Positions 1 through 64,000 of a stretch of DNA of 64,000 nucleotides are shown here, piece by piece. Source of the stretch: an uncultured Planctomycetota bacterium. Its GTDB lineage: Bacteria; Planctomycetota; PLA2; JAEUHO01. A program made the position numbers and the translations under genes. The notes under the pieces are model-generated. The model was not told where the DNA came from and made no database searches. It worked only from the letters and a program-made list of their open reading frames with translations. Location of the stretch: contig CAVVXN010000001.1 of the NCBI GenBank assembly GCA_963752285.1, positions 832,001 to 896,000 on the forward strand. The letters run 5' to 3'. The stretch's first letter is position 1. The number at the start of each line of letters is the position of its first letter.

Positions 1-1
1 C

Positions 2-841
2 GAGCGCGATCCCCTGGGATACACGCAGGGGGGCAACCTCTTTCGGTACTGCGAGTCTGACCCCACCAACGTGTCTGACCCGCTCGGCTTAGGGGACTTC
101 GAGGGGTGGGGGGGGCCCAAGAGCGAGATCCCGGAGACACCGGGCAAACCAGTCGGCGTGAGCATCGGCGAAGGCTCTGATCAGACCTCCATTCCAGGTT
201 TACTTTGGCAAGGCGGCTACCACCTGAACGCCGCAAGCGTCTGGGATGTGTTCTATGAGATCCATTGGTTCTATCTTGTGGGGCATGTAAGTACCCCGGT
301 AGGGGGCACGGTTTTCTGCGGACGGGTACAGACGCCCGCGGAAGGAGCGGGGAGCGAGGGGGGGGCCACGACGCAAGGAGGAGGCTGCGGGGGCGGTGGA
401 GGCGGTGGGGATAGGTGCCTTAAGTGCACATGGAGGGGACTTCAGAGAACGAACTGGTCCCTGTACGTCGAGTGGGCGTACCAGGTCACCGGCAAGCGTA
501 CCATCAATTGGCCGGACTTCCTCGCTAGGACGATCAGGCTTGGTAAGGCCGCGGCGGAAGTCATTACTGGATTGCAGGATGGCGACGCGCCCGGGACAAT
601 GAGCCACGTGCCGGAACTCTACAAGGTATTCATGGCTTGGTTATCGATAAGTAAATTCGGCGTGAGGATCAATGTCCTCAAGTCGGTGTACGACACATGG
701 GAGGACACGATCATTCTGAGCGCGAATTGCAGAGTGGTGGACTGCCCTCACACTGTCACGAGAGACCAGATGGGTTCGAAGGAGCTCTGCGGTCGCTTGA
801 GAGCAAAGTCTGGGGGTGGTGCCAGCGTAGGTCCACGGTGA
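2..841 (+). CDS. RHS repeat-associated core protein, 3' part (partial at window edge), with uncharacterised C-terminal putative toxin domain
   Basis: The frame from base 2 reads ERDPLGYTQGGNLFRYCESDPTNVSDPLGL, the canonical RHS core end motif (DPxG..NLYxY..P.N..DPxGL). It is followed by ~250 aa of unique, lower-GC sequence. Confidence 0.9.
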   Translation, partial: ERDPLGYTQGGNLFRYCESDPTNVSDPLGLGDFEGWGGPKSEIPETPGKPVGVSIGEGSDQTSIPGLLWQGGYHLNAASVWDVFYEIHWFYLVGHVSTPVGGTVFCGRVQTPAEGAGSEGGATTQGGGCGGGGGGGDRCLKCTWRGLQRTNWSLYVEWAYQVTGKRTINWPDFLARTIRLGKAAAEVITGLQDGDAPGTMSHVPELYKVFMAWLSISKFGVRINVLKSVYDTWEDTIILSANCRVVDCPHTVTRDQMGSKELCGRLRAKSGGGASVGPR

Positions 842-1113
842 GAGGCCCGGAGCGGGTGAGTGACGTTGCCCGAGTGGAGAACGCGGATGCGAATCCAGCG
901 GGGGCCTTCATGCCGGGGGTGCTGGTCGCGTCCGGCGCTTCGAGCGTGGGGCGGGTTAGGGTAGGGCTCCCTGACCGGGCGAGCTCTCGCGTGCCGGAAG
1001 CGTCGTTGACCACGGTAAGCTGCCTCGTAGTACGATCGGAAGGCGACGGGCTTCGCGGTGGCTATTGGCCAGCCCGGCGCCGGTGCCCTGGCGCTGCGGA
1101 AAGGAGAGCCCCC

Positions 1114-2733
1114 ATGGCGAGTCGACCCGCTTCGCGTGTTCGTGGTGACGGCATCTTCAGAGCGTCCCTCCTACTCGTGGGACTTCTCGCGGCGGCTTCC
1201 GAGGTCGCGCTGGCGGACAGTCCTGTTGCGCCCGCAAAACCAGCGCCCGTCCCCGCAGTCGATCTCGATCTGCTCCTGAATCAACTGTTTCCGCTGGTCA
1301 AGGATCCAGCCTTCAACAGCCTCGGGGTCCGGAAGGGCGAGGAGCTGACGCGCGCTGTATTGGAGCGACTTCCAGTGGGTCGGCGGGCGGACATCGCTCT
1401 CGGCCTCGGGGATGCGCGCATGGGGACCGCGATGATCTTCAGCGTTCCCGCCACATTGGACGCTTACGTTCTTGACTTTCGTCGGCCGGAGGACGCCCGC
1501 GTCTTCGTGAGCGCCATGCATGCCGCCTCTGAAAAGCAGGACGCGACGAGGGACGGCAATCCCGACACCGACCGGATTCTGGAGGCTACATACGAGAAGG
1601 GCGCCGGGCCGGATGGTCGCATGCCAGGCTACGTTGTCCGAAGGCGAAAAACGCGCGGCAATCGCCCTATCCAGGTACTCAGCGAGGTGGCCCAGTTGGG
1701 ATCGATCGTCGTCATGATCGATGTCGAGAACTTGGTGGACATCGGCCGCCGTGAACTCGATGACGCGATCGCGCGCGTCGAGTCCGCCCTCGCGAACCCC
1801 GACGCCGCGCGGAAGGCGCCGAGTGCGAGACCGGTCCTCCTCCGTTCACTCGGTCCACTGACGTCCGTGCGTGCGGTCGGAGCGGACGGCAGCCGAGTGC
1901 CCCGCTTCAACTACCTGGTGCAGTGGGAGGAGACGGGCGGCTACATGAGCGACTCCGGTGGCGCCGAGGGCGTCGCTCTGGTGCGCGTGCCGCCGCACGT
2001 ACCTTACGTGGTGAAAGTGTGGGCCGCCCGCTCCGCTGCGGACGGGCCGTTGCCCTGGGGACCGGCGTCAGGAGAGTTCAAGGCCGACACCCAGGATGCG
2101 GAGATCAGATTGCCAAAGGGTCTGACCCTCTCGGGCACCGTCCGCGACCGGCAGGGCGAGGCGGTCGAGGACGTTCGCGTGGTGGCAATCACGACGGAAG
2201 GTGAACGCGGGATGCCCGCGAGTGCGCTTCCACCGGGCGGACTAGGGGTGTCAGACGCCTTCGACGCGCACGGCCAAGACACGAGCGGGTCGGACGGGAC
2301 CTTCCACCTGCAGGGCCTCGGCCCAGCACGCTACCGGGTCACGGTTGCCCCCGATCGGGAGTGGTTCACGGTCAATGACGTGGAGTCCGATGCGGGGTCG
2401 GAAGCCCCAGTCACGTTGGTCGTCGAGAAGGCATTGGCCGTTGACGTCGTGGTTCTCGGGCCGGATGAGAAGCCAGTAGTAGGAGCCGAGGTATCCGCGT
2501 TCTCCGTCCAGAAAGGCCGAGTCACTTCCGTTCGTTGGGACCGTGATCTGTCGTTCACGACCGACGGATCGGGTGTGGCTCACATGCGCGGTCTGAGGCC
2601 GGGCGGGAACTACCGACTGAGCGTGCGTCCACCCAAGGAGCGAGAGGATCTCAGCTCGCACGATCAGGAAGACTGGTCGCCGGAGGCGACGATCGTGCGG
2701 CTCGACACAGTAGAGGCGGTCAAGACGCGATGA
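1114..2733 (+). CDS. Exported protein with C-terminal carboxypeptidase-regulatory-like (beta-sandwich) domains
   Basis: AAGGAG RBS at 1101-1106 precedes ATG 1114. Hydrophobic signal-like segment (LLLVGLLAAASEVALA). Repeats LSGTVRDRQGEAVEDVRV, SDGTFHLQGLGPARYRV and VLGPDEKPVVGAEV. Confidence 0.75.
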   Translation: MASRPASRVRGDGIFRASLLLVGLLAAASEVALADSPVAPAKPAPVPAVDLDLLLNQLFPLVKDPAFNSLGVRKGEELTRAVLERLPVGRRADIALGLGDARMGTAMIFSVPATLDAYVLDFRRPEDARVFVSAMHAASEKQDATRDGNPDTDRILEATYEKGAGPDGRMPGYVVRRRKTRGNRPIQVLSEVAQLGSIVVMIDVENLVDIGRRELDDAIARVESALANPDAARKAPSARPVLLRSLGPLTSVRAVGADGSRVPRFNYLVQWEETGGYMSDSGGAEGVALVRVPPHVPYVVKVWAARSAADGPLPWGPASGEFKADTQDAEIRLPKGLTLSGTVRDRQGEAVEDVRVVAITTEGERGMPASALPPGGLGVSDAFDAHGQDTSGSDGTFHLQGLGPARYRVTVAPDREWFTVNDVESDAGSEAPVTLVVEKALAVDVVVLGPDEKPVVGAEVSAFSVQKGRVTSVRWDRDLSFTTDGSGVAHMRGLRPGGNYRLSVRPPKEREDLSSHDQEDWSPEATIVRLDTVEAVKTR

Positions 2734-2734
2734 A

Positions 2735-3220
2735 GCGCGGTTACCGCCGCGGCGTCGCGGTGCGCTGACCTGCCACGGGACGCAGGAGGCGAAGCTCGCG
2801 ATCCTCGCGCTGGTGGCGCTCCTGGGCCCGCGTCTCTCCTACGAACGGGTCCGGATCTTCCTGCCGGGGCTGGGCCGGCGGGAGGCGAGATCGTGGCTCC
2901 GGCGCTCTCGGCGGGACTGGGCGCGGGCGCGGGAACGGGGGCAGGCGTTGCTCCGGTGGCTCGCTCCCGGGACGGTGTGGGCGATGGACTTCAGCGAGGC
3001 GCCCACTCCGATCGAGGGGCGGTACCGCTACCTGCTCAGCGTGCGGGACCTGGCGAGCGGGATGCAAATGGTGGCGCTGCCGTGCCACGACACGACCGAG
3101 GCCACGGCGACGGCGGCGCTCGAGGCGGCGTTCCTTGCGCACGGCGCGCCGCTCGTGCTCAAGACGGACAACGGCTCGGCGTTCCTCGCCGGGGCGTTTC
3201 GAGCGCTGCTCGAGGCATCC
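2735..3220 (+). pseudogene. Truncated DDE (rve integrase core) transposase remnant
   Basis: Reads GTVWAMDFSE..YLLSVRDLASG..GAPLVLKTDNGSAF, giving the first two catalytic Asp. There is no N-terminal HTH start and no catalytic Glu region; the frame degenerates after ~3220. Confidence 0.8.
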
Positions 3221-3356
3221 GTCACCGGCGTCAGCCGGCCGACCTCTCGCGCCTCGTCTTTGGACGACGCTGCGCATATTGGTGCGGCCTGTCGGCCGAG
3301 CCCCGGGGAGAACCATGGGAGGCGGGGCGCGCCGCGCCCTGGCCTTCGGCACCCGC

Positions 3357-4526
3357 TCAACGTGCGTCCGGGTCCGCGGAGGGGACCGCGGGCACGCGCT
3401 CCCAGAGGAGCGTCTCTCCGTCCCCGGGGCCCTCGTGGTCTTGGACCGCGCGCCGCCCGCCCGTCAAGAGGTGGCGCCCGTCCGGCGCGAACGCGACGCC
3501 CATCGGGTACCGCGTCGTGGCGTACTGGCGGATCGTCTGTCGAGGGAGCGCGGTCCGCGCGTCGCGGATCACGATGTCTCCCGTGCCTTCGACCGTGACC
3601 AGCAGCGTGGCGTCGGGGGAGAACGCGGCTTGGATCAGCAGCCGGTGGTTGGCGCTCGAGTCCGCCACGCCCGCTCCTTCGAGCTCGAGTCGGGCGATCG
3701 TGGTGCCGGCGGGCATCCGAAGGATCTGGAGCGCGAGCCGCGCGTCCTCGCCCGGCCGGCGGAAGCCCGTCTGGAACCGCGCCGGATCCGACGCGACGAG
3801 CCACAGCCGACCGTCGCAGCTCTCCGTCACGAGAAGACCCGGCCGCCGCTCCGGCGCACGGCCCGCGCGTCGAATCTCCGTCTCGAAGGAGTCGCGACGC
3901 ATCACCGCAAACCCGCCTTCCGCCAGGAAGCAGGCATCCCAGACCCCCTTCTCGGCGCCCGGGATCCGTGTGACCGCTCCGGACCCGAGGTCCGCCCGGT
4001 AGGCCGTCCCGTCGTCCACGACGACGATCGACGCGCCGTCCGGCGCGAACTGGACGCGCGCCGGCGAGCTCACGGCGGAAGTCGTCGGCGAGAAGGGCAG
4101 CGCGATCCGCCGGGCGAGGGTCCACGCTCCGTCGCGGAGGCTCAGCACGACCAGCGCCTGGCCCTGTACCGAGGCCATTCGCCTCGAGTCGTTCGAGAAG
4201 GTCACGCGATGAGAGGCTGGGGCACCTGCTCCTTCCGTCGGCCAGGCCTGCTGTCCCGTCGCCGCGTCGTAGACGGCCAGCTTCCCGTTGTAGCCATCGG
4301 ACACGCCGACCCATCGGCCGTCGGGACTGAAGGCGGCGTGCCACGGGAAGCTCACGTTTCGCGGACCGAAGGAACTGCGGAGCACGTAGAGCGGAGGCGC
4401 GGACGCCGAGTCCGGAGCGCCCATGGACGGGCTCGCTCCCGAGGCGAGGACCGACAGACACGAGAGCGCCGTGAGCAGGCGGCCCGCCGATCTGGAGCCA
4501 GGCCGCACATGGAGCGCGCCGTTCAT
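3357..4526 (-). CDS. Exported WD40/YVTN-type beta-propeller protein
   Basis: Repeats AAFSPDGRWV, VTFSNDSRRM, VQFAPDGASI, AAFSPDATLL and VAFAPDGRHLLTGG. N-terminal hydrophobic segment. Start taken at ATG 4526, not the track's 5075. Confidence 0.8.
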   Translation of the reverse strand: MNGALHVRPGSRSAGRLLTALSCLSVLASGASPSMGAPDSASAPPLYVLRSSFGPRNVSFPWHAAFSPDGRWVGVSDGYNGKLAVYDAATGQQAWPTEGAGAPASHRVTFSNDSRRMASVQGQALVVLSLRDGAWTLARRIALPFSPTTSAVSSPARVQFAPDGASIVVVDDGTAYRADLGSGAVTRIPGAEKGVWDACFLAEGGFAVMRRDSFETEIRRAGRAPERRPGLLVTESCDGRLWLVASDPARFQTGFRRPGEDARLALQILRMPAGTTIARLELEGAGVADSSANHRLLIQAAFSPDATLLVTVEGTGDIVIRDARTALPRQTIRQYATTRYPMGVAFAPDGRHLLTGGRRAVQDHEGPGDGETLLWERVPAVPSADPDAR

Positions 4527-4657
4527 GCGGCACGCGAGGACCCTGGTCGCCGATGGACGTGGCCCGCTGCGGGCCCGGCCCGGGACGCTCGCGGTGCCAG
4601 GAGCGACACGAGCAACAGTACCCCGGAGGCGGCGCCGAACCCGATGGATCGCCTCAT
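4523..4657 (-). CDS. Small signal-peptide-like ORF (44 aa), possibly a remnant
   Basis: GGAGGT RBS precedes ATG 4657. Sequence MRRSIGFGAASGVLLLVSLLAPRASRAG. Its stop overlaps the WD40 start as ATGA. Confidence 0.35.
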   Translation of the reverse strand: MRRSIGFGAASGVLLLVSLLAPRASRAGPAAGHVHRRPGSSRAA

Positions 4658-4797
4658 CTCGACCTCCGACGGAACAGGCCTCCATGAGAACGTCGGCGGA
4701 GGGCCCCCCCCTCCGTGGGGCGGTGCCACCTTCGCGGGAGCTCGCGGTCCGGGCCGCCCCCGGGGCGCACTCCGGGGCGCACTCCGGGGCGTTCGCC

Positions 4798-5613
4798 TCA
4801 GCGCCTCGTCGCAACGGCTGCCGCGTCGTCCCCCTCCGTGTCGTCCTTCCGAGCAACGAAGAACACCCGCCGAAACGGATAGGCCACGGCGCCGTTTCGG
4901 AGCGGGTAGGCCTCGCCGAGGCGCGGACGGAGCCGGGCCCGGAGCTCGTTCCAGTCCTTCGCGTCCAAGGTCGCGCGAACGGGCCGCATGGTCGTGCCTT
5001 CCATCCACGCGAGGACCGGGTGCTCGCCGTCCGGCGCCGCCGGAAGTCGGTGCACGTACGTCGTCTCCCAGGCATCGACCCGACAGCCGCACGCGACGAG
5101 GATCTCCGCGTAGTGGACGGCGTCGGGGACCGGCGCGGGCAGTCGTTCCACCAGCCCAGGCCGCTTCGATCCGATCTCCGCGACGAGCGCTCGAAGCGCC
5201 TGGTGCGACGGCGCGTCGTGGTTCCCCGGGACCTGGACAGCCAGCCAGGCGCCCGCCGGGAGCGCGGCGACCCATGGGGCGAGGAGGTCCTCGTGATGAT
5301 CCACCCACTGCAGCGCGGCGTTCGAGACCACCACGTCCGTGTCCTCCTCGGGCGACCACCTCCTCAGGTCTCCCTGGCGGAACGTAATGGGGTAGGCCGC
5401 GGCCCTCGCCTCCCGGATCATCTCGGGTGCGGAGTCGATGCCGAGGACGCGCGCCTGGGGCCAGCGCGCGGCGAGCGCCGCGGTCAGGTGGCCGGGTCCG
5501 CAGCCGAGGTCCACGACCGAGCGCGGCCGCGCGGCGCCGATGCGGGCGACGAGGTCGGAGAAGGGACGCGACCGCTCGTCCGCGTACCGCAGGTACTGGG
5601 CGGGATCCCACAT
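4798..5613 (-). CDS. tam: Trans-aconitate 2-methyltransferase
   Basis: MWDPAQYLRYADERSRPFSDL, VVDLGCGPG, SNAALQWV, WETTYVH and YPFRRVFFVA are typical Tam motifs. Confidence 0.9.
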   Translation of the reverse strand: MWDPAQYLRYADERSRPFSDLVARIGAARPRSVVDLGCGPGHLTAALAARWPQARVLGIDSAPEMIREARAAAYPITFRQGDLRRWSPEEDTDVVVSNAALQWVDHHEDLLAPWVAALPAGAWLAVQVPGNHDAPSHQALRALVAEIGSKRPGLVERLPAPVPDAVHYAEILVACGCRVDAWETTYVHRLPAAPDGEHPVLAWMEGTTMRPVRATLDAKDWNELRARLRPRLGEAYPLRNGAVAYPFRRVFFVARKDDTEGDDAAAVATRR

Positions 5614-5825
5614 GCCGTCGCGTCCTCGGCGCGCCTCGGTGACGCCCGTGTGCCGCAGGCTACCCGGGGACGAAGTGTCCACGTTCCGCGCGGCGCCGAC
5701 AGGTCGCCCCGCACGCGAGCGTGGATCGCGTGCCGAGGCTCCCGTCCGTTCGTATGCTCCCCGGGGTGGGTTCCGAATCGGTTCCGAAGCTCGCCCGGGC
5801 GAGCGAACGTCGGGAGGGCCTGCGG

Positions 5826-5987
5826 ATGACCATGAGACTGACGAAGAACCTCGGCATGCTGCTGCTCGGGATCTGGTTGATCCTGACCGGGTTGGTCCCG
5901 CTCCTTCACCTGAGCATCGCCCACCTGGGGACGATCCTGGGCCTCCTCGCCGTCGTCGCCGGGGTGCTCATCGTCCTCGGGAGATAG
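5826..5987 (+). CDS. Small two-helix membrane protein
   Basis: GGGAGG RBS at ~5812. MTMRLTKNLGMLLLGIWLILTGLVPLLHLSIAHLGTILGLLAVVAGVLIVLGR with host-like codon usage. Confidence 0.75.
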   Translation: MTMRLTKNLGMLLLGIWLILTGLVPLLHLSIAHLGTILGLLAVVAGVLIVLGR

Positions 5988-6077
5988 CGGCTCGGGCGAG
6001 CGATCCCTGCCCCGCGCCCTCCTGTCACGGGGCGGCGCTGGCCAGCGTCGTGGCGATCGGCGAGGATCGTCGGCGCG

Positions 6078-7955
6078 ATGCCGAGGTCCCGAGCCCTCTG
6101 CCTGGTCGTCCCGCTCGCGGCCGCGGTCGCGCTGGCGGCCGTGCTGTTGCTCCGGACGCCGGGTGCGCCGGTCCCGTGGCGGCCCGCGCCCGTTGCGGGC
6201 GGCGCGCCGGTTTCCGAACCACGCCTCACGGGGTCGGCCCGGCCCGTCGGCGTCGAGGCCTTCGTGCTCCGTCTGGCCCGCGCCGGCGACGAGACCGAGC
6301 GCCTCGCGGCCGAGCAGGCCCTCGTCCGGGCCGCGGCGGGGGATCCCGATCTCGTCCCGCGTCTCCTGGCCCTCGCACGGTCCGACCCGAGGAGCCTCGA
6401 CGCGCTGAACCTCCGTCTCGACGACGTCTTCCAGGCGCTCGCGCTCCTCCGGCGGCCCGGCGCCCTGGCCCTCGCCGGACTGCTGCGAGATCCCCCGCCG
6501 GCGGCCGGTGATGCCCGCGACGCCATCCTCGTCGCGCTCGCGAGCATGGGGCCCGAGGCCGCGCCGGCGTTCCCGGCGCTCCTCGAGCTCTTCGACGGAC
6601 CGCCCGCTCCGGGGCGCCGCATTCGGGTCCTCGACGTCGTGCGCGCGATCGGCCCGGCCGTCAAGGAGATGGCGCCGCGCCTCGATGCCCTGATCCGCCC
6701 GCCGGTAGACGACGAGGTCGCGGGCGCGGCGGCCCGCGCGCTCCTCGCCGTCTCCGGCCCGACCGAGGAGGTGCTCGCGACGCTGCGCGCGGCGATCGAG
6801 GACGAGGACACCGAGGCCCGGTCCGCGGTGATCCGGGCCCTCGCCGACGCCGGTGCGGCCGCGGCTCCGATGGTGCCCCTCCTCGTCTCGCTCCTGGAGG
6901 ACACGGAGTCCGAGGTCCGCGTGCAGTCCGCGTTCGCGCTGGGCGAGATCGGCGTCGCGTCTCCCGAGGTGATCCGGAGACTCTCCTGGCTCCTCCTCGA
7001 GGAACGAAGGGCCGTGCAGGTCTACGTCGGCAACGCGCTCGTGCGCCTCGGCGAGCCGGGTTGGAAGGCGCTCGGCGAGGTGGCGCGGAGCAGCGAGCAC
7101 ACGGGCGACCGCCTCGTCGCGCTCGAGGCCCTCGCGAACGCGAAGGTGGACCTCCGTCCGTGGGCCGACGTGCTGCTCCAGGTCATCGACGGCTCGTCCG
7201 AGTCGGGAGAGCGATCCGAGGCGGTCCTTCTGCTCTACTTCCTCGACCCTCCGCTCGAGCCCGCGCGGGTGCTGCCCGTGATCCGACGCGAGATCGCGCG
7301 GGGGCACGCCGCGGCCGTGCTGCTGCTCCTGGCGGCGACCCCCGGCGCCGAGGCGCACGAGCTGCTCCTCTCGTTCGCGCGGAGCGGAGGGGCGGAGACG
7401 CGCTTCGCCGTCGCCGAGGTGACCAAGCAGCGCGCGGGACAGACGGGGCTCGCGCGCGACCTGGTCTTCGAAGCCCTGGCGGGCACGTCGGACGCGCGGA
7501 TCCTGGCGCGGGGCTTGCGGATCCTGGCGCTCCTGCGCCCCCCGCTCGACGCCGGGGACCTGCCTTCGATCGCGCCCTACCTGCGGTCCGAGGACGCGTA
7601 CGTCCGCAGCGCGGCGATCGCCGCGATCGAGCCGATGACCGGCCCGCGCCGGACCGTAGACGCCGCGCTGATCGCGGAGCTCGACGACGATCGAAACCTC
7701 TACGCCGCGGCGTGGTCGCTGGCGCGGCGCGACGCGTCGGCGGCCGAGGTGGTCCCTCGTCTGATCCCCGCGATCGGCCGCGCCGCCGCGAAGGGTGCGA
7801 ACGCGTACGCCTTGGTCTGGCCGCTGTGCAAGCTGGGTCCGCGGTGGCCGGGAACCCTCGCCGCGCTCGACCGCGAGATCGCCGCGGCCGAGGCGCGCGC
7901 GCGCCCCACGCTCCAGAGCCTGAAGAAGTCGCTCGTCGAGCTGGCGTCACGTTAG
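6078..7955 (+). CDS. Membrane-anchored HEAT-repeat protein
   Basis: N-terminal TM helix and repeated HEAT/PBS motifs (LLEDTESEVRVQSAFALGEIG, LRSEDAYVRSAAIAAI). Confidence 0.85.
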   Translation: MPRSRALCLVVPLAAAVALAAVLLLRTPGAPVPWRPAPVAGGAPVSEPRLTGSARPVGVEAFVLRLARAGDETERLAAEQALVRAAAGDPDLVPRLLALARSDPRSLDALNLRLDDVFQALALLRRPGALALAGLLRDPPPAAGDARDAILVALASMGPEAAPAFPALLELFDGPPAPGRRIRVLDVVRAIGPAVKEMAPRLDALIRPPVDDEVAGAAARALLAVSGPTEEVLATLRAAIEDEDTEARSAVIRALADAGAAAAPMVPLLVSLLEDTESEVRVQSAFALGEIGVASPEVIRRLSWLLLEERRAVQVYVGNALVRLGEPGWKALGEVARSSEHTGDRLVALEALANAKVDLRPWADVLLQVIDGSSESGERSEAVLLLYFLDPPLEPARVLPVIRREIARGHAAAVLLLLAATPGAEAHELLLSFARSGGAETRFAVAEVTKQRAGQTGLARDLVFEALAGTSDARILARGLRILALLRPPLDAGDLPSIAPYLRSEDAYVRSAAIAAIEPMTGPRRTVDAALIAELDDDRNLYAAAWSLARRDASAAEVVPRLIPAIGRAAAKGANAYALVWPLCKLGPRWPGTLAALDREIAAAEARARPTLQSLKKSLVELASR

Positions 7956-8136
7956 AGGCTTCGTCGGCGGGCCCGCGGACGCGAGAGCGCCGCGACCGCT
8001 CCCGACCGGGACTCGAGCGCGCCAGATCCCGGTCCGGGACGGCGCCGTTCGCGATCCCGTCCGATCCGGCCCGGGACGGGGCCTCGACGTGATCGCGCGC
8101 TCGACGCGCGCCTCGCCTTCCCGGATACTCGCACGG

Positions 8137-8625
8137 ATGCCCGACCAACCCGCTCCTCGCTTCTCCGGATACGCGTACGGCGGCGCGCGCGCGCTCGTCC
8201 AGCTGCACGACCGCCACCTGCGGTCCTTCGTGGCCGTGTGGAAGCAGGCGTTCGAGGAGGGCGTGCCGCTCCCTCCGACGGACGATCCCACGTGCCAGTC
8301 CCTCGAGGCGATGCTCCGCCACGTGCTCGGAGCGGCCCGCAGCTACATGACGTGGATGTGCGAGCGTCTCGGGCTCGACGATCCGGGGATCGACCGGGTC
8401 CCCGAAGACGTGGCGCAGGATCCCGACGCCTACCTCGGGCACGTGCTCGCCCGGTGGGACGGCCCGCTCCGTTCTCTGGACGCGGAGACGGCCGAGAAGG
8501 GCGTGTACCCCTCGCGATGGGGGACGGAGTACTGCATCGACGCGATGCTCGAGCACGCGGTGATGCATCCGCTCCGACACGAGTTCCAGCTGGAACGGGC
8601 CCGCGCGGCGAGCCCCGTGGCCTGA
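8137..8625 (+). CDS. DinB/YfiT-like four-helix protein
   Basis: SLEAMLRHV and MLEHAVMHPLRH give a His pattern typical of the DinB superfamily. Confidence 0.65.
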   Translation: MPDQPAPRFSGYAYGGARALVQLHDRHLRSFVAVWKQAFEEGVPLPPTDDPTCQSLEAMLRHVLGAARSYMTWMCERLGLDDPGIDRVPEDVAQDPDAYLGHVLARWDGPLRSLDAETAEKGVYPSRWGTEYCIDAMLEHAVMHPLRHEFQLERARAASPVA

Positions 8626-8744
8626 CGCGCGGCCCGACGACCCGGGGGGGGCCGGATCCGACTCGGCCCGTGCGAGGTACACGCTCACGTGGCGGCGCGC
8701 GGCGACGGCGGAGGACCGGTGCGCGCGTTCTCTCGTGGCGTCGG

Positions 8745-9143
8745 TCACGCCGGTTCGTGGCGAACGACGGCGTCCGCCTCGATCTCCACCAGCATCTCGG
8801 GGTCGATCAGCGACCGGACCTCGACCATCGTGGTGGCCGGCGGCTGATCTCGGAACCGCTCGGCGTGCGCGCGGCCGATCTCGCGCCAGCGCGAGATGTC
8901 CGTGACGAAGATCCGCGTCCGGACGACGTCGCCGAACCCCGCGCCGACGTCGGCGAGGGCCCGTCCGATGATCTCGAGACACCGTGTCGCCTGCGCGTAG
9001 GCGTCGCCGGGCGCGTGGACGCCGCCCCCCTCGGCGACGGGGGCCGTGCCGGTCACGTAGACGTGGTCGCCCGCCCGAATCGCCCGGCAGTACCCGACCT
9101 CCGCCTCCCACGGCGCCCCCGAGCCGACCCGCTGGAACTCCAT
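8745..9143 (-). CDS. RidA/YjgF/YER057c family protein
   Basis: SGAPWEAEVGYCRAIRAGDHVYVTGT, DVVRTRIFVTDI, PATTMVEV and LVEIEADA. Confidence 0.92.
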   Translation of the reverse strand: MEFQRVGSGAPWEAEVGYCRAIRAGDHVYVTGTAPVAEGGGVHAPGDAYAQATRCLEIIGRALADVGAGFGDVVRTRIFVTDISRWREIGRAHAERFRDQPPATTMVEVRSLIDPEMLVEIEADAVVRHEPA

Positions 9144-9268
9144 GGCGTCTCCCTTCTCGAGCCGAGATCCCGGGGTGTTCATAGGCCGCGGGAGGTCCCC
9201 CGCGGTCCCTCGCGCTCCCGCGCCCGCCGGGCCACCCGGGCCGCGGCCCGGGGCGCGGCCGCTCGGTG

Positions 9269-10072
9269 CTACGAACCGGTCTCGGGCTCGGCCTCGATCT
9301 CGGGCCGGGCGAGGACGTCCGACGCGGGCTCCAGCTCCGCCTGGACGCGCGCCTCGCGCCAGAGCGCCACGGCCATCAGCACCGCGAAGAACGCGGAGGC
9401 CCCGTACGTGCCGAGGTCGAGGCCGCCCTGCGCCACGGGCTTGGTCAACAGGTCGCCGAAGGTGGCGCCGAACGGCCGCGTCAGGACGAACGCCACCCAG
9501 AAGAGGAACACCGACGAGAGCCGGGTGAAGTAGTGGGCGAGGGCCGTGATGGCGAGGAGCGCGGCGATCACGACCGCGCCGTGAAGGAACCCGAGGCCCA
9601 GGTCGTCGGACAGGTAGTCACCGGCGGCCGTTCCCAGCGTGTTCGCGATCAGGAAGCCGGCCCAGTAGAAGAGCTCGGCGCCCGGCGTCTCGATGCGTTC
9701 GACGGAGAGCGACCGTTCGACGAGGTACCAGATGGCCAGGGTCACGAGCAACATCGCCACCAGGAGCGCCGCGCCGACGGCGTAGCCGAGTTCCAGGGTG
9801 CGGTCGATGTAGTCCGAGGCGGCCGTGCCGAGGATCGCCGAGGCGGTGAAGACGCTCCAGTACGAGAGCGGGCCGTAGCGCCGAAGCGACATCTTGACGG
9901 CGAGCAGCACGAGGAACAGCGCCAGGAACACCAGGATCGTGACGCCGTAGCCCATGTGGAGCGTCATCGAGAACATGTCCGCTCCCGTCTCTCCGAGGGT
10001 GGTGGACGCGATCTTGATGACCCAGTAGGCGAAGACGATCCGGGGAACCCGGTTGAGGACGTCGCGTGTCAC
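9269..10072 (-). CDS. COG4705/DUF347-repeat membrane protein
   Basis: Four repeats: YWVIKIASTTLGETGAD, YWSVFTASAILGTAASD, YWAGFLIANTLGTAAGD and FWVAFVLTRPFGATFGD. Confidence 0.88.
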   Translation of the reverse strand: MTRDVLNRVPRIVFAYWVIKIASTTLGETGADMFSMTLHMGYGVTILVFLALFLVLLAVKMSLRRYGPLSYWSVFTASAILGTAASDYIDRTLELGYAVGAALLVAMLLVTLAIWYLVERSLSVERIETPGAELFYWAGFLIANTLGTAAGDYLSDDLGLGFLHGAVVIAALLAITALAHYFTRLSSVFLFWVAFVLTRPFGATFGDLLTKPVAQGGLDLGTYGASAFFAVLMAVALWREARVQAELEPASDVLARPEIEAEPETGS

Positions 10073-10283
10073 GGCTGCGAGAGCTCCCGGGGTGCGCGGC
10101 GAGGCATGATAGTCCTGGTCGGGGCCCCGCGATTCGCGTGAACCAGGAAGCGTGGGTCGCAAGACCTCTGGGATGACCATGGCCGGCTGCCCGTCGGACG
10201 CCGAGACGCTCTCCGTCACGCCGACTTCGTCCGCGCGGGCACCCTGGCGCTCCGGGTCCGGTATCGACTACGCTTCCCCGGCC

Positions 10284-10706
10284 ATGCTGCATCTCCACGA
10301 CGCCGTCATCCTGGCCGAGGACTACGCGAAGCTCAGGGACTGGTGGATCCAGGTCGTCGGGCTCGAGCTGCAGAAGGAGGTGACGGCGCACTACCACTAC
10401 GCGAAGCTCGGGCTGGGCGGCACGCTCGTCCTGGGCATCGCGTCGGCGCGCGAGATGGGCGCGGCGCCGCCGACACCCCGGGCGAACGCCGTGGTCCCTC
10501 AGCTTCGCGTCGAAGACGTGCATGCGTTCCTCGCGGGTCTTCGTGCGCGCGGAGGCGTCGTCGGCTTCGGGCCGTCGTTCGACGAGGAGGGCGGCTTCTG
10601 GTACGGCGGGTTCGAGGACGGCGAGGGGAATCCCGTATGGGTCGTCTCGCAGCAGGGGGCGGAGACCCCGCCTGGGAGCGGGGCGCCCGGCGCGGGTCCG
10701 GGTTGA
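10284..10706 (+). CDS. VOC/glyoxalase family protein
   Basis: LRVEDVHAFLAGLRARGG and FEDGEGNPV motifs; ~140 aa. Confidence 0.85.
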   Translation: MLHLHDAVILAEDYAKLRDWWIQVVGLELQKEVTAHYHYAKLGLGGTLVLGIASAREMGAAPPTPRANAVVPQLRVEDVHAFLAGLRARGGVVGFGPSFDEEGGFWYGGFEDGEGNPVWVVSQQGAETPPGSGAPGAGPG

Positions 10707-10873
10707 CCGGGCGACCGCGCCTTCGCGGCCCGGAGGCGTGGGGTGCGCGTCCGGGGGAACGCGACGTGAACCGAGTCTCGCCCCGCGGGCCCGCCCGCGT
10801 GGGCGCGGAAGGGGGCGCGCGTCGAGGACCCGGCCGGCCACGTCCCTGCGCGGACGAGCGAACCGCCGGCCGC

Positions 10874-12268
10874 TCAGCGTTGGAGGAGCTCCGCCACGCA
10901 GCAGGTGAGACGGCGCGCGGTCGGGAGGTGGAGGAACTCGTTCGGCCCGTGCGCGTTGCTGCCCGGTCCGAGGACGCCGGTCACGACGAACCTCGCCGCC
11001 GGGAAGCGCTCGCCGAGCATCGCCATGAAGGGAATCGTCCCGCCTTCGCCGTGGTGCGCGACGGGCTTCCCGAAGTGGCGACGCGAGGCCTCGTCGAGGC
11101 GATTCGCGAGCGCCTCGCCGGGGTCGGGCGCGTTCCATCCGTCGGCGGCGTCCCCCGGCTCGAACGTGACCCGCGCGCCGTAGGGGGGATCGGCCTCGAA
11201 GATCTCCTTCAACCGCGCGACGGCGGCCCGCGCGCCGCAGCCCGGCGGGACGCGGACCGAGACCTCGACGCTCGTCGTGGGACGGAGCACGTTGCCGGCC
11301 TTCTCGAGCGAGGGCAGCCCGGCCGCGCCGATCACCTCGATCGTGGGCCGCCACGTGTTCGCGAGGAGGAGCTCGACCGGGTCCTCGCTCGTCGCGTGCG
11401 CGCCGGGGACGAAGGGAAACTGCGCCCCCACGTCGCCGTGGAGCACGTCCGCCGTGGCCCGCGCCTGGGCGCGGCGCGCCGCGGGGATCTCCACCGAGAG
11501 CTCGGGCGGGAGGATCCGCCCCGTCGTCTCGTCCTCGACCCGCGAGAGCAAGGCGCGCACGATCCGGAAGGTCGAGGGAACGATCCCGCCCGCGCCGCCC
11601 GAGTGGACGCCCTCCTTCAGGACCTCGACGGTGAGCGTCCCGCTCACGAGGCCCCGGAGCGAGGTCGTGAGCCACAGGCGGTCGTAGTCGCCGCACCCGG
11701 AGTCGAGGCAGATCACGAGGTCCACGCGCCCGAGGCGGTCCTCCAGGTGCTCGACGTACGCCGGGAGATCGGGGCTCCCGCTCTCCTCGGAGCACTCGAC
11801 GAGCACGACGCAGCGCGGGACCTTCCCGCCCGCCTCGTGGACCGCGCGGATCGCGGTCAGGCTCGCGAAGACCGCGTAGCCGTCGTCCGCGCCGCCGCGC
11901 CCGTAGAGACGGTCGCCCTCGATCACGGGGACGAAGGGGCCGAGGCCCTCGCGCCAGCCCGTCATCTCGGGCTGCTTGTCGAGGTGGCCGTAGAGGAGGA
12001 CGGTCCCCTCGCCCTCGCCCGGCACCTCGAGGACGAGGAGCGGCGTCCGCCCGGGCAGGCGGACCACCTCCACCGCGAGGCCGGGCACCGGCTGCGTCCG
12101 GCACCAGGCGGCCGCGAGGTCCACCGCGCGGTCCATGTGCCCGTGCGCGGCCCAGTCGGGATCGAAGGCGGGGGAGAGATTCGGGATCCGGACGTACTCC
12201 GTGAGCCGGCCGACGATCTCGTCGGTCCAGATCCCGTTCACGAACGATTGGAGGCGCGCGTCGTCCAT
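10874..12268 (-). CDS. M20/M25/M40 family metallopeptidase
   Basis: LLYGHLDKQP, LYGRGGADDG, SEESGS, GEGGTIPF and NAHGPNEFL. Confidence 0.93.
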   Translation of the reverse strand: MDDARLQSFVNGIWTDEIVGRLTEYVRIPNLSPAFDPDWAAHGHMDRAVDLAAAWCRTQPVPGLAVEVVRLPGRTPLLVLEVPGEGEGTVLLYGHLDKQPEMTGWREGLGPFVPVIEGDRLYGRGGADDGYAVFASLTAIRAVHEAGGKVPRCVVLVECSEESGSPDLPAYVEHLEDRLGRVDLVICLDSGCGDYDRLWLTTSLRGLVSGTLTVEVLKEGVHSGGAGGIVPSTFRIVRALLSRVEDETTGRILPPELSVEIPAARRAQARATADVLHGDVGAQFPFVPGAHATSEDPVELLLANTWRPTIEVIGAAGLPSLEKAGNVLRPTTSVEVSVRVPPGCGARAAVARLKEIFEADPPYGARVTFEPGDAADGWNAPDPGEALANRLDEASRRHFGKPVAHHGEGGTIPFMAMLGERFPAARFVVTGVLGPGSNAHGPNEFLHLPTARRLTCCVAELLQR

Positions 12269-12366
12269 CCCGGGATCCTATCCACGCGGCACCGTCGCGC
12301 CTCGTCCCGACCGGCGTCCCGGAGTCCGCGCGGGCGCCGTCCCGGCTCCGGGGGTACGTTGCGGGC

Positions 12367-13083
12367 GTGAGCGACGCGGCGAGCCCTCGGCAGCGGTGGC
12401 GATTGCTGGAGGGGGAGGAGGGTCTCTTCTGCCCGCAGCTTCAACAGGTCGTCGCGACGACCACCAACCGTTGCCCGCGCTGCCCGACGCCCCCGACGAC
12501 GTTCGCCCCGGGGCTCTGCCCCGAGTGCGACACGCCGCTCGAGGCGGCCGAGGCCGGGACGGCCCGGGCCGTCGGCCGCTGTCCCGATTGCCACGGCGCG
12601 TGGTTCGACAGCGGCGCGATCCACGAGGCGTTGGACCTCCGCGTGGGCCTCGTCGAGCGGCCGCCGAAGTTGGTGCAGGTGCGTCAGCAGCTCGCCGCGT
12701 GTCCCGTCGAGGCGCCGCCCTCGCGAAGTCATCCGCGTTGCGTTCGGTGCCAGGAGCCGATGTTGCGGCGCCAGGTCGCGCCCCTCTCGGGCATCCCGGT
12801 CGAGCAGTGCGGCACGGACGGCCTCTGGTTCCCGCCCGGCCGCTACGAGCAGTTCGCCGCGTTCCTGACGGCCGGCGGCCTGGAGCTCGCCCCGAGCGAG
12901 ATCCACCGCGACGCGGCGGAACGGAAGCTGCTCGCCCGCGAGCGAGAGCTCGACGAGAAGCTGCAGCAAGGAGCGCCAGCAGCGCACGCACTGGGGCCTC
13001 GGCTTCCGCGGTCCCTCGTAACGAGGATCCCTCGCGTACGCCGCCTGCTGGGGAAGGGTACGTCTCACGCCCGGACGAGGTAG
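12367..13083 (+). CDS. Multi-zinc-ribbon (zf-TFIIB-like) protein
   Basis: CPRC, CPEC, CPDC.GAWFD, CVRC and C..GLWF motifs. The 3' end overlaps the convergent TauE gene by 19 bp. Confidence 0.7.
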   Translation: MSDAASPRQRWRLLEGEEGLFCPQLQQVVATTTNRCPRCPTPPTTFAPGLCPECDTPLEAAEAGTARAVGRCPDCHGAWFDSGAIHEALDLRVGLVERPPKLVQVRQQLAACPVEAPPSRSHPRCVRCQEPMLRRQVAPLSGIPVEQCGTDGLWFPPGRYEQFAAFLTAGGLELAPSEIHRDAAERKLLARERELDEKLQQGAPAAHALGPRLPRSLVTRIPRVRRLLGKGTSHARTR

Positions 13084-13805
13084 ACCACCGACACCACGAC
13101 GAGACACCCGAGCACGAGGCGTCGGAACGTGTCGCCGTTCAGGTGCCCGGAGAGACGCGTCCCCACGTAGAGGCCCAGCGCGAGCACGGGCGCGAGCACG
13201 GCGTCGTCTCGGAGCACCGGGCCCGTGAGCAGGCCCTCCGAGGCGTAGAGCCCGAGCTGGAGCACGCACACCACGAGGAAGAAGCCCTGGAGGACGGCCT
13301 TGAAGGTCCCCTGAGGCCAACGGCGCGCGGTGCCGTACACGATGGCCGGCGGGCCGCCCGTGTTGAACGCCGCCCCGAGGAACCCGCCCGCGACGCCCAG
13401 GCCGACGCCCAGCGGGTCGAGAGCCCAGACCGGGCTCGACGAGCCCGGGGACTCCACGCCGCCGAAGACGAGCCCGTGGGTCGCGTAGAGCAGCAGCACC
13501 GCTCCGAGCAGGCGCATCACGACGTGCGGTTCGACCGACACGACGAGGAGCGCGCCGAGCGGCGCCCCGACCACGCCGCCGACGAGCAGGGGGGCGGCCG
13601 CGCGGAACGTGAAGTCCCGGCGGTAGTGCCACAGGAGCGACACGTTGTTCAGGAGGCCGAACACGGCCACGAGCGCGACCGCCGTTCGGTAGCCGAGGAT
13701 CCACGGCACGATCGCCATCGCCACCATGCCGAACCCGAACCCCAGCACGCCCTGCGTGAAGGCCGCGAGGAGGACGACGAAACCGACGGTCACGAGCGGG
13801 GGCAT
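13065..13805 (-). CDS. Sulfite exporter TauE/SafE family protein
   Basis: QGVLGFGFGMVAM and GGFLGAAFNTGGPP motifs; about 8 TM segments. Confidence 0.9.
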   Translation of the reverse strand: MPPLVTVGFVVLLAAFTQGVLGFGFGMVAMAIVPWILGYRTAVALVAVFGLLNNVSLLWHYRRDFTFRAAAPLLVGGVVGAPLGALLVVSVEPHVVMRLLGAVLLLYATHGLVFGGVESPGSSSPVWALDPLGVGLGVAGGFLGAAFNTGGPPAIVYGTARRWPQGTFKAVLQGFFLVVCVLQLGLYASEGLLTGPVLRDDAVLAPVLALGLYVGTRLSGHLNGDTFRRLVLGCLVVVSVVYLVRA

Positions 13806-14092
13806 CGGCGCGGAAGCGTAGCCGGAACCGGCGCCGACATCGCGTGTCGTTCCGGCGAGAGCGGACCCGGGTTGCGCGTCGTCGCCGGAGGGCATCGAGC
13901 GTGCGTTCGCATGGCGAGCGACGACAGGGGCATCCGACGGCCGAGAGCGCGAGAACGGCGTCGCGCGCCTCGACAGGTCGGCGCGTTCGTGCGGCGGATC
14001 GGGTTCGCGCGGCCCGGGACGCCCCGGAACGCGCGTATCCTCCTCTCCACGGTCGCGGGGAGAGGCCCCGCCCGACGATCGGGGGCCCGCCC

Positions 14093-15700
14093 ATGAAGCG
14101 TCTCGTCTCGAAGGACGTCCGGTCGCGGAGCGTGCTCCTCACGGTGCTCGTGGTGATCCTCCTGGTGGGGCTGCCCCTGGCCGTCTGGCTCGACCTGCGC
14201 GACCTCTCGGAGTCGTCCCTCCGGCGCCAGACGAGCGACCTCAACTCGGTCATCGGGAGCATCCGCGCCTACTACGCCAAGAACATCGTCGGTCGCGTGC
14301 TCGCCTCGCCGCACGACACCCAGGTGCTCCCCAACTACGAAGACGTCCCGGGGGCGATCCCCATCCCCGCCACGCTCTCGCTCGAGCTCGGGAAGGTGAT
14401 CTCGGAGCAGCAGTCGAACATCTCGTACCGGTTCGTCTCGGACTACCCGTTCAAGAACCGCGCGGTCCACCCGCTCGACGGGTTCGAGCGGGCCGCCCTC
14501 GCGTCGCTCCGCGAGAACCCCGACCAGTCGCTGACCGACGTCTCGTCCACGCTGACCGAGAGCAGCGTGCGACACGTCACGCCGATCATCATGGGGGCCA
14601 CCTGCGTCGCGTGCCACAACACGCATCCCGACAGCCTGAAGCGAGACTGGAAGGTCGGAGACGTGCGCGGCATCCAGGAGGTCGCGATCCAGCAACCCCT
14701 CGCTGCGAACCTCCTCTCGTTCAAGTACCTGCTCACGTACTTCGCCTTCGCGGCGACCTGCGGCGTGACGTTCATCGTGCTGCAGGGCCGGCAGGCGCTC
14801 GCGATCGGGCGGATGAACCAGGAGCTCGAGGCCAACAACGACTTCCTCGCCACCGTGTCGATGAAGATCTCCCGCTACCTCGCGCCCCAGGTCTACAAGA
14901 GCATCTTCACCGGACAGCGCGACGTGGTGATCCACACCGAGAGGAAGCGTCTGACGATCTTCTTCTCCGACATCAAGGACTTCACGGCGACGACCGAGCG
15001 CCTTCAGCCCGAGGAGATCACCGCGCGATTGAACGAGTACTTCACGGAGATGTCGAAGATCGCCGCGGCGCACGGCGGGACCGTGGACAAGTTCATCGGC
15101 GACGCGATGCTGATCTTCTTCGGCGATCCCGAGACGCGCGGCGCCGCCGAGGACGCGAAGGCGTGCCTGCGGATGGCCGTCGAGATGCAGGGCCGGCTCG
15201 CCGAGCTGAACGCCCGCTGGCGGAACGAGGGCATCGAAGAGCCCTTCCGTGTCCGCATGGGCATCAACACGGGCTTCTGCAACGTGGGCAACTTCGGCAG
15301 CGCGGACCGCATGGACTACACGATCATCGGCGCGGAGGCGAATCTCGCCGCTCGGCTCCAGACGATGGCGGACCCGGGACAGGTCGTGGTGAGCTACGAG
15401 ACGTACGCGCTCGTGCGCGACCTGGTCGTCGCGCGTCCGCTGCCGCCGATCTCCATGAAGGGCATTCCGCGCGAGGTGGTGCCGTACGCCATCGACGGGC
15501 TCGTGGACGCGAGCGGCGCTCCCCAGCGCATCTTCAGCGAGCACATGACGGGCCTCGACTTCTACCTCGATCCCGTCGCGGTGGACGCCCAGGCGGCCGA
15601 CCACGCCCGCGCGGTCCTCCGGCGCGCGCTCGCCGAGCTCGACCGCCGCGCAGGGAGAGAGGCCCCCGCCCCGACCCGGCGCGCGGACGACACGGACTAG
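14093..15700 (+). CDS. Class III adenylate cyclase with extracytoplasmic DUF3365/Tll0287-like c-heme sensor domain
   Basis: TM-(PIPAT..YRFVSDYPF..CVACH..WKVGDVRG)-TM, then cyclase motifs FFSDIKDFT, DKFIGDA and DYTIIGAEANLAARL. Confidence 0.92.
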   Translation: MKRLVSKDVRSRSVLLTVLVVILLVGLPLAVWLDLRDLSESSLRRQTSDLNSVIGSIRAYYAKNIVGRVLASPHDTQVLPNYEDVPGAIPIPATLSLELGKVISEQQSNISYRFVSDYPFKNRAVHPLDGFERAALASLRENPDQSLTDVSSTLTESSVRHVTPIIMGATCVACHNTHPDSLKRDWKVGDVRGIQEVAIQQPLAANLLSFKYLLTYFAFAATCGVTFIVLQGRQALAIGRMNQELEANNDFLATVSMKISRYLAPQVYKSIFTGQRDVVIHTERKRLTIFFSDIKDFTATTERLQPEEITARLNEYFTEMSKIAAAHGGTVDKFIGDAMLIFFGDPETRGAAEDAKACLRMAVEMQGRLAELNARWRNEGIEEPFRVRMGINTGFCNVGNFGSADRMDYTIIGAEANLAARLQTMADPGQVVVSYETYALVRDLVVARPLPPISMKGIPREVVPYAIDGLVDASGAPQRIFSEHMTGLDFYLDPVAVDAQAADHARAVLRRALAELDRRAGREAPAPTRRADDTD

Positions 15701-15864
15701 CGTTCTGAGTCCGAACACCAGTCTCCGGACCTGTGGGGTCCCGGTTTCCCGCCCGGCGGGCGCCGGTCGCCATCGCTACGGGCCCCGACGGAACGTACGC
15801 GGTGGCCGGGCGGACCGTGTCTCGGCTTCGCCGGCGGGACGTCGGCCCATGTAGGATTCGACGC

Positions 15865-16938
15865 ATGTCGGCACGGACGCGACGCACCATGAGATGGGTG
15901 ATCGGCGGCGTCTCGGTCGCCGGCCTCTTGGGCCTCGCCGCCGTCCTCCCCGGTACGGCTCGCGGCGTGCCCGCGGTCGATTCCGGCGTTCGCGCCGCCG
16001 GCGACGGCGCCGCCCGCGCCCCCGCCGAGCCGCGTACGGCGGTCCACCTGGCCGGCCGTGACGTGCGGCACGAAACGACGACGCGCGCGGGCGCCGAGAG
16101 ACGCGTTGCGGTCCGGCCGGAGGCGCGCGGACGCGACGATCCTCTCCTGCGGCTCCACTTCCCCTACGTCGAAGAGGGCTCGGTCCTGGCGATCGAGGTC
16201 CTACCACCGCGCACACAGGGCCGGGTGAGCCCCGGGCAGGCCGTCCTCGTGTCCCGGACGCGGTCGGTGGACCTCCCCTGGCGCGAAACCGATCACGCAG
16301 ACCTCCTGGTCGTCTCCCCCGGGGACGGCCGCTACGCGTTCGTCCGAGACGCCGGGGTCTCGGCGACCCCGATCGAGGTCGAGCTCCGTCCCGGCCGCCC
16401 CTTGCGTTGCCGACTCGTGTTCCCCGAGGGTGTGATGGGCGAGGACCTGGATTGGGAGCTGCGGGCCGAGGGCTTCGACTTCGTCGCGTGGACGACGGGC
16501 GGCGGAGGCGCGGGGTCCGAGACCTCGTTCCCGGCCGTTCCCGAGGACGGTGTCGTGGTGGTGGTGGCGCGTGCGCACGCGAGGGAGCGGGGTCTCGGCC
16601 GGGTGGACGTGGATCCCGGGTACGTGGGCCACGTTCGCGCGGTCCCGCCCGGGCCCGCCCGCGTCGAGATGCGAAGAGGCGTGCTCGTGGGCGTGCGGCT
16701 GAGCGGGGTGGAGGCGACCGACCTCGAGGGCGCCGACGTCGGCATCGAGGCCACGGAGGGCGACGCGAACGCGATGGCCCTGCTCGTGGGCTACGGCGAG
16801 ATCTTCGCCGCGTGGCCCGGCACGTGGACCTTCCGGGCCCGGGGACGCCTCCGCGATGGCCGCGTCGTCTCCGGCGAGCGCGTCGCCGAGGTCGGGACCG
16901 ACGAGAGCCTCGTCGATCTCGTGCTCGCCGCGGAGTGA
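15865..16938 (+). CDS. Membrane-anchored or exported hypothetical protein (beta-sandwich-like)
   Basis: N-terminal hydrophobic helix, GC3-rich coding frame and a PGTWTFRARG-type strand motif. Confidence 0.6.
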   Translation: MSARTRRTMRWVIGGVSVAGLLGLAAVLPGTARGVPAVDSGVRAAGDGAARAPAEPRTAVHLAGRDVRHETTTRAGAERRVAVRPEARGRDDPLLRLHFPYVEEGSVLAIEVLPPRTQGRVSPGQAVLVSRTRSVDLPWRETDHADLLVVSPGDGRYAFVRDAGVSATPIEVELRPGRPLRCRLVFPEGVMGEDLDWELRAEGFDFVAWTTGGGGAGSETSFPAVPEDGVVVVVARAHARERGLGRVDVDPGYVGHVRAVPPGPARVEMRRGVLVGVRLSGVEATDLEGADVGIEATEGDANAMALLVGYGEIFAAWPGTWTFRARGRLRDGRVVSGERVAEVGTDESLVDLVLAAE

Positions 16939-17106
16939 CGGGGCGCCCCGGGGGCCGGTTCGTGTGCGGCGTCCTGGTCCGGCGCTCGAGGCGGGTGCGC
17001 CGCAGGCGAGCGGGAGGGAACCGGGGACGTGCGCGCCAGGCGCCGCACGATCGACGCCGCTCGGGCCGCCCTCGACGACGCGCGCCACCGGGTAGAATCC
17101 CGCAGG

Positions 17107-17695
17107 ATGGCCGAGCCGGACGTCGCCGCGCTGCTCGTCGAGGTCGGGCGGGGATCGCCCGAGGCCGCTACGCGTCTCTTCGAGGCGCTCTACGCCGAGC
17201 TTCGGGAGGTGGCGGGGCGCGTCTTCGGCCGGCAGCGCGAGGGCCACACGCTCTCGCCGACCGTCCTCGTGCACGAGGCCTACGTGAAGCTGGTGACGTC
17301 GAGGTCGAGCGCGAGCCCCGCGGACCGCGCGCACTTCCTGAACCTCGCCGCGCGCGCCATGCGGCAGGTCCTCGTGAACCACGAGCGCGACCGGCGCGCG
17401 AAGAAACGGGGCGGAGGCGAGGAACGGCACCGCGTCACGCTCTCCGACGCGCCGACGCCCGTCCGCGGCGCCGACGGTGGACCTCCTCGACCTCGACGAG
17501 GCCCTCGCGGCGCTGGATCGCCTGGACGGACGTCAGGCGCGGATCGCCGAGATGCGGATCTTCGGCGGCCTGGCGATCGAGGAGATCGCCACGCTCCTCG
17601 GCGTGTCGAAGCGAACGATCGAGCTCGACTGGCGGATGGCGAAGGACTTCCTCGGCTCCCGGCTCCTGCCGCCCGCCACGCGCCCCCAACGCTGA
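17107..17695 (+). CDS. ECF sigma factor (TIGR02999-type), interrupted by a +1 frameshift near 17476
   Basis: N-half LYAELREVA..HTLSPTVLVHEAYVKL..RAMRQVLV..AKKRGG is in frame 17107. C-half VDLLDLDEALAAL..GGLAIEEIATLLGVSKRTIELDW is in frame 17477. Confidence 0.9.
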
Positions 17696-17704
17696 GCGAA
17701 GCCG

Positions 17705-20700
17705 ATGGACCCCCAGCGCTACCGACGCGTGAAGGAGGTCTACTTCGAGGCCTCCGCGTTCCCCGAGGCGGACCGGGAAGCCTACCTCGTGACCGCCTGC
17801 GCGGGGGACGCGGCTCTCGAGGCGGAGGTGCGGCGCCTCCTCGCGACGCGCCCGCCCAGCACCGACGGCGTACGGCCCGGCCCGGCGCGCGGCGCGCCGC
17901 CGGAGGCGCTCCGCGACGGAACGCGCGTCGGCGAGCACGTCCTCGTTCGCGTCCTCGGGGTCGGCGGGATGGGCCGCGTCTACGAGGCCCGCGCCGACGA
18001 CGGGTCCCGCGTCGCGATCAAGGTGTTCCATCCGCACCTCCTCGAACGGGCCGGCTCCCGCGCGCGCTTCCACCGCGAGGTCGAGATCGGGCGCCGCGTG
18101 ACGCATCCCTGCGTCGTCCGGACGCTGGGCGCCGGCTCCGTGACGCTCGCGAGCGGCCCCGTGGACTACCTCGTGATGGAGTACGTCCAGGGCCGCACGC
18201 TCCGCCAGGTGCTCGACCATCTCGGCTCGCTGCCCGAGGGCCTCGTGCGCGAGATCGGGTCGCAGGCCGCGCGCGGCCTCGAGGCCGTGCACGAGGCGGG
18301 CGCGGTCCATCGGGACGTGAAGCCCGAGAACCTGCTCCTGACCGAGGACCACCGCCTCCGCATCACGGACCTCGGCGTCGCGAAGGTGCTCGAGGGCGTG
18401 CCGAGCCTCACGAGCGACGGGCAGTTCGTCGGGTCGCTCCACTACGCGGCCCCGGAGCAGCTCGGCCAGGGCACGATCGGGCCGGCCACCGACCTCTACG
18501 CGCTGGGCGTGGTCCTCTACGAGCTCGCGACCGGGTCGCACCCCTTCGCCGCCGAGAGCCCCGCCGCCATGCTCCGTGCCCACCTCGAGCGGGTGCCGAC
18601 GCCCGCCGTGGACCGCGGCGTGGGCGTCTCGCCCTTCCTCTCGGCGGTGCTCGCGACGTTGCTCGCGAAGGACCCGCGCGACCGGTTTCCGTCCGCCGCC
18701 GCCCTCGCGGGCGTGCTCGAGGAGGGCGAGTCGGCGCCGTGGTGGCGCGATCACGCGACGAGGTCGGCGCCGGCGCGCCCGCCGCTCGTCGCCGTCGCCC
18801 GCGAGACGGCGATGTACGGGCGGGTCCAGGAACGCGAACGGCTGGAGGCCGCGTGGGGGGACGCGCGCGAGGGCCACGGGCGGACCGTCCTCCTCGTCGC
18901 CGACGCCGGCTTCGGAAAGACGCGGCTCGTCGGCGAGCTCCTCCAGTCGCACGCCACCGACGACGCCGCGCGCCTCTACGGCGCGTTCGAGCCGGGCGGA
19001 GGCGGAGGGCTCCGGAGCGCGCTCGCGCGCTACTTCCTGGAGGACGCGCCGGAGGAGCGGATCGAGGAGTACCTCGGCGAGTCGCGGGCGCTCCTCCCGG
19101 GGATCGTCGCCTGGCTTCGGCGCCAGCTTCCGCCGGCCGACCGGCCCTTGCCCGACCTCGCGACGCGAAACGCCCTCGCCGCGCGGCTCCTGACCGGCCT
19201 CGCGGCGCGCCGTCCCGTGCTCTGGGTCGTGGAGGACCTCCACCACGCCGGCGCGGACGCGCTCACGACGGTGTTCTCGCTCGCGCGCGCGGCGGCCGGG
19301 AAGGCCGTGCTCCTCGTCCTCACGTCGCGCGAGCCGCTGCCGCCGGCGCCGCGGGCCGAGCTCGGGCGGATCACCCGCTTCGAGTCGGTCCCGCTCGGCC
19401 GCATCCCGACCGCCGACGTGGAGGGGATCTGCCGCGAGCGTTTCGACGACGAGGACGCCGCGCGTCGCGTGGGCCCGCGCGTCGCGGCGCTCGCCGACGG
19501 GGTGCCGCTCTTCGCGCTCGAGATCCTCCGCGGCCTCGAGATCGGCGGACGGCTGACGCGAACGCCCAGCGGCCGCTACGTCGAGACCCAGCCGATCGAC
19601 GACATCGAGGTGCCGCCGACGCTTCGCGAGCTCGTGGGCGACCGGCTGCACGGCCTCACGCGGGAGGAGGCCGAGATGCTCGACGTCGCGGCCGTCGCCG
19701 GCGGTGCGATCGACCCCGACCTGGTCGCGCGCGTGCGCGGCGTGACGCGCCTGCGCGTCCTCGAGGTCCTGGGCCACCTCGAGAAGAAGTCGCGGCTCGT
19801 CCGGAGCGACGGCGCGACCCTCCGCTTCGACCACCCGCTGATCGGCGAGGTGGTGTACGACGCCCTTCCGCCCGCGCTCCGCCAGGAACTCCATCGCCTC
19901 GTGGCGGAGGCGATCCTCGCGGGCGCGGACGGGCCCGACGCCGTGACAGGCCAGGCCGCCGCCGCCGCGGTGCACCACCACCTTCGCGGCGCGACGCCCG
20001 ATCGGGCCCTGCCCCTCGCGCCGCGGGCCATCGAGTGGCTCTCCGGCAACCACCACGGGCCGCGGATGGTGGACGTGCTCGTCCGCCTGCGGGAGGTCCG
20101 AGACGTCGATCCCGTGGTCCGCGTGCGGTACGGGATCCATCTCGGCCGGACGCTCCAGCAGCTCGGCCGGTCGGACGACGCCCAGTCGACACTCGCCGAG
20201 TCGATCGAGGAAGCCGACCGCCTCGGCGACCCGGGACTCCGCGTCGACGCGCGCGCCGCGCTGGGGTACCTCCGGATCGAGCGGGGCGAGTTCGACGGTG
20301 CGCTCCAGACCCTCGACGAGGTGTCGCCGCTCCTCGGACCGGGCGCCGATCCCGCGCGTCGCGCGGACGCCCTCGGCGCGCGCGGTCAGGCCCTCTGGTG
20401 CCTCGGTCGCTACGAGGACGCGCGCCGGTGTCACGAGGAGGCGCTGGCCCTCGCCCGCGACGTCGGGCTGTCGAACTTCGAGGCGCGCGCGTCCTCGGAC
20501 CTCGCGGTGGTCTGTCACGAGCTCGGCGAGCTCGACCGCGCCGAGGCGCTGCTCCGTCGCGCGATCGAGATCCAACGCGCCGAGGGGACGCTCCGGAACG
20601 AGGCCGTCTCGATCTCGAACCTCGCGAACGTGCTCCACGACCAGGGGCGGAAGGCCGAGGCCCTCGAGAGCTACGAGGCCTCGCTCGCGCTGTGCCGGAA

Positions 20701-21352
20701 GCTCGCGTTCCGTGACGGCGAGGCGGTCGCGCTCGTGAACCTGGGCGAGGTCCACCTGCGCCTCGGCGCGCCGGAGGAGGCCGAGCGCGCGTTCCGCCTC
20801 TGCGCGCGGATCACGCGCGAGACGGGTTCTCGTCGTGTCGAGGCCTACGCCTGGCACGGCCTCGGGCTCCTCGACGCGATGCGGGGCGACCGCGACGCGG
20901 CCGAATCGCACCTCGAGCGCGCGCTCGCGCTTCGGCGCGAGATCCAGAACATGCAGGCGGTCGGGGACACGCTCCTCGCGCTCGGCGCGCTCCACCAGGA
21001 TCAGGGCGACACGGAGCGGGCCGCGGCGCGGCTCGGCGAGGCGCTCGCGGTCGCCGAGTCCGTCGGCGACACGAGCACGGCGACCCTGGCCGGGATCCGC
21101 CTCGCGCTGCTCGGGAAACGGAGCGCCGAGGACGCCGAGGCGCGCTACCTCGCGGCGCGCCCGCGGCTCCGTCACGACGCGGCGGCGGAGGCGAGCTGGC
21201 TCCTCTGGCGGGCGACGGGGAAGCCCGGCTGCCTCGAGACCGCGCGGGCCCTCCTCGCCTCCGAGCGCGCGAACGCCCCGGCGGGCGCGGCGGAGCGGAT
21301 GCTCCGGGCCGTGCCGGTCCACCGCGAGGTCGAGGCCGCGCGCCGGGCCTGA
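17705..21352 (+). CDS. Ser/Thr protein kinase with AAA (STAND-like) ATPase domain and TPR repeats
   Basis: LGVGGMGRVY, VAIK, HRDVKPEN, DLGVA and YAAPE kinase motifs. ADAGFGKT and VVEDLH ATPase motifs. C-terminal TPRs. No TM segment. Confidence 0.93.
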   Translation: MDPQRYRRVKEVYFEASAFPEADREAYLVTACAGDAALEAEVRRLLATRPPSTDGVRPGPARGAPPEALRDGTRVGEHVLVRVLGVGGMGRVYEARADDGSRVAIKVFHPHLLERAGSRARFHREVEIGRRVTHPCVVRTLGAGSVTLASGPVDYLVMEYVQGRTLRQVLDHLGSLPEGLVREIGSQAARGLEAVHEAGAVHRDVKPENLLLTEDHRLRITDLGVAKVLEGVPSLTSDGQFVGSLHYAAPEQLGQGTIGPATDLYALGVVLYELATGSHPFAAESPAAMLRAHLERVPTPAVDRGVGVSPFLSAVLATLLAKDPRDRFPSAAALAGVLEEGESAPWWRDHATRSAPARPPLVAVARETAMYGRVQERERLEAAWGDAREGHGRTVLLVADAGFGKTRLVGELLQSHATDDAARLYGAFEPGGGGGLRSALARYFLEDAPEERIEEYLGESRALLPGIVAWLRRQLPPADRPLPDLATRNALAARLLTGLAARRPVLWVVEDLHHAGADALTTVFSLARAAAGKAVLLVLTSREPLPPAPRAELGRITRFESVPLGRIPTADVEGICRERFDDEDAARRVGPRVAALADGVPLFALEILRGLEIGGRLTRTPSGRYVETQPIDDIEVPPTLRELVGDRLHGLTREEAEMLDVAAVAGGAIDPDLVARVRGVTRLRVLEVLGHLEKKSRLVRSDGATLRFDHPLIGEVVYDALPPALRQELHRLVAEAILAGADGPDAVTGQAAAAAVHHHLRGATPDRALPLAPRAIEWLSGNHHGPRMVDVLVRLREVRDVDPVVRVRYGIHLGRTLQQLGRSDDAQSTLAESIEEADRLGDPGLRVDARAALGYLRIERGEFDGALQTLDEVSPLLGPGADPARRADALGARGQALWCLGRYEDARRCHEEALALARDVGLSNFEARASSDLAVVCHELGELDRAEALLRRAIEIQRAEGTLRNEAVSISNLANVLHDQGRKAEALESYEASLALCRKLAFRDGEAVALVNLGEVHLRLGAPEEAERAFRLCARITRETGSRRVEAYAWHGLGLLDAMRGDRDAAESHLERALALRREIQNMQAVGDTLLALGALHQDQGDTERAAARLGEALAVAESVGDTSTATLAGIRLALLGKRSAEDAEARYLAARPRLRHDAAAEASWLLWRATGKPGCLETARALLASERANAPAGAAERMLRAVPVHREVEAARRA

Positions 21353-21451
21353 CGGCCCGCGCCACCGGGTCGCGGTCGGCGTTGCGGTCGGCGCGGGGAA
21401 TCCGTGTCTCTCCTTCCGGGGGCGCGTGGGGCGCTCCCGCCGGGAGCCGAC

Positions 21452-22582
21452 ATGGCCTCCTTCCCGCCCGCGCTCCACCGTCCACGGGCCCTTGCCGGGG
21501 CGCTCGTCCTGGCCGTCCTGGGGAGCGCCGCCGTCGCCCTCGGGCCCGGCCGGCCGCGGGGCGGGTCCGACCCGTCGCCGCCCGCGCGTCTCTCCCGGAC
21601 GGGGCTCTACGCCGACCCCGCGACCCTGGCCGTCGCGCGGGGCGTCCTTTCGTACACGCCGCAGTACCCGCTCTGGTCGGACGGCGCGACGAAGCGGCGG
21701 TGGATCCGGATCCCCGAGGGACGTGCCATCGACGCCTCGGACCCCGACCACTTCGACTTCCCCGTCGGGACGCGGATCTGGAAGGAGTTCTCCTTCGGGC
21801 GCCGGGTCGAGACGCGGTACATGGAACGCCGCGCGGACGGGGCGTGGACGTTCGCGACGTACCGCTGGAACGAAGACGGAACGGACGCCCTCCTCGTCCC
21901 GCCCGGGGGCGCGCCGGCCGCGGCCGAGTCGGCCCCCGGCGTCTGGCACGACATCCCCTCGCTCTTCGACTGCCGCGCGTGCCACGGAGACGGCCGCCTC
22001 GCGGTGCTCGGCTTCTCCGCGCTCCAGCTCTCGGCCGACCGCGATCCCCTGGCTCCGCACCGGGAGACCCCTGCGCCCGGCGCCGTGGACCTCGCGGGGC
22101 TCGCCCGGCGCGGGCTCGTCCGGAACCTCGACGCCGCGCTCCTCCACGTCCCGCCGCGCGTCGCGGCCTCGAGCGACGTCGCCCGCGCCGCGCTCGGGTA
22201 CCTCCACGCGAACTGCTCGTCGTGCCACCGTCCCGACTCGGACCTCGACGGCGTCGGCCTTTCCTTCCTGGTGCGCCTCGGCGGCGCGCAGCGCGGCCGC
22301 TCGGACGCGCTGGCGACGGCCGTCGGCCGGGCGAGCCGGTTCGGTCGCGCACCCGGCGTCGCGGCGCCGCTTCGCGTCGCGCCCGGCGACCCGGACGGGA
22401 GCGTCGTCGTGCGGCGCATGTCGTCGCAAAACGCGCTCGTTCGGATGCCGCCCTTCGGGACGCACGCCGTCGATCCCGACGCGCTCGCGCTCGTCGCGCG
22501 CTGGATCCGCGAGCTCGAGAACCAACGCGGTAGCGACCGCCGCGAGGGTGCGGCGGCGGCTCCCGCCCGATCGGAGCCCTGA
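21452..22582 (+). CDS. Diheme c-type cytochrome (SO2930-like)
   Basis: Signal peptide. YTPQYPLWSDGATKRRWI, FPVGTRIWKEF, CRACH, YLHANCSSCH and RMPP. Confidence 0.85.
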   Translation: MASFPPALHRPRALAGALVLAVLGSAAVALGPGRPRGGSDPSPPARLSRTGLYADPATLAVARGVLSYTPQYPLWSDGATKRRWIRIPEGRAIDASDPDHFDFPVGTRIWKEFSFGRRVETRYMERRADGAWTFATYRWNEDGTDALLVPPGGAPAAAESAPGVWHDIPSLFDCRACHGDGRLAVLGFSALQLSADRDPLAPHRETPAPGAVDLAGLARRGLVRNLDAALLHVPPRVAASSDVARAALGYLHANCSSCHRPDSDLDGVGLSFLVRLGGAQRGRSDALATAVGRASRFGRAPGVAAPLRVAPGDPDGSVVVRRMSSQNALVRMPPFGTHAVDPDALALVARWIRELENQRGSDRREGAAAAPARSEP

Positions 22583-22583
22583 C

Positions 22584-23135
22584 ATGAAGACGACCCTGGT
22601 CCTGACCGTGATCCTCGCCGCCGTGGCCGGCATCGGCTGGCTGCGTCCCGCCGAGGGCCCCGCCCGCGGCGCCGCGCGCGGACGTTACATCGTGAACGCC
22701 TTCGCGTGCGCCGACTGCCACACGCCCTTCCAGATGGGGCCGCACGGTCCCGAACCCGACCTCGCGCGAGCGCTCTCGGGTCACCCCGAATCGCTCGCCA
22801 TGCCCCCTGCGCCGCGGCTGCCCGCCGGTCCGTGGGCGGTGACGGTCGCCGCGACGAACACGGCGTGGTCCGGACCGTGGGGTACGAGCTTCACCGCGAA
22901 CCTGACCCCCGACGACGAGACCGGCCTCGGCCGGTGGACGGCGGACATGTTCGTCGCCGCGATCCACAGCGGCCGCCACATGGGGCACGGGCGCCCGATC
23001 CTCCCGCCCATGCCCTTTCCGGCCCTCTCGAACCTGAGCGACGACGACCTCCGCGCGGTCTTCGCCTACCTGCGCACCCTACCGGCCGTCCGGAACCACG
23101 TTCCCGACCCCGTGCCGCCCGCCGCAGCCGAGTGA
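22584..23135 (+). CDS. c-type cytochrome (c-553-like)
   Basis: Signal peptide, RGRYIV..CADCHTP, ANLTPDDETGLG, PPMP and AYLRTLP. Confidence 0.88.
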   Translation: MKTTLVLTVILAAVAGIGWLRPAEGPARGAARGRYIVNAFACADCHTPFQMGPHGPEPDLARALSGHPESLAMPPAPRLPAGPWAVTVAATNTAWSGPWGTSFTANLTPDDETGLGRWTADMFVAAIHSGRHMGHGRPILPPMPFPALSNLSDDDLRAVFAYLRTLPAVRNHVPDPVPPAAAE

Positions 23136-23160
23136 CCGCGGCGGACCGGGCGGGGCGCGT

Positions 23161-23219
23161 GGACCGCGCGTCGCAAAACGGGCGACGCGCGGTCCCTCGT
23201 CCTCGTCCGAATGGGACGA
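23161..23219. other. Two adjacent hairpins: perfect 14-bp stem GGACCGCGCGTCGC/GCGACGCGCGGTCC and 6-bp stem TCGTCC/GGACGA
   Basis: Stems at 23161-23174/23182-23195 and 23203-23208/23214-23219. No U-tract, so a terminator role is uncertain. Confidence 0.6.
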
Positions 23220-23519
23220 ACTTCGATGCGCTGGGCGTCACGCGGCCCGCGGCACGCCCGGATCCCGAGGACCGCGCGGCTCGTCGTCGGCGAGCCGTCG
23301 AAGCCCATCCTCGTGGCCCGGCGCGATCGGCCCGGCCCGCCCCGCCCTCCCCGCGGTCGGGTCCGTGGTCCGTGCCCGGCGGGCCGGGTCCGCGGGACGG
23401 CCCCGAGAGCCCTGTTTCTCGGGCGTTCCGAGCGACGCCCTCCCCCGGTCGGGCGTGTCGGTGGTTCTGTCTATGTTAGGTCCTCCAGACCACCGCAGCC
23501 CGGAAAGGGGGAACCCCAG

Positions 23520-26168
23520 ATGCCCGCCCTCGAAGACGTCCGCCAGGCCCTCTCGTCGATCGACCTCGTCCCGGGGCTCTCCGTCCAGAACGTCGAGATG
23601 CGCCTCGACGTCGGCCTCCGTCTCGGAGACGTGGGACAGCGCGTCCTCGCCTTCTACCTCGTCGAGATGGACGCCCGCCGCCTCTACCAGGCGCTCGGGT
23701 ACCCCACGACCGCCTCCTACGCCGAGGACCGCCTCGGTTTCGACCGGCGCCGGACCGCCGAGCTGATCCGGGTCGGGCGCGCGCTGCTCGCGCTCGAGGA
23801 GCTCGACCGGGCCTTCGCGCGGGACCGGCTCCCGTGGTCGAAGATCCTCCTGCTCTCGCGGGTCGCGACCCCGGAGCACGAGAAGGCGTGGCTCGGGCGC
23901 GCGCTCGAGAGGACGACGCGCGAGCTCGAGGCGGAGGTCCGAAGCGTCAGGGTGGGCGCCCCTCCGCCCCAGCCCGGCGAGCGAAGGGGTCTTCCCGAGG
24001 TTCGCTTCGAGGTCGAGATGAAGGTCTCGGCGCTCGTCCAGGCGAAGCTCGAGCAGGCTCAGGCCCGCGTCGAGGCGGAGCGCGAGACGCCGATCGGAGG
24101 GCCCGAGCTCCTGGACGTCCTCCTCGACACGTTCCTCTCGCTCGAGGAGGACGGGACCGCGCCGGGGAAGAAGCGCGTGGACGCGTCGCTCTACAAGATC
24201 GTGCTCCACGAGGAGGAGCCACCGGAAGCCGGGGACCAGGCCGGGGACGAGGCTTGCGACGAGGCCGAGGACGCGCACGAGACGGAAGAGAGCGACGGAG
24301 GCGCGTCGCCCCCGCTCGGGGACGCCGCGAGCGACGAGGCGAATCACGCGGCGCACCGCGCCGCGAGCCGCGTTGCGGGCCACGCCGCGAGCCCTGCCGC
24401 GAGCCACGCCGCGAGCCACGCCGCGGGCCACGCCACGAACGTCGCGGGGAGTGACGCGGGGCCAACCGCACCGACCACGCGGTCCGCCGACGGCCCGCGG
24501 CTCTGGCTGGAGGGGGGCCTCTCGCTCGACGCGTCCCTCAGCGCGGCGATCCGCTGCGACGCGGCCGTGACCCGGATCGACGAGGCGCGGCACGGTCGCC
24601 ACGACGATCCAGGTCACGATCACGACCACAAGGACGTGAAGACCCCGCCGTGGCTTCGGAGGCGCGCGCTCGCCCGCGACGACCACCGCTGCCGGGGCTG
24701 CGGCTCCCGCTACCGGCTGATGGTCCACCACGTCCGGTGGCGCTCCCACGGAGGGCGGACGCACCTTCGAAACCTCGTGACGCTCTGCGTGCGCTGTCAC
24801 GCGCTGGTCCACGCCGGCCTCCTCGTCGTCACCGGGAGGGACGCCCGCCGACTCTCGTTCCTCGGGCGGGACGGGCGGGCGCTGCGACGTCCGCTCCCGG
24901 CCGAGGACCGCCTCGCGATCTTGGAGATCCCGCCCGCACGGGACGGTGGGGGGGCGGGAGCGCCCGCGCGACCCGGGCCCGCGGGCGCGGCGCACGCGGG
25001 GATCGGGCGCGCGGAGGCCGGGTGCGCGGAGGCCGGGTGCGCGGAGAGCGGGCGCGCGGAGACCGGCTGCGTCGGGATCGGGAACGTGCCCCGGGAGATC
25101 GACGGGGCGTGGTGGCGGCGCCACAAGGATCTCGTCCGGTTCCGGAGCGAGACGACGCTCTCGCTCCGTCCGGGCGTCGCGCGGCCGGTGGACGAAAGGG
25201 CTGCGAGCCGAGGCGCCGCGAACCGGGAGGGTGCGCGGAGCGAGCCGATCCCGGTCGAGCAGGCCTTCCCCGGCCTCGTGGGCCAGGACGCGCTCCTGGC
25301 GCGGCTCGCCGTGACCTCCAAGGGGTCCCGGGCCCGGGGGGAGACGTTTCCCCATGTGCTCCTCGTCGGCCCCGCGGGCACGGGGAAGACCACGATCGCG
25401 CGGGGGATCTCGCGCCTCGAGGGAACCCGGCTCGTCGAGGCATCGGGGAGCTTCCTCTCCGACGTCGGCGCGATGGTCCGGCTCCTGGCCGGACTCGAAG
25501 AGGGCGACGTGTTCTTCCTGGACGAGGTCCACGCGATCCCCGCGGCGGCGCTCGAGACGCTCTACCAGGCGATGGTCGAGCAGGCCCTTCCGCTCGTGGT
25601 GGAGATGGGCGTCGAGTCGCGGCCCGTCCGGCTCGTGCTCCCGCGCTTCACGCTCGTCGCCGCGACGACCGAGGAGCCGCGCGTCCCGCTTCCGCTCCGG
25701 AGCCGGTTCGGGCTCGTGGAGACGCTCGGCTACTACGGGGCGGCGGACCTCGCGCGACTCGCGGTCGCGCGGGCGGGGGCGAAGGGGTACGCGCTCGGGC
25801 CGGAGGCGGCGAAGGGGCTCGCGAAGGTGGCGAGAGGAACGCCCCGTGAGGCGATCCGGCTCGTGGAGCGAACGCTCGACGCGGCGGCGGCCGAGGGCAC
25901 GAGGCGGATCGACGCCCGGGTCGCGACGAGAACCCTCTCGCTCCTCGGCTACGACGCCGACGGGCTCGACCCGACCGAGCAGCGCTACCTCGCGCTGCTC
26001 CGTGCGAGCGCGGGGCCCGTGCCGCTCGGCCGGCTCGCGCGGATGCTCGGGACGAGCGCGGGCGCGGTGCTCCAGAGGGTCGAGCCCTACCTCTGCCTTC
26101 GCGGCCTCGTCCGCGTGACGCCGACGGGGCGCGTCGCGACGTACCGACCTCGGATCGCGGAGGCCTGA
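23520..26168 (+). CDS. Fusion protein: DUF222-like N-terminus, HNH endonuclease and full RuvB-like AAA+ ATPase
   Basis: Purine-rich RBS then ATG 23520. HNH RDDHRCRGC..VHHV..GG..NLVTLCVRCHALVH at ~24650-24815. RuvB-like VGQ, GPAGTGKT, FFLDEVH, FTLVAATT, PLRSRFG, RGTPR and EPYL..TPTGR at ~25266-26145. Confidence 0.92.
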   Translation: MPALEDVRQALSSIDLVPGLSVQNVEMRLDVGLRLGDVGQRVLAFYLVEMDARRLYQALGYPTTASYAEDRLGFDRRRTAELIRVGRALLALEELDRAFARDRLPWSKILLLSRVATPEHEKAWLGRALERTTRELEAEVRSVRVGAPPPQPGERRGLPEVRFEVEMKVSALVQAKLEQAQARVEAERETPIGGPELLDVLLDTFLSLEEDGTAPGKKRVDASLYKIVLHEEEPPEAGDQAGDEACDEAEDAHETEESDGGASPPLGDAASDEANHAAHRAASRVAGHAASPAASHAASHAAGHATNVAGSDAGPTAPTTRSADGPRLWLEGGLSLDASLSAAIRCDAAVTRIDEARHGRHDDPGHDHDHKDVKTPPWLRRRALARDDHRCRGCGSRYRLMVHHVRWRSHGGRTHLRNLVTLCVRCHALVHAGLLVVTGRDARRLSFLGRDGRALRRPLPAEDRLAILEIPPARDGGGAGAPARPGPAGAAHAGIGRAEAGCAEAGCAESGRAETGCVGIGNVPREIDGAWWRRHKDLVRFRSETTLSLRPGVARPVDERAASRGAANREGARSEPIPVEQAFPGLVGQDALLARLAVTSKGSRARGETFPHVLLVGPAGTGKTTIARGISRLEGTRLVEASGSFLSDVGAMVRLLAGLEEGDVFFLDEVHAIPAAALETLYQAMVEQALPLVVEMGVESRPVRLVLPRFTLVAATTEEPRVPLPLRSRFGLVETLGYYGAADLARLAVARAGAKGYALGPEAAKGLAKVARGTPREAIRLVERTLDAAAAEGTRRIDARVATRTLSLLGYDADGLDPTEQRYLALLRASAGPVPLGRLARMLGTSAGAVLQRVEPYLCLRGLVRVTPTGRVATYRPRIAEA
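24321..24440 (+). repeat. In-frame 12-bp tandem repeat (10 degenerate units, consensus CACGCCGCGAGC = HAAS)
   Basis: Units read directly in the linker before the HNH domain. Confidence 0.85.
25005..25079 (+). repeat. In-frame 15-bp tandem repeat (5 units, GG(C/T)GCGCGGAG core = G[RC]AEx)
   Basis: Units read directly in the linker between the HNH and RuvB-like domains. Confidence 0.8.
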
Positions 26169-26437
26169 CCGGGGAGACGCACGCGACGAGCGGCCGCCCC
26201 TCGAACGGAGGAAGGGGAGCCGGACGCGCGCGAGCGCGACGGGGGAGAGGTGCGTCCCGAGGCCGCGGCGCGCGGCTGCGGCGCGAGGCCGCGCTGCGGG
26301 CGGGGCGCGAGGGCGCGGCGCGCGGGCGCGGCGCGGGCGCGGTCGGGGTGCGGGTGCGGTCGGGGTGCCGAATCGGGGGGAGGCGGGCGAACGAGGCGCC
26401 CCATTAGCCCGTCCGATCTCGCCGAGGGCGATCGGAC

Positions 26438-26482
26438 GAGGTCGGCGAGGTCGGCGAGGTCGGCGAGGTCGGCGAGGTCGGC
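26438..26482 (+). repeat. Perfect 9-bp tandem repeat (GAGGTCGGC)x5
   Basis: Direct reading. Preceded by hairpin CGTCCGATC/GATCGGACG at 26410-26438. Confidence 0.95.
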
Positions 26483-26499
26483 AGGCGTCCGGACGGGGC

Positions 26500-26852
26500 G
26501 CTTTGTAAAGATCGGCGCGCGCCGGACGTCCGGCAAAACCGACCGGGGGTCGGGATTGCGCTCGACGCTTGGCCGGAGCCGCATCCCGTGGGCGCCCGCG
26601 CGTAGAGGGCGGCGGCGCGAGAGCTTCCAGGACGACGGGCGCGCGCCGGACGCCTGGCCATGCCGAGCGTCGGGTCCCGACGGACCGTCGGGTCCCGACG
26701 AACCGCCGGGTGTCGCGCGGGTTGGGCGCCCGGGGTGGTCGCGGGCGGCGTTGCCGGGGTCGGATCGGCGGCGCCGAGGGGCTCGTGTGCAAGGGCTTCT
26801 GTAAAGACCGGGGCGCGCCGGACGTCCGGCAATGCCGACCCGGGTCGGCAAT
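26500..26852 (+). repeat. Three dispersed copies of a ~45-58-bp palindromic unit
   Basis: Copies at 26500-26557, 26623-26666 (degenerate) and 26795-26852. Core is TGTAAAGA..GG.GCGCGCCGGACGTCCGGCAA..CCGACC..GGTCGG. Confidence 0.85.
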
Positions 26853-26926
26853 CGACATCCGGGACCTCGGGGCTCGTGTGGGGCGGGCCCGGGCCGCGCT
26901 TGGTCCCCCTCCGGACGCTGGACAAT

Positions 26927-26940
26927 ACTGACCAGTCAGT
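26927..26940. promoter_or_regulatory. Probable TetR operator ACTGAC-CA-GTCAGT
   Basis: Perfect inverted repeat in an AT-richer patch ~55 bp upstream of the tetR start. Confidence 0.7.
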
Positions 26941-26995
26941 CGGTTTTGGGTGCTCGGCGTCGTCCGGACCGGGCCGCCCGGAGGACGCACATCCC

Positions 26996-27562
26996 TTGCA
27001 GACACGATCCGAGGACAAGCGCCAACGCATTCGTCGCGCCGCCGCCGAGCTCTTCGCCACGCGGCCGTATCACGAGGTCCTTCTCTCCGACGTGGCGGCC
27101 GCTGCCGGCGTGGGGAAGGGCACCATCTACGTCTACTTCGAGAACAAGGACAGCCTCTATCTCTCGGTCTACCTGGAGGAGTTCGTGGCCCTGGTGGACG
27201 CCCTCGATGCGTCCGCCGACGCCGCTCCGGACGCCCCCGAGGCCCTCCGCCAGGTGGTCCAGCAGCTCGTCGCCCACATCTTCGGGAGCCCCCACGTCTC
27301 CGAGCTGCTGCGAAACGTCGGGGCCCCCGGCGCGCTGACCCCGTTCCGCGAGCAGCACGGGCGCCTGACGGCGCTGATCGCCAAGGTGATCCGGCGGGGC
27401 GTCGAGGCGGGCCGGTTCCAGGACCCGCGCCCCGACCTCACCGCGGTCTACCTCCCCGGGATCGTCCGGTCGGCGCTCCTCTACGGTCCGCAGGGACTCA
27501 CGGCCGTCGAGGTGAGCGAGCACCTGGTCGGGCTCCTCCTCTCCGCGCTCGCGGCGAGGTAG
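26996..27562 (+). CDS. TetR/AcrR family transcriptional regulator
   Basis: GGAGGA RBS with TTG start. RIRRAAAELF..DVAAAAGVGKGTIYVYFENKDSL HTH. Confidence 0.92.
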   Translation: MQTRSEDKRQRIRRAAAELFATRPYHEVLLSDVAAAAGVGKGTIYVYFENKDSLYLSVYLEEFVALVDALDASADAAPDAPEALRQVVQQLVAHIFGSPHVSELLRNVGAPGALTPFREQHGRLTALIAKVIRRGVEAGRFQDPRPDLTAVYLPGIVRSALLYGPQGLTAVEVSEHLVGLLLSALAAR

Positions 27563-27564
27563 CC

Positions 27565-28887
27565 GTGCCCGAACCCGACGAGCGGAAGCGACCGAAGAAG
27601 AGGATCGTCCTCCTCGTGGTCCTCGGGGTCGCGGCCGCCGTCGGGGCCGCCTTCGGCGTGCCGCGGGTCCTCTACGCGCTCCACCACGAGTCCACGGACG
27701 ACGCGTTCGTCGAGGGCACGATCGCCTCCGTGAGCTTTCGGATCTCGGGGCACGTCCAGGCCGTTCACGTGGACGACAACGAGCGCGTGCCCGCGGGGGC
27801 GCCGATCGCGGAGCTCGACCCGGCGTCGTTCGAGGTGAGGCTCCACGCCGCCGCGGCCGCGCTCGAGGCCGCGCGGGCGAAGCTCCAGGGGCTCGAAGCG
27901 CGCGTACGCCTCGCCGAGCAGACGACCGCGGCCGACGTCGAGGGCGCCGCGGCGGCCGTGGACGTCGCCGAGGCCGAGCTCGCCGCCGCGCGCACGCGCG
28001 TGGACGTCGCCGAGCAGAACGAGAACGGCGCGGGGATCGACGTGAAGGTCGCCGCCGCCGAGCGGGACGAGGCCCTCGCCGCCGAGGCGTCCGCGAGGGC
28101 CTCCGCGGAGCTCGACGCGACCGATCTCGAGCGCTCGAAGGTCCTCTACGCGCAGAAGACCATCACGAAGGCCGAGCTGGACCGCGCCGAGGCCGCATCG
28201 CGCGTCTCCGCCGCGAAGCTCGAGGCCGCCGGCAAGATGATCGCCGCCGCGCGCGCGCGACTGGAGCAGGCGAGCACGAGGGTCGCGGTCGCGAAGAGCA
28301 TGGTCACGCAGGAGAAGGCGGGCGTGGACCGCGCACAGGCAGCCCTCGAGGCGGCGCGCGCGAAGCAGAAGAGCGCAAAGAGCGCGACGCTCCAGGTGGA
28401 GGTGGCGAAGGCCGAGCGCGACGAGCAGCGCGCCGAGGTCGAGGGGGCCGAGGCCGACCTGGCGCAGGCGAGGCTCGACCTCGGGTACACGAAGCTCGTC
28501 GCCCCCGTGGCGGGACGGGTCACGAAGAAGTCGCTCACCGTGGGGCAGTGGGTGGAGCCCGGGCAAGCGCTCATGGCGCTCGTTCCCGACGACGTGTGGG
28601 TGGTCGCCAACTACAAGGAGACGCAGGTCGGCGACATCCACCCCGGCCAGACCGTGCGGGTCCAGGTGGACGCGTTCCCCGAACACGACTTCCGGGGGCG
28701 CGTGGACAGCATCCAGGCGGGGACGGGCTCGCGCTTCAGCCTTCTCCCCGCCGAGAACGCGACCGGCAACTACGTGAAGGTGGTCCAGCGCATCCCGGTG
28801 AAGATCGTCTTCGACCCGGCGCCCGACCTCGACGCGTTCCCTCTCTCGCCCGGGATGTCGGTCCAGGCCGACGCAGACGTCGACTAG
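27565..28887 (+). CDS. emrA: HlyD/EmrA family membrane fusion protein
   Basis: ESTDDAFV, WVVANYKETQ and GSRFSLLPAENATGNYVKVVQRIPVKI. Confidence 0.9.
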   Translation: MPEPDERKRPKKRIVLLVVLGVAAAVGAAFGVPRVLYALHHESTDDAFVEGTIASVSFRISGHVQAVHVDDNERVPAGAPIAELDPASFEVRLHAAAAALEAARAKLQGLEARVRLAEQTTAADVEGAAAAVDVAEAELAAARTRVDVAEQNENGAGIDVKVAAAERDEALAAEASARASAELDATDLERSKVLYAQKTITKAELDRAEAASRVSAAKLEAAGKMIAAARARLEQASTRVAVAKSMVTQEKAGVDRAQAALEAARAKQKSAKSATLQVEVAKAERDEQRAEVEGAEADLAQARLDLGYTKLVAPVAGRVTKKSLTVGQWVEPGQALMALVPDDVWVVANYKETQVGDIHPGQTVRVQVDAFPEHDFRGRVDSIQAGTGSRFSLLPAENATGNYVKVVQRIPVKIVFDPAPDLDAFPLSPGMSVQADADVD

Positions 28888-28894
28888 CGCGCGC

Positions 28895-30430
28895 GTGAGC
28901 GAGGCGTCCTCCACCAACAAGTGGATCGTCGCCGGCACCGTCATGTTCGGGACGTTCGTGGCGGTGATGGACATCAGCGTCGTGAACGTGGCCCTGCCGC
29001 ACATGATGGGCACGTTCGGCGAGACGCTCTCCGCGATCACGTGGGTCGCGACCTCCTACAGCATCGCCGAGATCATCCTCGCGACGATGGCCGGGTGGTG
29101 GAGCACGCTCCTGGGTCGGAAGCGCCTCTACCTCGTGTCCTTCGGGGTCTTCACGCTGGGCTCGATCCTGGCGGGAACCGCGCGGACGTTCCCGCTGATG
29201 ATCGTGTTCCGCGTGATCCAGGGCATCGGCGGCGGCGCGCTGATCCCGGTCTCGCAGGCCATCCTCCGCGAGTCCTTCCCCAAGGAAGAGCAGGGGATGG
29301 CCATGGCCATCTACAGCATGGGCGTGGTCCTCGCGCCGGCCATCGGGCCGGTGCTCGGCGGATGGCTCACGGACGCGTACGGCTGGCCGTGGATCTTCTA
29401 CATCAACGTGCCCGTGTGCGTGATCGGCATGCTCCTGGTCGGAGCGTTCGTGCACGACCCCGAGTACCTGCGTCGCGGCGTGAAGAAGATCGACTGGACC
29501 GGCATCGGGCTGCTGGCCCTGGGCCTGACCGGGATGCAGATCGTCCTGGAGCGCGGCGAGCAGGAGAACTGGTTCGAGTCGAACGCGATCGTGCTGGTGT
29601 CCATCGCCACCGTCGTGGCCCTCGCGGTGCTCGTCTGGGTCGAGCTCAAGAGCCGGGAGCCGGTCGTGGACTTCCGAATCCTCAAGAACGTGCCCCTCGC
29701 CGTCGGCTCGGGCATGGGCCTCATCTTCGGCATTGCCCTCTTCGGCTCGACGTTCATCCTCCCGCAGTTCACGCAGGACCTCCTCGGCTACCCCGCGTTC
29801 GACGCCGGCCTGACGCTGCTCCCCCGCGCGATCACGCTCTTCCTGGTGATGCCGCTCGTGGGGAAGCTCTACGGGAAGATCGACTCTCGCGTCCTGGTCG
29901 GCCTCGGGCTCCTCGTCATCTTCTGGTCGTTTCACGACCTGGCCGGGCTCTCGCTCGACGCCGGCTTCTGGAACCTGGTGCCCATGCTCCTCCTGATGGG
30001 CGCGGGCATGCCGTTCATGTTCGTGACGCTCACGACCGTCTCGCTCAGCACGATCCCCCGCGAGGACATGACCCAGGCGTCCAGCATCTACACGCTGTCC
30101 CGCCGGGTGGGGGGGAACATCGGCTACGCGTTCGTCGCGACGATCGTCGCGCACCGCATGCAGCTCCACCGCGTGCGGCTGGTCGAGCACCTCACCCCGT
30201 ACGAGCCGCACGTCCGCGCGTGGATCGGCGGGCTGACGGAGCGCATGGCGGAAATCGGCCGTGGTCCGCGCGCCGCGGCCGACGCCGCCCTGAAGACCGT
30301 GGACGGCCTGGTCTCACGCCAGTCGGCGATGCTGGCCTACAACGACGCCTCACTGATCCTCGGCGTCCTCCTCCTGGTGACGATCCCGCTGATCTTCTTC
30401 CTCCCCGGCCGCCACGCCACCGGGAGCTGA
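28895..30430 (+). CDS. emrB: DHA2 (EmrB/QacA) MFS efflux permease
   Basis: MDISVVNVALPHM, WVATSY, RVIQGIGGG, APAIGPVLGG, WIFYINVP and LERGEQENWFES. Confidence 0.92.
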   Translation: MSEASSTNKWIVAGTVMFGTFVAVMDISVVNVALPHMMGTFGETLSAITWVATSYSIAEIILATMAGWWSTLLGRKRLYLVSFGVFTLGSILAGTARTFPLMIVFRVIQGIGGGALIPVSQAILRESFPKEEQGMAMAIYSMGVVLAPAIGPVLGGWLTDAYGWPWIFYINVPVCVIGMLLVGAFVHDPEYLRRGVKKIDWTGIGLLALGLTGMQIVLERGEQENWFESNAIVLVSIATVVALAVLVWVELKSREPVVDFRILKNVPLAVGSGMGLIFGIALFGSTFILPQFTQDLLGYPAFDAGLTLLPRAITLFLVMPLVGKLYGKIDSRVLVGLGLLVIFWSFHDLAGLSLDAGFWNLVPMLLLMGAGMPFMFVTLTTVSLSTIPREDMTQASSIYTLSRRVGGNIGYAFVATIVAHRMQLHRVRLVEHLTPYEPHVRAWIGGLTERMAEIGRGPRAAADAALKTVDGLVSRQSAMLAYNDASLILGVLLLVTIPLIFFLPGRHATGS

Positions 30431-30447
30431 CCCTCGGCGCCGCTACC

Positions 30448-31512
30448 ATGGGCGGCTCGCCCGGAGGCGGGACCGTCCCGGAGGGATTCCAGGTGACCAG
30501 GGAAGCGCTCGTGCATCCGGCCCTCGCGTCGATGGTCCGCGCCGTGCGGGCCGCGAGTCGCATCACGTGCGCGGTGCAGGCCGACCTCGTCTCGGCGGCG
30601 ACCTTGGGCAAGGAGGACCACAGCCCCGTGACGGTCGGCGACTTCGCGGCGCAGGCCGTCGTGGCCCGCACGCTTCGCGAGGCGTTCTCCGACGTGCCGC
30701 TCGTCGCGGAGGAGGGGACGGGGCTCCTCGCAAGGCCGGAGAACCGCGAGGTGCTCGAGGCGGTCGTGCGCGAGGTGCGCCGCGAGTGGAAGGACGCCGA
30801 GGCGGATGACGTCCTCTCCGCGATCGCGCACGGCGATCGCGAGGCGCGCGGCCTGCTCCGGTTCTTCACCCTCGATCCGATCGACGGGACGAAGGGATTC
30901 CTCCGCGGAGAGCACTACGCCGTCGCGCTGGCCCTGATCGAGGGCGGGCGTGTGGTCGCCGGCGTCCTCGCCGCGCCGAACCTGGAGGGCCAGGGCGGCG
31001 CGCGCGGCGCGCTCTTCGCGGCGAGCCGGGGCGAGGGCGCGTTCGAGCTGCCCCTCGGGGGCGGGGGCGAGGGCGGGGGCGAGGGCGGCGGCGAGGACGG
31101 GAGCGAGGGCCGCGCGATCGCCGTGTCGGGCGTCTCCGACCCGAGCCAGGTCCGGATCTGCGAGTCGGTGGTCAAGGCGCACTCGCACGGCGGGAAGGCG
31201 GCGGAGGTGGCGGCGCGCCTCGGTGTCGCCGTTTTGCCCGTGAGGATGGACAGCCAGGTCAAGTACGCGCTGGTCGCGCGGGGCGACGCCGAGCTCTATC
31301 TGCGCATCCCGCGCAACGACCAGTACGAGGAGAAGATCTGGGACCATGCGGCCGGTTCGCTCGTCGTGACGGAAGCCGGCGGGCGCGTGACCGACGTGCT
31401 CGGACGGCCCCTCGACTTCTCGCGCGGCCGGACCCTGGTCGAGAACTCGGGCATCGTCGCGAGCAACCGGCGTGTCCACGACGCGGTGCTCGCCGCGCTC
31501 CGCGAGATCTGA
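30448..31512 (+). CDS. 3'(2'),5'-bisphosphate nucleotidase, HAL2-like (inositol monophosphatase superfamily)
   Basis: SPVTVGDFAAQA, LDPIDGTKGFLRG, DSQVKY and EKIWDHAAG. Alternative start GTG 30493. Confidence 0.9.
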   Translation: MGGSPGGGTVPEGFQVTREALVHPALASMVRAVRAASRITCAVQADLVSAATLGKEDHSPVTVGDFAAQAVVARTLREAFSDVPLVAEEGTGLLARPENREVLEAVVREVRREWKDAEADDVLSAIAHGDREARGLLRFFTLDPIDGTKGFLRGEHYAVALALIEGGRVVAGVLAAPNLEGQGGARGALFAASRGEGAFELPLGGGGEGGGEGGGEDGSEGRAIAVSGVSDPSQVRICESVVKAHSHGGKAAEVAARLGVAVLPVRMDSQVKYALVARGDAELYLRIPRNDQYEEKIWDHAAGSLVVTEAGGRVTDVLGRPLDFSRGRTLVENSGIVASNRRVHDAVLAALREI

Positions 31513-31521
31513 CGGTCCGTC

Positions 31522-32145
31522 GTGATCGCCGCACTTCTGGTCGGCGTCGCGTTCGGCTTCTTCGGATCGGTCCCGGTCGCCGGCCCCGTGTCCGTGGTCG
31601 TGTTCGTCCGCGGCGCGGAAGGGCACGTGCGAAGCGGCCTGGCCACCGCCATCGGCGGGGCCCTGGCGGAGGGGATCTACGCGTTCCTCGCGGTCTGGGG
31701 GTTCAGCACGTTCCTCGTGCGGCACCCCTGGATCGAGCCGGTCTCGAACGGACTCGCCGCGGCGATCCTGCTCCTCCTGGGCGTCCTGTTCCTCCGCCGC
31801 AAGCCCCACGAGCTCCCGAAGGACCCCGGGGCCCACGGGCGGAGCCTGTTCGTGGGGTTCCTGCTCGTCGCGCTGAACCCGACGCTCATCGCGACGTGGA
31901 CCGCCGCCACGGCGGTCCTCTACTCGAGCGGCCTCCTCTCGCTCGAACCGATCCGGGCGGTGCCCCTGGCGATCGGCGCCGCGGCGGGCATCGTGGCGTG
32001 GTTCTCGCTCCTGCTCGCGCTGGTCTCGCGCTTCCGCGAGCGTTTCGGACTCGAAACGATGAACCGCCTCCTCCACGGGATGGGTTGGGTCCTCCTCGCC
32101 CTGGGCGGCGCGTTCACCGTGAACTTCGTCTGGCACCTCGCCTGA
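31522..32145 (+). CDS. LysE family translocator
   Basis: GSVPVAGPVS and GFLLVALNP motifs; about 6 TM segments. Confidence 0.82.
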   Translation: MIAALLVGVAFGFFGSVPVAGPVSVVVFVRGAEGHVRSGLATAIGGALAEGIYAFLAVWGFSTFLVRHPWIEPVSNGLAAAILLLLGVLFLRRKPHELPKDPGAHGRSLFVGFLLVALNPTLIATWTAATAVLYSSGLLSLEPIRAVPLAIGAAAGIVAWFSLLLALVSRFRERFGLETMNRLLHGMGWVLLALGGAFTVNFVWHLA

Positions 32146-32156
32146 CGGGGGCGGGC

Positions 32157-33521
32157 ATGGCGTGTGCAAGCGCGTCGCGCGTGGGACGCACCTGGCTCTC
32201 CCTCGTTCTGGGCGTCGTCGTCGTCGTCGTCGTCGGGCTGGCGGTCGCCTTCGCGCTCCGCCCCGAGGCCTCCCCGCGCGGCGCGCCCCTCGAGCGGACG
32301 GCGCGGACGCCGCGGACGACCGACGCGCCCGTGCGGCTCGCGGGGCGGGCGCCCGACCCCGACGCCGGCGCCGGGGAGGCGGGGCGCCTCCGCACGGAGG
32401 AGACCTCGTCGCGGGACGAGAGAGAGGCCGACGCTCCCTCGGACGGGATCGCGGGCACGCTCGTCCTCTCGGACGGGACGGGGGTCGCCGCGTTCGTCCC
32501 CGTCCGCGCCGTGCGCCAGGGCGACGCCGCGAGCGAGGCGATGGAGGCCCGCGCGCGCTGGGCGCGGGCCGACGCGTCGGGCGACTTCGAGCTTGAGGGC
32601 CTCCCTCCGGGGACGTACCTCGTGAGCGTGCCGGGGAACCGCGCGCCCGCCGTCGTCGCCACGCCCGGCGGCGAGCTCTTGCGCATCGTGGTGGAGGTCA
32701 CCCGCTATCACGTGCGCGTGCTGGGCGAGGACGACCAGCCCATCCCCGCGCGCATCGTGGCCGAGCGGATCACGTGGGGCCCCGGGTGCGTTCGCTCGTC
32801 GGCGTGCGAGGCGAAGGGCGGCGTGGCGACCCTCGCGGCCGCGGCCGGGGCCCGGGTCGCATTCGGTGCGGCGACGGTCGACGGCGCGTTCGGCGAGACC
32901 GAGGTCGAGACGCCCGGAGGCGAGGGGACCCGCGAGGTCGTCGTGCGACCTCGGCGCGCCGAGGGCCCGCCGGGCTCGATCCGTCTCCTCCTCGAAGGCG
33001 AGGACGGGACGTTGCTTCGCGCCGCACGGGTGTTCCTTCGGACCCCGCTCACCGGTCTCTTGGTGAAGGACCTCGGGGACGCGTCCGCGGGCGGCGTGCT
33101 CCGCCCGGTCCCGCCGGGTCGGTGGGAGGTGCGCGTGGGGCGGCCGTTCGAGAGCGGCGACCCCGCGCGGACGTGCTGGTTCACCGCGCGGGGGACCGTC
33201 GAGGTCCGCCCGGGCGTCCCGGAGGACCTGCGGCTCCTGGCGCGAGAGGGCGCGCGTCTCGAGCTCCGCGTGGACTCCGCGTTTCCCGACGACGACTCGT
33301 CCCACTTCCCCTACGCCTCCGCGCGGCGCGTCGATGTCGCCGACGCGGCGGCGAAGACCTCGCTCTGGCCGGACTGGGGCGTGGACGAGCTCTCCGACGT
33401 CCTCGAACCGGGCACGTACCGGGTCGAGGTCGAGGCCGCCGGTCACGAAACCGCGACGCGCGAGATCGACCTGCCCGTGGGCCGGGTGACGCGCCTGGAG
33501 GTCACGCTGGACCCCGAGTGA
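32157..33521 (+). CDS. Membrane-anchored carboxypeptidase-regulatory-like domain protein
   Basis: N-terminal TM. ADASGDFELEGLPPGTYLV, PPGRWEV and LEPGTYRVEVEAAGHE. Confidence 0.8.
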   Translation: MACASASRVGRTWLSLVLGVVVVVVVGLAVAFALRPEASPRGAPLERTARTPRTTDAPVRLAGRAPDPDAGAGEAGRLRTEETSSRDEREADAPSDGIAGTLVLSDGTGVAAFVPVRAVRQGDAASEAMEARARWARADASGDFELEGLPPGTYLVSVPGNRAPAVVATPGGELLRIVVEVTRYHVRVLGEDDQPIPARIVAERITWGPGCVRSSACEAKGGVATLAAAAGARVAFGAATVDGAFGETEVETPGGEGTREVVVRPRRAEGPPGSIRLLLEGEDGTLLRAARVFLRTPLTGLLVKDLGDASAGGVLRPVPPGRWEVRVGRPFESGDPARTCWFTARGTVEVRPGVPEDLRLLAREGARLELRVDSAFPDDDSSHFPYASARRVDVADAAAKTSLWPDWGVDELSDVLEPGTYRVEVEAAGHETATREIDLPVGRVTRLEVTLDPE

Positions 33522-33578
33522 CCGGCCGCTGTCCTCGACACGCTATCCTGTCCCCTCGAACTCGATCCCGGAGGTGCC

Positions 33579-36320
33579 ATGAGCGAGTCGGCGACGGGCC
33601 AGACGCGCCGGGTCCGGCAGGCGGGGTTCCTGACGGTCGTCGGCCTCGGGATCGCGACCCTCCTGACGCTCGCGAAGGCGACGTGGGGGGACGGAGACCC
33701 CGGGCGCGCGGGCCTCGCGGATCCGGTGGTCCTCGTCGGCGTCGGCGAGGGCGACCCCTACTACGCGGTGGCGGTTCGACTCGCGAAGTCGCGATCGGCG
33801 CCGATCGTCCGCTTCGATCCGGCGGCTCCCGACGCCGTGTTGCCGCGTCTCCGGGAGCTCGCGCCGACGGACGCGATCGTCGTCGTCCGGCCCGAGCAGA
33901 TCGACGTGAGCTTTGTGCGACGCTTCCTTGTCATGGCGACCCGCGTGGACGACGACCCGTTCGTGGACTTCGCCTACGGGTTCGTCACCGGCTCGACGCC
34001 CCTCGAAGCCCTCGCGTTCGCCGATCGGATCGACCGCGCGCGTACCGCGCCGAAGCCCGATACGGTCGCCCAGTCCTACGTCGTCGGGGGCCCGGGCACG
34101 TCTCGATCCCGGACCGGGCGCTACACGCTGGGTTCGCGGTCGTGGGGGCTCCACGAGCTCCAGTTCGTCGCCCCCGCCGACGAGAAGGACGGGCGCGACC
34201 AGGCGTTCCTCGACCAGCACCTGAAGGAGATCCAGGGCTCGGCGGCGATCCTGATGGGCGGCCACGGGATGCCCTGGGAGATCGGAAACGGACCGCAGGC
34301 CGAGGACGTCGCGCGCCTCGACCTCTATCCCGCGGTCGCGTTCAACTACGCGTGCTACACGGGCGTCACCCGGCGGTGGCCGGAGCTCCGGTACGACGAC
34401 GGCGCCTACGTGTCGGAGACGCACGAGGTCGAACCCGGGAAGAGCTTCGCGCTCGCCATGATCCACGCGGGGATCGTGGGCTACGTCGCGTACGTGAACC
34501 CGCGACCCGCGGGTCCCGAGATGACGACCGACTTCGAGCAGGTCCTCGCGGGCGCCTCGATGGGCGCCGCGCGGCGGCGAGACCTCGCGAAGGTGGCGCT
34601 CGGCTACCTCGGCTTCGGCGAGCCGGGCGTCGTCCCGCCCGACTGGGTCGCGGGCGAGCGGACGCCGCTCGCGAAGGTCGATGCCGTACGAAACCTCATG
34701 CTCGACGGCGCCACGGGCGGCATCCTCTATGGCGACCCGGCGTATGCGCCCTTTCCCTCGCATCCGGAAGACCTGCCGCTCCAGACCACCGTGGCGCCGA
34801 AGGGCGACGAGCTCGAGATCACCCTCGAGATGGCCGCGCGCTCCGTGTACCTCTGGTGCGCCGATCCCTTCCGCCGCGCGGGCGATCGCGACATGGCGAT
34901 GAAGCTCTACGACCGTGTCGAGCTCCCCGCCGGCCTGAAGACGGTTCGCTCCGTCCGCGTCGTCGAGGCCACGTGGGGCGGCAAGCCGATCGAGACGCTC
35001 GACCCCGTCTGGGCGCTGGAGCAGGACCAGGGCCACCGCTACCTCCACGTGAAACCCGGGTTCGCCCGCGGCGGCGAGGGGCGCCTCCGGATCGTGCTCG
35101 TCGCGAGCGCGCGCGAGGTGGCCGCCGTGCGCGCGTCGCCGCCGCACCCGGTGCCCGCCGCGAAGCCCGTGGACCTCGCCGACCCGGCCGAGTGCCGCCG
35201 GCTCGCGATGGAGGTGGGCGACGAGGTGATCCGCCGCCGGGGCGAGCTCTCGGACGCGTGGGTCTACGACGGGCGCGCGGGCGCCGCGCTCTTCCTGTTC
35301 GACCTGTTCGGCGCGACGGGGGAGGAGCGCTACCAGGTCGCGGCCGACGACCTCGTCCGCGCGGCGGAGCAGGCCGACGGGGACGCGGGCCTCTACACCG
35401 GGCTCGCCGGCGTCGGCCAGGTGCTGCTCGAGGCCGCGCGCGTGACGAAGGACGCGTCCTACCGCGACCGCGCGGCGGCCGTCGCGAAGCGACTCCCCCC
35501 GGCGCGAGGCGCCGACGTGATCTCGGGCGCCGCCGGGACGGGGTTCTTCCTCCTCTCGCTCTACGCCGCGACCCGCGACCGCGCCTGGCTCGACGAGGCG
35601 ATCGGGCTCGGCGAGCGGCTCGACGCCGCGGCGATCCGCGAGGAGGGCGAGGCCCGATGGAAGGTCTCGCCGGAGCTCGACCGGGTCTACGTCGGCTTCT
35701 CGCACGGCGCGGCGGGCGTCGGCACGTTCCTCGTGGCGCTCGCGAAGGCCACGGGCGACGACCGCTGGCTCGCGCTCGCTCGAGAGGCGGCGGCGTTCGT
35801 CGTCGCGCGTGCGCACGACGACGGCCACGACGGATGGGCGTGGACGAAGACGGACCCGCCGGCAAAGGACGCGCCCTTCCCCGTGCAGTGGTGCCACGGC
35901 AGCCCGGGCATCGCGCTCTTCTTCGGCGCGCTCGCCGACGCGACCGGAGGCGACGGGGCCGGGGGCGGCAGGACCGACGCGGACGGGTACCGCGCGGCGC
36001 TCTCTCGAAGCGTGGCGAACGATCTTTGGGAGGGGCGCACCGCGCGCGCGGGGGGATGCCTCTGCCACGGGAAGGCGGGGAACGCGCTCGTGCTCCTCGA
36101 CGTCGACCGCCGCCGGCCCGATCCCGCGCTCCGGGCCGCGGCGCGGGCCTTCGCGTCCGACCTCGTCGCCGAGGGCCACGTGCGGCTCTCGCTCGGGAGC
36201 TACGCGTACGGGCCCGGCTACATGACGGGCCTCTCGGGCATCGGTCGCTTCTTCCTCTGCCTCGCGGACCCCGCGACCGTGCCGCCGGTGATCCTGCCGC
36301 CCGACGACGGCGGGGCCTGA
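33579..36320 (+). CDS. Exported fusion: C25/gingipain-like (clan CD) cysteine peptidase domain plus LanC-like domain
   Basis: GGAGG RBS and N-terminal hydrophobic helix. GGHG, NYACYTG and LYGDP (C25-like). FSHGAAG, WCHGSPG, CLCHGKAG and GYMTGLSG (LanC-like). Confidence 0.8.
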   Translation: MSESATGQTRRVRQAGFLTVVGLGIATLLTLAKATWGDGDPGRAGLADPVVLVGVGEGDPYYAVAVRLAKSRSAPIVRFDPAAPDAVLPRLRELAPTDAIVVVRPEQIDVSFVRRFLVMATRVDDDPFVDFAYGFVTGSTPLEALAFADRIDRARTAPKPDTVAQSYVVGGPGTSRSRTGRYTLGSRSWGLHELQFVAPADEKDGRDQAFLDQHLKEIQGSAAILMGGHGMPWEIGNGPQAEDVARLDLYPAVAFNYACYTGVTRRWPELRYDDGAYVSETHEVEPGKSFALAMIHAGIVGYVAYVNPRPAGPEMTTDFEQVLAGASMGAARRRDLAKVALGYLGFGEPGVVPPDWVAGERTPLAKVDAVRNLMLDGATGGILYGDPAYAPFPSHPEDLPLQTTVAPKGDELEITLEMAARSVYLWCADPFRRAGDRDMAMKLYDRVELPAGLKTVRSVRVVEATWGGKPIETLDPVWALEQDQGHRYLHVKPGFARGGEGRLRIVLVASAREVAAVRASPPHPVPAAKPVDLADPAECRRLAMEVGDEVIRRRGELSDAWVYDGRAGAALFLFDLFGATGEERYQVAADDLVRAAEQADGDAGLYTGLAGVGQVLLEAARVTKDASYRDRAAAVAKRLPPARGADVISGAAGTGFFLLSLYAATRDRAWLDEAIGLGERLDAAAIREEGEARWKVSPELDRVYVGFSHGAAGVGTFLVALAKATGDDRWLALAREAAAFVVARAHDDGHDGWAWTKTDPPAKDAPFPVQWCHGSPGIALFFGALADATGGDGAGGGRTDADGYRAALSRSVANDLWEGRTARAGGCLCHGKAGNALVLLDVDRRRPDPALRAAARAFASDLVAEGHVRLSLGSYAYGPGYMTGLSGIGRFFLCLADPATVPPVILPPDDGGA

Positions 36321-36332
36321 CCCGGGCCCGGC

Positions 36333-36767
36333 TCAGGTCGGCCCGTCGGGTCCTCGCGGGCGTTGGGCGAGGGCGAGGACGCGTCGCCAGCCCTCTCTGG
36401 GGACCGCGGCGACGCTCAATCGCGGGAAGGTCAGCAGCTCCCAGCCTTCGAGCGACGCCACGCTTCGGAGCTCGCGAAGCGACACGGGCCGCGCGAGCAG
36501 GACGGGCGGCGCGAGCACGACGACGACGTCGCCCGGCCTTTCGCCCCGCCGATCGGCGTGGGGCGCCTTCTCGACCTTCGTGCGCGCGACGATCCGTGGC
36601 CGCGACCCGGTGTACTGGAGGAGGACCTCGTCGCCGCGCCGCATCTCGAGGAGCCGGCGCCGCGAGGGGGGGCTTCGGACGCCGCGGTGCCAGACGGGCC
36701 GTCTCGCGCCGAGCGCCTCCGGGGGAAGGCGGGCCGTCGAGGTCTTCACGAGCCAGCGCCGAAACAT
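36333..36767 (-). CDS. EVE-domain protein (divergent)
   Basis: RWLVKT, GVRS, MRRGDEVL, RPVSLRELR and PRLSVAAV..W match the EVE/THYN1 layout. Confidence 0.75.
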   Translation of the reverse strand: MFRRWLVKTSTARLPPEALGARRPVWHRGVRSPPSRRRLLEMRRGDEVLLQYTGSRPRIVARTKVEKAPHADRRGERPGDVVVVLAPPVLLARPVSLRELRSVASLEGWELLTFPRLSVAAVPREGWRRVLALAQRPRGPDGPT

Positions 36768-36835
36768 GCCGCGCCTCCGAGAACGTCCCCCTCCATCGCG
36801 CGGGGAGGCGCCTCGGTCACACGGCGAGCATCCGG

Positions 36836-37426
36836 CTACGCCCCCTGCCCGAGCTCGTAGCGCGAGGCGACCAGGCCCTCGGCCAGGAAGGCGGGGCTCG
36901 AGAGGAGGATCGTCGCGCCGTCGAGGTCGGCGAGGGCGGCGCGCACCTGGTCGATCCCGGCCGCGTCGAGCTCGGCCAGGGGCTCGTCCAGGAGGAGGAG
37001 GCGAGGCCGGACGGCCAGCGCGCGGGCCAGCGCCACGCGGCGTCGCTCGCCGCCGGAGAGCCCGAAGACCGGCTGGTCCGCGATCTTCCCGATGCCCATG
37101 CGCTCGATCCAACCCATCGCCCTCGCGCGCGCGGTCGCGCCGTGCTCGCCCCGCGCGTGGACGCCGTAGAGCACGTTCGTGAGGACCGTGCCGCGGAAGA
37201 GCCAGGGGGACTGGTGCACGTACACACGGTCGTGGGGGGGCGCGGCGATCTCGACCGTCCCTTGGAAGTCGCGTTCCAGGCCTCCGAGCACCCGGAGAAG
37301 GGTCGTCTTCCCGGACCCGTTCGGGCCGACCACGCCCACGCGGGCGCCGTCCGGCACCTCGAAGTCGGGCACGCGGCAGATCGTGCGCCCCTCCTTCTCG
37401 ACCGTGAGCCCGTGGACGCGGATCAT
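36836..37426 (-). CDS. tupC: ABC transporter ATP-binding protein (tungstate, TupC-like)
   Basis: GPNGSGKT, LSGGE and LLLLDEP. ATGA-coupled to the permease. Confidence 0.82.
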   Translation of the reverse strand: MIRVHGLTVEKEGRTICRVPDFEVPDGARVGVVGPNGSGKTTLLRVLGGLERDFQGTVEIAAPPHDRVYVHQSPWLFRGTVLTNVLYGVHARGEHGATARARAMGWIERMGIGKIADQPVFGLSGGERRRVALARALAVRPRLLLLDEPLAELDAAGIDQVRAALADLDGATILLSSPAFLAEGLVASRYELGQGA

Positions 37427-38127
37427 CGACGGCCCCGCCGCTCTTCGCGCCCCACCAGGGCGATTCCGACGGTCACGAGCAGCGCGATGAACAGGAGGAT
37501 CAGTCCCATCGCCATGCCGCGGCTGAACTCCCCCTTGCCCGTCTCGAGGGCCGTCGCGGTGGCGAGGGTGCGCGTCCGGTGCTTGATGTTGCCCCCGACC
37601 ATCATCGCGATGCCGAGCTCGGTGACGCAACGGGCGAACGACATCAGCAGGCCGAGGATCACGCCCGTGCGCGCCTCCGAGAGGTACGTCCACCAGCGAC
37701 GGAGCGGGCCGGCCCCCAGCGTCATCGCCGTCTCGGCGACACGCGCGTCGAGGGATCGGATCGCCCCGTGGCTCACGGACGCGACGATCGGCAGCGCGAG
37801 GACCAGCTCGCCGATGACGATCGCCCAGGGCGTGTAGAGCAGGTCCATCGACGAGAGCGGCCCGCGGCGCGAGAACAGCGCGAAGCAGACGAGTCCCACG
37901 AAGACGGTCGGGAACGCCATCGCGGCGCGGAACGCGGTCACGACCACGCGGCGGCCCGGGAACGACAGCCGCGCCAGGCCCGAGCCGAGGGGCAGGCCCA
38001 GGAGCGCCGCGAGGCCGACGGCCAGGCACGAGATCCACAGACTGCGCCACGCGGCGTCCAGGACGAGAGGATCGCCCGAGCCGATGAGGCGGCCCGCCTC
38101 CCGGACGCCCTCCCAGATCAGGTCCAT
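37423..38127 (-). CDS. tupB: Tungstate ABC transporter permease
   Basis: PTVFVGL, LLYTPWAIVIG and ELGIAMMVGGNI..TRTLATA..LET.KGEF. Confidence 0.9.
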   Translation of the reverse strand: MDLIWEGVREAGRLIGSGDPLVLDAAWRSLWISCLAVGLAALLGLPLGSGLARLSFPGRRVVVTAFRAAMAFPTVFVGLVCFALFSRRGPLSSMDLLYTPWAIVIGELVLALPIVASVSHGAIRSLDARVAETAMTLGAGPLRRWWTYLSEARTGVILGLLMSFARCVTELGIAMMVGGNIKHRTRTLATATALETGKGEFSRGMAMGLILLFIALLVTVGIALVGREERRGRR

Positions 38128-38137
38128 GACGGGGCGT

Positions 38138-38968
38138 TCAGTCCGGCTTCGCCGGGTGCAGCGGGTGGAAGAGGACCTCGCCCTCGAGCCGGTACCCGCC
38201 GATGGCCTTCTGCGTCGAGGGCGCGATCAAGAAGTCGGCGAACGCCTGCGCGAGGCTCGTGTCGATGCCCGGTCCGTTCTTCGGGTTCACCACGATCACG
38301 CCGTAGGGGTTCCTCAGGTTCTCGCCGTCGGTGACGATCTCGGCGAGGTCGATCCGCTTCCTGAACTTCAGGTACGTGCCACGATCCGTCAGGACGTAGG
38401 CCTTCATCTGGTCGGCCATCGTGAGGGTGGCGCCCATCCCCTGTCCGCTCTCGACGTAACCCGCCCAGGGCGTGAGGCCGCCCGCGGCCTGCCAGAGCTG
38501 CTTCTCCCGCTTGTGCGTTCCGCTCTCGTCGCCGCGGGACACGAAGGGAGCCTTCGCCGCGGCGACCGCCTTCAGCGCGTCCTCGGGGGAGAGGCCCTTC
38601 GCGTGGGCGGGGTCGCCGGCCGGGCCGAGGATCTCGAACGTGTTCCACATCACGTCCTCGCGCCGGATGCCGTGACCGGCCGCCATGAACGCGTCCTCGG
38701 CCTTCCGCGCATGCACGAGCACGACGTCGGCGTCGCCCGTCTCGCCGAGCTTGAGCGCCGCGCCGGTCCCGACGGCGACGACGTCCACGCGGCAGCCCCG
38801 CTGCTTCTCGAACATCGGGACCAGGAGGTCGAGGAGTCCCGAGTCCCGCGTGCTCGTCGTGGTCGCGAGGCGGAGCACCGCGCCCGGCGTCCCCGGCGCC
38901 TTCGATCCGCAGCCGACGAGCACCGTCACCAGTGCCCACGCCAGCACGAGCCGTCGCGTCGGTGCCAT
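38138..38968 (-). CDS. tupA: Tungstate ABC transporter substrate-binding lipoprotein
   Basis: Lipobox LVGC. LATTTSTRDSGLL, VGTGAAL, FVSRGDESGTH, LTDRGTY and NPY. Confidence 0.92.
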   Translation of the reverse strand: MAPTRRLVLAWALVTVLVGCGSKAPGTPGAVLRLATTTSTRDSGLLDLLVPMFEKQRGCRVDVVAVGTGAALKLGETGDADVVLVHARKAEDAFMAAGHGIRREDVMWNTFEILGPAGDPAHAKGLSPEDALKAVAAAKAPFVSRGDESGTHKREKQLWQAAGGLTPWAGYVESGQGMGATLTMADQMKAYVLTDRGTYLKFRKRIDLAEIVTDGENLRNPYGVIVVNPKNGPGIDTSLAQAFADFLIAPSTQKAIGGYRLEGEVLFHPLHPAKPD

Positions 38969-39059
38969 ATCGCCTCCCTTTGCGTCGCCGCCGTCGTGCC
39001 CGGCCGCGCGGGACCGCGACCCGGTCGGCCATCCGGGCCGGCGAGGATACCCTCTCCCG

Positions 39060-39941
39060 ATGCGCGTCGCCGCGATCGTCCCGGTCTTCCGGCGCCCTCG
39101 GCTCGTGCTCGAGGCGCTCGAGAGCGCGCGGTGCCAGACGATGCCTCCCGCGCGCCTCGTGGTGGTGGACGACGGGTCCGACGACGGCAGCGCCGACGCC
39201 GTGGAGGCGTGGGGGCGCGAGGTCCGGCCCGCCGCGGGCTTCGAGGTGCTGCGTCGGCCCCACCGCGGCGTCGGAGCCGCGCGGAACGCGGGCGTCCTTT
39301 GCGTCCCCGAGTGCGACGCCCTGGCGTTCCTCGACTCCGACAACCTCTGGGAGCCGGAGTTCCTCGCGCGGACGAGCGCCGCCCTCGCGCGGGACCCCGC
39401 GGCGGTCGGCGTGGTCACGGACCGCTGGCGCGTGGACCTCGCGACCGGCCGGCGAAGGCGCGAGCGGCTCGACGCCGTGGACGGAGCGCGCGCGAGAGAC
39501 CTCCTTCGCGGCCCGCCCGGCACGTCGAACACGCTGCTTCGCGCGGCCGCCTTTCGCGCGGTCGGGGGGTACGACGAGGACCTCACGACCGCGGAGGACC
39601 TCCACCTGATGTTGCGCCTCGGCCTCTGGGGCCCGCTCCGCCACGTGCCGGAGGTCCTCGCCGTGCGCCGCGACGCCGCGGGCGAGGAGCCCCAGATCGG
39701 AAAGCACCATCCCGACCGACGCGCGAAGCGCCTGGAGGCGATCGAACGATTCCTCTTCCGCGACGGCGGCGCCGAGGCCGTACCGCGCCGCGCGTGGGGC
39801 CCCTGGCTCGCCCGGGTCCGGGCCGCGCTCGCGCGCCACCGCTTCCGTGAGGGGCGCCGCGACGAGGCGCGCCGCCTCGCGCGCGGCGCCGTCGAGGCCT
39901 GGCCCTGGAGTCCCGGGGCCTGGCTCCAGCGCCTCCGCTGA
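39060..39941 (+). CDS. Family 2 glycosyltransferase
   Basis: VVDDGSDD, AARNAG, AFLDSD and GGYDE..ED. Confidence 0.9.
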   Translation: MRVAAIVPVFRRPRLVLEALESARCQTMPPARLVVVDDGSDDGSADAVEAWGREVRPAAGFEVLRRPHRGVGAARNAGVLCVPECDALAFLDSDNLWEPEFLARTSAALARDPAAVGVVTDRWRVDLATGRRRRERLDAVDGARARDLLRGPPGTSNTLLRAAAFRAVGGYDEDLTTAEDLHLMLRLGLWGPLRHVPEVLAVRRDAAGEEPQIGKHHPDRRAKRLEAIERFLFRDGGAEAVPRRAWGPWLARVRAALARHRFREGRRDEARRLARGAVEAWPWSPGAWLQRLR

Positions 39942-40733
39942 TCAGGGAAGGAGCGCGGCCGCGACGGGCGCGTAGTGTCCCGCGTACGTGATGACGTCCT
40001 CGATCTCGCCGCGCTCCCGGAGCCGTGCGCCGCGCCACTCGTAGCGGAGGACGCGCTCGGGGCCCGGCTCGGGCCAACCCGATCCCGCCGGCACCACCTG
40101 CTCCCGAACGAGGTGCTCGGGGGGGACCGCCGCGAGCACGGACCCCATCTGCTCGCGAAGACATCCGTAGATCTCGTCCCGCGCCCGGCACTTCACGAGG
40201 AGCTCCTCGTCGGTCAGGCGAACCTCGCGGGCACCGCGCGCCGCGCGTGCGGGGGCCCGCTGCACCACGTAGCGCTCGCCGTGTCCCGGGGCCTGGTGGA
40301 CGAGCGGGATCTCGAAGAGCTCCGCGTCGGGTGCCTCGCGGAGCGCGGCCCGGACGATCGGCCGGCAGATGTCGTGCACGGGGTTGTAGAACTCGACCGC
40401 GTCGCAGTAGACCTCGCCCGGTTGGACCGCGCGCACGCGCGCCGCGACCTCGTCCGCGACCCGGCGGAAGAAGTCCGCGTCCCGCGCGAGGAGGGCGCCG
40501 TAGAACGCGCCCTCGCCGTGGTCGAGGAAGGTGGCCCGAGAAAGCAGGTCGAGCGCCCGGAGGCTTCGACGCGTCTCGGCCACGCGCTCCGGTCCGCCGC
40601 CGTCGGTCAAAAACACGAGGTGCGGCCGCCAGCGACGCACGAGCCCGAGCACCGCCAGCTCGTGGTTCGGGTGGCTGAAGACGAAGAGCCGTCGGGGGTC
40701 GGGTGTCGGCACGGCGCGGGATTCTAGTAGCAT
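39942..40733 (-). CDS. Hypothetical protein, PIG-L/LmbE deacetylase-like fold
   Basis: VFSHPNHE, FLTDGG and NPVHD resemble the HPDDE/T.G/H.DH motifs. Start uncertain. Confidence 0.55.
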   Translation of the reverse strand: MLLESRAVPTPDPRRLFVFSHPNHELAVLGLVRRWRPHLVFLTDGGGPERVAETRRSLRALDLLSRATFLDHGEGAFYGALLARDADFFRRVADEVAARVRAVQPGEVYCDAVEFYNPVHDICRPIVRAALREAPDAELFEIPLVHQAPGHGERYVVQRAPARAARGAREVRLTDEELLVKCRARDEIYGCLREQMGSVLAAVPPEHLVREQVVPAGSGWPEPGPERVLRYEWRGARLRERGEIEDVITYAGHYAPVAAALLP

Positions 40734-40802
40734 CGGCCCCCGAGGAGAGGCCCCGATGTGCGAGGGGGCCTCGCTCCGACGTGGCCCGCCGGGAGGACCG
40801 TG

Positions 40803-41210
40803 ATGCGAGTCTGTGGCCTGTTCGACCGCGCCGCGCCCCTCGCGCCGTACCTGAGGAGCGTGCTCCGGATCGTCGCGGCGTTGCTATTCCTCCAGGCCGG
40901 GACGATGAAGCTCTTCGGCTGGCCGATCGCGCTTCCCGGCGGGGCGCCCGCGGTTTTCTCGGAGCTCTGGGTCGGCGGGGTCCTCGAGCTCGTGGGCGGG
41001 GCCCTCCTCACGGTGGGCCTGTTCACGCGGCCGGTCGCGTTCGTCCTCTCCGGCGAGATGGCCGTCGCGTACTTCCAGTTCCACTACCCGCGCGGCCTCT
41101 GGCCGGTCGAGAACGACGGGTACGCGGCCGTCCTCTACTGTTTCCTCTGGCTCTACCTCTGCGCCGCCGGCCCCGGCCCCTGGAGCCTCGACGCGAGGCG
41201 CTGCCGCTGA
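40803..41210 (+). CDS. DoxX family membrane protein
   Basis: LRIVAALLF..GTMKLFG, ELVGG..GLFTRPVAFVLSGEMAVAYF and GPGPWSLD. Confidence 0.92.
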   Translation: MRVCGLFDRAAPLAPYLRSVLRIVAALLFLQAGTMKLFGWPIALPGGAPAVFSELWVGGVLELVGGALLTVGLFTRPVAFVLSGEMAVAYFQFHYPRGLWPVENDGYAAVLYCFLWLYLCAAGPGPWSLDARRCR

Positions 41211-41362
41211 CCGTCGAACCGGCGGGACCCGGCCGGGCGGGCGAGGCGGGTCGCGGCGCCTCCGGGCCGGACGACGTTCGGGACGCCGGCGCCGAGGAGG
41301 ACGGTGATCGCGAGGACGGCCGCGCCGGGCGCCCTTCCGGGGGCTCTGGTAGACCATCTCTC

Positions 41363-41953
41363 ATGGACGTGGTGGTGCGAGAGGAGCCCTCGAGCTGTCT
41401 CGACGCCTACGCGCGCGTCTCGATCGCGTTCGAGGTCCGTCGCGTGGTGGAGGCGGTCCGCGACGGGCCCCGCTACGTTCTCGTGGAGCGTGCGGTGGAC
41501 ACGCCGTGGACGAAGGACTACGACGCGCTCCCCGGGAACCGCCCGCTCGACTGGCCGCGTCGCTTCGACGTCTCGCGCTGGGGGTTCTTCCTCGCCCGCC
41601 ACGGTGGGGAGCCGGTCGGCGGCGCCGTCCTCGCGTACCGCACGCCGGGCCTCGACGACCTGGCGGGGCGGGACGACCTCGCCGTGCTCTTCGACCTCCG
41701 CGTCGCGCCCAGGTGGCGAAGGCGGGGCGTCGGCTCGCGACTCCTCGAGGCGGCGGTCGCGTGGGCGCGCGTGCGGTCGTGCGTGGACCTCGACGTCGAG
41801 ACGCAGAACGTCAACGTGGGCGCGTGCCGCTTCTACGAGCGACACGGCTTCGCGCTTCGCACGGTAGAGCCCCGCGCGTACCCCACGATCCCCCGCGAGA
41901 CCCGCCTCGTCTGGCGCCGCCACCTCGAACGCGCGGCGCGCGGTCCACGGTGA
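41363..41953 (+). CDS. GNAT acetyltransferase (streptothricin acetyltransferase-like)
   Basis: LRVAPRWRRRGVGSRLL and ETQNVNVGACRFYERHGF. Confidence 0.88.
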   Translation: MDVVVREEPSSCLDAYARVSIAFEVRRVVEAVRDGPRYVLVERAVDTPWTKDYDALPGNRPLDWPRRFDVSRWGFFLARHGGEPVGGAVLAYRTPGLDDLAGRDDLAVLFDLRVAPRWRRRGVGSRLLEAAVAWARVRSCVDLDVETQNVNVGACRFYERHGFALRTVEPRAYPTIPRETRLVWRRHLERAARGPR

Positions 41954-42066
41954 AGCCTCGGGAGGGGGTCGAAGGTCTTGGCTCGGGGGCCCGCGCGTCG
42001 TGGGCGTGTCCTGAGGGGCGGCCGTTCGGCGGTACCCGGAGGAGCGGCAACGCTGGAGAACCCTCG

Positions 42067-43212
42067 ATGCAACCCCTCGGCGCGCCCCGGATCCGCGTCC
42101 CGGCCCTGGCGCTCGCGCTCGCGCTCGGGGCCGCCCTCTCGACGGCCTGCGGCGGCGGATCGTCCTCCTCGTCGGGCGGCGGCGACACGGGCCCGGTGGT
42201 GGCGGGATCGTGGCAGGCGATCTTCTTGGGGAGGGACGTCTCGGGGGGGACCACGACCTCCGCGACGGCGGCCTGGTCGAGCGACGGGACGGGGGCCCTG
42301 ACGTCGGGCACGGGCTGGATCGCGAACGGCGGGACGGTCACGGGCCCGAACGACCCCGGGGACGCTTCGGTGGAGGTCGCGCCCGACCGGAGCGCGACCT
42401 TCACGCTCTCCGGCGGCGCGATGCTCCACGGGCGGGTCGGCGTCGGACGCGACATCGCCATCGCGGCGAACGTGACCGACGGCCAGGACCCCGCGTGGAT
42501 GGCGCTCGTTCGGAGGAACCCCGCGCCGACCCTCGCCGACCTCCAGGGCGAGTGGTGGCAGGTCGAGTGGTGGTACGACCCGAGCCTCTCCGTGCCGGCG
42601 GGATCGAGCCTGACCGACGTGTGGATCACGCCGGAGGGCTACGTCGTCCCGGACGTCGTCGCCCTGAACCGGGGCGGGGTCGTCGGCGTCCCCCCGGGCG
42701 TCGTCCTCTTCGACGAAGCGATCTCCATCGCGGGCGGCTGGCTCGTGGACGGGTCGAGCTTCGCGCCCGCGGCGTATCGCGGGGGGCTCGCCCTCTCGGG
42801 GGACGTGGTCCTCCTCGGCGCCGCCGAGGACTCGACGGGGCAGGCCGCCGTGAAGGTCCTGCTCCGCCGCAGCTCGGCCGTCGATCCGACCCCCGCCTAC
42901 GGGAACGTCGCGCTCGCCGGCTTCACCTCGATCCTCGCGAACCTCGGGGCGCTCGGGGGCACGGGCACCTACGACGCCGCGAGTCCGAAGTGGGACCTCG
43001 CCGTGAACCTCGAGGGGACGGCGAGCGGCTCCGCGGTGATCCCGCTGGACCTCTACTACGCCTTCTCCCGGCTGGAGCTCGACCCCACGTCGGGCTCGCC
43101 CGGGTACCTCGGCGCGTTCGCGCGCGGCGGCGAGCTCGTGGCGCTCGGGGGGACGTTCACGGGCTCGCCCTCCGACCGACAGGACCCGGGCATCGTCCTG
43201 ACCCTTCGCTAA
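42067..43212 (+). CDS. Hypothetical lipoprotein
   Basis: GGAG RBS. Lipobox-like LSTACGGGSSSS followed by a Gly/Thr-rich beta-strand sequence. Confidence 0.75.
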   Translation: MQPLGAPRIRVPALALALALGAALSTACGGGSSSSSGGGDTGPVVAGSWQAIFLGRDVSGGTTTSATAAWSSDGTGALTSGTGWIANGGTVTGPNDPGDASVEVAPDRSATFTLSGGAMLHGRVGVGRDIAIAANVTDGQDPAWMALVRRNPAPTLADLQGEWWQVEWWYDPSLSVPAGSSLTDVWITPEGYVVPDVVALNRGGVVGVPPGVVLFDEAISIAGGWLVDGSSFAPAAYRGGLALSGDVVLLGAAEDSTGQAAVKVLLRRSSAVDPTPAYGNVALAGFTSILANLGALGGTGTYDAASPKWDLAVNLEGTASGSAVIPLDLYYAFSRLELDPTSGSPGYLGAFARGGELVALGGTFTGSPSDRQDPGIVLTLR

Positions 43213-45968
43213 CGCGCTCTCGGGCGCAGCACGATCCGGACCGGACCGCTCGCCGGGCGAACGCCCGAGACCTCGCCGTAGCGCAGCACGCTCCCGGCCT
43301 CCGCGCCGAGGACGGCGCGCACCCGGATCTCGCCCTGGACGTCCGGGGACATCCGAAGGGTGAACCGCCCCTCCGCGTCCGTTTGGGCGTGGAGGTCCTC
43401 GCCCGCGGCCCACGTCGTCACCTCCGCGCCCGCGACGGCGTGGCCTTCCTCGTCCAGGACGCGACCCAGGAGCAGCCGCGGCGGCGCGAGGCGCACCACG
43501 ACCGGGTCCGGGCCCGCGGTCAGGTCGTCGCGATTCGCGCTCGCGAGGTCGATCGAGCGGTCCGCGGGCGGGCGGACGGTGAGCGCGACCGGACGCGCGG
43601 TGAGGCCGTCGATCCGCGCCACTCCGCCCGGATCGGCCGCGACGGGGTCCGGATGGCCGTCGGGCACCGGACGTACCGAGACGGTCGCGCCGGCGAGCGG
43701 TGCGCCGCTCGGGTCCTCGACGCGGACGAGGAGCGTCAGGTCGGCCGCGACGGGCGCGGCCTCGAGTCGAACGGTGCCGCCGTCGAGCAAGACGCCGCAA
43801 AGCGACGCCTCGAGCGGGAGACGGACGGCGCGGTACCGGCCTGCCGGGTCCGACCGGTAGACGTCGCCGAAGAACGCGAGGTCCACGGGGCCACCGGGCT
43901 CGGCCGCGAGGAGGAACGCGCCGGCGCCGTCGGTCTGTGCGTAGCCGACCGCCTCGCCCGCGCGTCTCGCCTCGATCGACGCGCGCACGACGCCCGCCCG
44001 GTCCGGGCCGACCAGAACGCCGTGGACGAGGTCGGCCGCCCGCAGGTGGACCCGGTGCTTGCCCACGTCGGCGGAGACCTCTTCCGGATCGGGGCAGAGG
44101 TAGGCGCCCTCGGGCACGTCGAGCACCTGCACCTTCACCGTCTCCGCCCCGAGCGGAAGGTGGAAGGTCACGACGCCGTCCGCCGCGGTCCACTCCATCT
44201 GCTCATCGAAGTCTTGGGGCGCGATGTCCACCAGCACGTGGGCGACCCCCTTGCCGTCGGGCCCGACGACCGAGACCCGGAAGGGCCGGTCGGGCTCGAA
44301 CGCGAGCTCGATGTCGCGCGCGTCCCCGCCGGCCGCGAGGACGACCGTCCGCGTGGTCTTCGACTCGCCTTCGCGTTCGGCGGTCAGGATGTACGTGCCC
44401 GGGGCGAGGTCGGTGAACGCGAACCGTCCCAGGTCGTCCGTCGTGCGCTCTTCCTCCTGTCCGTAGTAGCCGTCGAACGTAAAGGCCGGGACCTCCGGCG
44501 GGAGGAGGCGGGCCACGTCGTCGTTCCCGCCGGACAGCGTGACCCGGACGTCCGCGAGCGGCCTGCCTTCGTCGTCGAGGACGCGCCCCGAGATCCTGTG
44601 CGCGGCGGGGACCACGATCGTCCCCACGTCCACGACGGGCACGCCGGTCGGCGGTGCTGCGACGTCCAGCAGCGTGCGCCCGCGGCCCTCGGGCATCACG
44701 ACGAGGACGTAGGGGAGGTCGCGGGCGAGGTCGGCGAGCCCGAAGCGGCCCGTCTCGTCGCTGCGGCCCTCGGCGTGCGCAGAGAGCTGTCGGCCGTTCA
44801 CCGTCTTCGAACCGATCGTCGCCACGACCGCGCCCGCGACGGGGTGGCCGTCGTCGGTCCGAACCCGCCCCGTGAGGGCGAAGCCCCGTTCGAGGGCGAA
44901 GTCGATCGCCTTCCGCTCTCCGACGACCTCTTCCGATCGCGCGTACCCCGGGGCCGCCACGTCGATCTCGTGGTAGTCGTTCGCGACCCATCCGCCGAGC
45001 GCGTACCGACCGTCCGCGTCGGTCTTCGTCGGCTTGAAGAGGGTCCAGCCCATCCCCACGACGGCGTTCGCGACCGGGCGACCGGTCTCGGCGTCCGTGA
45101 CGCGGCCCGTGACGACCCAGCCGGGCGCGATCACGACGCGGTGCTCGAGCGCGCCCGACGTCGGGAGCCGAATCGAGTCGTACTCGCTCGAGAACCCGCC
45201 GCGCGGTCCGTCCTGCGCCTCGAGCACGACGGCGATGCCGGCCGGAAGGTCGTCCAGTCGGCAGGTGCCGCGCGCGTCCGTCGTGGCGTGCGCCTCGAAG
45301 CCCACGGGCTCGCTCCAGGCAGCGTGGACCTCGACCTCTACGCCCGGGAGCGCGCGTTCGTCGGGGCCGACCGCGTGGACCACGAGCGCGACGCCGCGAC
45401 GGAGGACCACGCGTATGCGCGCGCCGGGCTGGAGTCCGCCGAAGCCCACGGGTGCGTAGCCCTCGGCCCGCACGCGAAGGCTCACCACGGTCCCCGGCCG
45501 GAGCGGCAACCGAAACGTGCCGTCCGTCGCGCTCCGGGTCGAGGGGCCCTCGACGGCCTCGTCGTAGCGCTCGTTCGCGAGGATCGAGCCGCGTCGCCAC
45601 GGGTACGTGACGACCCCGAGGTCGGCGCCGGCGACGGGCTTCCCCAGTACGTCCACGACGACGCCGTGGAGGTCCCGCTCGCGATCGACGGCCGCGAGGT
45701 CCACCGGCGGGGGCGCGATCGACGGTGAGAAGGGTGCGACGGAGCCTGGCTCCGTACGTCCGGTGAGGCGCGGTCGGGACGCGTCGGTTCCGTCGGAAGC
45801 GGCCGCGTCCGCGGCGGGATCCGACCGCGATTCGGACATACGGAGCCAGGCTCCCGGCGTCCACTTCTCCGTCGCGACGAACGCGAGGATCGCGATCCCC
45901 GCGACCAGGAGAACGGCCACGAACCCGACCCGCCGGCGCACGCGTCGAGCGTGGCCCGCGCGTGTCAC
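43209..45968 (-). CDS. Membrane-anchored protein with multiple carboxypeptidase-regulatory-like domains
   Basis: N-terminal TM. Many repeats of G.V.D..G.PV.GA.V ... TD..GRF.L. Confidence 0.88.
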   Translation of the reverse strand: MTRAGHARRVRRRVGFVAVLLVAGIAILAFVATEKWTPGAWLRMSESRSDPAADAAASDGTDASRPRLTGRTEPGSVAPFSPSIAPPPVDLAAVDRERDLHGVVVDVLGKPVAGADLGVVTYPWRRGSILANERYDEAVEGPSTRSATDGTFRLPLRPGTVVSLRVRAEGYAPVGFGGLQPGARIRVVLRRGVALVVHAVGPDERALPGVEVEVHAAWSEPVGFEAHATTDARGTCRLDDLPAGIAVVLEAQDGPRGGFSSEYDSIRLPTSGALEHRVVIAPGWVVTGRVTDAETGRPVANAVVGMGWTLFKPTKTDADGRYALGGWVANDYHEIDVAAPGYARSEEVVGERKAIDFALERGFALTGRVRTDDGHPVAGAVVATIGSKTVNGRQLSAHAEGRSDETGRFGLADLARDLPYVLVVMPEGRGRTLLDVAAPPTGVPVVDVGTIVVPAAHRISGRVLDDEGRPLADVRVTLSGGNDDVARLLPPEVPAFTFDGYYGQEEERTTDDLGRFAFTDLAPGTYILTAEREGESKTTRTVVLAAGGDARDIELAFEPDRPFRVSVVGPDGKGVAHVLVDIAPQDFDEQMEWTAADGVVTFHLPLGAETVKVQVLDVPEGAYLCPDPEEVSADVGKHRVHLRAADLVHGVLVGPDRAGVVRASIEARRAGEAVGYAQTDGAGAFLLAAEPGGPVDLAFFGDVYRSDPAGRYRAVRLPLEASLCGVLLDGGTVRLEAAPVAADLTLLVRVEDPSGAPLAGATVSVRPVPDGHPDPVAADPGGVARIDGLTARPVALTVRPPADRSIDLASANRDDLTAGPDPVVVRLAPPRLLLGRVLDEEGHAVAGAEVTTWAAGEDLHAQTDAEGRFTLRMSPDVQGEIRVRAVLGAEAGSVLRYGEVSGVRPASGPVRIVLRPRAR

Positions 45969-46316
45969 CGCCGCGTCGGGCCCGTCCGCGCGACGCCGCC
46001 CCGATGTGCGGGCGGGCCGTCGGGCCGTCGAGCGGCGCCTTCGAGAACGCGTTCTCTCTGCCGTCGCCGTCGGCGCGCGCGCGATCCGAAACGACGAACG
46101 CCCGGGGGCACAGACCCGGGAACCCCAAGCGCTCGGGCGCCCGGGCTCCTCTCCGCGTCGCGTGTGCCGCCTCCTCTCGGCCGCAGGACTCCCGGGAGGA
46201 GAGAGGCTCGGGAGAACCGATCGGCGCTCGGGAACGCATCGGCGGAGCCGCTGGGCGCCTCCTCGCGTCGTGCCACGCCCCGGACCCGCGCCCGGCGGTC
46301 GCTACACTCCGCCCCG

Positions 46317-47145
46317 GTGACGAGCGTCGCGAGCCTCCCCTGGTACGACCTGCCCGAGCTCCGCGCGCACACGGACCACCTCTGGCGGCGCGTGGCCCGC
46401 GCGCTGCGGGACCGCGGCGTGAAGCACGTGCCGGTCGCGCTCGACCGCGAGACGCCGCTGGAGGCGCAGTGGGCCTCGCCGCGCTTCCTCTTCGGGCAGT
46501 GCTGCGGCTACGACGTCGTGCTGACGCACCGGGAACGTCTCCGCGCGGTCGCGCGCCCCGTGTACGACGGTGCGCGCGCCGGTCCGGGGCGCTACCGGAG
46601 CCTGGTGCTCGTGTCCCGGACGTGCGACGCGCGGTCCATCGAGGACCTGCGCGGGCTTCGCTGCGTCGTGAACGGGTGCTCCTCGCACTCCGGCATGAGC
46701 GTGCTGCGGGGGCTCGTCTCGCCCTTGCACGTCGGCGGTCGCTTCTTCTCGAGCGTCGAGGTGAGCGGAGCGCACGAGCGGAGCCTCGACGCGCTCGCCG
46801 AGGGCCGCGCCGACGTCGCGGCGATCGACAGCGTCGTCTACGCCCTGCTCGCGCGGTACCGGCCCGCCGCCCTCGCGGGGCTCCGCGTGCTCGTCGAGAC
46901 GCCGAGCGCCGCGGCGCCCTCCGTTCGTCACGAGCGTCCACACGCCGAGGGCCGAGGTCAGGACGATTCGCGCCGCGCTCGAGGAGGCGTTCCAGGACCC
47001 GGACCTCGCCGAGACGCGAGCGGCCCTGCTCCTCCGGGGCGTCCTGGAGGTCGGCACGGAGACGTACCGCTCCATCCGCACCTGCGCCGAGCGCGCGCGC
47101 GCGCGCGGCTACGAGATGGCGGAGACCGCGCCCGCGCTGGCTTGA
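46317..47145 (+). CDS. PhnD/SsuA-like substrate-binding protein, interrupted by a +1 frameshift near 46917-46920
   Basis: ASLPWYD, GQCCGYD, YRSLVLV, SHSG, SGAHERS and ADVAAIDSV. The C-terminus PFVTS..IRAALEEAF..RAALLLRG..TGA 47143-47145 lies in the +1 frame. Confidence 0.82.
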
Positions 47146-50100
47146 TCAGGCGCCCGGAGGCCGGTTCAGCTCCGCGGCGAGTCGCCTCGTCGTGTCGCCC
47201 CCAGGGTCGCGCCGCGCGGCGTGCGCTTCCGCGGGTCTCCTCCCGAAGAGCCAGAAGACAGCGGGCGTGAACAGGACGTCGAGGAGCGTGCTCGAGACGA
47301 GCCCGCCGACGATCACCGTCGCGACGGGATAGAGGATCTCGCGGCCCGGCTGTCCGGGCGAGAGCACGATCGGTACGAGGGCGATGCCGCTGGTCAGCGC
47401 GGTCAGGAGGACCGGGAGGATTCGCTGCCGTCCCGCCCGCACGATCGTCTCGACCCCGAACGGCATGCCTTCCTCTCGCATCAGATGGAGGTAGTGGTCG
47501 CGGAGCAGGATCGTGTTGCGCGCCGCGACGCCGCCCAGCGCCACCAGGCCGACGAGGGTGGCTACGGACAGGTTCTGTCCGCTCCACACGACGAAGGCCG
47601 CGGCTCCCAGGAACGACACGGGGATGCTCGCGAGCGTCTGCAGGGCCAGGTTGACCGACCGGAAGTGGAGGTAGAGGACGAAGAACATCACGCCGAGGGC
47701 GGCGAGGAAGAGGACGCCCATGACCCGGGAAGCCTCCTCCTGCGCCTCGAACTGGCCGCTGATGCGAATGGCGTACCCCGGCGGCAGGTCCTGGCGCACG
47801 GGGTCGAGTGCGGTTTCGACGTCCTTCACGACCTCTCCGAGCGAGCGTCCCTCGACGTTGTGTGCGACCACGACGCGTCGCGACAGGTTCTCCCGGCTCA
47901 CGTTGTTGGCGGTCAGTGCGAGACGGACGTCCGCGACGTCCCCGAGGGGCAGCAGGTGACCGTCCGCCGTGCGGACCAGGAGGTTTCGGATGCTCGCGAG
48001 GTTCTTGCGGTCCTTCGCCTCCAGGTGGACCACGATGGGATGGTGGAAGGCTCCCCGGACCAGGCGGGAGACCGCTTCCCCCTCGAGAGCGAGCTCCACC
48101 GTGTTGGCCACGTCCAGGACGGTGAGCCCCAGCCGAGCGAGATCGGCGCGTCGGGGCCGGACCTCCACGCGCTCGACCATCACCTGTGGCTCGGGCAGGA
48201 CGTCGGTGACGCCGGGCAGCGGGCGGATCGCCGCCTCCACCTGCCTTGCGGCGCGACGGAGCACGGCGAGGTCCTCTCCGAAGATCTTGATCGCCACCTG
48301 GGCGTTCACGCCGGAGAGCATGTGGGAGAGCGTGTGCGCCAGGGGCTGCTCCGTCGAGGAGGCGACGCCGGGGAACGCCTCTGCGATCCGCTCCCGGATC
48401 TCCTGGATGACCGCCTCCCGCGAGCGGCTGGAGGCCGGGTCGAAGCTCAAGAGGACGAGGGAGAAGTCCACGTTGTGTGCGTGCTCGTCGCCCTCGGCGC
48501 GACCGGTGGACCGTCCGAGGTGCAGGACGCCGTCCACGCCCCGAATCACGTGCTCGAGTCGGCGCCCGAAGGCGCTCGAGGTATCGAGGCTGGTTCCCGG
48601 CGGCAAGACCAGGTTCACCACCGCCGCGCCCTCGTTGAACGGAGGGAGGAACTCCGTGCCCCGCGTCGCGAGAGCGGCCACGGCCACGACCACCAGCGCC
48701 CCGACGGTCGTGACCGTGGCCACGGGTCGCGCGAGACCAGCGCGGACGAGCCGCTCGGCGCCGCCCCTCAGTCGCCGGACGAGCCAGCCGTCCTCCGCTT
48801 CGACCGCACGGGCGTTCGGCAGGAGCCACGCCGAGAGGACGGGCGTGACCACGACGGCCACGGCGAGCGAGGCCAGGATGCTCACGATGTAGGCGATGCC
48901 GATGGGCGTGAAGAGGCGGCCCTCCATGCCCGAGAGGGCGAAGAGCGGCAGGTAGACGGCCGCCACGACGACCGTGCCGATGAGGATGGGCCTGCGTACC
49001 TCGCTGGACGCGAGGAATACGACGACCGACGACGCGAGGGGGCGGGCCGCTGCGCGGTTCTCCCGGAGCCGCCGGAACACGTTCTCCACTCCGACGATCG
49101 CGTCGTCCACGAGCGAACCGATCGCGACGGCGATCCCGCCCAGCGTCATCGTGTTGATGCTGATGCCCATCGCTGCGAATACGAGCGCGGTCGCCGCGAG
49201 CGAGAGCGGGATCGCCGTGAGCGTGATGACCGTCGTTCGTACGTTCAGCAAGAACAGCACGAGGACGATCACCACCAGCACCGCTCCGTCCCGCACGGCG
49301 TCGAGCACGTTCTCCACCGACCGCTCGATGAAGTCGGCCTGGCGGTAGAGGGACGGCAGCACCTCGAGGTCCGCCGGCAGCGACTCCTGGATCGAGGCGA
49401 GCTCCGAGTCGATCCGCGCGGTCAGAGCGAGCGTGTCCACGTCCGGTTGCTTGGTGATCGTCAGGAGGACGCCGGGGAACCCATCGACCCCCGCGTCGCC
49501 TGTCCGGACCGCCGCCGGGCCGAACTCCACCCGCGCGACGTCCGCCAGGCGAACGGGACGGACCGCGTCGTGGCGGACGACCGCACTCTCGAGGTCTGCG
49601 CGCTCCGCGACGAGCCCGGTCACCGTCACCACCGGGCCGCGCACGCCGAGCGGCATCAGGCCGCCACTGGCGTTCACGTTCGCCTGCCGGATCGCCTCGG
49701 CCACCTCGGCGAGGGTCACGTCATAGGCGCGCAGGAGGTCGGCGTCCACGATCGCCTGGAGCTGACGGGGAGCGCCCCCGGTGCTGACGACTTGGGCCAC
49801 ACCGGGAATCGACAGGAGTCGCAGCTTGATCCGCTGGTCCACGAGCGCACGGATCTCGGTGGGGTCGGTGTCTCCGGACCGGCTCCGGATTCCGATCTGT
49901 TGGATCTGCCCCATGAGGCTCGAGATGGGCGCGAGGTGCGGGGTCGCTTCGGGCGGCAGGTGCGTGCCCGCGACCTGGACCTTCTCCTGCACGATCTGCC
50001 GGTTCCGGTAGACGTCCGTGCCCCAGTCGAACTCGACCCACACGACGGAGAGTCCCATCCCGGAGCTCGACCGGACCCGGAGCACGCCCGTCGCGCCGTT

Positions 50101-50319
50101 CACCGCCTGCTCGACGTAGCGCGTCACGAATCGCTCGACGTCCTCGGGCACCATGCCGTGGACCTCGGTCATCACGGTCACGGTAGGTCGGTTGAGGTCG
50201 GGGAGGACGTCCACGGGCAGGCGAAGCGCGGTCCACGTGCCCAGCGCCGCGACGGCGAGAGCCGCCACGGCGACCAGCACGCGGTTTCGCAGCGCAAAGG
50301 CGATGATGCGGTCGAGCAT
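47146..50319 (-). CDS. CusA/CzcA family heavy-metal RND permease
   Basis: GGAGG RBS. LPVDVLPDLNRPTV, INTMTLGGIAVAIGSLVDDAIV, GMEGRLF, EFLPPFNEG and PVLLTAL. Confidence 0.93.
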   Translation of the reverse strand: MLDRIIAFALRNRVLVAVAALAVAALGTWTALRLPVDVLPDLNRPTVTVMTEVHGMVPEDVERFVTRYVEQAVNGATGVLRVRSSSGMGLSVVWVEFDWGTDVYRNRQIVQEKVQVAGTHLPPEATPHLAPISSLMGQIQQIGIRSRSGDTDPTEIRALVDQRIKLRLLSIPGVAQVVSTGGAPRQLQAIVDADLLRAYDVTLAEVAEAIRQANVNASGGLMPLGVRGPVVTVTGLVAERADLESAVVRHDAVRPVRLADVARVEFGPAAVRTGDAGVDGFPGVLLTITKQPDVDTLALTARIDSELASIQESLPADLEVLPSLYRQADFIERSVENVLDAVRDGAVLVVIVLVLFLLNVRTTVITLTAIPLSLAATALVFAAMGISINTMTLGGIAVAIGSLVDDAIVGVENVFRRLRENRAAARPLASSVVVFLASSEVRRPILIGTVVVAAVYLPLFALSGMEGRLFTPIGIAYIVSILASLAVAVVVTPVLSAWLLPNARAVEAEDGWLVRRLRGGAERLVRAGLARPVATVTTVGALVVVAVAALATRGTEFLPPFNEGAAVVNLVLPPGTSLDTSSAFGRRLEHVIRGVDGVLHLGRSTGRAEGDEHAHNVDFSLVLLSFDPASSRSREAVIQEIRERIAEAFPGVASSTEQPLAHTLSHMLSGVNAQVAIKIFGEDLAVLRRAARQVEAAIRPLPGVTDVLPEPQVMVERVEVRPRRADLARLGLTVLDVANTVELALEGEAVSRLVRGAFHHPIVVHLEAKDRKNLASIRNLLVRTADGHLLPLGDVADVRLALTANNVSRENLSRRVVVAHNVEGRSLGEVVKDVETALDPVRQDLPPGYAIRISGQFEAQEEASRVMGVLFLAALGVMFFVLYLHFRSVNLALQTLASIPVSFLGAAAFVVWSGQNLSVATLVGLVALGGVAARNTILLRDHYLHLMREEGMPFGVETIVRAGRQRILPVLLTALTSGIALVPIVLSPGQPGREILYPVATVIVGGLVSSTLLDVLFTPAVFWLFGRRPAEAHAARRDPGGDTTRRLAAELNRPPGA

Positions 50320-50333
50320 GTCCTCCTCCGCGC

Positions 50334-52013
50334 TCAGTGCACGTGGCCCGCGTGCGGGTCGGCCCCGGCGGACGCGCCTCGCTGAAGCGCCATCCCGAGC
50401 GCGAAGGCCCCGCGCACCACGACCGTCTCCCCCTCGACCAGGCTCCCGTCGTCGGCCACGACCGCGACCTCCTCGTCGGCGTACTCGACGTGCACGGGCT
50501 GGGGCTCGAAGTGCTCTCCGTGCCTGCGGAAGACCACGGGAGACGGCCCGTCGTACGTGAGCGCGTCCGCGGGCAGGACGTACCGGCCCGGTAGGCGCTC
50601 CGCAGGCACGCGCACCAGGTATCGGAGGCCCACACGGAGCTGCCAGCTCCGACAGGACGCCTCGACGGTGCAGGGCGCCGAGACGTTCGCGACGGTCGCG
50701 AGGGCGATGCCGCCCCTGTCGGCGAGGTCGCCCTGGATCTGCATGCGCAGGAGTCGAATCCCGTCGATCGACGGCCCGGAGCCGGGAAGGACGGGCACGG
50801 CGGCGAGCGCCGCCCCGCCCTCGACGGCGCGCGCGACGAGGGCGATCTCGTGCCCGACGGGCTCGAGCCGCAGCCACATCTCGCGCGCGTCGTAGAGCCC
50901 GATCACCTCGGCGCCCGGCTCCACGCGCTGCCCGACCCGGGCCTGGACCTCCTCGACGTCCCAGTCGCCCGCGCCGCCGATCGGCGCGCGAAGGACGAGC
51001 GTCGGCTCGAACGCGCCACCGCGCGCGAGGAGGCGCACGGTCTCGAGGGGCGTCCCGTCGAGAAGCAGGCTCGCGACCTCGGCGAAGTGGGCGCGCGCGC
51101 CCGCCGTCTCCTCGAGGGCCGCCACGAGCTCCGGCGTGGCCAGCCCCGACGCCGTGAGCTCCCCGATCGCGGCGACCAGCCACGGCAGGTCCCGCTGCGC
51201 TTCTGGGAGCGCGAGGCGAACGCGTTCGGCCGCGTCGCCCCACAGCCCGTTCCTTTCGAGGGCGCGCCGCCAGAGGTGCGGGTTCCCGGGCGTCGCTCCG
51301 TCCCCCGACCCGACGCGGTCGATCTCGTCGTCCGACAGCCCGTGGGCTCGGAGCTCGTGTCGTGCGCTCTCGATCTGCTGTCGATACCGCGCGACCTCGT
51401 ACCGGAGGTCGATCTCGGCCTTGCGCGGCACCGTGTGGTCCTCGACGAACGGCCCGATGCGCTCGAGCTCGCTCTCCGCCACCGCGAGCTGGCTCTGGGA
51501 GGTGCAGAGCGCGCGTGCCGCCTCGTGTACGGCCTCGTCGACGGGCATGAGGAGGCTCGCCGTGAGGTGGGGTCGCGGACGCGGGATCGGGTCGCGTGCC
51601 AGCGTCACGAGAGGCGCACCCGCGGCCACGAGCTGTCCGGTCTCCACGTGGACCCGCGTGACGATGCCGCCGAGCGGTGCGACGACCGGAACGCGATTGA
51701 GAGGTCGGTCCACGACGACCGCCTGCACCTGGTGGAATTGGACGAAGTCCGACCTCCGGGTCGTAGCGACCTCGACGCCGAGGCTGGCAAGCGTCTGCAA
51801 AGGGAGCGCAATGACGTGCTCCTCTCCCTCCCCGTGCGCCTCGGCCGCGTCCCCGTGTGCCGTATGCGCCGAGGCCTCTTCGTGCTCCGGGTGCACGTCG
51901 TGGACCGCGCCGATCTCGGGGCCGGGTGGTCGTCCCGCGCCGAGCCAGCGGCCGGCCGCCAGCCCGAGGCCGGTCAGGCAGATGCCGAAAGCGATCTGGA
52001 GAAACGGTCTCAT
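50334..52013 (-). CDS. RND membrane fusion protein (CzcB/CusB-like), His-rich termini
   Basis: APLGGIVTRVHVETGQLV..G.PL, LRAP and LPADAL. His-rich N-region and C-terminal DPHAGHVH. Lies between the OMF and RND genes. Confidence 0.85.
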   Translation of the reverse strand: MRPFLQIAFGICLTGLGLAAGRWLGAGRPPGPEIGAVHDVHPEHEEASAHTAHGDAAEAHGEGEEHVIALPLQTLASLGVEVATTRRSDFVQFHQVQAVVVDRPLNRVPVVAPLGGIVTRVHVETGQLVAAGAPLVTLARDPIPRPRPHLTASLLMPVDEAVHEAARALCTSQSQLAVAESELERIGPFVEDHTVPRKAEIDLRYEVARYRQQIESARHELRAHGLSDDEIDRVGSGDGATPGNPHLWRRALERNGLWGDAAERVRLALPEAQRDLPWLVAAIGELTASGLATPELVAALEETAGARAHFAEVASLLLDGTPLETVRLLARGGAFEPTLVLRAPIGGAGDWDVEEVQARVGQRVEPGAEVIGLYDAREMWLRLEPVGHEIALVARAVEGGAALAAVPVLPGSGPSIDGIRLLRMQIQGDLADRGGIALATVANVSAPCTVEASCRSWQLRVGLRYLVRVPAERLPGRYVLPADALTYDGPSPVVFRRHGEHFEPQPVHVEYADEEVAVVADDGSLVEGETVVVRGAFALGMALQRGASAGADPHAGHVH

Positions 52014-53431
52014 CGGGGTTCCTCGCCTCCGTGCTCGCCAGGCCCCATCGAAGAGCGACCCGGCTCGGTCTCGAAACGCAGAAGCGGCGCGCCGACCGCC
52101 TCTTCGAGCGCGCTCCACGCCGCGTAGAGGTCCCTGCGGCTCGTGAGGTGCGTGACGCGTGCGCGGCGCGTCGAGCGGAGCACCTCGAGGTAGCGCAGCA
52201 TCTCGAACGCGCCGGTGCGCTCGAGCACGCTCCGCGCGATCGCGTCGGTCTCCGTGGCGCGTGCGAGGGCGTCGTCGTAGAGCGCGAGGCGCCTCGAGCG
52301 CGCTTCCACCACGGAGCGCGCACGGTCCACGTCGGCGAGGACGCCCGCGAGCGCGGCTTCGAAGCGCTCCCGGACCTCGGCACGGCGCGCGCGGGCTTCG
52401 GCGATGCCGACCTGGTTCCGGTCGAGGATCGGGACCTCGATCGAGAGGGGCAGCCCGAGCTTCCCGCCGTCATCCTCCTCGTACGTGACGCCGGCGCCGA
52501 GCTCGGGCCACGCGCGGGCCACCTCCAGCCGAAGCTGCGCCTCGGCCAGGAGATAGGCGGCGCGCAGGCGCACGAGCGCGGGGTGGTGCGCCAGCGCGAC
52601 ACGCGTGAGCGCGTCCGCGTCGGGCACGGCGCCGGGAAGTCGCGGGACCTCGGTCGGGCCGTGCGGGGTCCCCGCGCCTCCTACGCCGAGGCGCCGGCCG
52701 AGCGCGCCGCGGGCCTCGGCGATCGACGCTTCGGCGTCCCAGAGATCCGCGCGCGTCTCGGCGGCCTCGAGTCGCAGCAGGGCGACGTCCAGGGTCGTCG
52801 CGGCGCCGGCGTCCACCGCCTGCCCCGCGCTCTCGACGGCGCGGTCGGCGGCGTCGGCGAGCCCGCGTCGCGCCGCGGCCACCTCCACGAGGACGCCGAC
52901 GGCGACGTACTCGCCCCGAAGCGCGAGGTACTGCTCGCGCTCGACGGCCCCCGCTTCGGCGCGCGCGGCTTCGGCCGCGACGCGGCTTGCGTGGTCGGCG
53001 AGCGCACGCGTGTCGGCGAGAAGTACCCGGAAGCCGAGTGCGGCGTCCACGCCGACCCGAACGCTCTCGAGGAGGCTCGGACCGAAGAGCAACGGCCCGA
53101 GGTCGATCGTCGGGTTCGGTCCGGGCGTGCGCACGCTGGCGCGCGCCTGCGCCGACCGGAACACGGCGCGGGCCGCCCTTACCTCCGGGTTGTGCTCGTG
53201 GAGGAGGGCGGCCGCGTCGGCCAGGCCGAGGGGCGCCTCCGGGTGAGCGGGGACGCGGGTTGCACGCACACGGGCGAGCGCCTCCCCTTCGTCGAGCGGG
53301 CGGGGCGCGGCGCGAGGACGTGCGCAGGCGACGACGAGGCCGAACGAGACGAGAATCGCGAGCGAGGCGAGCGACCAGGCACGGGGACCTGCGCGGGGGA
53401 CCGCGGCACGCCCCCGGGGGCGGTGCGACAT
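52010..53431 (-). CDS. TolC/CzcC family outer membrane factor
   Basis: Lipobox-like VVAC. HNPEVRAAR, PNPTI, HHPALVR and VPILDRNQ. Confidence 0.88.
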   Translation of the reverse strand: MSHRPRGRAAVPRAGPRAWSLASLAILVSFGLVVACARPRAAPRPLDEGEALARVRATRVPAHPEAPLGLADAAALLHEHNPEVRAARAVFRSAQARASVRTPGPNPTIDLGPLLFGPSLLESVRVGVDAALGFRVLLADTRALADHASRVAAEAARAEAGAVEREQYLALRGEYVAVGVLVEVAAARRGLADAADRAVESAGQAVDAGAATTLDVALLRLEAAETRADLWDAEASIAEARGALGRRLGVGGAGTPHGPTEVPRLPGAVPDADALTRVALAHHPALVRLRAAYLLAEAQLRLEVARAWPELGAGVTYEEDDGGKLGLPLSIEVPILDRNQVGIAEARARRAEVRERFEAALAGVLADVDRARSVVEARSRRLALYDDALARATETDAIARSVLERTGAFEMLRYLEVLRSTRRARVTHLTSRRDLYAAWSALEEAVGAPLLRFETEPGRSSMGPGEHGGEEPR

Positions 53432-53486
53432 GACGGCTCCTCGATGGACGACGGGACGACGCGGAGGGGGCGGTCGAGCCGTCGGC

Positions 53487-53876
53487 TCAGAGGAGCAGGC
53501 GCACGGAGCAAAGCGCCCGGCGCGACTCGCACGGGGCCAGGAGACGCGCCGCGCGGTTCACGAGCAGGAGCGAGGTCGTCGGGAGCGCGGGCCAGGCGTC
53601 GGGTCGCGCGGCGTGGGGCTTGAAGACCGGGGCCGGCGTGCGCCCGGGCACGAGCGCCGACGCGAACCGCTCGTGAGAGCCGTGCTCGGGGGCGTCCCGC
53701 CCAGGGCCGCCGTTCCGGTCGCCGGCGTGGACGGCAGCGGACGCGTCGTGGCAGCGGTGCCCGTCCAGTCCGAAGACGGCGATCGTCAGAGACTGGCAGT
53801 CGGAGCGGCAAACGAGCATCGGCACCTGGAGGAGCACCAGGGCCAGCAGCGCAATATGGGTTCCCGCCCGACGCAC
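53487..53876 (-). CDS. Small Cys/His-containing exported protein leading the metal-efflux operon
   Basis: Hydrophobic N-terminus, CRSDC, HRCH, EHGSHE and C-terminal SVRLLL. Located directly upstream of the OMF. Confidence 0.55.
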   Translation of the reverse strand: MRRAGTHIALLALVLLQVPMLVCRSDCQSLTIAVFGLDGHRCHDASAAVHAGDRNGGPGRDAPEHGSHERFASALVPGRTPAPVFKPHAARPDAWPALPTTSLLLVNRAARLLAPCESRRALCSVRLLL

Positions 53877-53904
53877 GCCGGGATCATGCCCGAAGGTGGC
53901 GGGG

Positions 53905-56190
53905 TCAGCTCGAAACGAGCAGGAGGGTGTGGTCGGACGCGTCGAGGAGGCCCGCGGCGAGGCTCCCGAACGAGAGCGCCTCGCCGGGGCGCCGGCTCAC
54001 CCCGAGCACGACGAGCGCGGGCGTGGCCGACCCTGCCGCCTTCTGGATGGCTTCGTGCGTGTCGCCCTTCGCCACCTTGCGGCGGACCTCCACGTCGAAG
54101 TAGGTCGAGAGACGCTCCATCTCGCGAAGGATCTCCTGGTCGTCCCGCCGCGCGTGGCGTCCCTCCTCCTTCCGTTTCGCGCCGGCGCTCGCGATGGAGA
54201 GGGCCGTGAGCCTCGCGCTCGCGGCCTGGGCCAGGGCCAGCGCGACCTCCGCGCCGCGGAGCGAGGCGCCGGACCCGGTGATCGGGACCACGATCTCGAT
54301 GGCCTGGCCGAGCGGGTCCGCCGCGAACGCACCGCGCGCGAGCGCGATGGCGAGCGACCCCTCGAAGCTCCGCGCCACCTCGGAGAGCTTCGGGTCGAAG
54401 CCGCCCTTCCGGGTCGTCGCTGGCTCCATGCCGATCACGAGGAGGTCGTAGCCCTTCTCGGCCTCCGACTGCACGGCCTCGGCGGGCGGCGCGTCGTTCA
54501 CGTGGGCGGTCACCTCGACCTCCGGCGGACGGTCCTCGGCATCCTCGCCCTTCGCCCCGGCCTGCTCGGCCGCGCCGTGCACCACCGACCGGGCGCCCTC
54601 GAGGAGCTCCTCCGCCTGGTGCTCCTCGACGGGGCCCTCGCCGTCCGGGAGCTGGAGCACCGTCACGGGCATCCCGCGTCGCCCGGCGAGGAGTCCGGCG
54701 AGGCGGGCGGCGAGCTTCCCGCTCGGCGTGCCGTCCACCGTGAGGAGCACACGTTCCATGTTCGGGACGAACCCCTTCTCCTCGAAGGCCTCGCGTTCGA
54801 GCCGCTTCTTCTCCTCGCCCTCGAGGGGCAGTCGGCGGAGGGCCCAGCGGAGCGTGGGCGGCATGAGGGTCGTCGTGACGAGGGCCATCGTCACGATCAT
54901 CGTGAAGAGGTCCTGGCTCAGCACGCCGAGAGAGAGGCCGATCGTCGCGACGATCACCTCGGTCGAGCCCCGCGCGTTCATCCCGGCGGCGAGCGCGGTC
55001 GCTTCGCGGCGCCGGAGGCCGCCGAACCAGCCGCCGGCGAACGCGCCCGCGGCCTTGCCGACGCTCGCGATCAGGAGGAGCGCGCCCGTCAGGAGGAGAA
55101 GACGCGGGTCGGCGAGGATGGTCAGGTCGGCGTGGAGGCCCGCCGCGCCGAAGAACACGGGCATGAACAGGCCGGTCACGAGCCCGCGGATCTGCCCGTC
55201 GATCTCGCGCGTGAGGATGGGGGACTGGCCGACGAGGATGCCCGCCACGAACGCGCCGAGCACGGTGTGCACGCCGAGGACGTGGGTCACGAGCGCCATC
55301 GCGCCCATGACCACGAGGATCGCGGCGATGACCGGCGCCTCGCTCACGAAGTGGTCGTTCGTCACGCGGATCACGCGGAACACGAGTCTCCGGCCGATCG
55401 TGAAGCTCAGCACGAGGAAGGCCACCGTGCCGAGAACGCTCCGTCCGAGGATCCACGCGTCGAACTGGCCGTGCTCGGCGAGACCGAAGATGATCGCGAT
55501 GATGATCCACCCGATCGTGTCGTCCACGATGGCCGACGCGAGGATGACCTGCCCGATGTTCCGGCGCACGAAGTCCATCTCGCGCACGACCGTCGCGACG
55601 ATCTTGACCGACGAGATCGAGAGCGCCGTCCCGAGGAAGAGCGACGCGAGGAGACGTTGATCGGGCTCCGGGAGGAGGCTCGCGGGCACGACCTGGCCCA
55701 GCGCGAACCCGGCTGCGAAGGGGAGCGCGATGCCGGCCACCGACGCGCTCACGGCCGCCCGCCGGACCTTCCGGAGCAGCGAGAGGTCGGTCTCCATGCC
55801 CGCGAGCAGGAGGAGCAGGAGGATCCCGACCTGGGCGACGCCGTCGAGCATGGCGCGTTGCGCGGGCTCGTCGGGGAAGATCGCGTGTTGCCCCGACGGC
55901 CAGAGGAGCCCGAGGACCGACGGGCCGAGGAGCACGCCGGCGAGGAGCTGGCCCATCACCACGGGCTGGCCGACGCGTTGGAGCCCCTCGCCGAGGAGCC
56001 GGCCCGTGAAGATCAGGAGCGTGACCTCGAGGACGAGCACGGCTTCCGACGGCCCGGGCTTCGCGCCGGCGTCGGGGCTCGCGGCGGCGAACGCCGCGCC
56101 GGCGAGGAACAGGAGGAGGCCCAGGGCGAGGAGGAGGGTCCCTCGCGTCGAGGATCGGTCCCTGCCCACCGCGCCGCCCGCTCCGCGCAC
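53905..56190 (-). CDS. Cation:proton antiporter (CPA2) with C-terminal universal-stress-protein domains
   Basis: GQPVVMGQLLAGVLLGPS, AIVDDTIGW, FMPVFF and MNARG. USP end FGSLAAGLLDASDHTLLLV. Start approximate. Confidence 0.9.
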   Translation of the reverse strand: MRGAGGAVGRDRSSTRGTLLLALGLLLFLAGAAFAAASPDAGAKPGPSEAVLVLEVTLLIFTGRLLGEGLQRVGQPVVMGQLLAGVLLGPSVLGLLWPSGQHAIFPDEPAQRAMLDGVAQVGILLLLLLAGMETDLSLLRKVRRAAVSASVAGIALPFAAGFALGQVVPASLLPEPDQRLLASLFLGTALSISSVKIVATVVREMDFVRRNIGQVILASAIVDDTIGWIIIAIIFGLAEHGQFDAWILGRSVLGTVAFLVLSFTIGRRLVFRVIRVTNDHFVSEAPVIAAILVVMGAMALVTHVLGVHTVLGAFVAGILVGQSPILTREIDGQIRGLVTGLFMPVFFGAAGLHADLTILADPRLLLLTGALLLIASVGKAAGAFAGGWFGGLRRREATALAAGMNARGSTEVIVATIGLSLGVLSQDLFTMIVTMALVTTTLMPPTLRWALRRLPLEGEEKKRLEREAFEEKGFVPNMERVLLTVDGTPSGKLAARLAGLLAGRRGMPVTVLQLPDGEGPVEEHQAEELLEGARSVVHGAAEQAGAKGEDAEDRPPEVEVTAHVNDAPPAEAVQSEAEKGYDLLVIGMEPATTRKGGFDPKLSEVARSFEGSLAIALARGAFAADPLGQAIEIVVPITGSGASLRGAEVALALAQAASARLTALSIASAGAKRKEEGRHARRDDQEILREMERLSTYFDVEVRRKVAKGDTHEAIQKAAGSATPALVVLGVSRRPGEALSFGSLAAGLLDASDHTLLLVSS

Positions 56191-56340
56191 GAGAACCTCC
56201 GGCGCGACCGCCGCGCGCCGGCGCTTCTATCAGGACCCCTCCGGTTGCGAGGCCACGCCGACGGGCGCTCCTCGGCCGCGGGCCAAGAGCCCCGGCGCCG
56301 CAGCCGGCCGAAGCCCCGGACTCGATTCCTTCCCAGGCGC

Positions 56341-57093
56341 TCAGTGGGTGGGTACGGCCAGGAGGCGTCGGGTCGGGATGACGAAGAGGAAGCTCGGGCC
56401 CGACACGTGGAGGTCCGCGACGCCGCGCGCCGCGAGGTGCTCGGCGTAGTCCGCGACGTGGGCGATGTCGGCGATCAGGATCCTCCCCTTCGGCTTCACG
56501 ACGCGCAGGATCTCGTCGAGCGCGGCCCGGCGGTCGGCGGCGGTCGGGAGGTTGTGGATCGCCCACGTAGAGACGACGGCGTCGAACGTCGCGTCGGGGA
56601 AGGGCAGCGCCAACATGTCGGCGGTGTGGACCTCGATCCGGTCCTCGACGCCTTCGGCGCGCGCGTTCGCGCGCGTCACCTGCTCGTCGTTCCCGCTCTG
56701 GTCCACCGTCCGCCACAGGTCCACGCCGAACGCGCGACCGTCGGGCAGGCGCCTCGCGGCCCCGATCAACATGAGCCCGCGGCCGCACCCGACGTCGAGC
56801 AGGTGCTCGTGGCCCCGCAGGCCGAGCTCCGCGAGCCAGCGGTCGCGGAGGCGAAGCTTCCAAGAGCAGCTCCCGTACACCATCACGCCGGCGGGGACGA
56901 GACACCAGAACGCCGTGAGGATCGCCACGCTCACGAGGATCCGCGCCAGCGCGCTCCCGCCGAGGAGCGCGTGGAGGAGGACGGCCACGACGACGCAGGC
57001 GGCGGCGATCCCGAGGAAGGTGCGAACGACGCCCGGTGCGTCGATCCCGTATCTCGCCCGAGCCCCGGCCTCGCCCGCACGCGCCTGCGCCAT
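56341..57093 (-). CDS. Class I SAM-dependent methyltransferase with N-terminal membrane helices
   Basis: YGIDAP, LLDVGCGRG, DLW..DQSGN, LPFPDATFDAV and RVVKPKG. Confidence 0.9.
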   Translation of the reverse strand: MAQARAGEAGARARYGIDAPGVVRTFLGIAAACVVVAVLLHALLGGSALARILVSVAILTAFWCLVPAGVMVYGSCSWKLRLRDRWLAELGLRGHEHLLDVGCGRGLMLIGAARRLPDGRAFGVDLWRTVDQSGNDEQVTRANARAEGVEDRIEVHTADMLALPFPDATFDAVVSTWAIHNLPTAADRRAALDEILRVVKPKGRILIADIAHVADYAEHLAARGVADLHVSGPSFLFVIPTRRLLAVPTH

Positions 57094-57223
57094 CGACCCT
57101 CCGCCGGCGTTGTAGCCCGGCCGGGTCGAGAGCGTCAACGAGCCGAGGGGGCTCCCGCCCGCCGCACCGCGCTCGCGGTCGTCGGGGCGCCACGGGCCGA
57201 GGTCGGGACCGGTCCCGTGGCGG

Positions 57224-58192
57224 TCACCGGGCCAGGCGGAGGGACGCCGTTACCGGGTAGTGGTCGGAGAGGCAAACGTCGTGGTCCACCTCGTACGACT
57301 CGGGCTCGAAGTGGTGGGTGAAGAGCACGTAGTCGAGCGTGCGGTTCGGCGCGCCCGTGGGGTACGTGTGAAAGCGCGCGCGGTCCTCGTGCGGGATCGT
57401 GCCGAGCCCCGCGCGCTTCAGGATCCGCAGGGTCTGGTCGCCGCGGTACGACTTCACGTCGCGGTCGCCGTCAGGGAAGTCGCCGTCCTTGCAGCCCGGA
57501 GGCACCGTGTTCAGGTCGCCGAGCAGGAGGACGGGCGCGTCACCGAGGTCGCGGACCGCCTTCGCGATCGCGCGGGCCTGGACCATGCGCGCGCGCGGGT
57601 TGTACGCGTGGAGGTGGGTGTTTCCCACCCAGACGACACGGCCGTCGAAACGGAACGGGGCGAGGGTCAGGCCGCAGGCCGCGAGACCGAACACGCGGCG
57701 CGGAAGGAGGTGCCGGACCCTCTCCCCGTTCGCCGGGGGCAGGTGGGAGAGCAGGAGGTTCTCGTACCGGAAGCCCGCGAAGCCGACGCCGTGGGCCACG
57801 GCCGCGGAGAACCCGCTGAACACCCGGTAGTAGGCATGTTGCCCGAAGCGCGCGAAGAGACGCTCTCCGAAGCCCAGGATGCCGTTGAACACCTCCTGGA
57901 GAGCGACCACCTCGAACGAGTCGCGCTCGCGGTTCAGCCACTCGGCGATGTAGTACGCGTAGGCGCGCGCGGCGTGGAGGAGCTGGATCCTCGTCGCCTC
58001 GTCCGTTGCGGCCGACCGGAGGAGGTAGGGGACCATGGGGCCCCGGCCCCGGTGGGTGTTCAAGGTCGCGACCCGGAGCACCGCGCGGTCGGTGCGCCGA
58101 GGCCGCCGGCGACCCGCGTCGAGGACGGCGTCCACCCGGCGGCGCAGGTCCTCGTCGATCGGCGCGTCGGGCGTCGTCGCGGTCCGGGACAT
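57224..58192 (-). CDS. Endonuclease/exonuclease/phosphatase (EEP) family protein
   Basis: ATLN, VALQEV, NTHL, LLGDLN, LDY and SDHYP. GAGGTG RBS. Confidence 0.9.
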   Translation of the reverse strand: MSRTATTPDAPIDEDLRRRVDAVLDAGRRRPRRTDRAVLRVATLNTHRGRGPMVPYLLRSAATDEATRIQLLHAARAYAYYIAEWLNRERDSFEVVALQEVFNGILGFGERLFARFGQHAYYRVFSGFSAAVAHGVGFAGFRYENLLLSHLPPANGERVRHLLPRRVFGLAACGLTLAPFRFDGRVVWVGNTHLHAYNPRARMVQARAIAKAVRDLGDAPVLLLGDLNTVPPGCKDGDFPDGDRDVKSYRGDQTLRILKRAGLGTIPHEDRARFHTYPTGAPNRTLDYVLFTHHFEPESYEVDHDVCLSDHYPVTASLRLAR

Positions 58193-58466
58193 CTTCACCT
58201 CGCGCTCGCGGGACGGAGCCCTCGGGGCACCGGAAACTGCCTTCGGCTCGCGTCTCCTGTACCCGGGACATCGGCCGGCCTCGTCAATCGCGAGCGAGCA
58301 GGACGTCAAATGTCCGTGAAGCAGGGCCCGGAACACCGCTCGGTAAACGAGGCGTAGGGGGCTCGTGAATTTGCCGCGCGGATCCGGGACGCGGCGGACT
58401 TCCCTCGACCCGACCCCGGCGAGAACGGAGCATCGGGCGCCGCCCCTGGGCCCGAGGAGGAGCTTC

Positions 58467-60215
58467 ATGGATCGATCCCGTCTCGGTCGGGTCGTGCTCT
58501 CGCTCGCGCTCGCGGCGGCACCCGTGTCCCTCGCCGCTGCCGAACCGATCCCCGGAGGTCCAGACGTCGTCGAACCGGCGCCCGCCGACGCGGGCCCGCC
58601 CCGTCTCGTCGTGGTCCTCTCGATCGACCAGCTCCGCGGCGACTACCTGCCCCGATTCCTCCCGCACCTCGGCGCCGGGGGCTTCCGGCGGGTCCTTCGC
58701 GAGGGCTTCTCCTACCGCGACTGCCGCTACGCGTCGGCGAACACCGAGACGGGGCCCGGCCACGCCTCCCTCCTGACCGGCGCGTACGCGCGGGGCAGCG
58801 GGATCGTCCAGAACGACTGGTTCGACGCGAAGGAAGGACGGGAGGTGTACTGCGTCGCGGACGACGCGGTGAAGGCCCTGACCCCGGCGGGGGCGCGCGC
58901 GGGGGGCGGCCGGTCTCCGCGCCGGCTCCTCGCCGCCACGGTCGGGGACGCCCTCGAGGTCGCCACGAACGGGGCGTCGAAGACGCTCAGTGTCTCGCTG
59001 AAGGACCGCGCGGCGATTCTGATGGGGGGGCACGCGGCGGACCTTGCGCTGTGGTTCGACCCGGCCAGCGGCGACTTCGTCAGCAGCACGTGGTACGGCG
59101 ACCGCCTCCCGGGATGGGTCGTGCGGCTGGACGGCCCGGACGGCGACGCGCCCCGGCTTGTCGATCGCTGGTTCCGGACCGCGTGGACGCCCTCGCTCCC
59201 CGACGCCGCATACGCGCGGTGCTGTACCTCCGACGACTACCGCGGCGAGTCCGCGGGGCCCTTCGAGACGAACGCGTTCCCGCACGTCCTCGGCGGGAAC
59301 AGCGAGGGCGACGGGCCCGACCGGCGCTACTACGAGTGCCTCTTCGCCTCGCCCTTCGGGAACGACCTGCTCGTGGACCTCGTCGCGCGGGCGCTCCCCG
59401 ACATGGGACTCGGGAAGGACGACGTTCCGGACCTCCTGACGATCGGCTTCTCCGCGAACGACCCGATCGGCCACGCCTTCGGCCCCGACTCGTGGGAGGT
59501 GATGGACGCGACGATCAAGACCGACGCGACCCTCGCCCGGCTCCTCGACCTCCTCGATCACGAGGTGGGGGCGGGGCGGTGGACGATCTTCGTGACGGCC
59601 GACCACGGGGTCGCGGACCTGCCCGAGGTGCGCGAGGACCACCACCTCCCGTCGGGGCGCGTGTCCCCGAAGGCGCTCACCGCGGGGCTCGAACGGCACC
59701 TGGCAAAGCGGTTCGGGCCCGCGCTCGGGAAGGGTCGGTACGTCGCGAGCCTCGACCGGCCGTGGGTGACGCTCGCGCCCGACGCGATCCCCTTCGACGA
59801 CCCCGGCCTTCGCGCGCGGCTCGCCGACGCCGCCGCGCGGTGGCTGGCGGACCAGCCCGGCGTCCTTTGGGCGATCCCGACGCGGGCCCTCGATCGCGCG
59901 TCGGCCTCCGCCCCGGACGCGCCTCTCCTCCGCGCGCTCCGGCTCTGCGTTTACCCGGGTCGCTCGGGCGACGTCGCCCTCGTGCTCGAGCCGGGCTACC
60001 TCCTGGCCGAGGGCCGGGTCGGGACGACGCACGGGACGCCGCACCGTTACGACCAGATGGTCCCGCTCCTCGCCATGGGCCGGGGGATCCGGCACGGCAC
60101 GAGCGCGCGCCCGGTCGAGCCGCCGCAGATCGCGCCCACCGTGGCGGCGCTCCTCGGCCTGGTCCCCCCCGACCTCTCCGAGGTCTTGCCCCTCGACGAG
60201 GCTCTCGGGCCCTGA
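58467..60215 (+). CDS. Alkaline phosphatase, PafA/PhoK-like
   Basis: Signal peptide. SIDQLRGDYL, TETGPGHA (Thr nucleophile), KDRAAI, D.IGH, TADHG and THG. Confidence 0.9.
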   Translation: MDRSRLGRVVLSLALAAAPVSLAAAEPIPGGPDVVEPAPADAGPPRLVVVLSIDQLRGDYLPRFLPHLGAGGFRRVLREGFSYRDCRYASANTETGPGHASLLTGAYARGSGIVQNDWFDAKEGREVYCVADDAVKALTPAGARAGGGRSPRRLLAATVGDALEVATNGASKTLSVSLKDRAAILMGGHAADLALWFDPASGDFVSSTWYGDRLPGWVVRLDGPDGDAPRLVDRWFRTAWTPSLPDAAYARCCTSDDYRGESAGPFETNAFPHVLGGNSEGDGPDRRYYECLFASPFGNDLLVDLVARALPDMGLGKDDVPDLLTIGFSANDPIGHAFGPDSWEVMDATIKTDATLARLLDLLDHEVGAGRWTIFVTADHGVADLPEVREDHHLPSGRVSPKALTAGLERHLAKRFGPALGKGRYVASLDRPWVTLAPDAIPFDDPGLRARLADAAARWLADQPGVLWAIPTRALDRASASAPDAPLLRALRLCVYPGRSGDVALVLEPGYLLAEGRVGTTHGTPHRYDQMVPLLAMGRGIRHGTSARPVEPPQIAPTVAALLGLVPPDLSEVLPLDEALGP

Positions 60216-60432
60216 GGACCGGGTCGAAGGCCGCCCGCCCGGGCCTCCGGAAGCGGCGCGCCGAAGCCGCGGCGCCCCGGGTCGCGGTTCCGGTCCCGGC
60301 GGCCCGGCGGGCGCCGGGGCGGGCGGGTGGCTCGGGACGAGGCCTTCGACTGCCTCCGCCGGCCCCGCTCTTGCAGCGGACATCCCATGCTCTACAACCG
60401 TCCCCTGAGCGCTTCGCGAACCGGGAGGTGAC

Positions 60433-61536
60433 ATGGCGAGCATGAACGACCTTTCCGACCTCGGCCAGTCGGTGTGGCTCGACTACATCCGTCGGGACAT
60501 GGTGCGGAGCGGCGAGCTGGAAGGGATGATCGCGAACGGTCTCCGCGGCCTCACGAGCAACCCCTCGATCTTCCAGAAGGCGATCTCGACCGGCGAGGAG
60601 TACGACGAGGACCTCCACGCGTTCCTCCAGGCGCATCCCGACTGCGACGTCCAGGCTCTCTTCGAGTCGGTCGCGCTCGAGGACATCCGCGAGGCGTGCG
60701 ACCGGTTCCTGCCCGTCCACGACGGCACGGGTGGCCGCGACGGGTTCGTGAGCCTCGAGGTCTCGCCCCACCTCGCCGACGACACGGAGCGGACGCTGAC
60801 CGAGGCGCGGCGCCTCTGGGCCGCCGTCGCGCGCCCGAACCTGATGATCAAGGTGCCGTCCACGCCCGCCGGGATCCCGGCCATCCAGCAGCTCCTCTCG
60901 GAGGGCGTGAACGTGAACATCACGCTGATGTTCTCGCTCGCGCACTACGAGGCGGTCGCGAACGCGTTCCTCGCCGGGATCCGCGCGTGTCGGCACCCGG
61001 AACGGCTGGCCTCGGTCGCGTCGTTCTTCGTGAGCCGCGTGGACACGAAGGTGGACAAACGGCTCGACGCGATGGGGACGGCCGAGGCCCGGGCGCTTCG
61101 TGGCCGGGCCGCGGTGGCGAACGCGAAGCTCGCGTACGCCAGGTACCGCGAGGTGTTCCACGGCGAGGCCTTCCGGGAGCTCGAGGAGAACGGCGTCCAG
61201 CCGCAGCGCGTCCTGTTCGGGAGCACCAGCACGAAGGACCCCGCGTACTCCGACGTGAAGTACGTGGAGGAGCTGATCGGGCCCGAGACCGTCAACACGC
61301 TCCCGCTCGAGACGATCGAGGCTTTCGAGGACCACGGCGAGGCCCGCGAGTCCCTGACGGAGGACCTCGGCGACGCCCGTCGGGTGAGGGACGAGCTGGC
61401 CGGGCTCGGGATCGACCTGCTGCAGGTCGGGGAGGAGCTGCAGCGCGAGGGGGTGAAGAAGTTCGCCGACGCGTACGACGACCTGATGAAGACCCTCGAG
61501 GGCCGTCGGAGCGAGCTCACGGCGCGCTCGGGGTAG
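60433..61536 (+). CDS. tal: Transaldolase
   Basis: GQSVWLD, GLTSNPSIF, VSLEVSP, NLMIKVP, VNITLMFS, SFFVSRVD and STSTKDP. Confidence 0.95.
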   Translation: MASMNDLSDLGQSVWLDYIRRDMVRSGELEGMIANGLRGLTSNPSIFQKAISTGEEYDEDLHAFLQAHPDCDVQALFESVALEDIREACDRFLPVHDGTGGRDGFVSLEVSPHLADDTERTLTEARRLWAAVARPNLMIKVPSTPAGIPAIQQLLSEGVNVNITLMFSLAHYEAVANAFLAGIRACRHPERLASVASFFVSRVDTKVDKRLDAMGTAEARALRGRAAVANAKLAYARYREVFHGEAFRELEENGVQPQRVLFGSTSTKDPAYSDVKYVEELIGPETVNTLPLETIEAFEDHGEARESLTEDLGDARRVRDELAGLGIDLLQVGEELQREGVKKFADAYDDLMKTLEGRRSELTARSG

Positions 61537-61644
61537 GGTTCGGATGGCTCCGTCGAAGAAGCTCCGGGCGTACGGGAAGAAGCGCGACTTCCGGGGCACG
61601 CCGGAGCCTCGCGGCGGCGGGACGCGGGGCGGGGGGGCCGGACG

Positions 61645-62562
61645 GTGACCCGCGTGCGCGTCGGTCGCCGCTCGCTCGACCTCTCGCACGATGACAAGCT
61701 GCTCTTCGGGGCGGGAGGACCGACGAAGGGCGAGCTGGTCGAGTACTACCACCGCGTCGCCGAGGTGATGCTCCCGCACCTCGCGGACCGTCCCCTCGCG
61801 CTCCAGCGCTTCCCGGACGGGATCGAGGAGGACGGGTTCTTCCAGAAGGCGGTGCCCGACTCCTTCCCCGAGTGGGTGGACCGCGCCCGTGTGGACACCG
61901 CGAAGGGCGCCCAGACGCTCGTCGTCTGCAGCGACGTGGCGACGCTCGTGTTCCTCGCCGACCAGGCGGCGATCACGCTGCACGGATGGCTCTCGCGCCG
62001 CGACAAGCTCCGTCACCCCGACCGACTCGTGTTCGACCTGGACCCGCCGAGCGACGACTTCGAGTCCGTGCGCGCGGCCGCGCGCTACGTCCACGAGCTG
62101 TTGGACGAGCTGGGGCTCGTCGCGTACGTCCAGACCACGGGCTCGCGCGGCCTCCACGTCGTCGTACCGCTCGACCGGAGCGCGACCTACGACGACGCCC
62201 GGGACTTCGCCCGCGACGTGGCCGACCTCCTCGTCGGGCGCCACCCGCAGGAGCTCACCACCGAGCAGAGGAAGGCGAAGCGCCGCTCGCGCCTCTACCT
62301 CGACGTGATGCGAAACGCGTACGGGCAGACGGCCGTCGCGCCGTACAGCGTGCGTCCGAAGTCCGGCGCGCCGGTCGCGACGCCACTCGAGTGGGACGAG
62401 CTCGGCTCGAGGGACCTCGGACCGCGCGCGTACACGATCCAGAACCTCTTCCGGCGGCTCGCGCAGCGAGGCGACCCCTGGAAGGGCTTCGGCCGGCGTG
62501 CGCACGCGCTCCGCGAGCCCCGCGCCCGCCTCGACCGCCTCCGCGCGGAACGCGACCGCTGA
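61645..62562 (+). CDS. ligD: Stand-alone LigD-type primase-polymerase domain (PolDom)
   Basis: RFPDGI..FFQK, PDRLVFDLDP, TTGSRGLHV, YLD..N..GQT..APYS.R and VATPLEWDE. No ligase or PE domain. Confidence 0.9.
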   Translation: MTRVRVGRRSLDLSHDDKLLFGAGGPTKGELVEYYHRVAEVMLPHLADRPLALQRFPDGIEEDGFFQKAVPDSFPEWVDRARVDTAKGAQTLVVCSDVATLVFLADQAAITLHGWLSRRDKLRHPDRLVFDLDPPSDDFESVRAAARYVHELLDELGLVAYVQTTGSRGLHVVVPLDRSATYDDARDFARDVADLLVGRHPQELTTEQRKAKRRSRLYLDVMRNAYGQTAVAPYSVRPKSGAPVATPLEWDELGSRDLGPRAYTIQNLFRRLAQRGDPWKGFGRRAHALREPRARLDRLRAERDR

Positions 62563-62599
62563 GGTCGGACCCCCGAGGTCTCCCGCCGCCCCGCGCGCT

Positions 62600-64000
62600 T
62601 CAGCGGCCGGCCTTCGCAGGCGCGGACGCCGCCTCCGAGCGGAGCGCCGCGAGCGACGGATCGGGCCCGAGCGACGCCAGGATCGAGTCGAGACGCGCGA
62701 GGTCCACACGCGACGCCTCCGCGTCGCCTTCGGCGGCGTGCACCAGGGCCAGGAACCCGTAGTCGATCGCCAGCAGGTCCGGTCGCTCGCTCCCGTGCAC
62801 GGCGACCGCCTCGGTCAGAGCCTTCTCGGCGCGCTCGACCTCTCCCGTTCGGTACCACGAGGCCCCCACGAGGGTCAGCGCCTCCTCGTCCTGGAGGTCG
62901 CGGTGCCGCGCCGCGCGGAGCCGACCCTCCGACAAGGCCCGCGCGACCTGTTCTGCGTCGGGACGGGCCTGTGGGAGGAGCACCGTTCGAAGGACGCGAC
63001 GCCCGATCTCCTCCGGTTCGCCGCGGAGGGCGTGAAGCCGCCGGAGCGCCGCCTCCCGGACCGCCGGGTCCGTCGCCTCGCGCGTCACGCGAACGATCGC
63101 CTCGTCCACGTCGTCCGACCCGGCGAGCGCGCTCGCGACGAGCGCGCCGACGCCCTCTCTCGCCTCGGCCTCGGCGGGCGACGGCTCGACGTCGTCCTGG
63201 GGGGCGACCGTGCGCCAGAGCCGTACGGTCGCGTCGCCGCCGCACGACACCAGCGTCGCGCCGTCCGGCGTGAACGCGACGCCGTCCACCCAGGACGCGT
63301 GCCCCCGCAGCACGGCGACCTCGCGCCCGGTGGTGGTGTCCCACAGCCGCACGCTCCCGTCGCGGCCGCCGGTCGCGATCCGGTCTCCGTCCGGGCTGAA
63401 CGCGACGCACGTGAGCGCGTCCGTGTGGGCCCCGAGATCGGGGTCGGGCTGGCCGAACGTCGCCAGCGCGCGGCCCGACCGCGGATCCCAGAGACGAATC
63501 GTCTGGTCGAGCCCCACGCTCGCGAGACGCCGTCCGTCCCGCGAGAACGCGAGCGCCATGCACACGTCGTCGTGGCGGCCGAGGAGACGCGCGGCGCCGC
63601 CGGTCTCTGCGGGGGCCACGTGGACGCCGCCCGCGTCGTCGCCCCACGCCACGAGGCCGGCCGCGCGACTCCACGTGACGCCGCGCGCGGGGTCCGCGCC
63701 CCGCGGCGCGAGGTCCGCGACGCGCTCGCCGGTCCGCGCGTCCCACGCCGTGACGGCGCCGTCGAGACCCGACGACACGAGGAGGCGGTCCTCGTCGGCG
63801 TAGGTCACGCCGCTCACGAGGTCCTCGTGCGCGCGGAGGCGCAGGCGGACCGTCCCCGTCCCGACGTCCCACACGCAGACGTCGCCGCTCGACTCGCCGG
63901 CCACGACCTCGTCGCCGCGCGCGTTGGTCGCGAGGGACAGGACGTCGCCGTGCGACCCGATCCAGGTTCGGACGGTCCCGCCGGTGGCGGCGTCCCACAG
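62600..64000 (-). CDS. WD40-repeat protein with C-terminal TPR-like helices (partial; continues beyond window)
   Basis: Frame is open to base 64000 (LWDAATGG..). Repeats GH..V..VAFSPDG..IATGGRDGSVRLWD. Confidence 0.9.
   Translation of the reverse strand: MWDAATGGTVRTWIGSHGDVLSLATNARGDEVVAGESSGDVCVWDVGTGTVRLRLRAHEDLVSGVTYADEDRLLVSSGLDGAVTAWDARTGERVADLAPRGADPARGVTWSRAAGLVAWGDDAGGVHVAPAETGGAARLLGRHDDVCMALAFSRDGRRLASVGLDQTIRLWDPRSGRALATFGQPDPDLGAHTDALTCVAFSPDGDRIATGGRDGSVRLWDTTTGREVAVLRGHASWVDGVAFTPDGATLVSCGGDATVRLWRTVAPQDDVEPSPAEAEAREGVGALVASALAGSDDVDEAIVRVTREATDPAVREAALRRLHALRGEPEEIGRRVLRTVLLPQARPDAEQVARALSEGRLRAARHRDLQDEEALTLVGASWYRTGEVERAEKALTEAVAVHGSERPDLLAIDYGFLALVHAAEGDAEASRVDLARLDSILASLGPDPSLAALRSEAASAPAKAGR

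Follow-up and report, generated by a model that had tools for sequence, protein, structure and literature searches.

In textbooks, RuvB is a motor present in a single copy and dependent on its partners RuvA and RuvC. Motors are also found in combination with nucleases: McrBC combines an AAA+ motor with a nuclease, and eukaryotic ZRANB3-type proteins of the DNA-damage response hold, in one polypeptide, a dsDNA translocase that moves branch points and an HNH nuclease. To our knowledge, no function has been established for the DUF222-HNH superfamily since the description of the REP13E12 repeats of M. tuberculosis, and its mycobacterial proteins have no ATPase. The mycobacterial 13E12 family is induced by DNA damage, bound by LexA and carries RecA_NDp (PMC3381160; PMC8151990), and its members have been characterized as insertion elements that contain attachment sites of phages (PMC3381160). 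The main text of the paper on PafBC of M. smegmatis (PMC5656591) makes no mention of HNH, 13E12 or ruvB.

Here we analyse a planctomycete gene coding for both an HNH nuclease and a RuvB-like motor. The window, i.e. the whole stretch of DNA that was analysed, is 64,000 nucleotides long and belongs to contig C1 of its genome. In the literature searched, no description was found of this fusion, nor of a clade of RuvB-like motors with their own DNA-binding and nuclease domains. The protein is probably an undescribed DNA-damage-response enzyme.

Architecture of the protein and of its locus

The features of the locus are the following (window coordinates and strand).
23456..23477, +, promoter-like motif TGTCGGTGGTTCTGTCTATGTT, a perfect match to the PafBC/RecA-NDp consensus, ending 43 nt before the ATG
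23464..23478, +, degenerate direct repeat GTTC-N7-GTTA, overlapping the promoter spacer and -10 element
23520..26168, +, fusion ORF, 882 codons plus stop
23562..24137, +, N-terminal helical domain, residues 15-206, with a predicted ParB/Spo0J/KorB-like HTH core (residues 19-144)
24228..24512, +, acidic low-complexity linker rich in Ala, Ser and His, residues 237-331, pLDDT below 50
24636..24884, +, HNH (beta-beta-alpha-metal) nuclease with a four-cysteine zinc site, residues 373-455, recognized by Pfam, conserved residues and fold
25071..25187, +, middle element, residues 518-556, consensus VDxxWWRRHAHLxR..., family-specific and conserved in the alignment
25269..26144, +, RuvB-like AAA+ module with ATPase (584-735), lid (739-811) and winged helix (815-875), by Pfam
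26249..26848, no strand assigned, repeat-rich non-coding stretch downstream of the gene, found by repeat searches, a candidate part of the gene only

The fusion gene is real and intact. As the first-pass annotation had it, the ORF runs uninterrupted over 882 codons, without internal stop, and all the HNH and RuvB motifs quoted there are present in its translation. An alternative in-frame ATG at 23211 would give a product of 985 aa; the start at 23520 is supported because the paralogue on contig C5 starts at the equivalent MQAVEDVRRALSSIDLV, and because DNA similarity between the two copies begins only at 23450, extending from promoter to stop (23450-26176).

In order, the protein consists of a helical N-terminal domain, a zinc HNH nuclease, a middle element of about 40 residues and a RuvB-like AAA+ module. 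The N-terminal domain is predicted with a pLDDT of about 95 over residues 20-150. VIA-align matched its fold to 1vz0_A (Z 9.6, rmsd 2.8 Å, 104 aligned), 6s6h_B (Z 8.9) and 1r71_A (Z 7.4), but a Z of 9.6 is in the range where chance arrangements occur and, because the domain is helical, values below about 13 may reflect a common arrangement. With Foldseek, ParB/KorB-type folds reached E 0.04-0.1; no PDB match to the N-terminal half was obtained at E≤0.001, and the sequence profile of this half matched PDB chains by its HNH part alone. The linker at residues 237-331 is private to the window copy: it stands out as an insertion when aligned with 34 relatives, and 12-nt tandem repeats (24228-24273 and 24322-24438) encode it.

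The HNH domain appears active, judging from its sequence. Pfam HNH (PF01844) covers residues 391-432 with 37.9 bits, above the gathering cut-off of 21.4, and the catalytic His and Asn and the metal/zinc ligands are all present: among 35 family members, no variation occurs at C391, C394, H403, H404, C423, C426, H427 or H431, and N418 shows at least 90% conservation. The closest folds by VIA-align were TagI (6ghs_A, Z 8.6) and McrA (6ghc_B, Z 8.1), and a sequence-profile comparison matched IscB (9k2z_A, E 5.5e-12). The middle element is covered by no Pfam family over residues 518-556; it is predicted as one helix and two short strands, with a pLDDT of 93-95 in the full-length model. In the motor, Pfam recognizes RuvB_N (584-735, 122.6 bits), AAA_lid_4 (739-811) and RuvB_C (815-875), and the Walker A residues G617-K623, as well as E669, T716, R729 and R776, are invariant or at least 90% conserved in the same 35 members.

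Long non-coding flanks had been noted on both sides of the gene. This holds downstream, where about 26169-26950 is non-coding and repeat-rich. Upstream, the non-coding flank is only 384 nt long (23136-23519), since 21598-23143 is a conserved coding stretch, 68% identical in nucleotides to two relatives and with weak cytochrome c matches. The downstream stretch contains GC-rich 13-nt tandem repeats (26251-26368), 5.6 copies of TCGGCGAGG (26432-26482), and a 45-nt palindrome-bearing repeat at 26504-26548 and 26800-26844, which recurs 3' of the copy on C5 and, in arrays, at other places. Neither Rfam nor tRNA searches of the gene's surroundings gave a match. The gene stands alone, as in the first description of the locus, which placed it between unrelated operons: in 21 loci from 14 genomes, no family besides the fusion itself recurred in more than 5, and neighbours were often on the opposite strand.

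A RuvB-like motor apart from canonical RuvB

The first-pass annotation proposed a repurposed RuvB paralogue carrying its own nuclease, in a window without ruvA or ruvC, and called for a search for canonical ruv genes and further fusions and for a RuvB tree. A separate canonical ruvB is present in the source genome (C5:725748-726683) and reaches 397.9 bits with the NCBIfam equivalog, whose cut-off is 282. This genome also has three fusions, on C1 (the window copy), C5 and C2; their scores, in descending order, are 263, 245 and 209 bits. Compared directly with the canonical equivalogs (NF000868 / TIGR00635), the window protein is below both cut-offs (242 bits versus 282, and 218.9 versus 299). 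A RuvB above the equivalog cut-off was found in 57 of 61 genomes of the phylum. Neither ruvA nor ruvC is in the window, because they lie on contigs C5 and C4, respectively. In an unrooted tree (LG+G4, quick search), in which canonical RuvBs retrieved by a Walker B motif search of genome contigs served as outgroup, one branch (SH-aLRT 99) splits 54 sampled fusion motors from 56 canonical RuvBs, and the canonical RuvB of the source genome nests among those of the phylum. By these sequence comparisons, the proposal that the motor is a repurposed RuvB paralogue, distinct from the ruvB of the genome, is supported. None of the observations that the first-pass annotation had listed as refuting it was made. 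Named database members come so far from Planctomycetota MAGs and are labelled 'AAA family ATPase' or 'Holliday junction branch migration DNA helicase RuvB'; the RuvB label is wrongly applied to members of the fusion family.

The motor shares with canonical RuvB (PDB 7pbl, 8efv, 6blb, 1ixs) its three-domain AAA+ fold (Foldseek: TM (target) 0.8-0.88, 33-41% identity, E 1e-25 to 1e-29), and it keeps Walker A and B, sensor 1, the arginine finger, sensor 2 and the C-terminal TP.GR. Unlike canonical RuvB, it follows some 580 N-terminal residues that include a nuclease and the predicted DNA-binding domain, its genes are multi-copy and do not adjoin ruvA or ruvC, and the hairpin-tip GP.ARS and the TSGP are not conserved. 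Because these surface features are not kept, ring formation and junction work should not be assumed. The predicted complex of the fusion with the C-terminal part of the genome's RuvA obtained a weak score of 0.38, versus 0.00 for the best of 3 controls, with at least 83% of contacts agreeing between runs and a partner pLDDT of at least 73; of 157 solved complexes, 116 reach the mark, as do 2 of 215 mismatched pairs, but a score of 0.60 or less goes with only 18 of the 157 and with both passing mismatches. This pass may reflect likeness only, because solved RuvA-RuvB complexes exist.

The resemblance of the N-terminal region to DUF222-type proteins, reported in the first-pass annotation, stood up to profile comparison and not to the Pfam model. 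The family aligned by hhalign over 338 columns with P0037, a true DUF222+HNH protein that itself matches DUF222 at 9.9e-17 (probability 99.3%, E 1.3e-20), but the DUF222 model (PF02720) gave no match to the window protein at E≤0.1, and the listing of the 25 families matched most often by the 35 members did not include DUF222. In the source genome, two short HNH genes are remote relatives of the N-terminal half (probability 96.3% and 94.9%). The fusion resembles mycobacterial REP13E12 / DUF222-HNH proteins (PF02720 + PF01844) by homology along its N-terminal half and by its multi-copy, stand-alone genes. Further common points are a promoter of the PafBC/RecA_NDp type and a candidate operator of the LexA type (this work for the fusion; PMC3381160 for 13E12). 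It differs from them by its whole RuvB-like motor and conserved middle element after the HNH domain, and the relatives obtained here come from planctomycetes rather than from actinobacteria.

Strong matches to the fusion occur in 23 of 401 sampled genomes of the phylum, often in several copies: three in the source genome, at least four in G249, four each in G025 and G302, and five in G332.

A promoter-like motif in common with recA and ssb

The mycobacterial PafBC promoter consensus is tGTCgg(N10)tA(N3)T (PMC8635444). Twelve sites match it in the 4.64-Mb source genome, versus 1 for the reversed control, and 11 of them are followed, at a distance of 9-72 nt, by an ORF in the same orientation. 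The genes behind these 11 sites are the three fusions, the two short HNH genes, recA, ssb, thyX, and genes for topoisomerase VI-B, a rubrerythrin and a LysM protein; several of them, such as the last two, are not repair genes. In five related genomes the motif has 36 sites versus 13 for the reversed pattern, so that this control is not clean; 22 of 30 examined site loci precede orthologues of the motif genes of the source genome (fusion 5, recA 5 sites, short HNH 6, ssb 3, rubrerythrin 2, thyX 1). The strict motif is found upstream of 7 of 21 fusion genes, compared with 0.2% of 2000 control windows, and is absent at the 14 others. Repeat copies in genome G401 carry a composite promoter, and no HNH or fusion ORF was found there.

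The source genome encodes a protein with HTH_PafC (2.7e-21), WYL and WCX domains, and a second WYL+WCX ORF. The fusion gene is predicted to be transcribed from a PafBC-type (WYL-activator) promoter of the kind that also precedes the short DUF222-like HNH genes, recA and ssb, within a candidate regulon defined by motif position and conservation. Since it shares this promoter signal of the recA/ssb type, its product is probably a DNA-damage-response enzyme, most likely switched on by damage. With the PafBC (WYL-domain) regulon of Actinomycetota, the candidate regulon has in common an identical consensus (PMC8635444), recA as a member and an encoded PafC-like regulator; unlike it, the planctomycete version is deduced from genome sequences. 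This suggests that PafBC-type damage regulation may reach beyond Actinomycetota, and the shared promoter provides a first testable functional handle on the DUF222-HNH superfamily.

Possible functions and competing explanations

The most likely reading, held with moderate confidence, is that of a stand-alone HTH, HNH and RuvB-type enzyme, a motor-nuclease induced by DNA damage. We infer for it an induction, a ring, a substrate and, possibly, a coupling of movement to cutting, along the following lines. DNA damage would switch the gene on through its PafBC-type (WYL-activator) promoter. The putative ParB/KorB-like HTH DNA-binding domain, inherited from the DUF222-HNH (REP13E12-type) superfamily, would provide the DNA targeting that RuvA provides to the canonical motor. 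The RuvB-like part would form a ring on double-stranded DNA, pump this DNA and move a branch point or a fork, and the tethered HNH domain would nick or cut the DNA presented by the motor, the role of RuvC in the canonical system. The closest analogy for such a putative working mode is offered by the ZRANB3-type proteins, with motor and HNH in one polypeptide. Their motor is SNF2, not AAA+/RuvB, the whole proteins have no common descent and their HNH domain (5mkw_B) aligns with that of the fusion at Z 4.6; this is an analogy and not a membership. If motor and nuclease are coupled, the protein would be a compact nuclease, driven by ATP and directed to structures or to sites.

We propose only tentatively that this single polypeptide processes junctions or forks without RuvA and RuvC, by means of a RuvB-type ring, ParB-like HTH targeting, an HNH nuclease and a WYL/PafBC-type damage-sensor switch. 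If this were true, the whole DUF222-HNH (REP13E12) superfamily would be an ancient DNA-damage-response nuclease module, and its dual control by PafBC-type promoter and LexA-type operator would have been retained with the gene in both Actinomycetota and Planctomycetota.

The main rival, which we find doubtful, sees in the gene a selfish element of the REP13E12 kind. It would encode a nuclease of homing type, with target choice by the HTH domain and with branch migration driven by the motor during gene-copying repair; damage induction would time the element's own activity and would be of no service to the host. The shared promoter of damage type frames this reading as much as junction or fork processing, and both are compatible with the data. 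Genomes do hold multiple divergent copies, and paralogues group by genome in the tree (C1 and C5 copies of the source genome, 98; three copies of G025, 96; G210 and G302, 100 each), with expansions within single genomes and long branches. Presence is patchy even in the family of the source genome (9 of 16 genomes). The gene is alone with its own promoter, and the similarity of the C1 and C5 copies covers exactly the promoter-to-stop segment; moreover, another part of C1 contains a 126-nt fragment with 89% identity to the window copy, and the literature presents the mycobacterial 13E12 relatives as insertion elements that hold phage attachment sites (PMC3381160). A selfish or conflict-driven gene would explain the patchiness, the expansions in single genomes and the long branches no less well than a housekeeping enzyme for repair would. 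However, near-identical copies are missing, the closest pair within the source genome being 62% identical in protein, and there was no sign of terminal repeats, target duplications, a transposase or an integrase. Nor could an empty site be demonstrated, because only the downstream operon (26924-30424, 76% nucleotide identity by blastn) is syntenic with the same-genus genome G391, relative to which the upstream side is rearranged. Phage and plasmid collections gave no match to residues 1-455, and similarity in IMG/VR was limited to the HNH motif (19 of 169 candidate stretches, none of them reaching outside residues 367-453). The catalytic residues of both enzymes, finally, are all kept over deep divergence.

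The fast evolution, several copies and patchy presence of the fusions are also typical of defence genes. The protein would then be a nuclease directed against phages or plasmids, whose motor translocates on foreign DNA while the HNH domain cuts it; a translocating defence nuclease was one option of the first-pass annotation. The best HNH fold matches, TagI and McrA, are indeed modification-dependent restriction enzymes, and an AAA+ motor with a nuclease recalls McrBC. Yet the motor is RuvB-like and not McrB-like, no modification-reading domain was found, and the promoter motif is shared with recA and ssb. PADLOC 2.0 gave no real match to the protein (best DpdF, E 9.7e-6, HNH part only), and 98 of 106 neighbour proteins from 19 loci had no match at 1e-10; the 8 others are generic domains that make up no system (3 Ser/Thr kinases, a helicase, Vsr, a sigma-54 activator, a deaminase and an ABC ATPase). 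With no defence context found and no match in the phage and plasmid collections, this option is an improbable one.

It is very improbable that the fusion is an artefact, either a mis-assembly or mis-join, or an ordinary ruvB with an odd extension. Annotation pipelines do give some members the RuvB name, the linker between HNH and RuvB is repetitive, and the only public contig over 24885-25119 shows 15 base differences and 4 gaps. Against this, the same architecture recurs in independent assemblies (30 of 36 word-search matches) and in 100 of 126 proteins (about 100 representative clusters). Three wetland-metagenome runs contain 6-11% of the sampled words of the locus, and no RNA run with the locus was listed; the contigs built from these runs are short and none spans the whole gene, one of 171 nt having an odd join from 24565 to 25648 (side 21) at depth 2, which speaks neither for nor against expression or a sound assembly. 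In addition, the genome has three paralogues as well as a canonical ruvB, and the two groups are separate in the tree, with the fusions outside the canonical clade.

A direct repeat overlapping the promoter

The repeat at 23464-23478 is a weak copy of GTTCGT-N5-GTTCGT, present upstream of relatives; with 4 mismatches to the 12-base consensus, it is a weak site. Perfect sites number 52 in 21 family genomes, versus 7 for the control. Among 30 loci examined, 6 precede fusions and 3 an orthologous Y-family polymerase, and the neighbours of 11 other sites scanned are mostly unrelated genes. GTTC-N7-GTTC is the LexA box of Alphaproteobacteria (PMC3323433). It has 96 sites in the source genome, 5 of which have at most 1 mismatch to GTTCGT-N5-GTTCGT, and none is at an obvious repair gene. 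The exact direct repeat was not found upstream of lexA or recA; the lexA upstream regions contain GTTCG-rich elements with a different spacing.

Domain organization of the fusion protein

The fusion gene (window 23520-26168, plus strand) is an uninterrupted reading frame of 882 codons plus stop. The single intact ORF described in the first-pass annotation was thus recovered, and every motif quoted there was found in the translation. Third codon positions have a GC content of 0.91, the level expected of a real gene in a genome of 73% GC. A longer reading is available from an ATG at 23211. The start at 23520 is better, because the closest paralogue (contig C5 of the source genome) starts at the equivalent residues, DNA similarity between it and the window copy reaches no further upstream than 23450, and a purine-rich ribosome-binding stretch lies ahead of 23520.

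Domains of the fusion protein
Residues 15-150, plus two helices up to 206: helical N-domain (AlphaFold pLDDT ~95)
Residues 237-331, 353-372 and 458-514: disordered linkers (AlphaFold models)
Residues 375-450: HNH domain (confident AlphaFold fold)
Residues 391-432: HNH (Pfam, above cut-off)
Residues 518-556: middle element (pLDDT 93-95), outside every Pfam family
Residues 575-875: RuvB-like module (AlphaFold pLDDT ~96)
Residues 584-735: RuvB_N (Pfam, above cut-off)
Residues 739-811: AAA_lid_4 (Pfam, above cut-off)
Residues 815-875: RuvB_C (Pfam, above cut-off)

The HMM scan proposed earlier therefore matched the nuclease and motor parts, and the Pfam DUF222 model gave no match to the protein. 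The N-terminal likeness to DUF222 is nonetheless homology, since the whole N-terminal half aligned with a genuine DUF222+HNH protein upon profile comparison (probability 99.3%, E 1.3e-20). By descent, the fusion is a DUF222-HNH protein that gained a RuvB paralogue. Structurally, the N-domain came closest to DNA-binding domains, those of ParB/Spo0J, KorB and Noc (1vz0_A at Z 9.6, with an rmsd of 2.8 Å over 104 residues); this is suggestive of a helix-turn-helix DNA-binding role, a fold match being no proof for a helical domain. The HNH part is nearest to TagI and McrA by fold, and to IscB, a Cas5-HNH fusion and McrA by sequence profile. The RuvB-like part superposed on solved RuvB structures with TM scores of 0.8-0.88, at 33-41% identity. 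Linker 237-331 is a low-complexity insert, private to the window copy and encoded by 12-nt tandem repeats.

Conservation was scored on an alignment of 35 full-length relatives. The HNH zinc cysteines and catalytic or metal-binding histidines (C391, C394, H403, H404, C423, C426, H427, H431) were invariant or at least 90% conserved, as were, in the motor, Walker A G617-K623, Walker B E669, sensor-1 T716, the arginine finger R729 and sensor-2 R776. Because of this conservation, both nuclease and ATPase look active across the family.

A family distinct from canonical RuvB

In the source genome, which is 89% complete and totals 4.64 Mb over 5 contigs, ruvA, ruvC and a canonical-scoring ruvB each occur once, all three on other contigs than the window; the absence of ruvA and ruvC from the window was correctly noted at first, and a separate canonical set exists. 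Against the NCBIfam RuvB equivalog, with its cut-off of 282 bits, the ruvB product reaches 397.9 bits; the three fusion copies found when further ones were sought in the genome score 263, 245 and 209 bits, all below that cut-off. A canonical RuvB above the cut-off was present in 57 of the 61 genomes sampled from the phylum. The fusion is distinct from the cell's own RuvB.

To test for a distinct clade, as proposed earlier, 110 RuvB modules were placed in a maximum likelihood tree (IQ-TREE, LG+G4, quick search). One branch (SH-aLRT 99) divides all 54 fusion modules from 56 canonical RuvBs, of which 30 belong to the phylum, 25 to other phyla and one to the source genome; the last groups within the RuvBs of its phylum. 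The tree shows two separate groups and, being unrooted, does not give the order of events. Branches of the fusion modules are long, and canonical motifs outside the ATP site (GP.ARS at the pre-sensor hairpin tip, and TSGP) are not conserved in them. Docking of the C-terminal part of the genome's RuvA on the fusion motor gave weak support (score 0.38, best control 0.00); runs agreed in at least 83% of contacts, with a partner pLDDT of at least 73. In the calibration on 157 solved and 215 mismatched pairs, 18 solved pairs passed with a score of 0.60 or less, and so did each of the 2 mismatches that passed. The score may also be explained by existing solved RuvA-RuvB complexes.

A word-indexed search returned 36 relatives, 30 of them with both HNH and RuvB_N. 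In an exhaustive representative search, the best 150 matches were mostly proteins of 650-900 residues aligned in two or three stretches, and a strict CxxC...HH...CxxCH lay upstream of the motor in 100 of the 126 stored proteins with more than 270 motor residues aligned. Database labels for members read ‘AAA family ATPase’, ‘RuvB’ or ‘HNH endonuclease’; all named ones are Planctomycetota or Planctomycetia MAGs, except one labelled Polyangiaceae. When residues 1-460 were searched against 401 sampled genomes of the phylum, 110 matched at E≤1e-5, most via the HNH part alone, and 23 at E≤1e-20. The latter include 9 of 16 genomes of the organism's own taxonomic family, besides the source genome; some close relatives have none. 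Many genomes carry several fusion copies, and some (e.g. G088) carry short forms of ~460 residues without motor. Paralogues often group by genome in the tree (the C1 and C5 copies of the source genome, three copies in G025, two each in G210 and G302).

An isolated 126-nt fragment was also observed outside the window (C1:303091-303219, minus strand), antisense to a long plus-strand ORF. It is 89% identical to window 25840-25965, the lid to winged-helix part, which exceeds the 72% of the full C5 paralogue. The fragment may be the scar of a lost or converted copy.

Sequence motifs upstream of the fusion genes

Alignment of the regions upstream of 21 fusion copies revealed a promoter-like motif. 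In the window, TGTCGGTGGTTCTGTCTATGTT (23456-23477) fits the 22-nt consensus tGTCgg(N10)tA(N3)T of PafBC, the activator of DNA-damage genes in Actinomycetota, the 3' part of which is the -10 element (PMC8635444; background on PafBC and RecA-NDp promoters in PMC6789036). A search for TGTC[GA]G-N10-TA-N3-T on both strands of the source genome gave 12 sites, against 1 for the reversed motif and an estimated ~7 expected by chance from base composition. Eleven of the 12 are followed, 9-72 nt further on, by a co-oriented ORF with a coding signature.

Motif sites in the source genome, with the gene downstream
Three fusion genes
C5:803180, recA
C5:2119647, ssb
C3:337563, thyX
C1:697566, topoisomerase VI subunit B
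C1:87672, rubrerythrin
C1:690772, LysM protein
C5:1810941 and C5:2144550, two short HNH genes

The two short HNH ORFs, of 406 and 376 aa, are remote relatives of the N-terminal half of the fusion (profile comparison, probabilities 96.3% and 94.9%). In five related genomes, 36 strict sites were found versus 13 for the reversed control, and 22 of the 30 returned loci lay upstream of orthologues of the same gene set: fusion (5), recA (5 sites at 4 genes), short HNH (6), ssb (3), rubrerythrin (2) and thyX (1). The recA site of one genome (G294) is an estimated ~0.7 kb from the likely start, not within 0.3 kb. At 90 nt or less from the start, the strict motif occurred in 7 of 21 fusion loci versus 0.2% of 2000 control windows, and a relaxed form in 9 of 21 versus 0.9%. 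The source genome encodes an HTH_PafC+WYL+WCX protein (~C5:740173-741273), and another of its ORFs combines WYL with WCX. The motif sites suggest that a planctomycete has a promoter regulon of PafBC type, and we infer a conserved PafBC-like DNA-damage regulon with the fusion as a putative member.

A direct repeat, GTTCGT-N5-GTTCGT, is found beside or overlapping the promoter in many relatives. Upstream of the 21 copies, it was perfect in 3 and had at most two mismatches in 7, versus 2.2% of 1000 control windows. Across 21 genomes of the family we counted 52 perfect sites (15 from one genome) versus 7 for the reversed control. Among 30 loci examined, a fusion follows the site in 6, and in 3 others, each from a different genus, the gene that follows is an orthologous Y-family (IMS) DNA polymerase (L176, G249:C432; L253, G402:C365; L264, G407:C18). 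Scanned neighbours of 11 other sites were mostly unrelated genes, bar one glyoxalase/bleomycin-resistance-like protein, and two further sites yielded no ORF to scan. In Alphaproteobacteria the LexA box reads GTTC-N7-GTTC (PMC3323433). The repeat is a candidate SOS-type operator for the family. The lexA genes of the family lack an exact repeat, and the copy in the window, GTTC-N7-GTTA, is a degenerate one that departs from the 12-base consensus at 4 positions.

One genome, G401, has at least 11 mostly short contigs (L272-L281, L283) with a 200-290-nt repeat, 77-85% identical, in which ACGAAC-N5-ACGAAC comes straight after a PafBC-like motif. These copies are followed by no HNH or fusion ORF; the repeat might represent a mobile promoter cassette, a small RNA or a gene for a small peptide.

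Possible roles and genomic neighbourhood

The best-supported reading of the fusion is a damage-induced, self-contained motor-nuclease: a putative ParB-like helix-turn-helix domain would target the enzyme, the RuvB-type ring would move duplex DNA or a branch point, and the tethered HNH domain would cut DNA. Its closest functional analogy is with eukaryotic enzymes of the ZRANB3 type, in which a translocase and an HNH nuclease share one polypeptide that works at stalled forks. The 13E12 (DUF222-HNH) genes of Mycobacterium tuberculosis offer a close parallel to the promoter and operator picture. They are DNA-damage induced, six being LexA-bound and others having RecA_NDp promoters (PMC3381160), and RecA-dependent induction by mitomycin C is reported for five putative HNH endonucleases (PMC8151990).

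The main rival is a selfish element like REP13E12, whose damage-induced expression and motor would serve its own copying. Copy number, patchy distribution and within-genome expansions favour it, but it is unproven, since no near-identical copies, element ends or empty sites were found. The earlier proposal of a defence nuclease fared worse: the fusion protein has no meaningful PADLOC match, and 98 of 106 neighbour proteins had no match at 1e-10, the other 8 hitting generic domains. A defence role is thus weak, and so is an artefact as the explanation of an intact frame with relatives of the same architecture. Phages, plasmids and viral contigs held nothing similar beyond the HNH motif.

For 20 copies, drawn from 14 genomes, we compared the surrounding 20 kb, with simple gene calling by third-position GC and all-against-all protein comparison. 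The fusion alone is common to these loci, its neighbours are often on the opposite strand, and no family of neighbours is represented at more than 5 of the 21 loci. Two families recur, Ser/Thr kinases and one including a sigma-54-type activator, both repeatedly found among the sampled neighbours. In the window, the fusion is flanked by a cytochrome-c-like gene (ending at 23135) and a TetR-HlyD-MFS operon. A gene for a Vsr-like very-short-patch repair endonuclease (L123:7394-7972, in G025; PADLOC Vsr, 2.2e-22) adjoins one fusion copy and was seen once.

The main texts searched, from freely readable journals, contain no description of this fusion or of a nuclease-fused RuvB paralogue; in a jumbo-phage survey, the sole mention of RuvB is unrelated (PMC7824862). 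The known kinds touched are motor-nuclease fusions and the DUF222-HNH family, to which our analysis adds a testable claim, that the family would belong to a PafBC-like damage regulon outside Actinomycetota.

Other observations concern the surrounding DNA. The intergenic stretch 26249-26848 is dense in repeats that look REP-like. It contains 13-nt GC-rich tandem repeats, TCGGCGAGG in 5.6 copies, and two copies (26504-26548 and 26800-26844) of a 45-nt repeat that includes the palindrome GCCGGACGTCCGGC. This 45-nt unit recurs downstream of the C5 paralogue and, as arrays, at C1:643062-643589 and C5:1981752-1982865. In the upstream intergenic region, a stretch of 59-60 nt (23238-23297) is 83-87% identical to C5:448741, C2:503236 and C3:419157. 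An odd tRNA-like ARAGORN call with a four-base anticodon (cccg; 43285-43380, minus strand), inside a long minus-strand ORF (43209-46301), is probably false. Finally, window 33522-36320 (plus strand) encodes a 932-aa protein with a C-terminal LanC-like domain (2.7e-44), which may be a class III/IV lanthipeptide synthetase-like enzyme.
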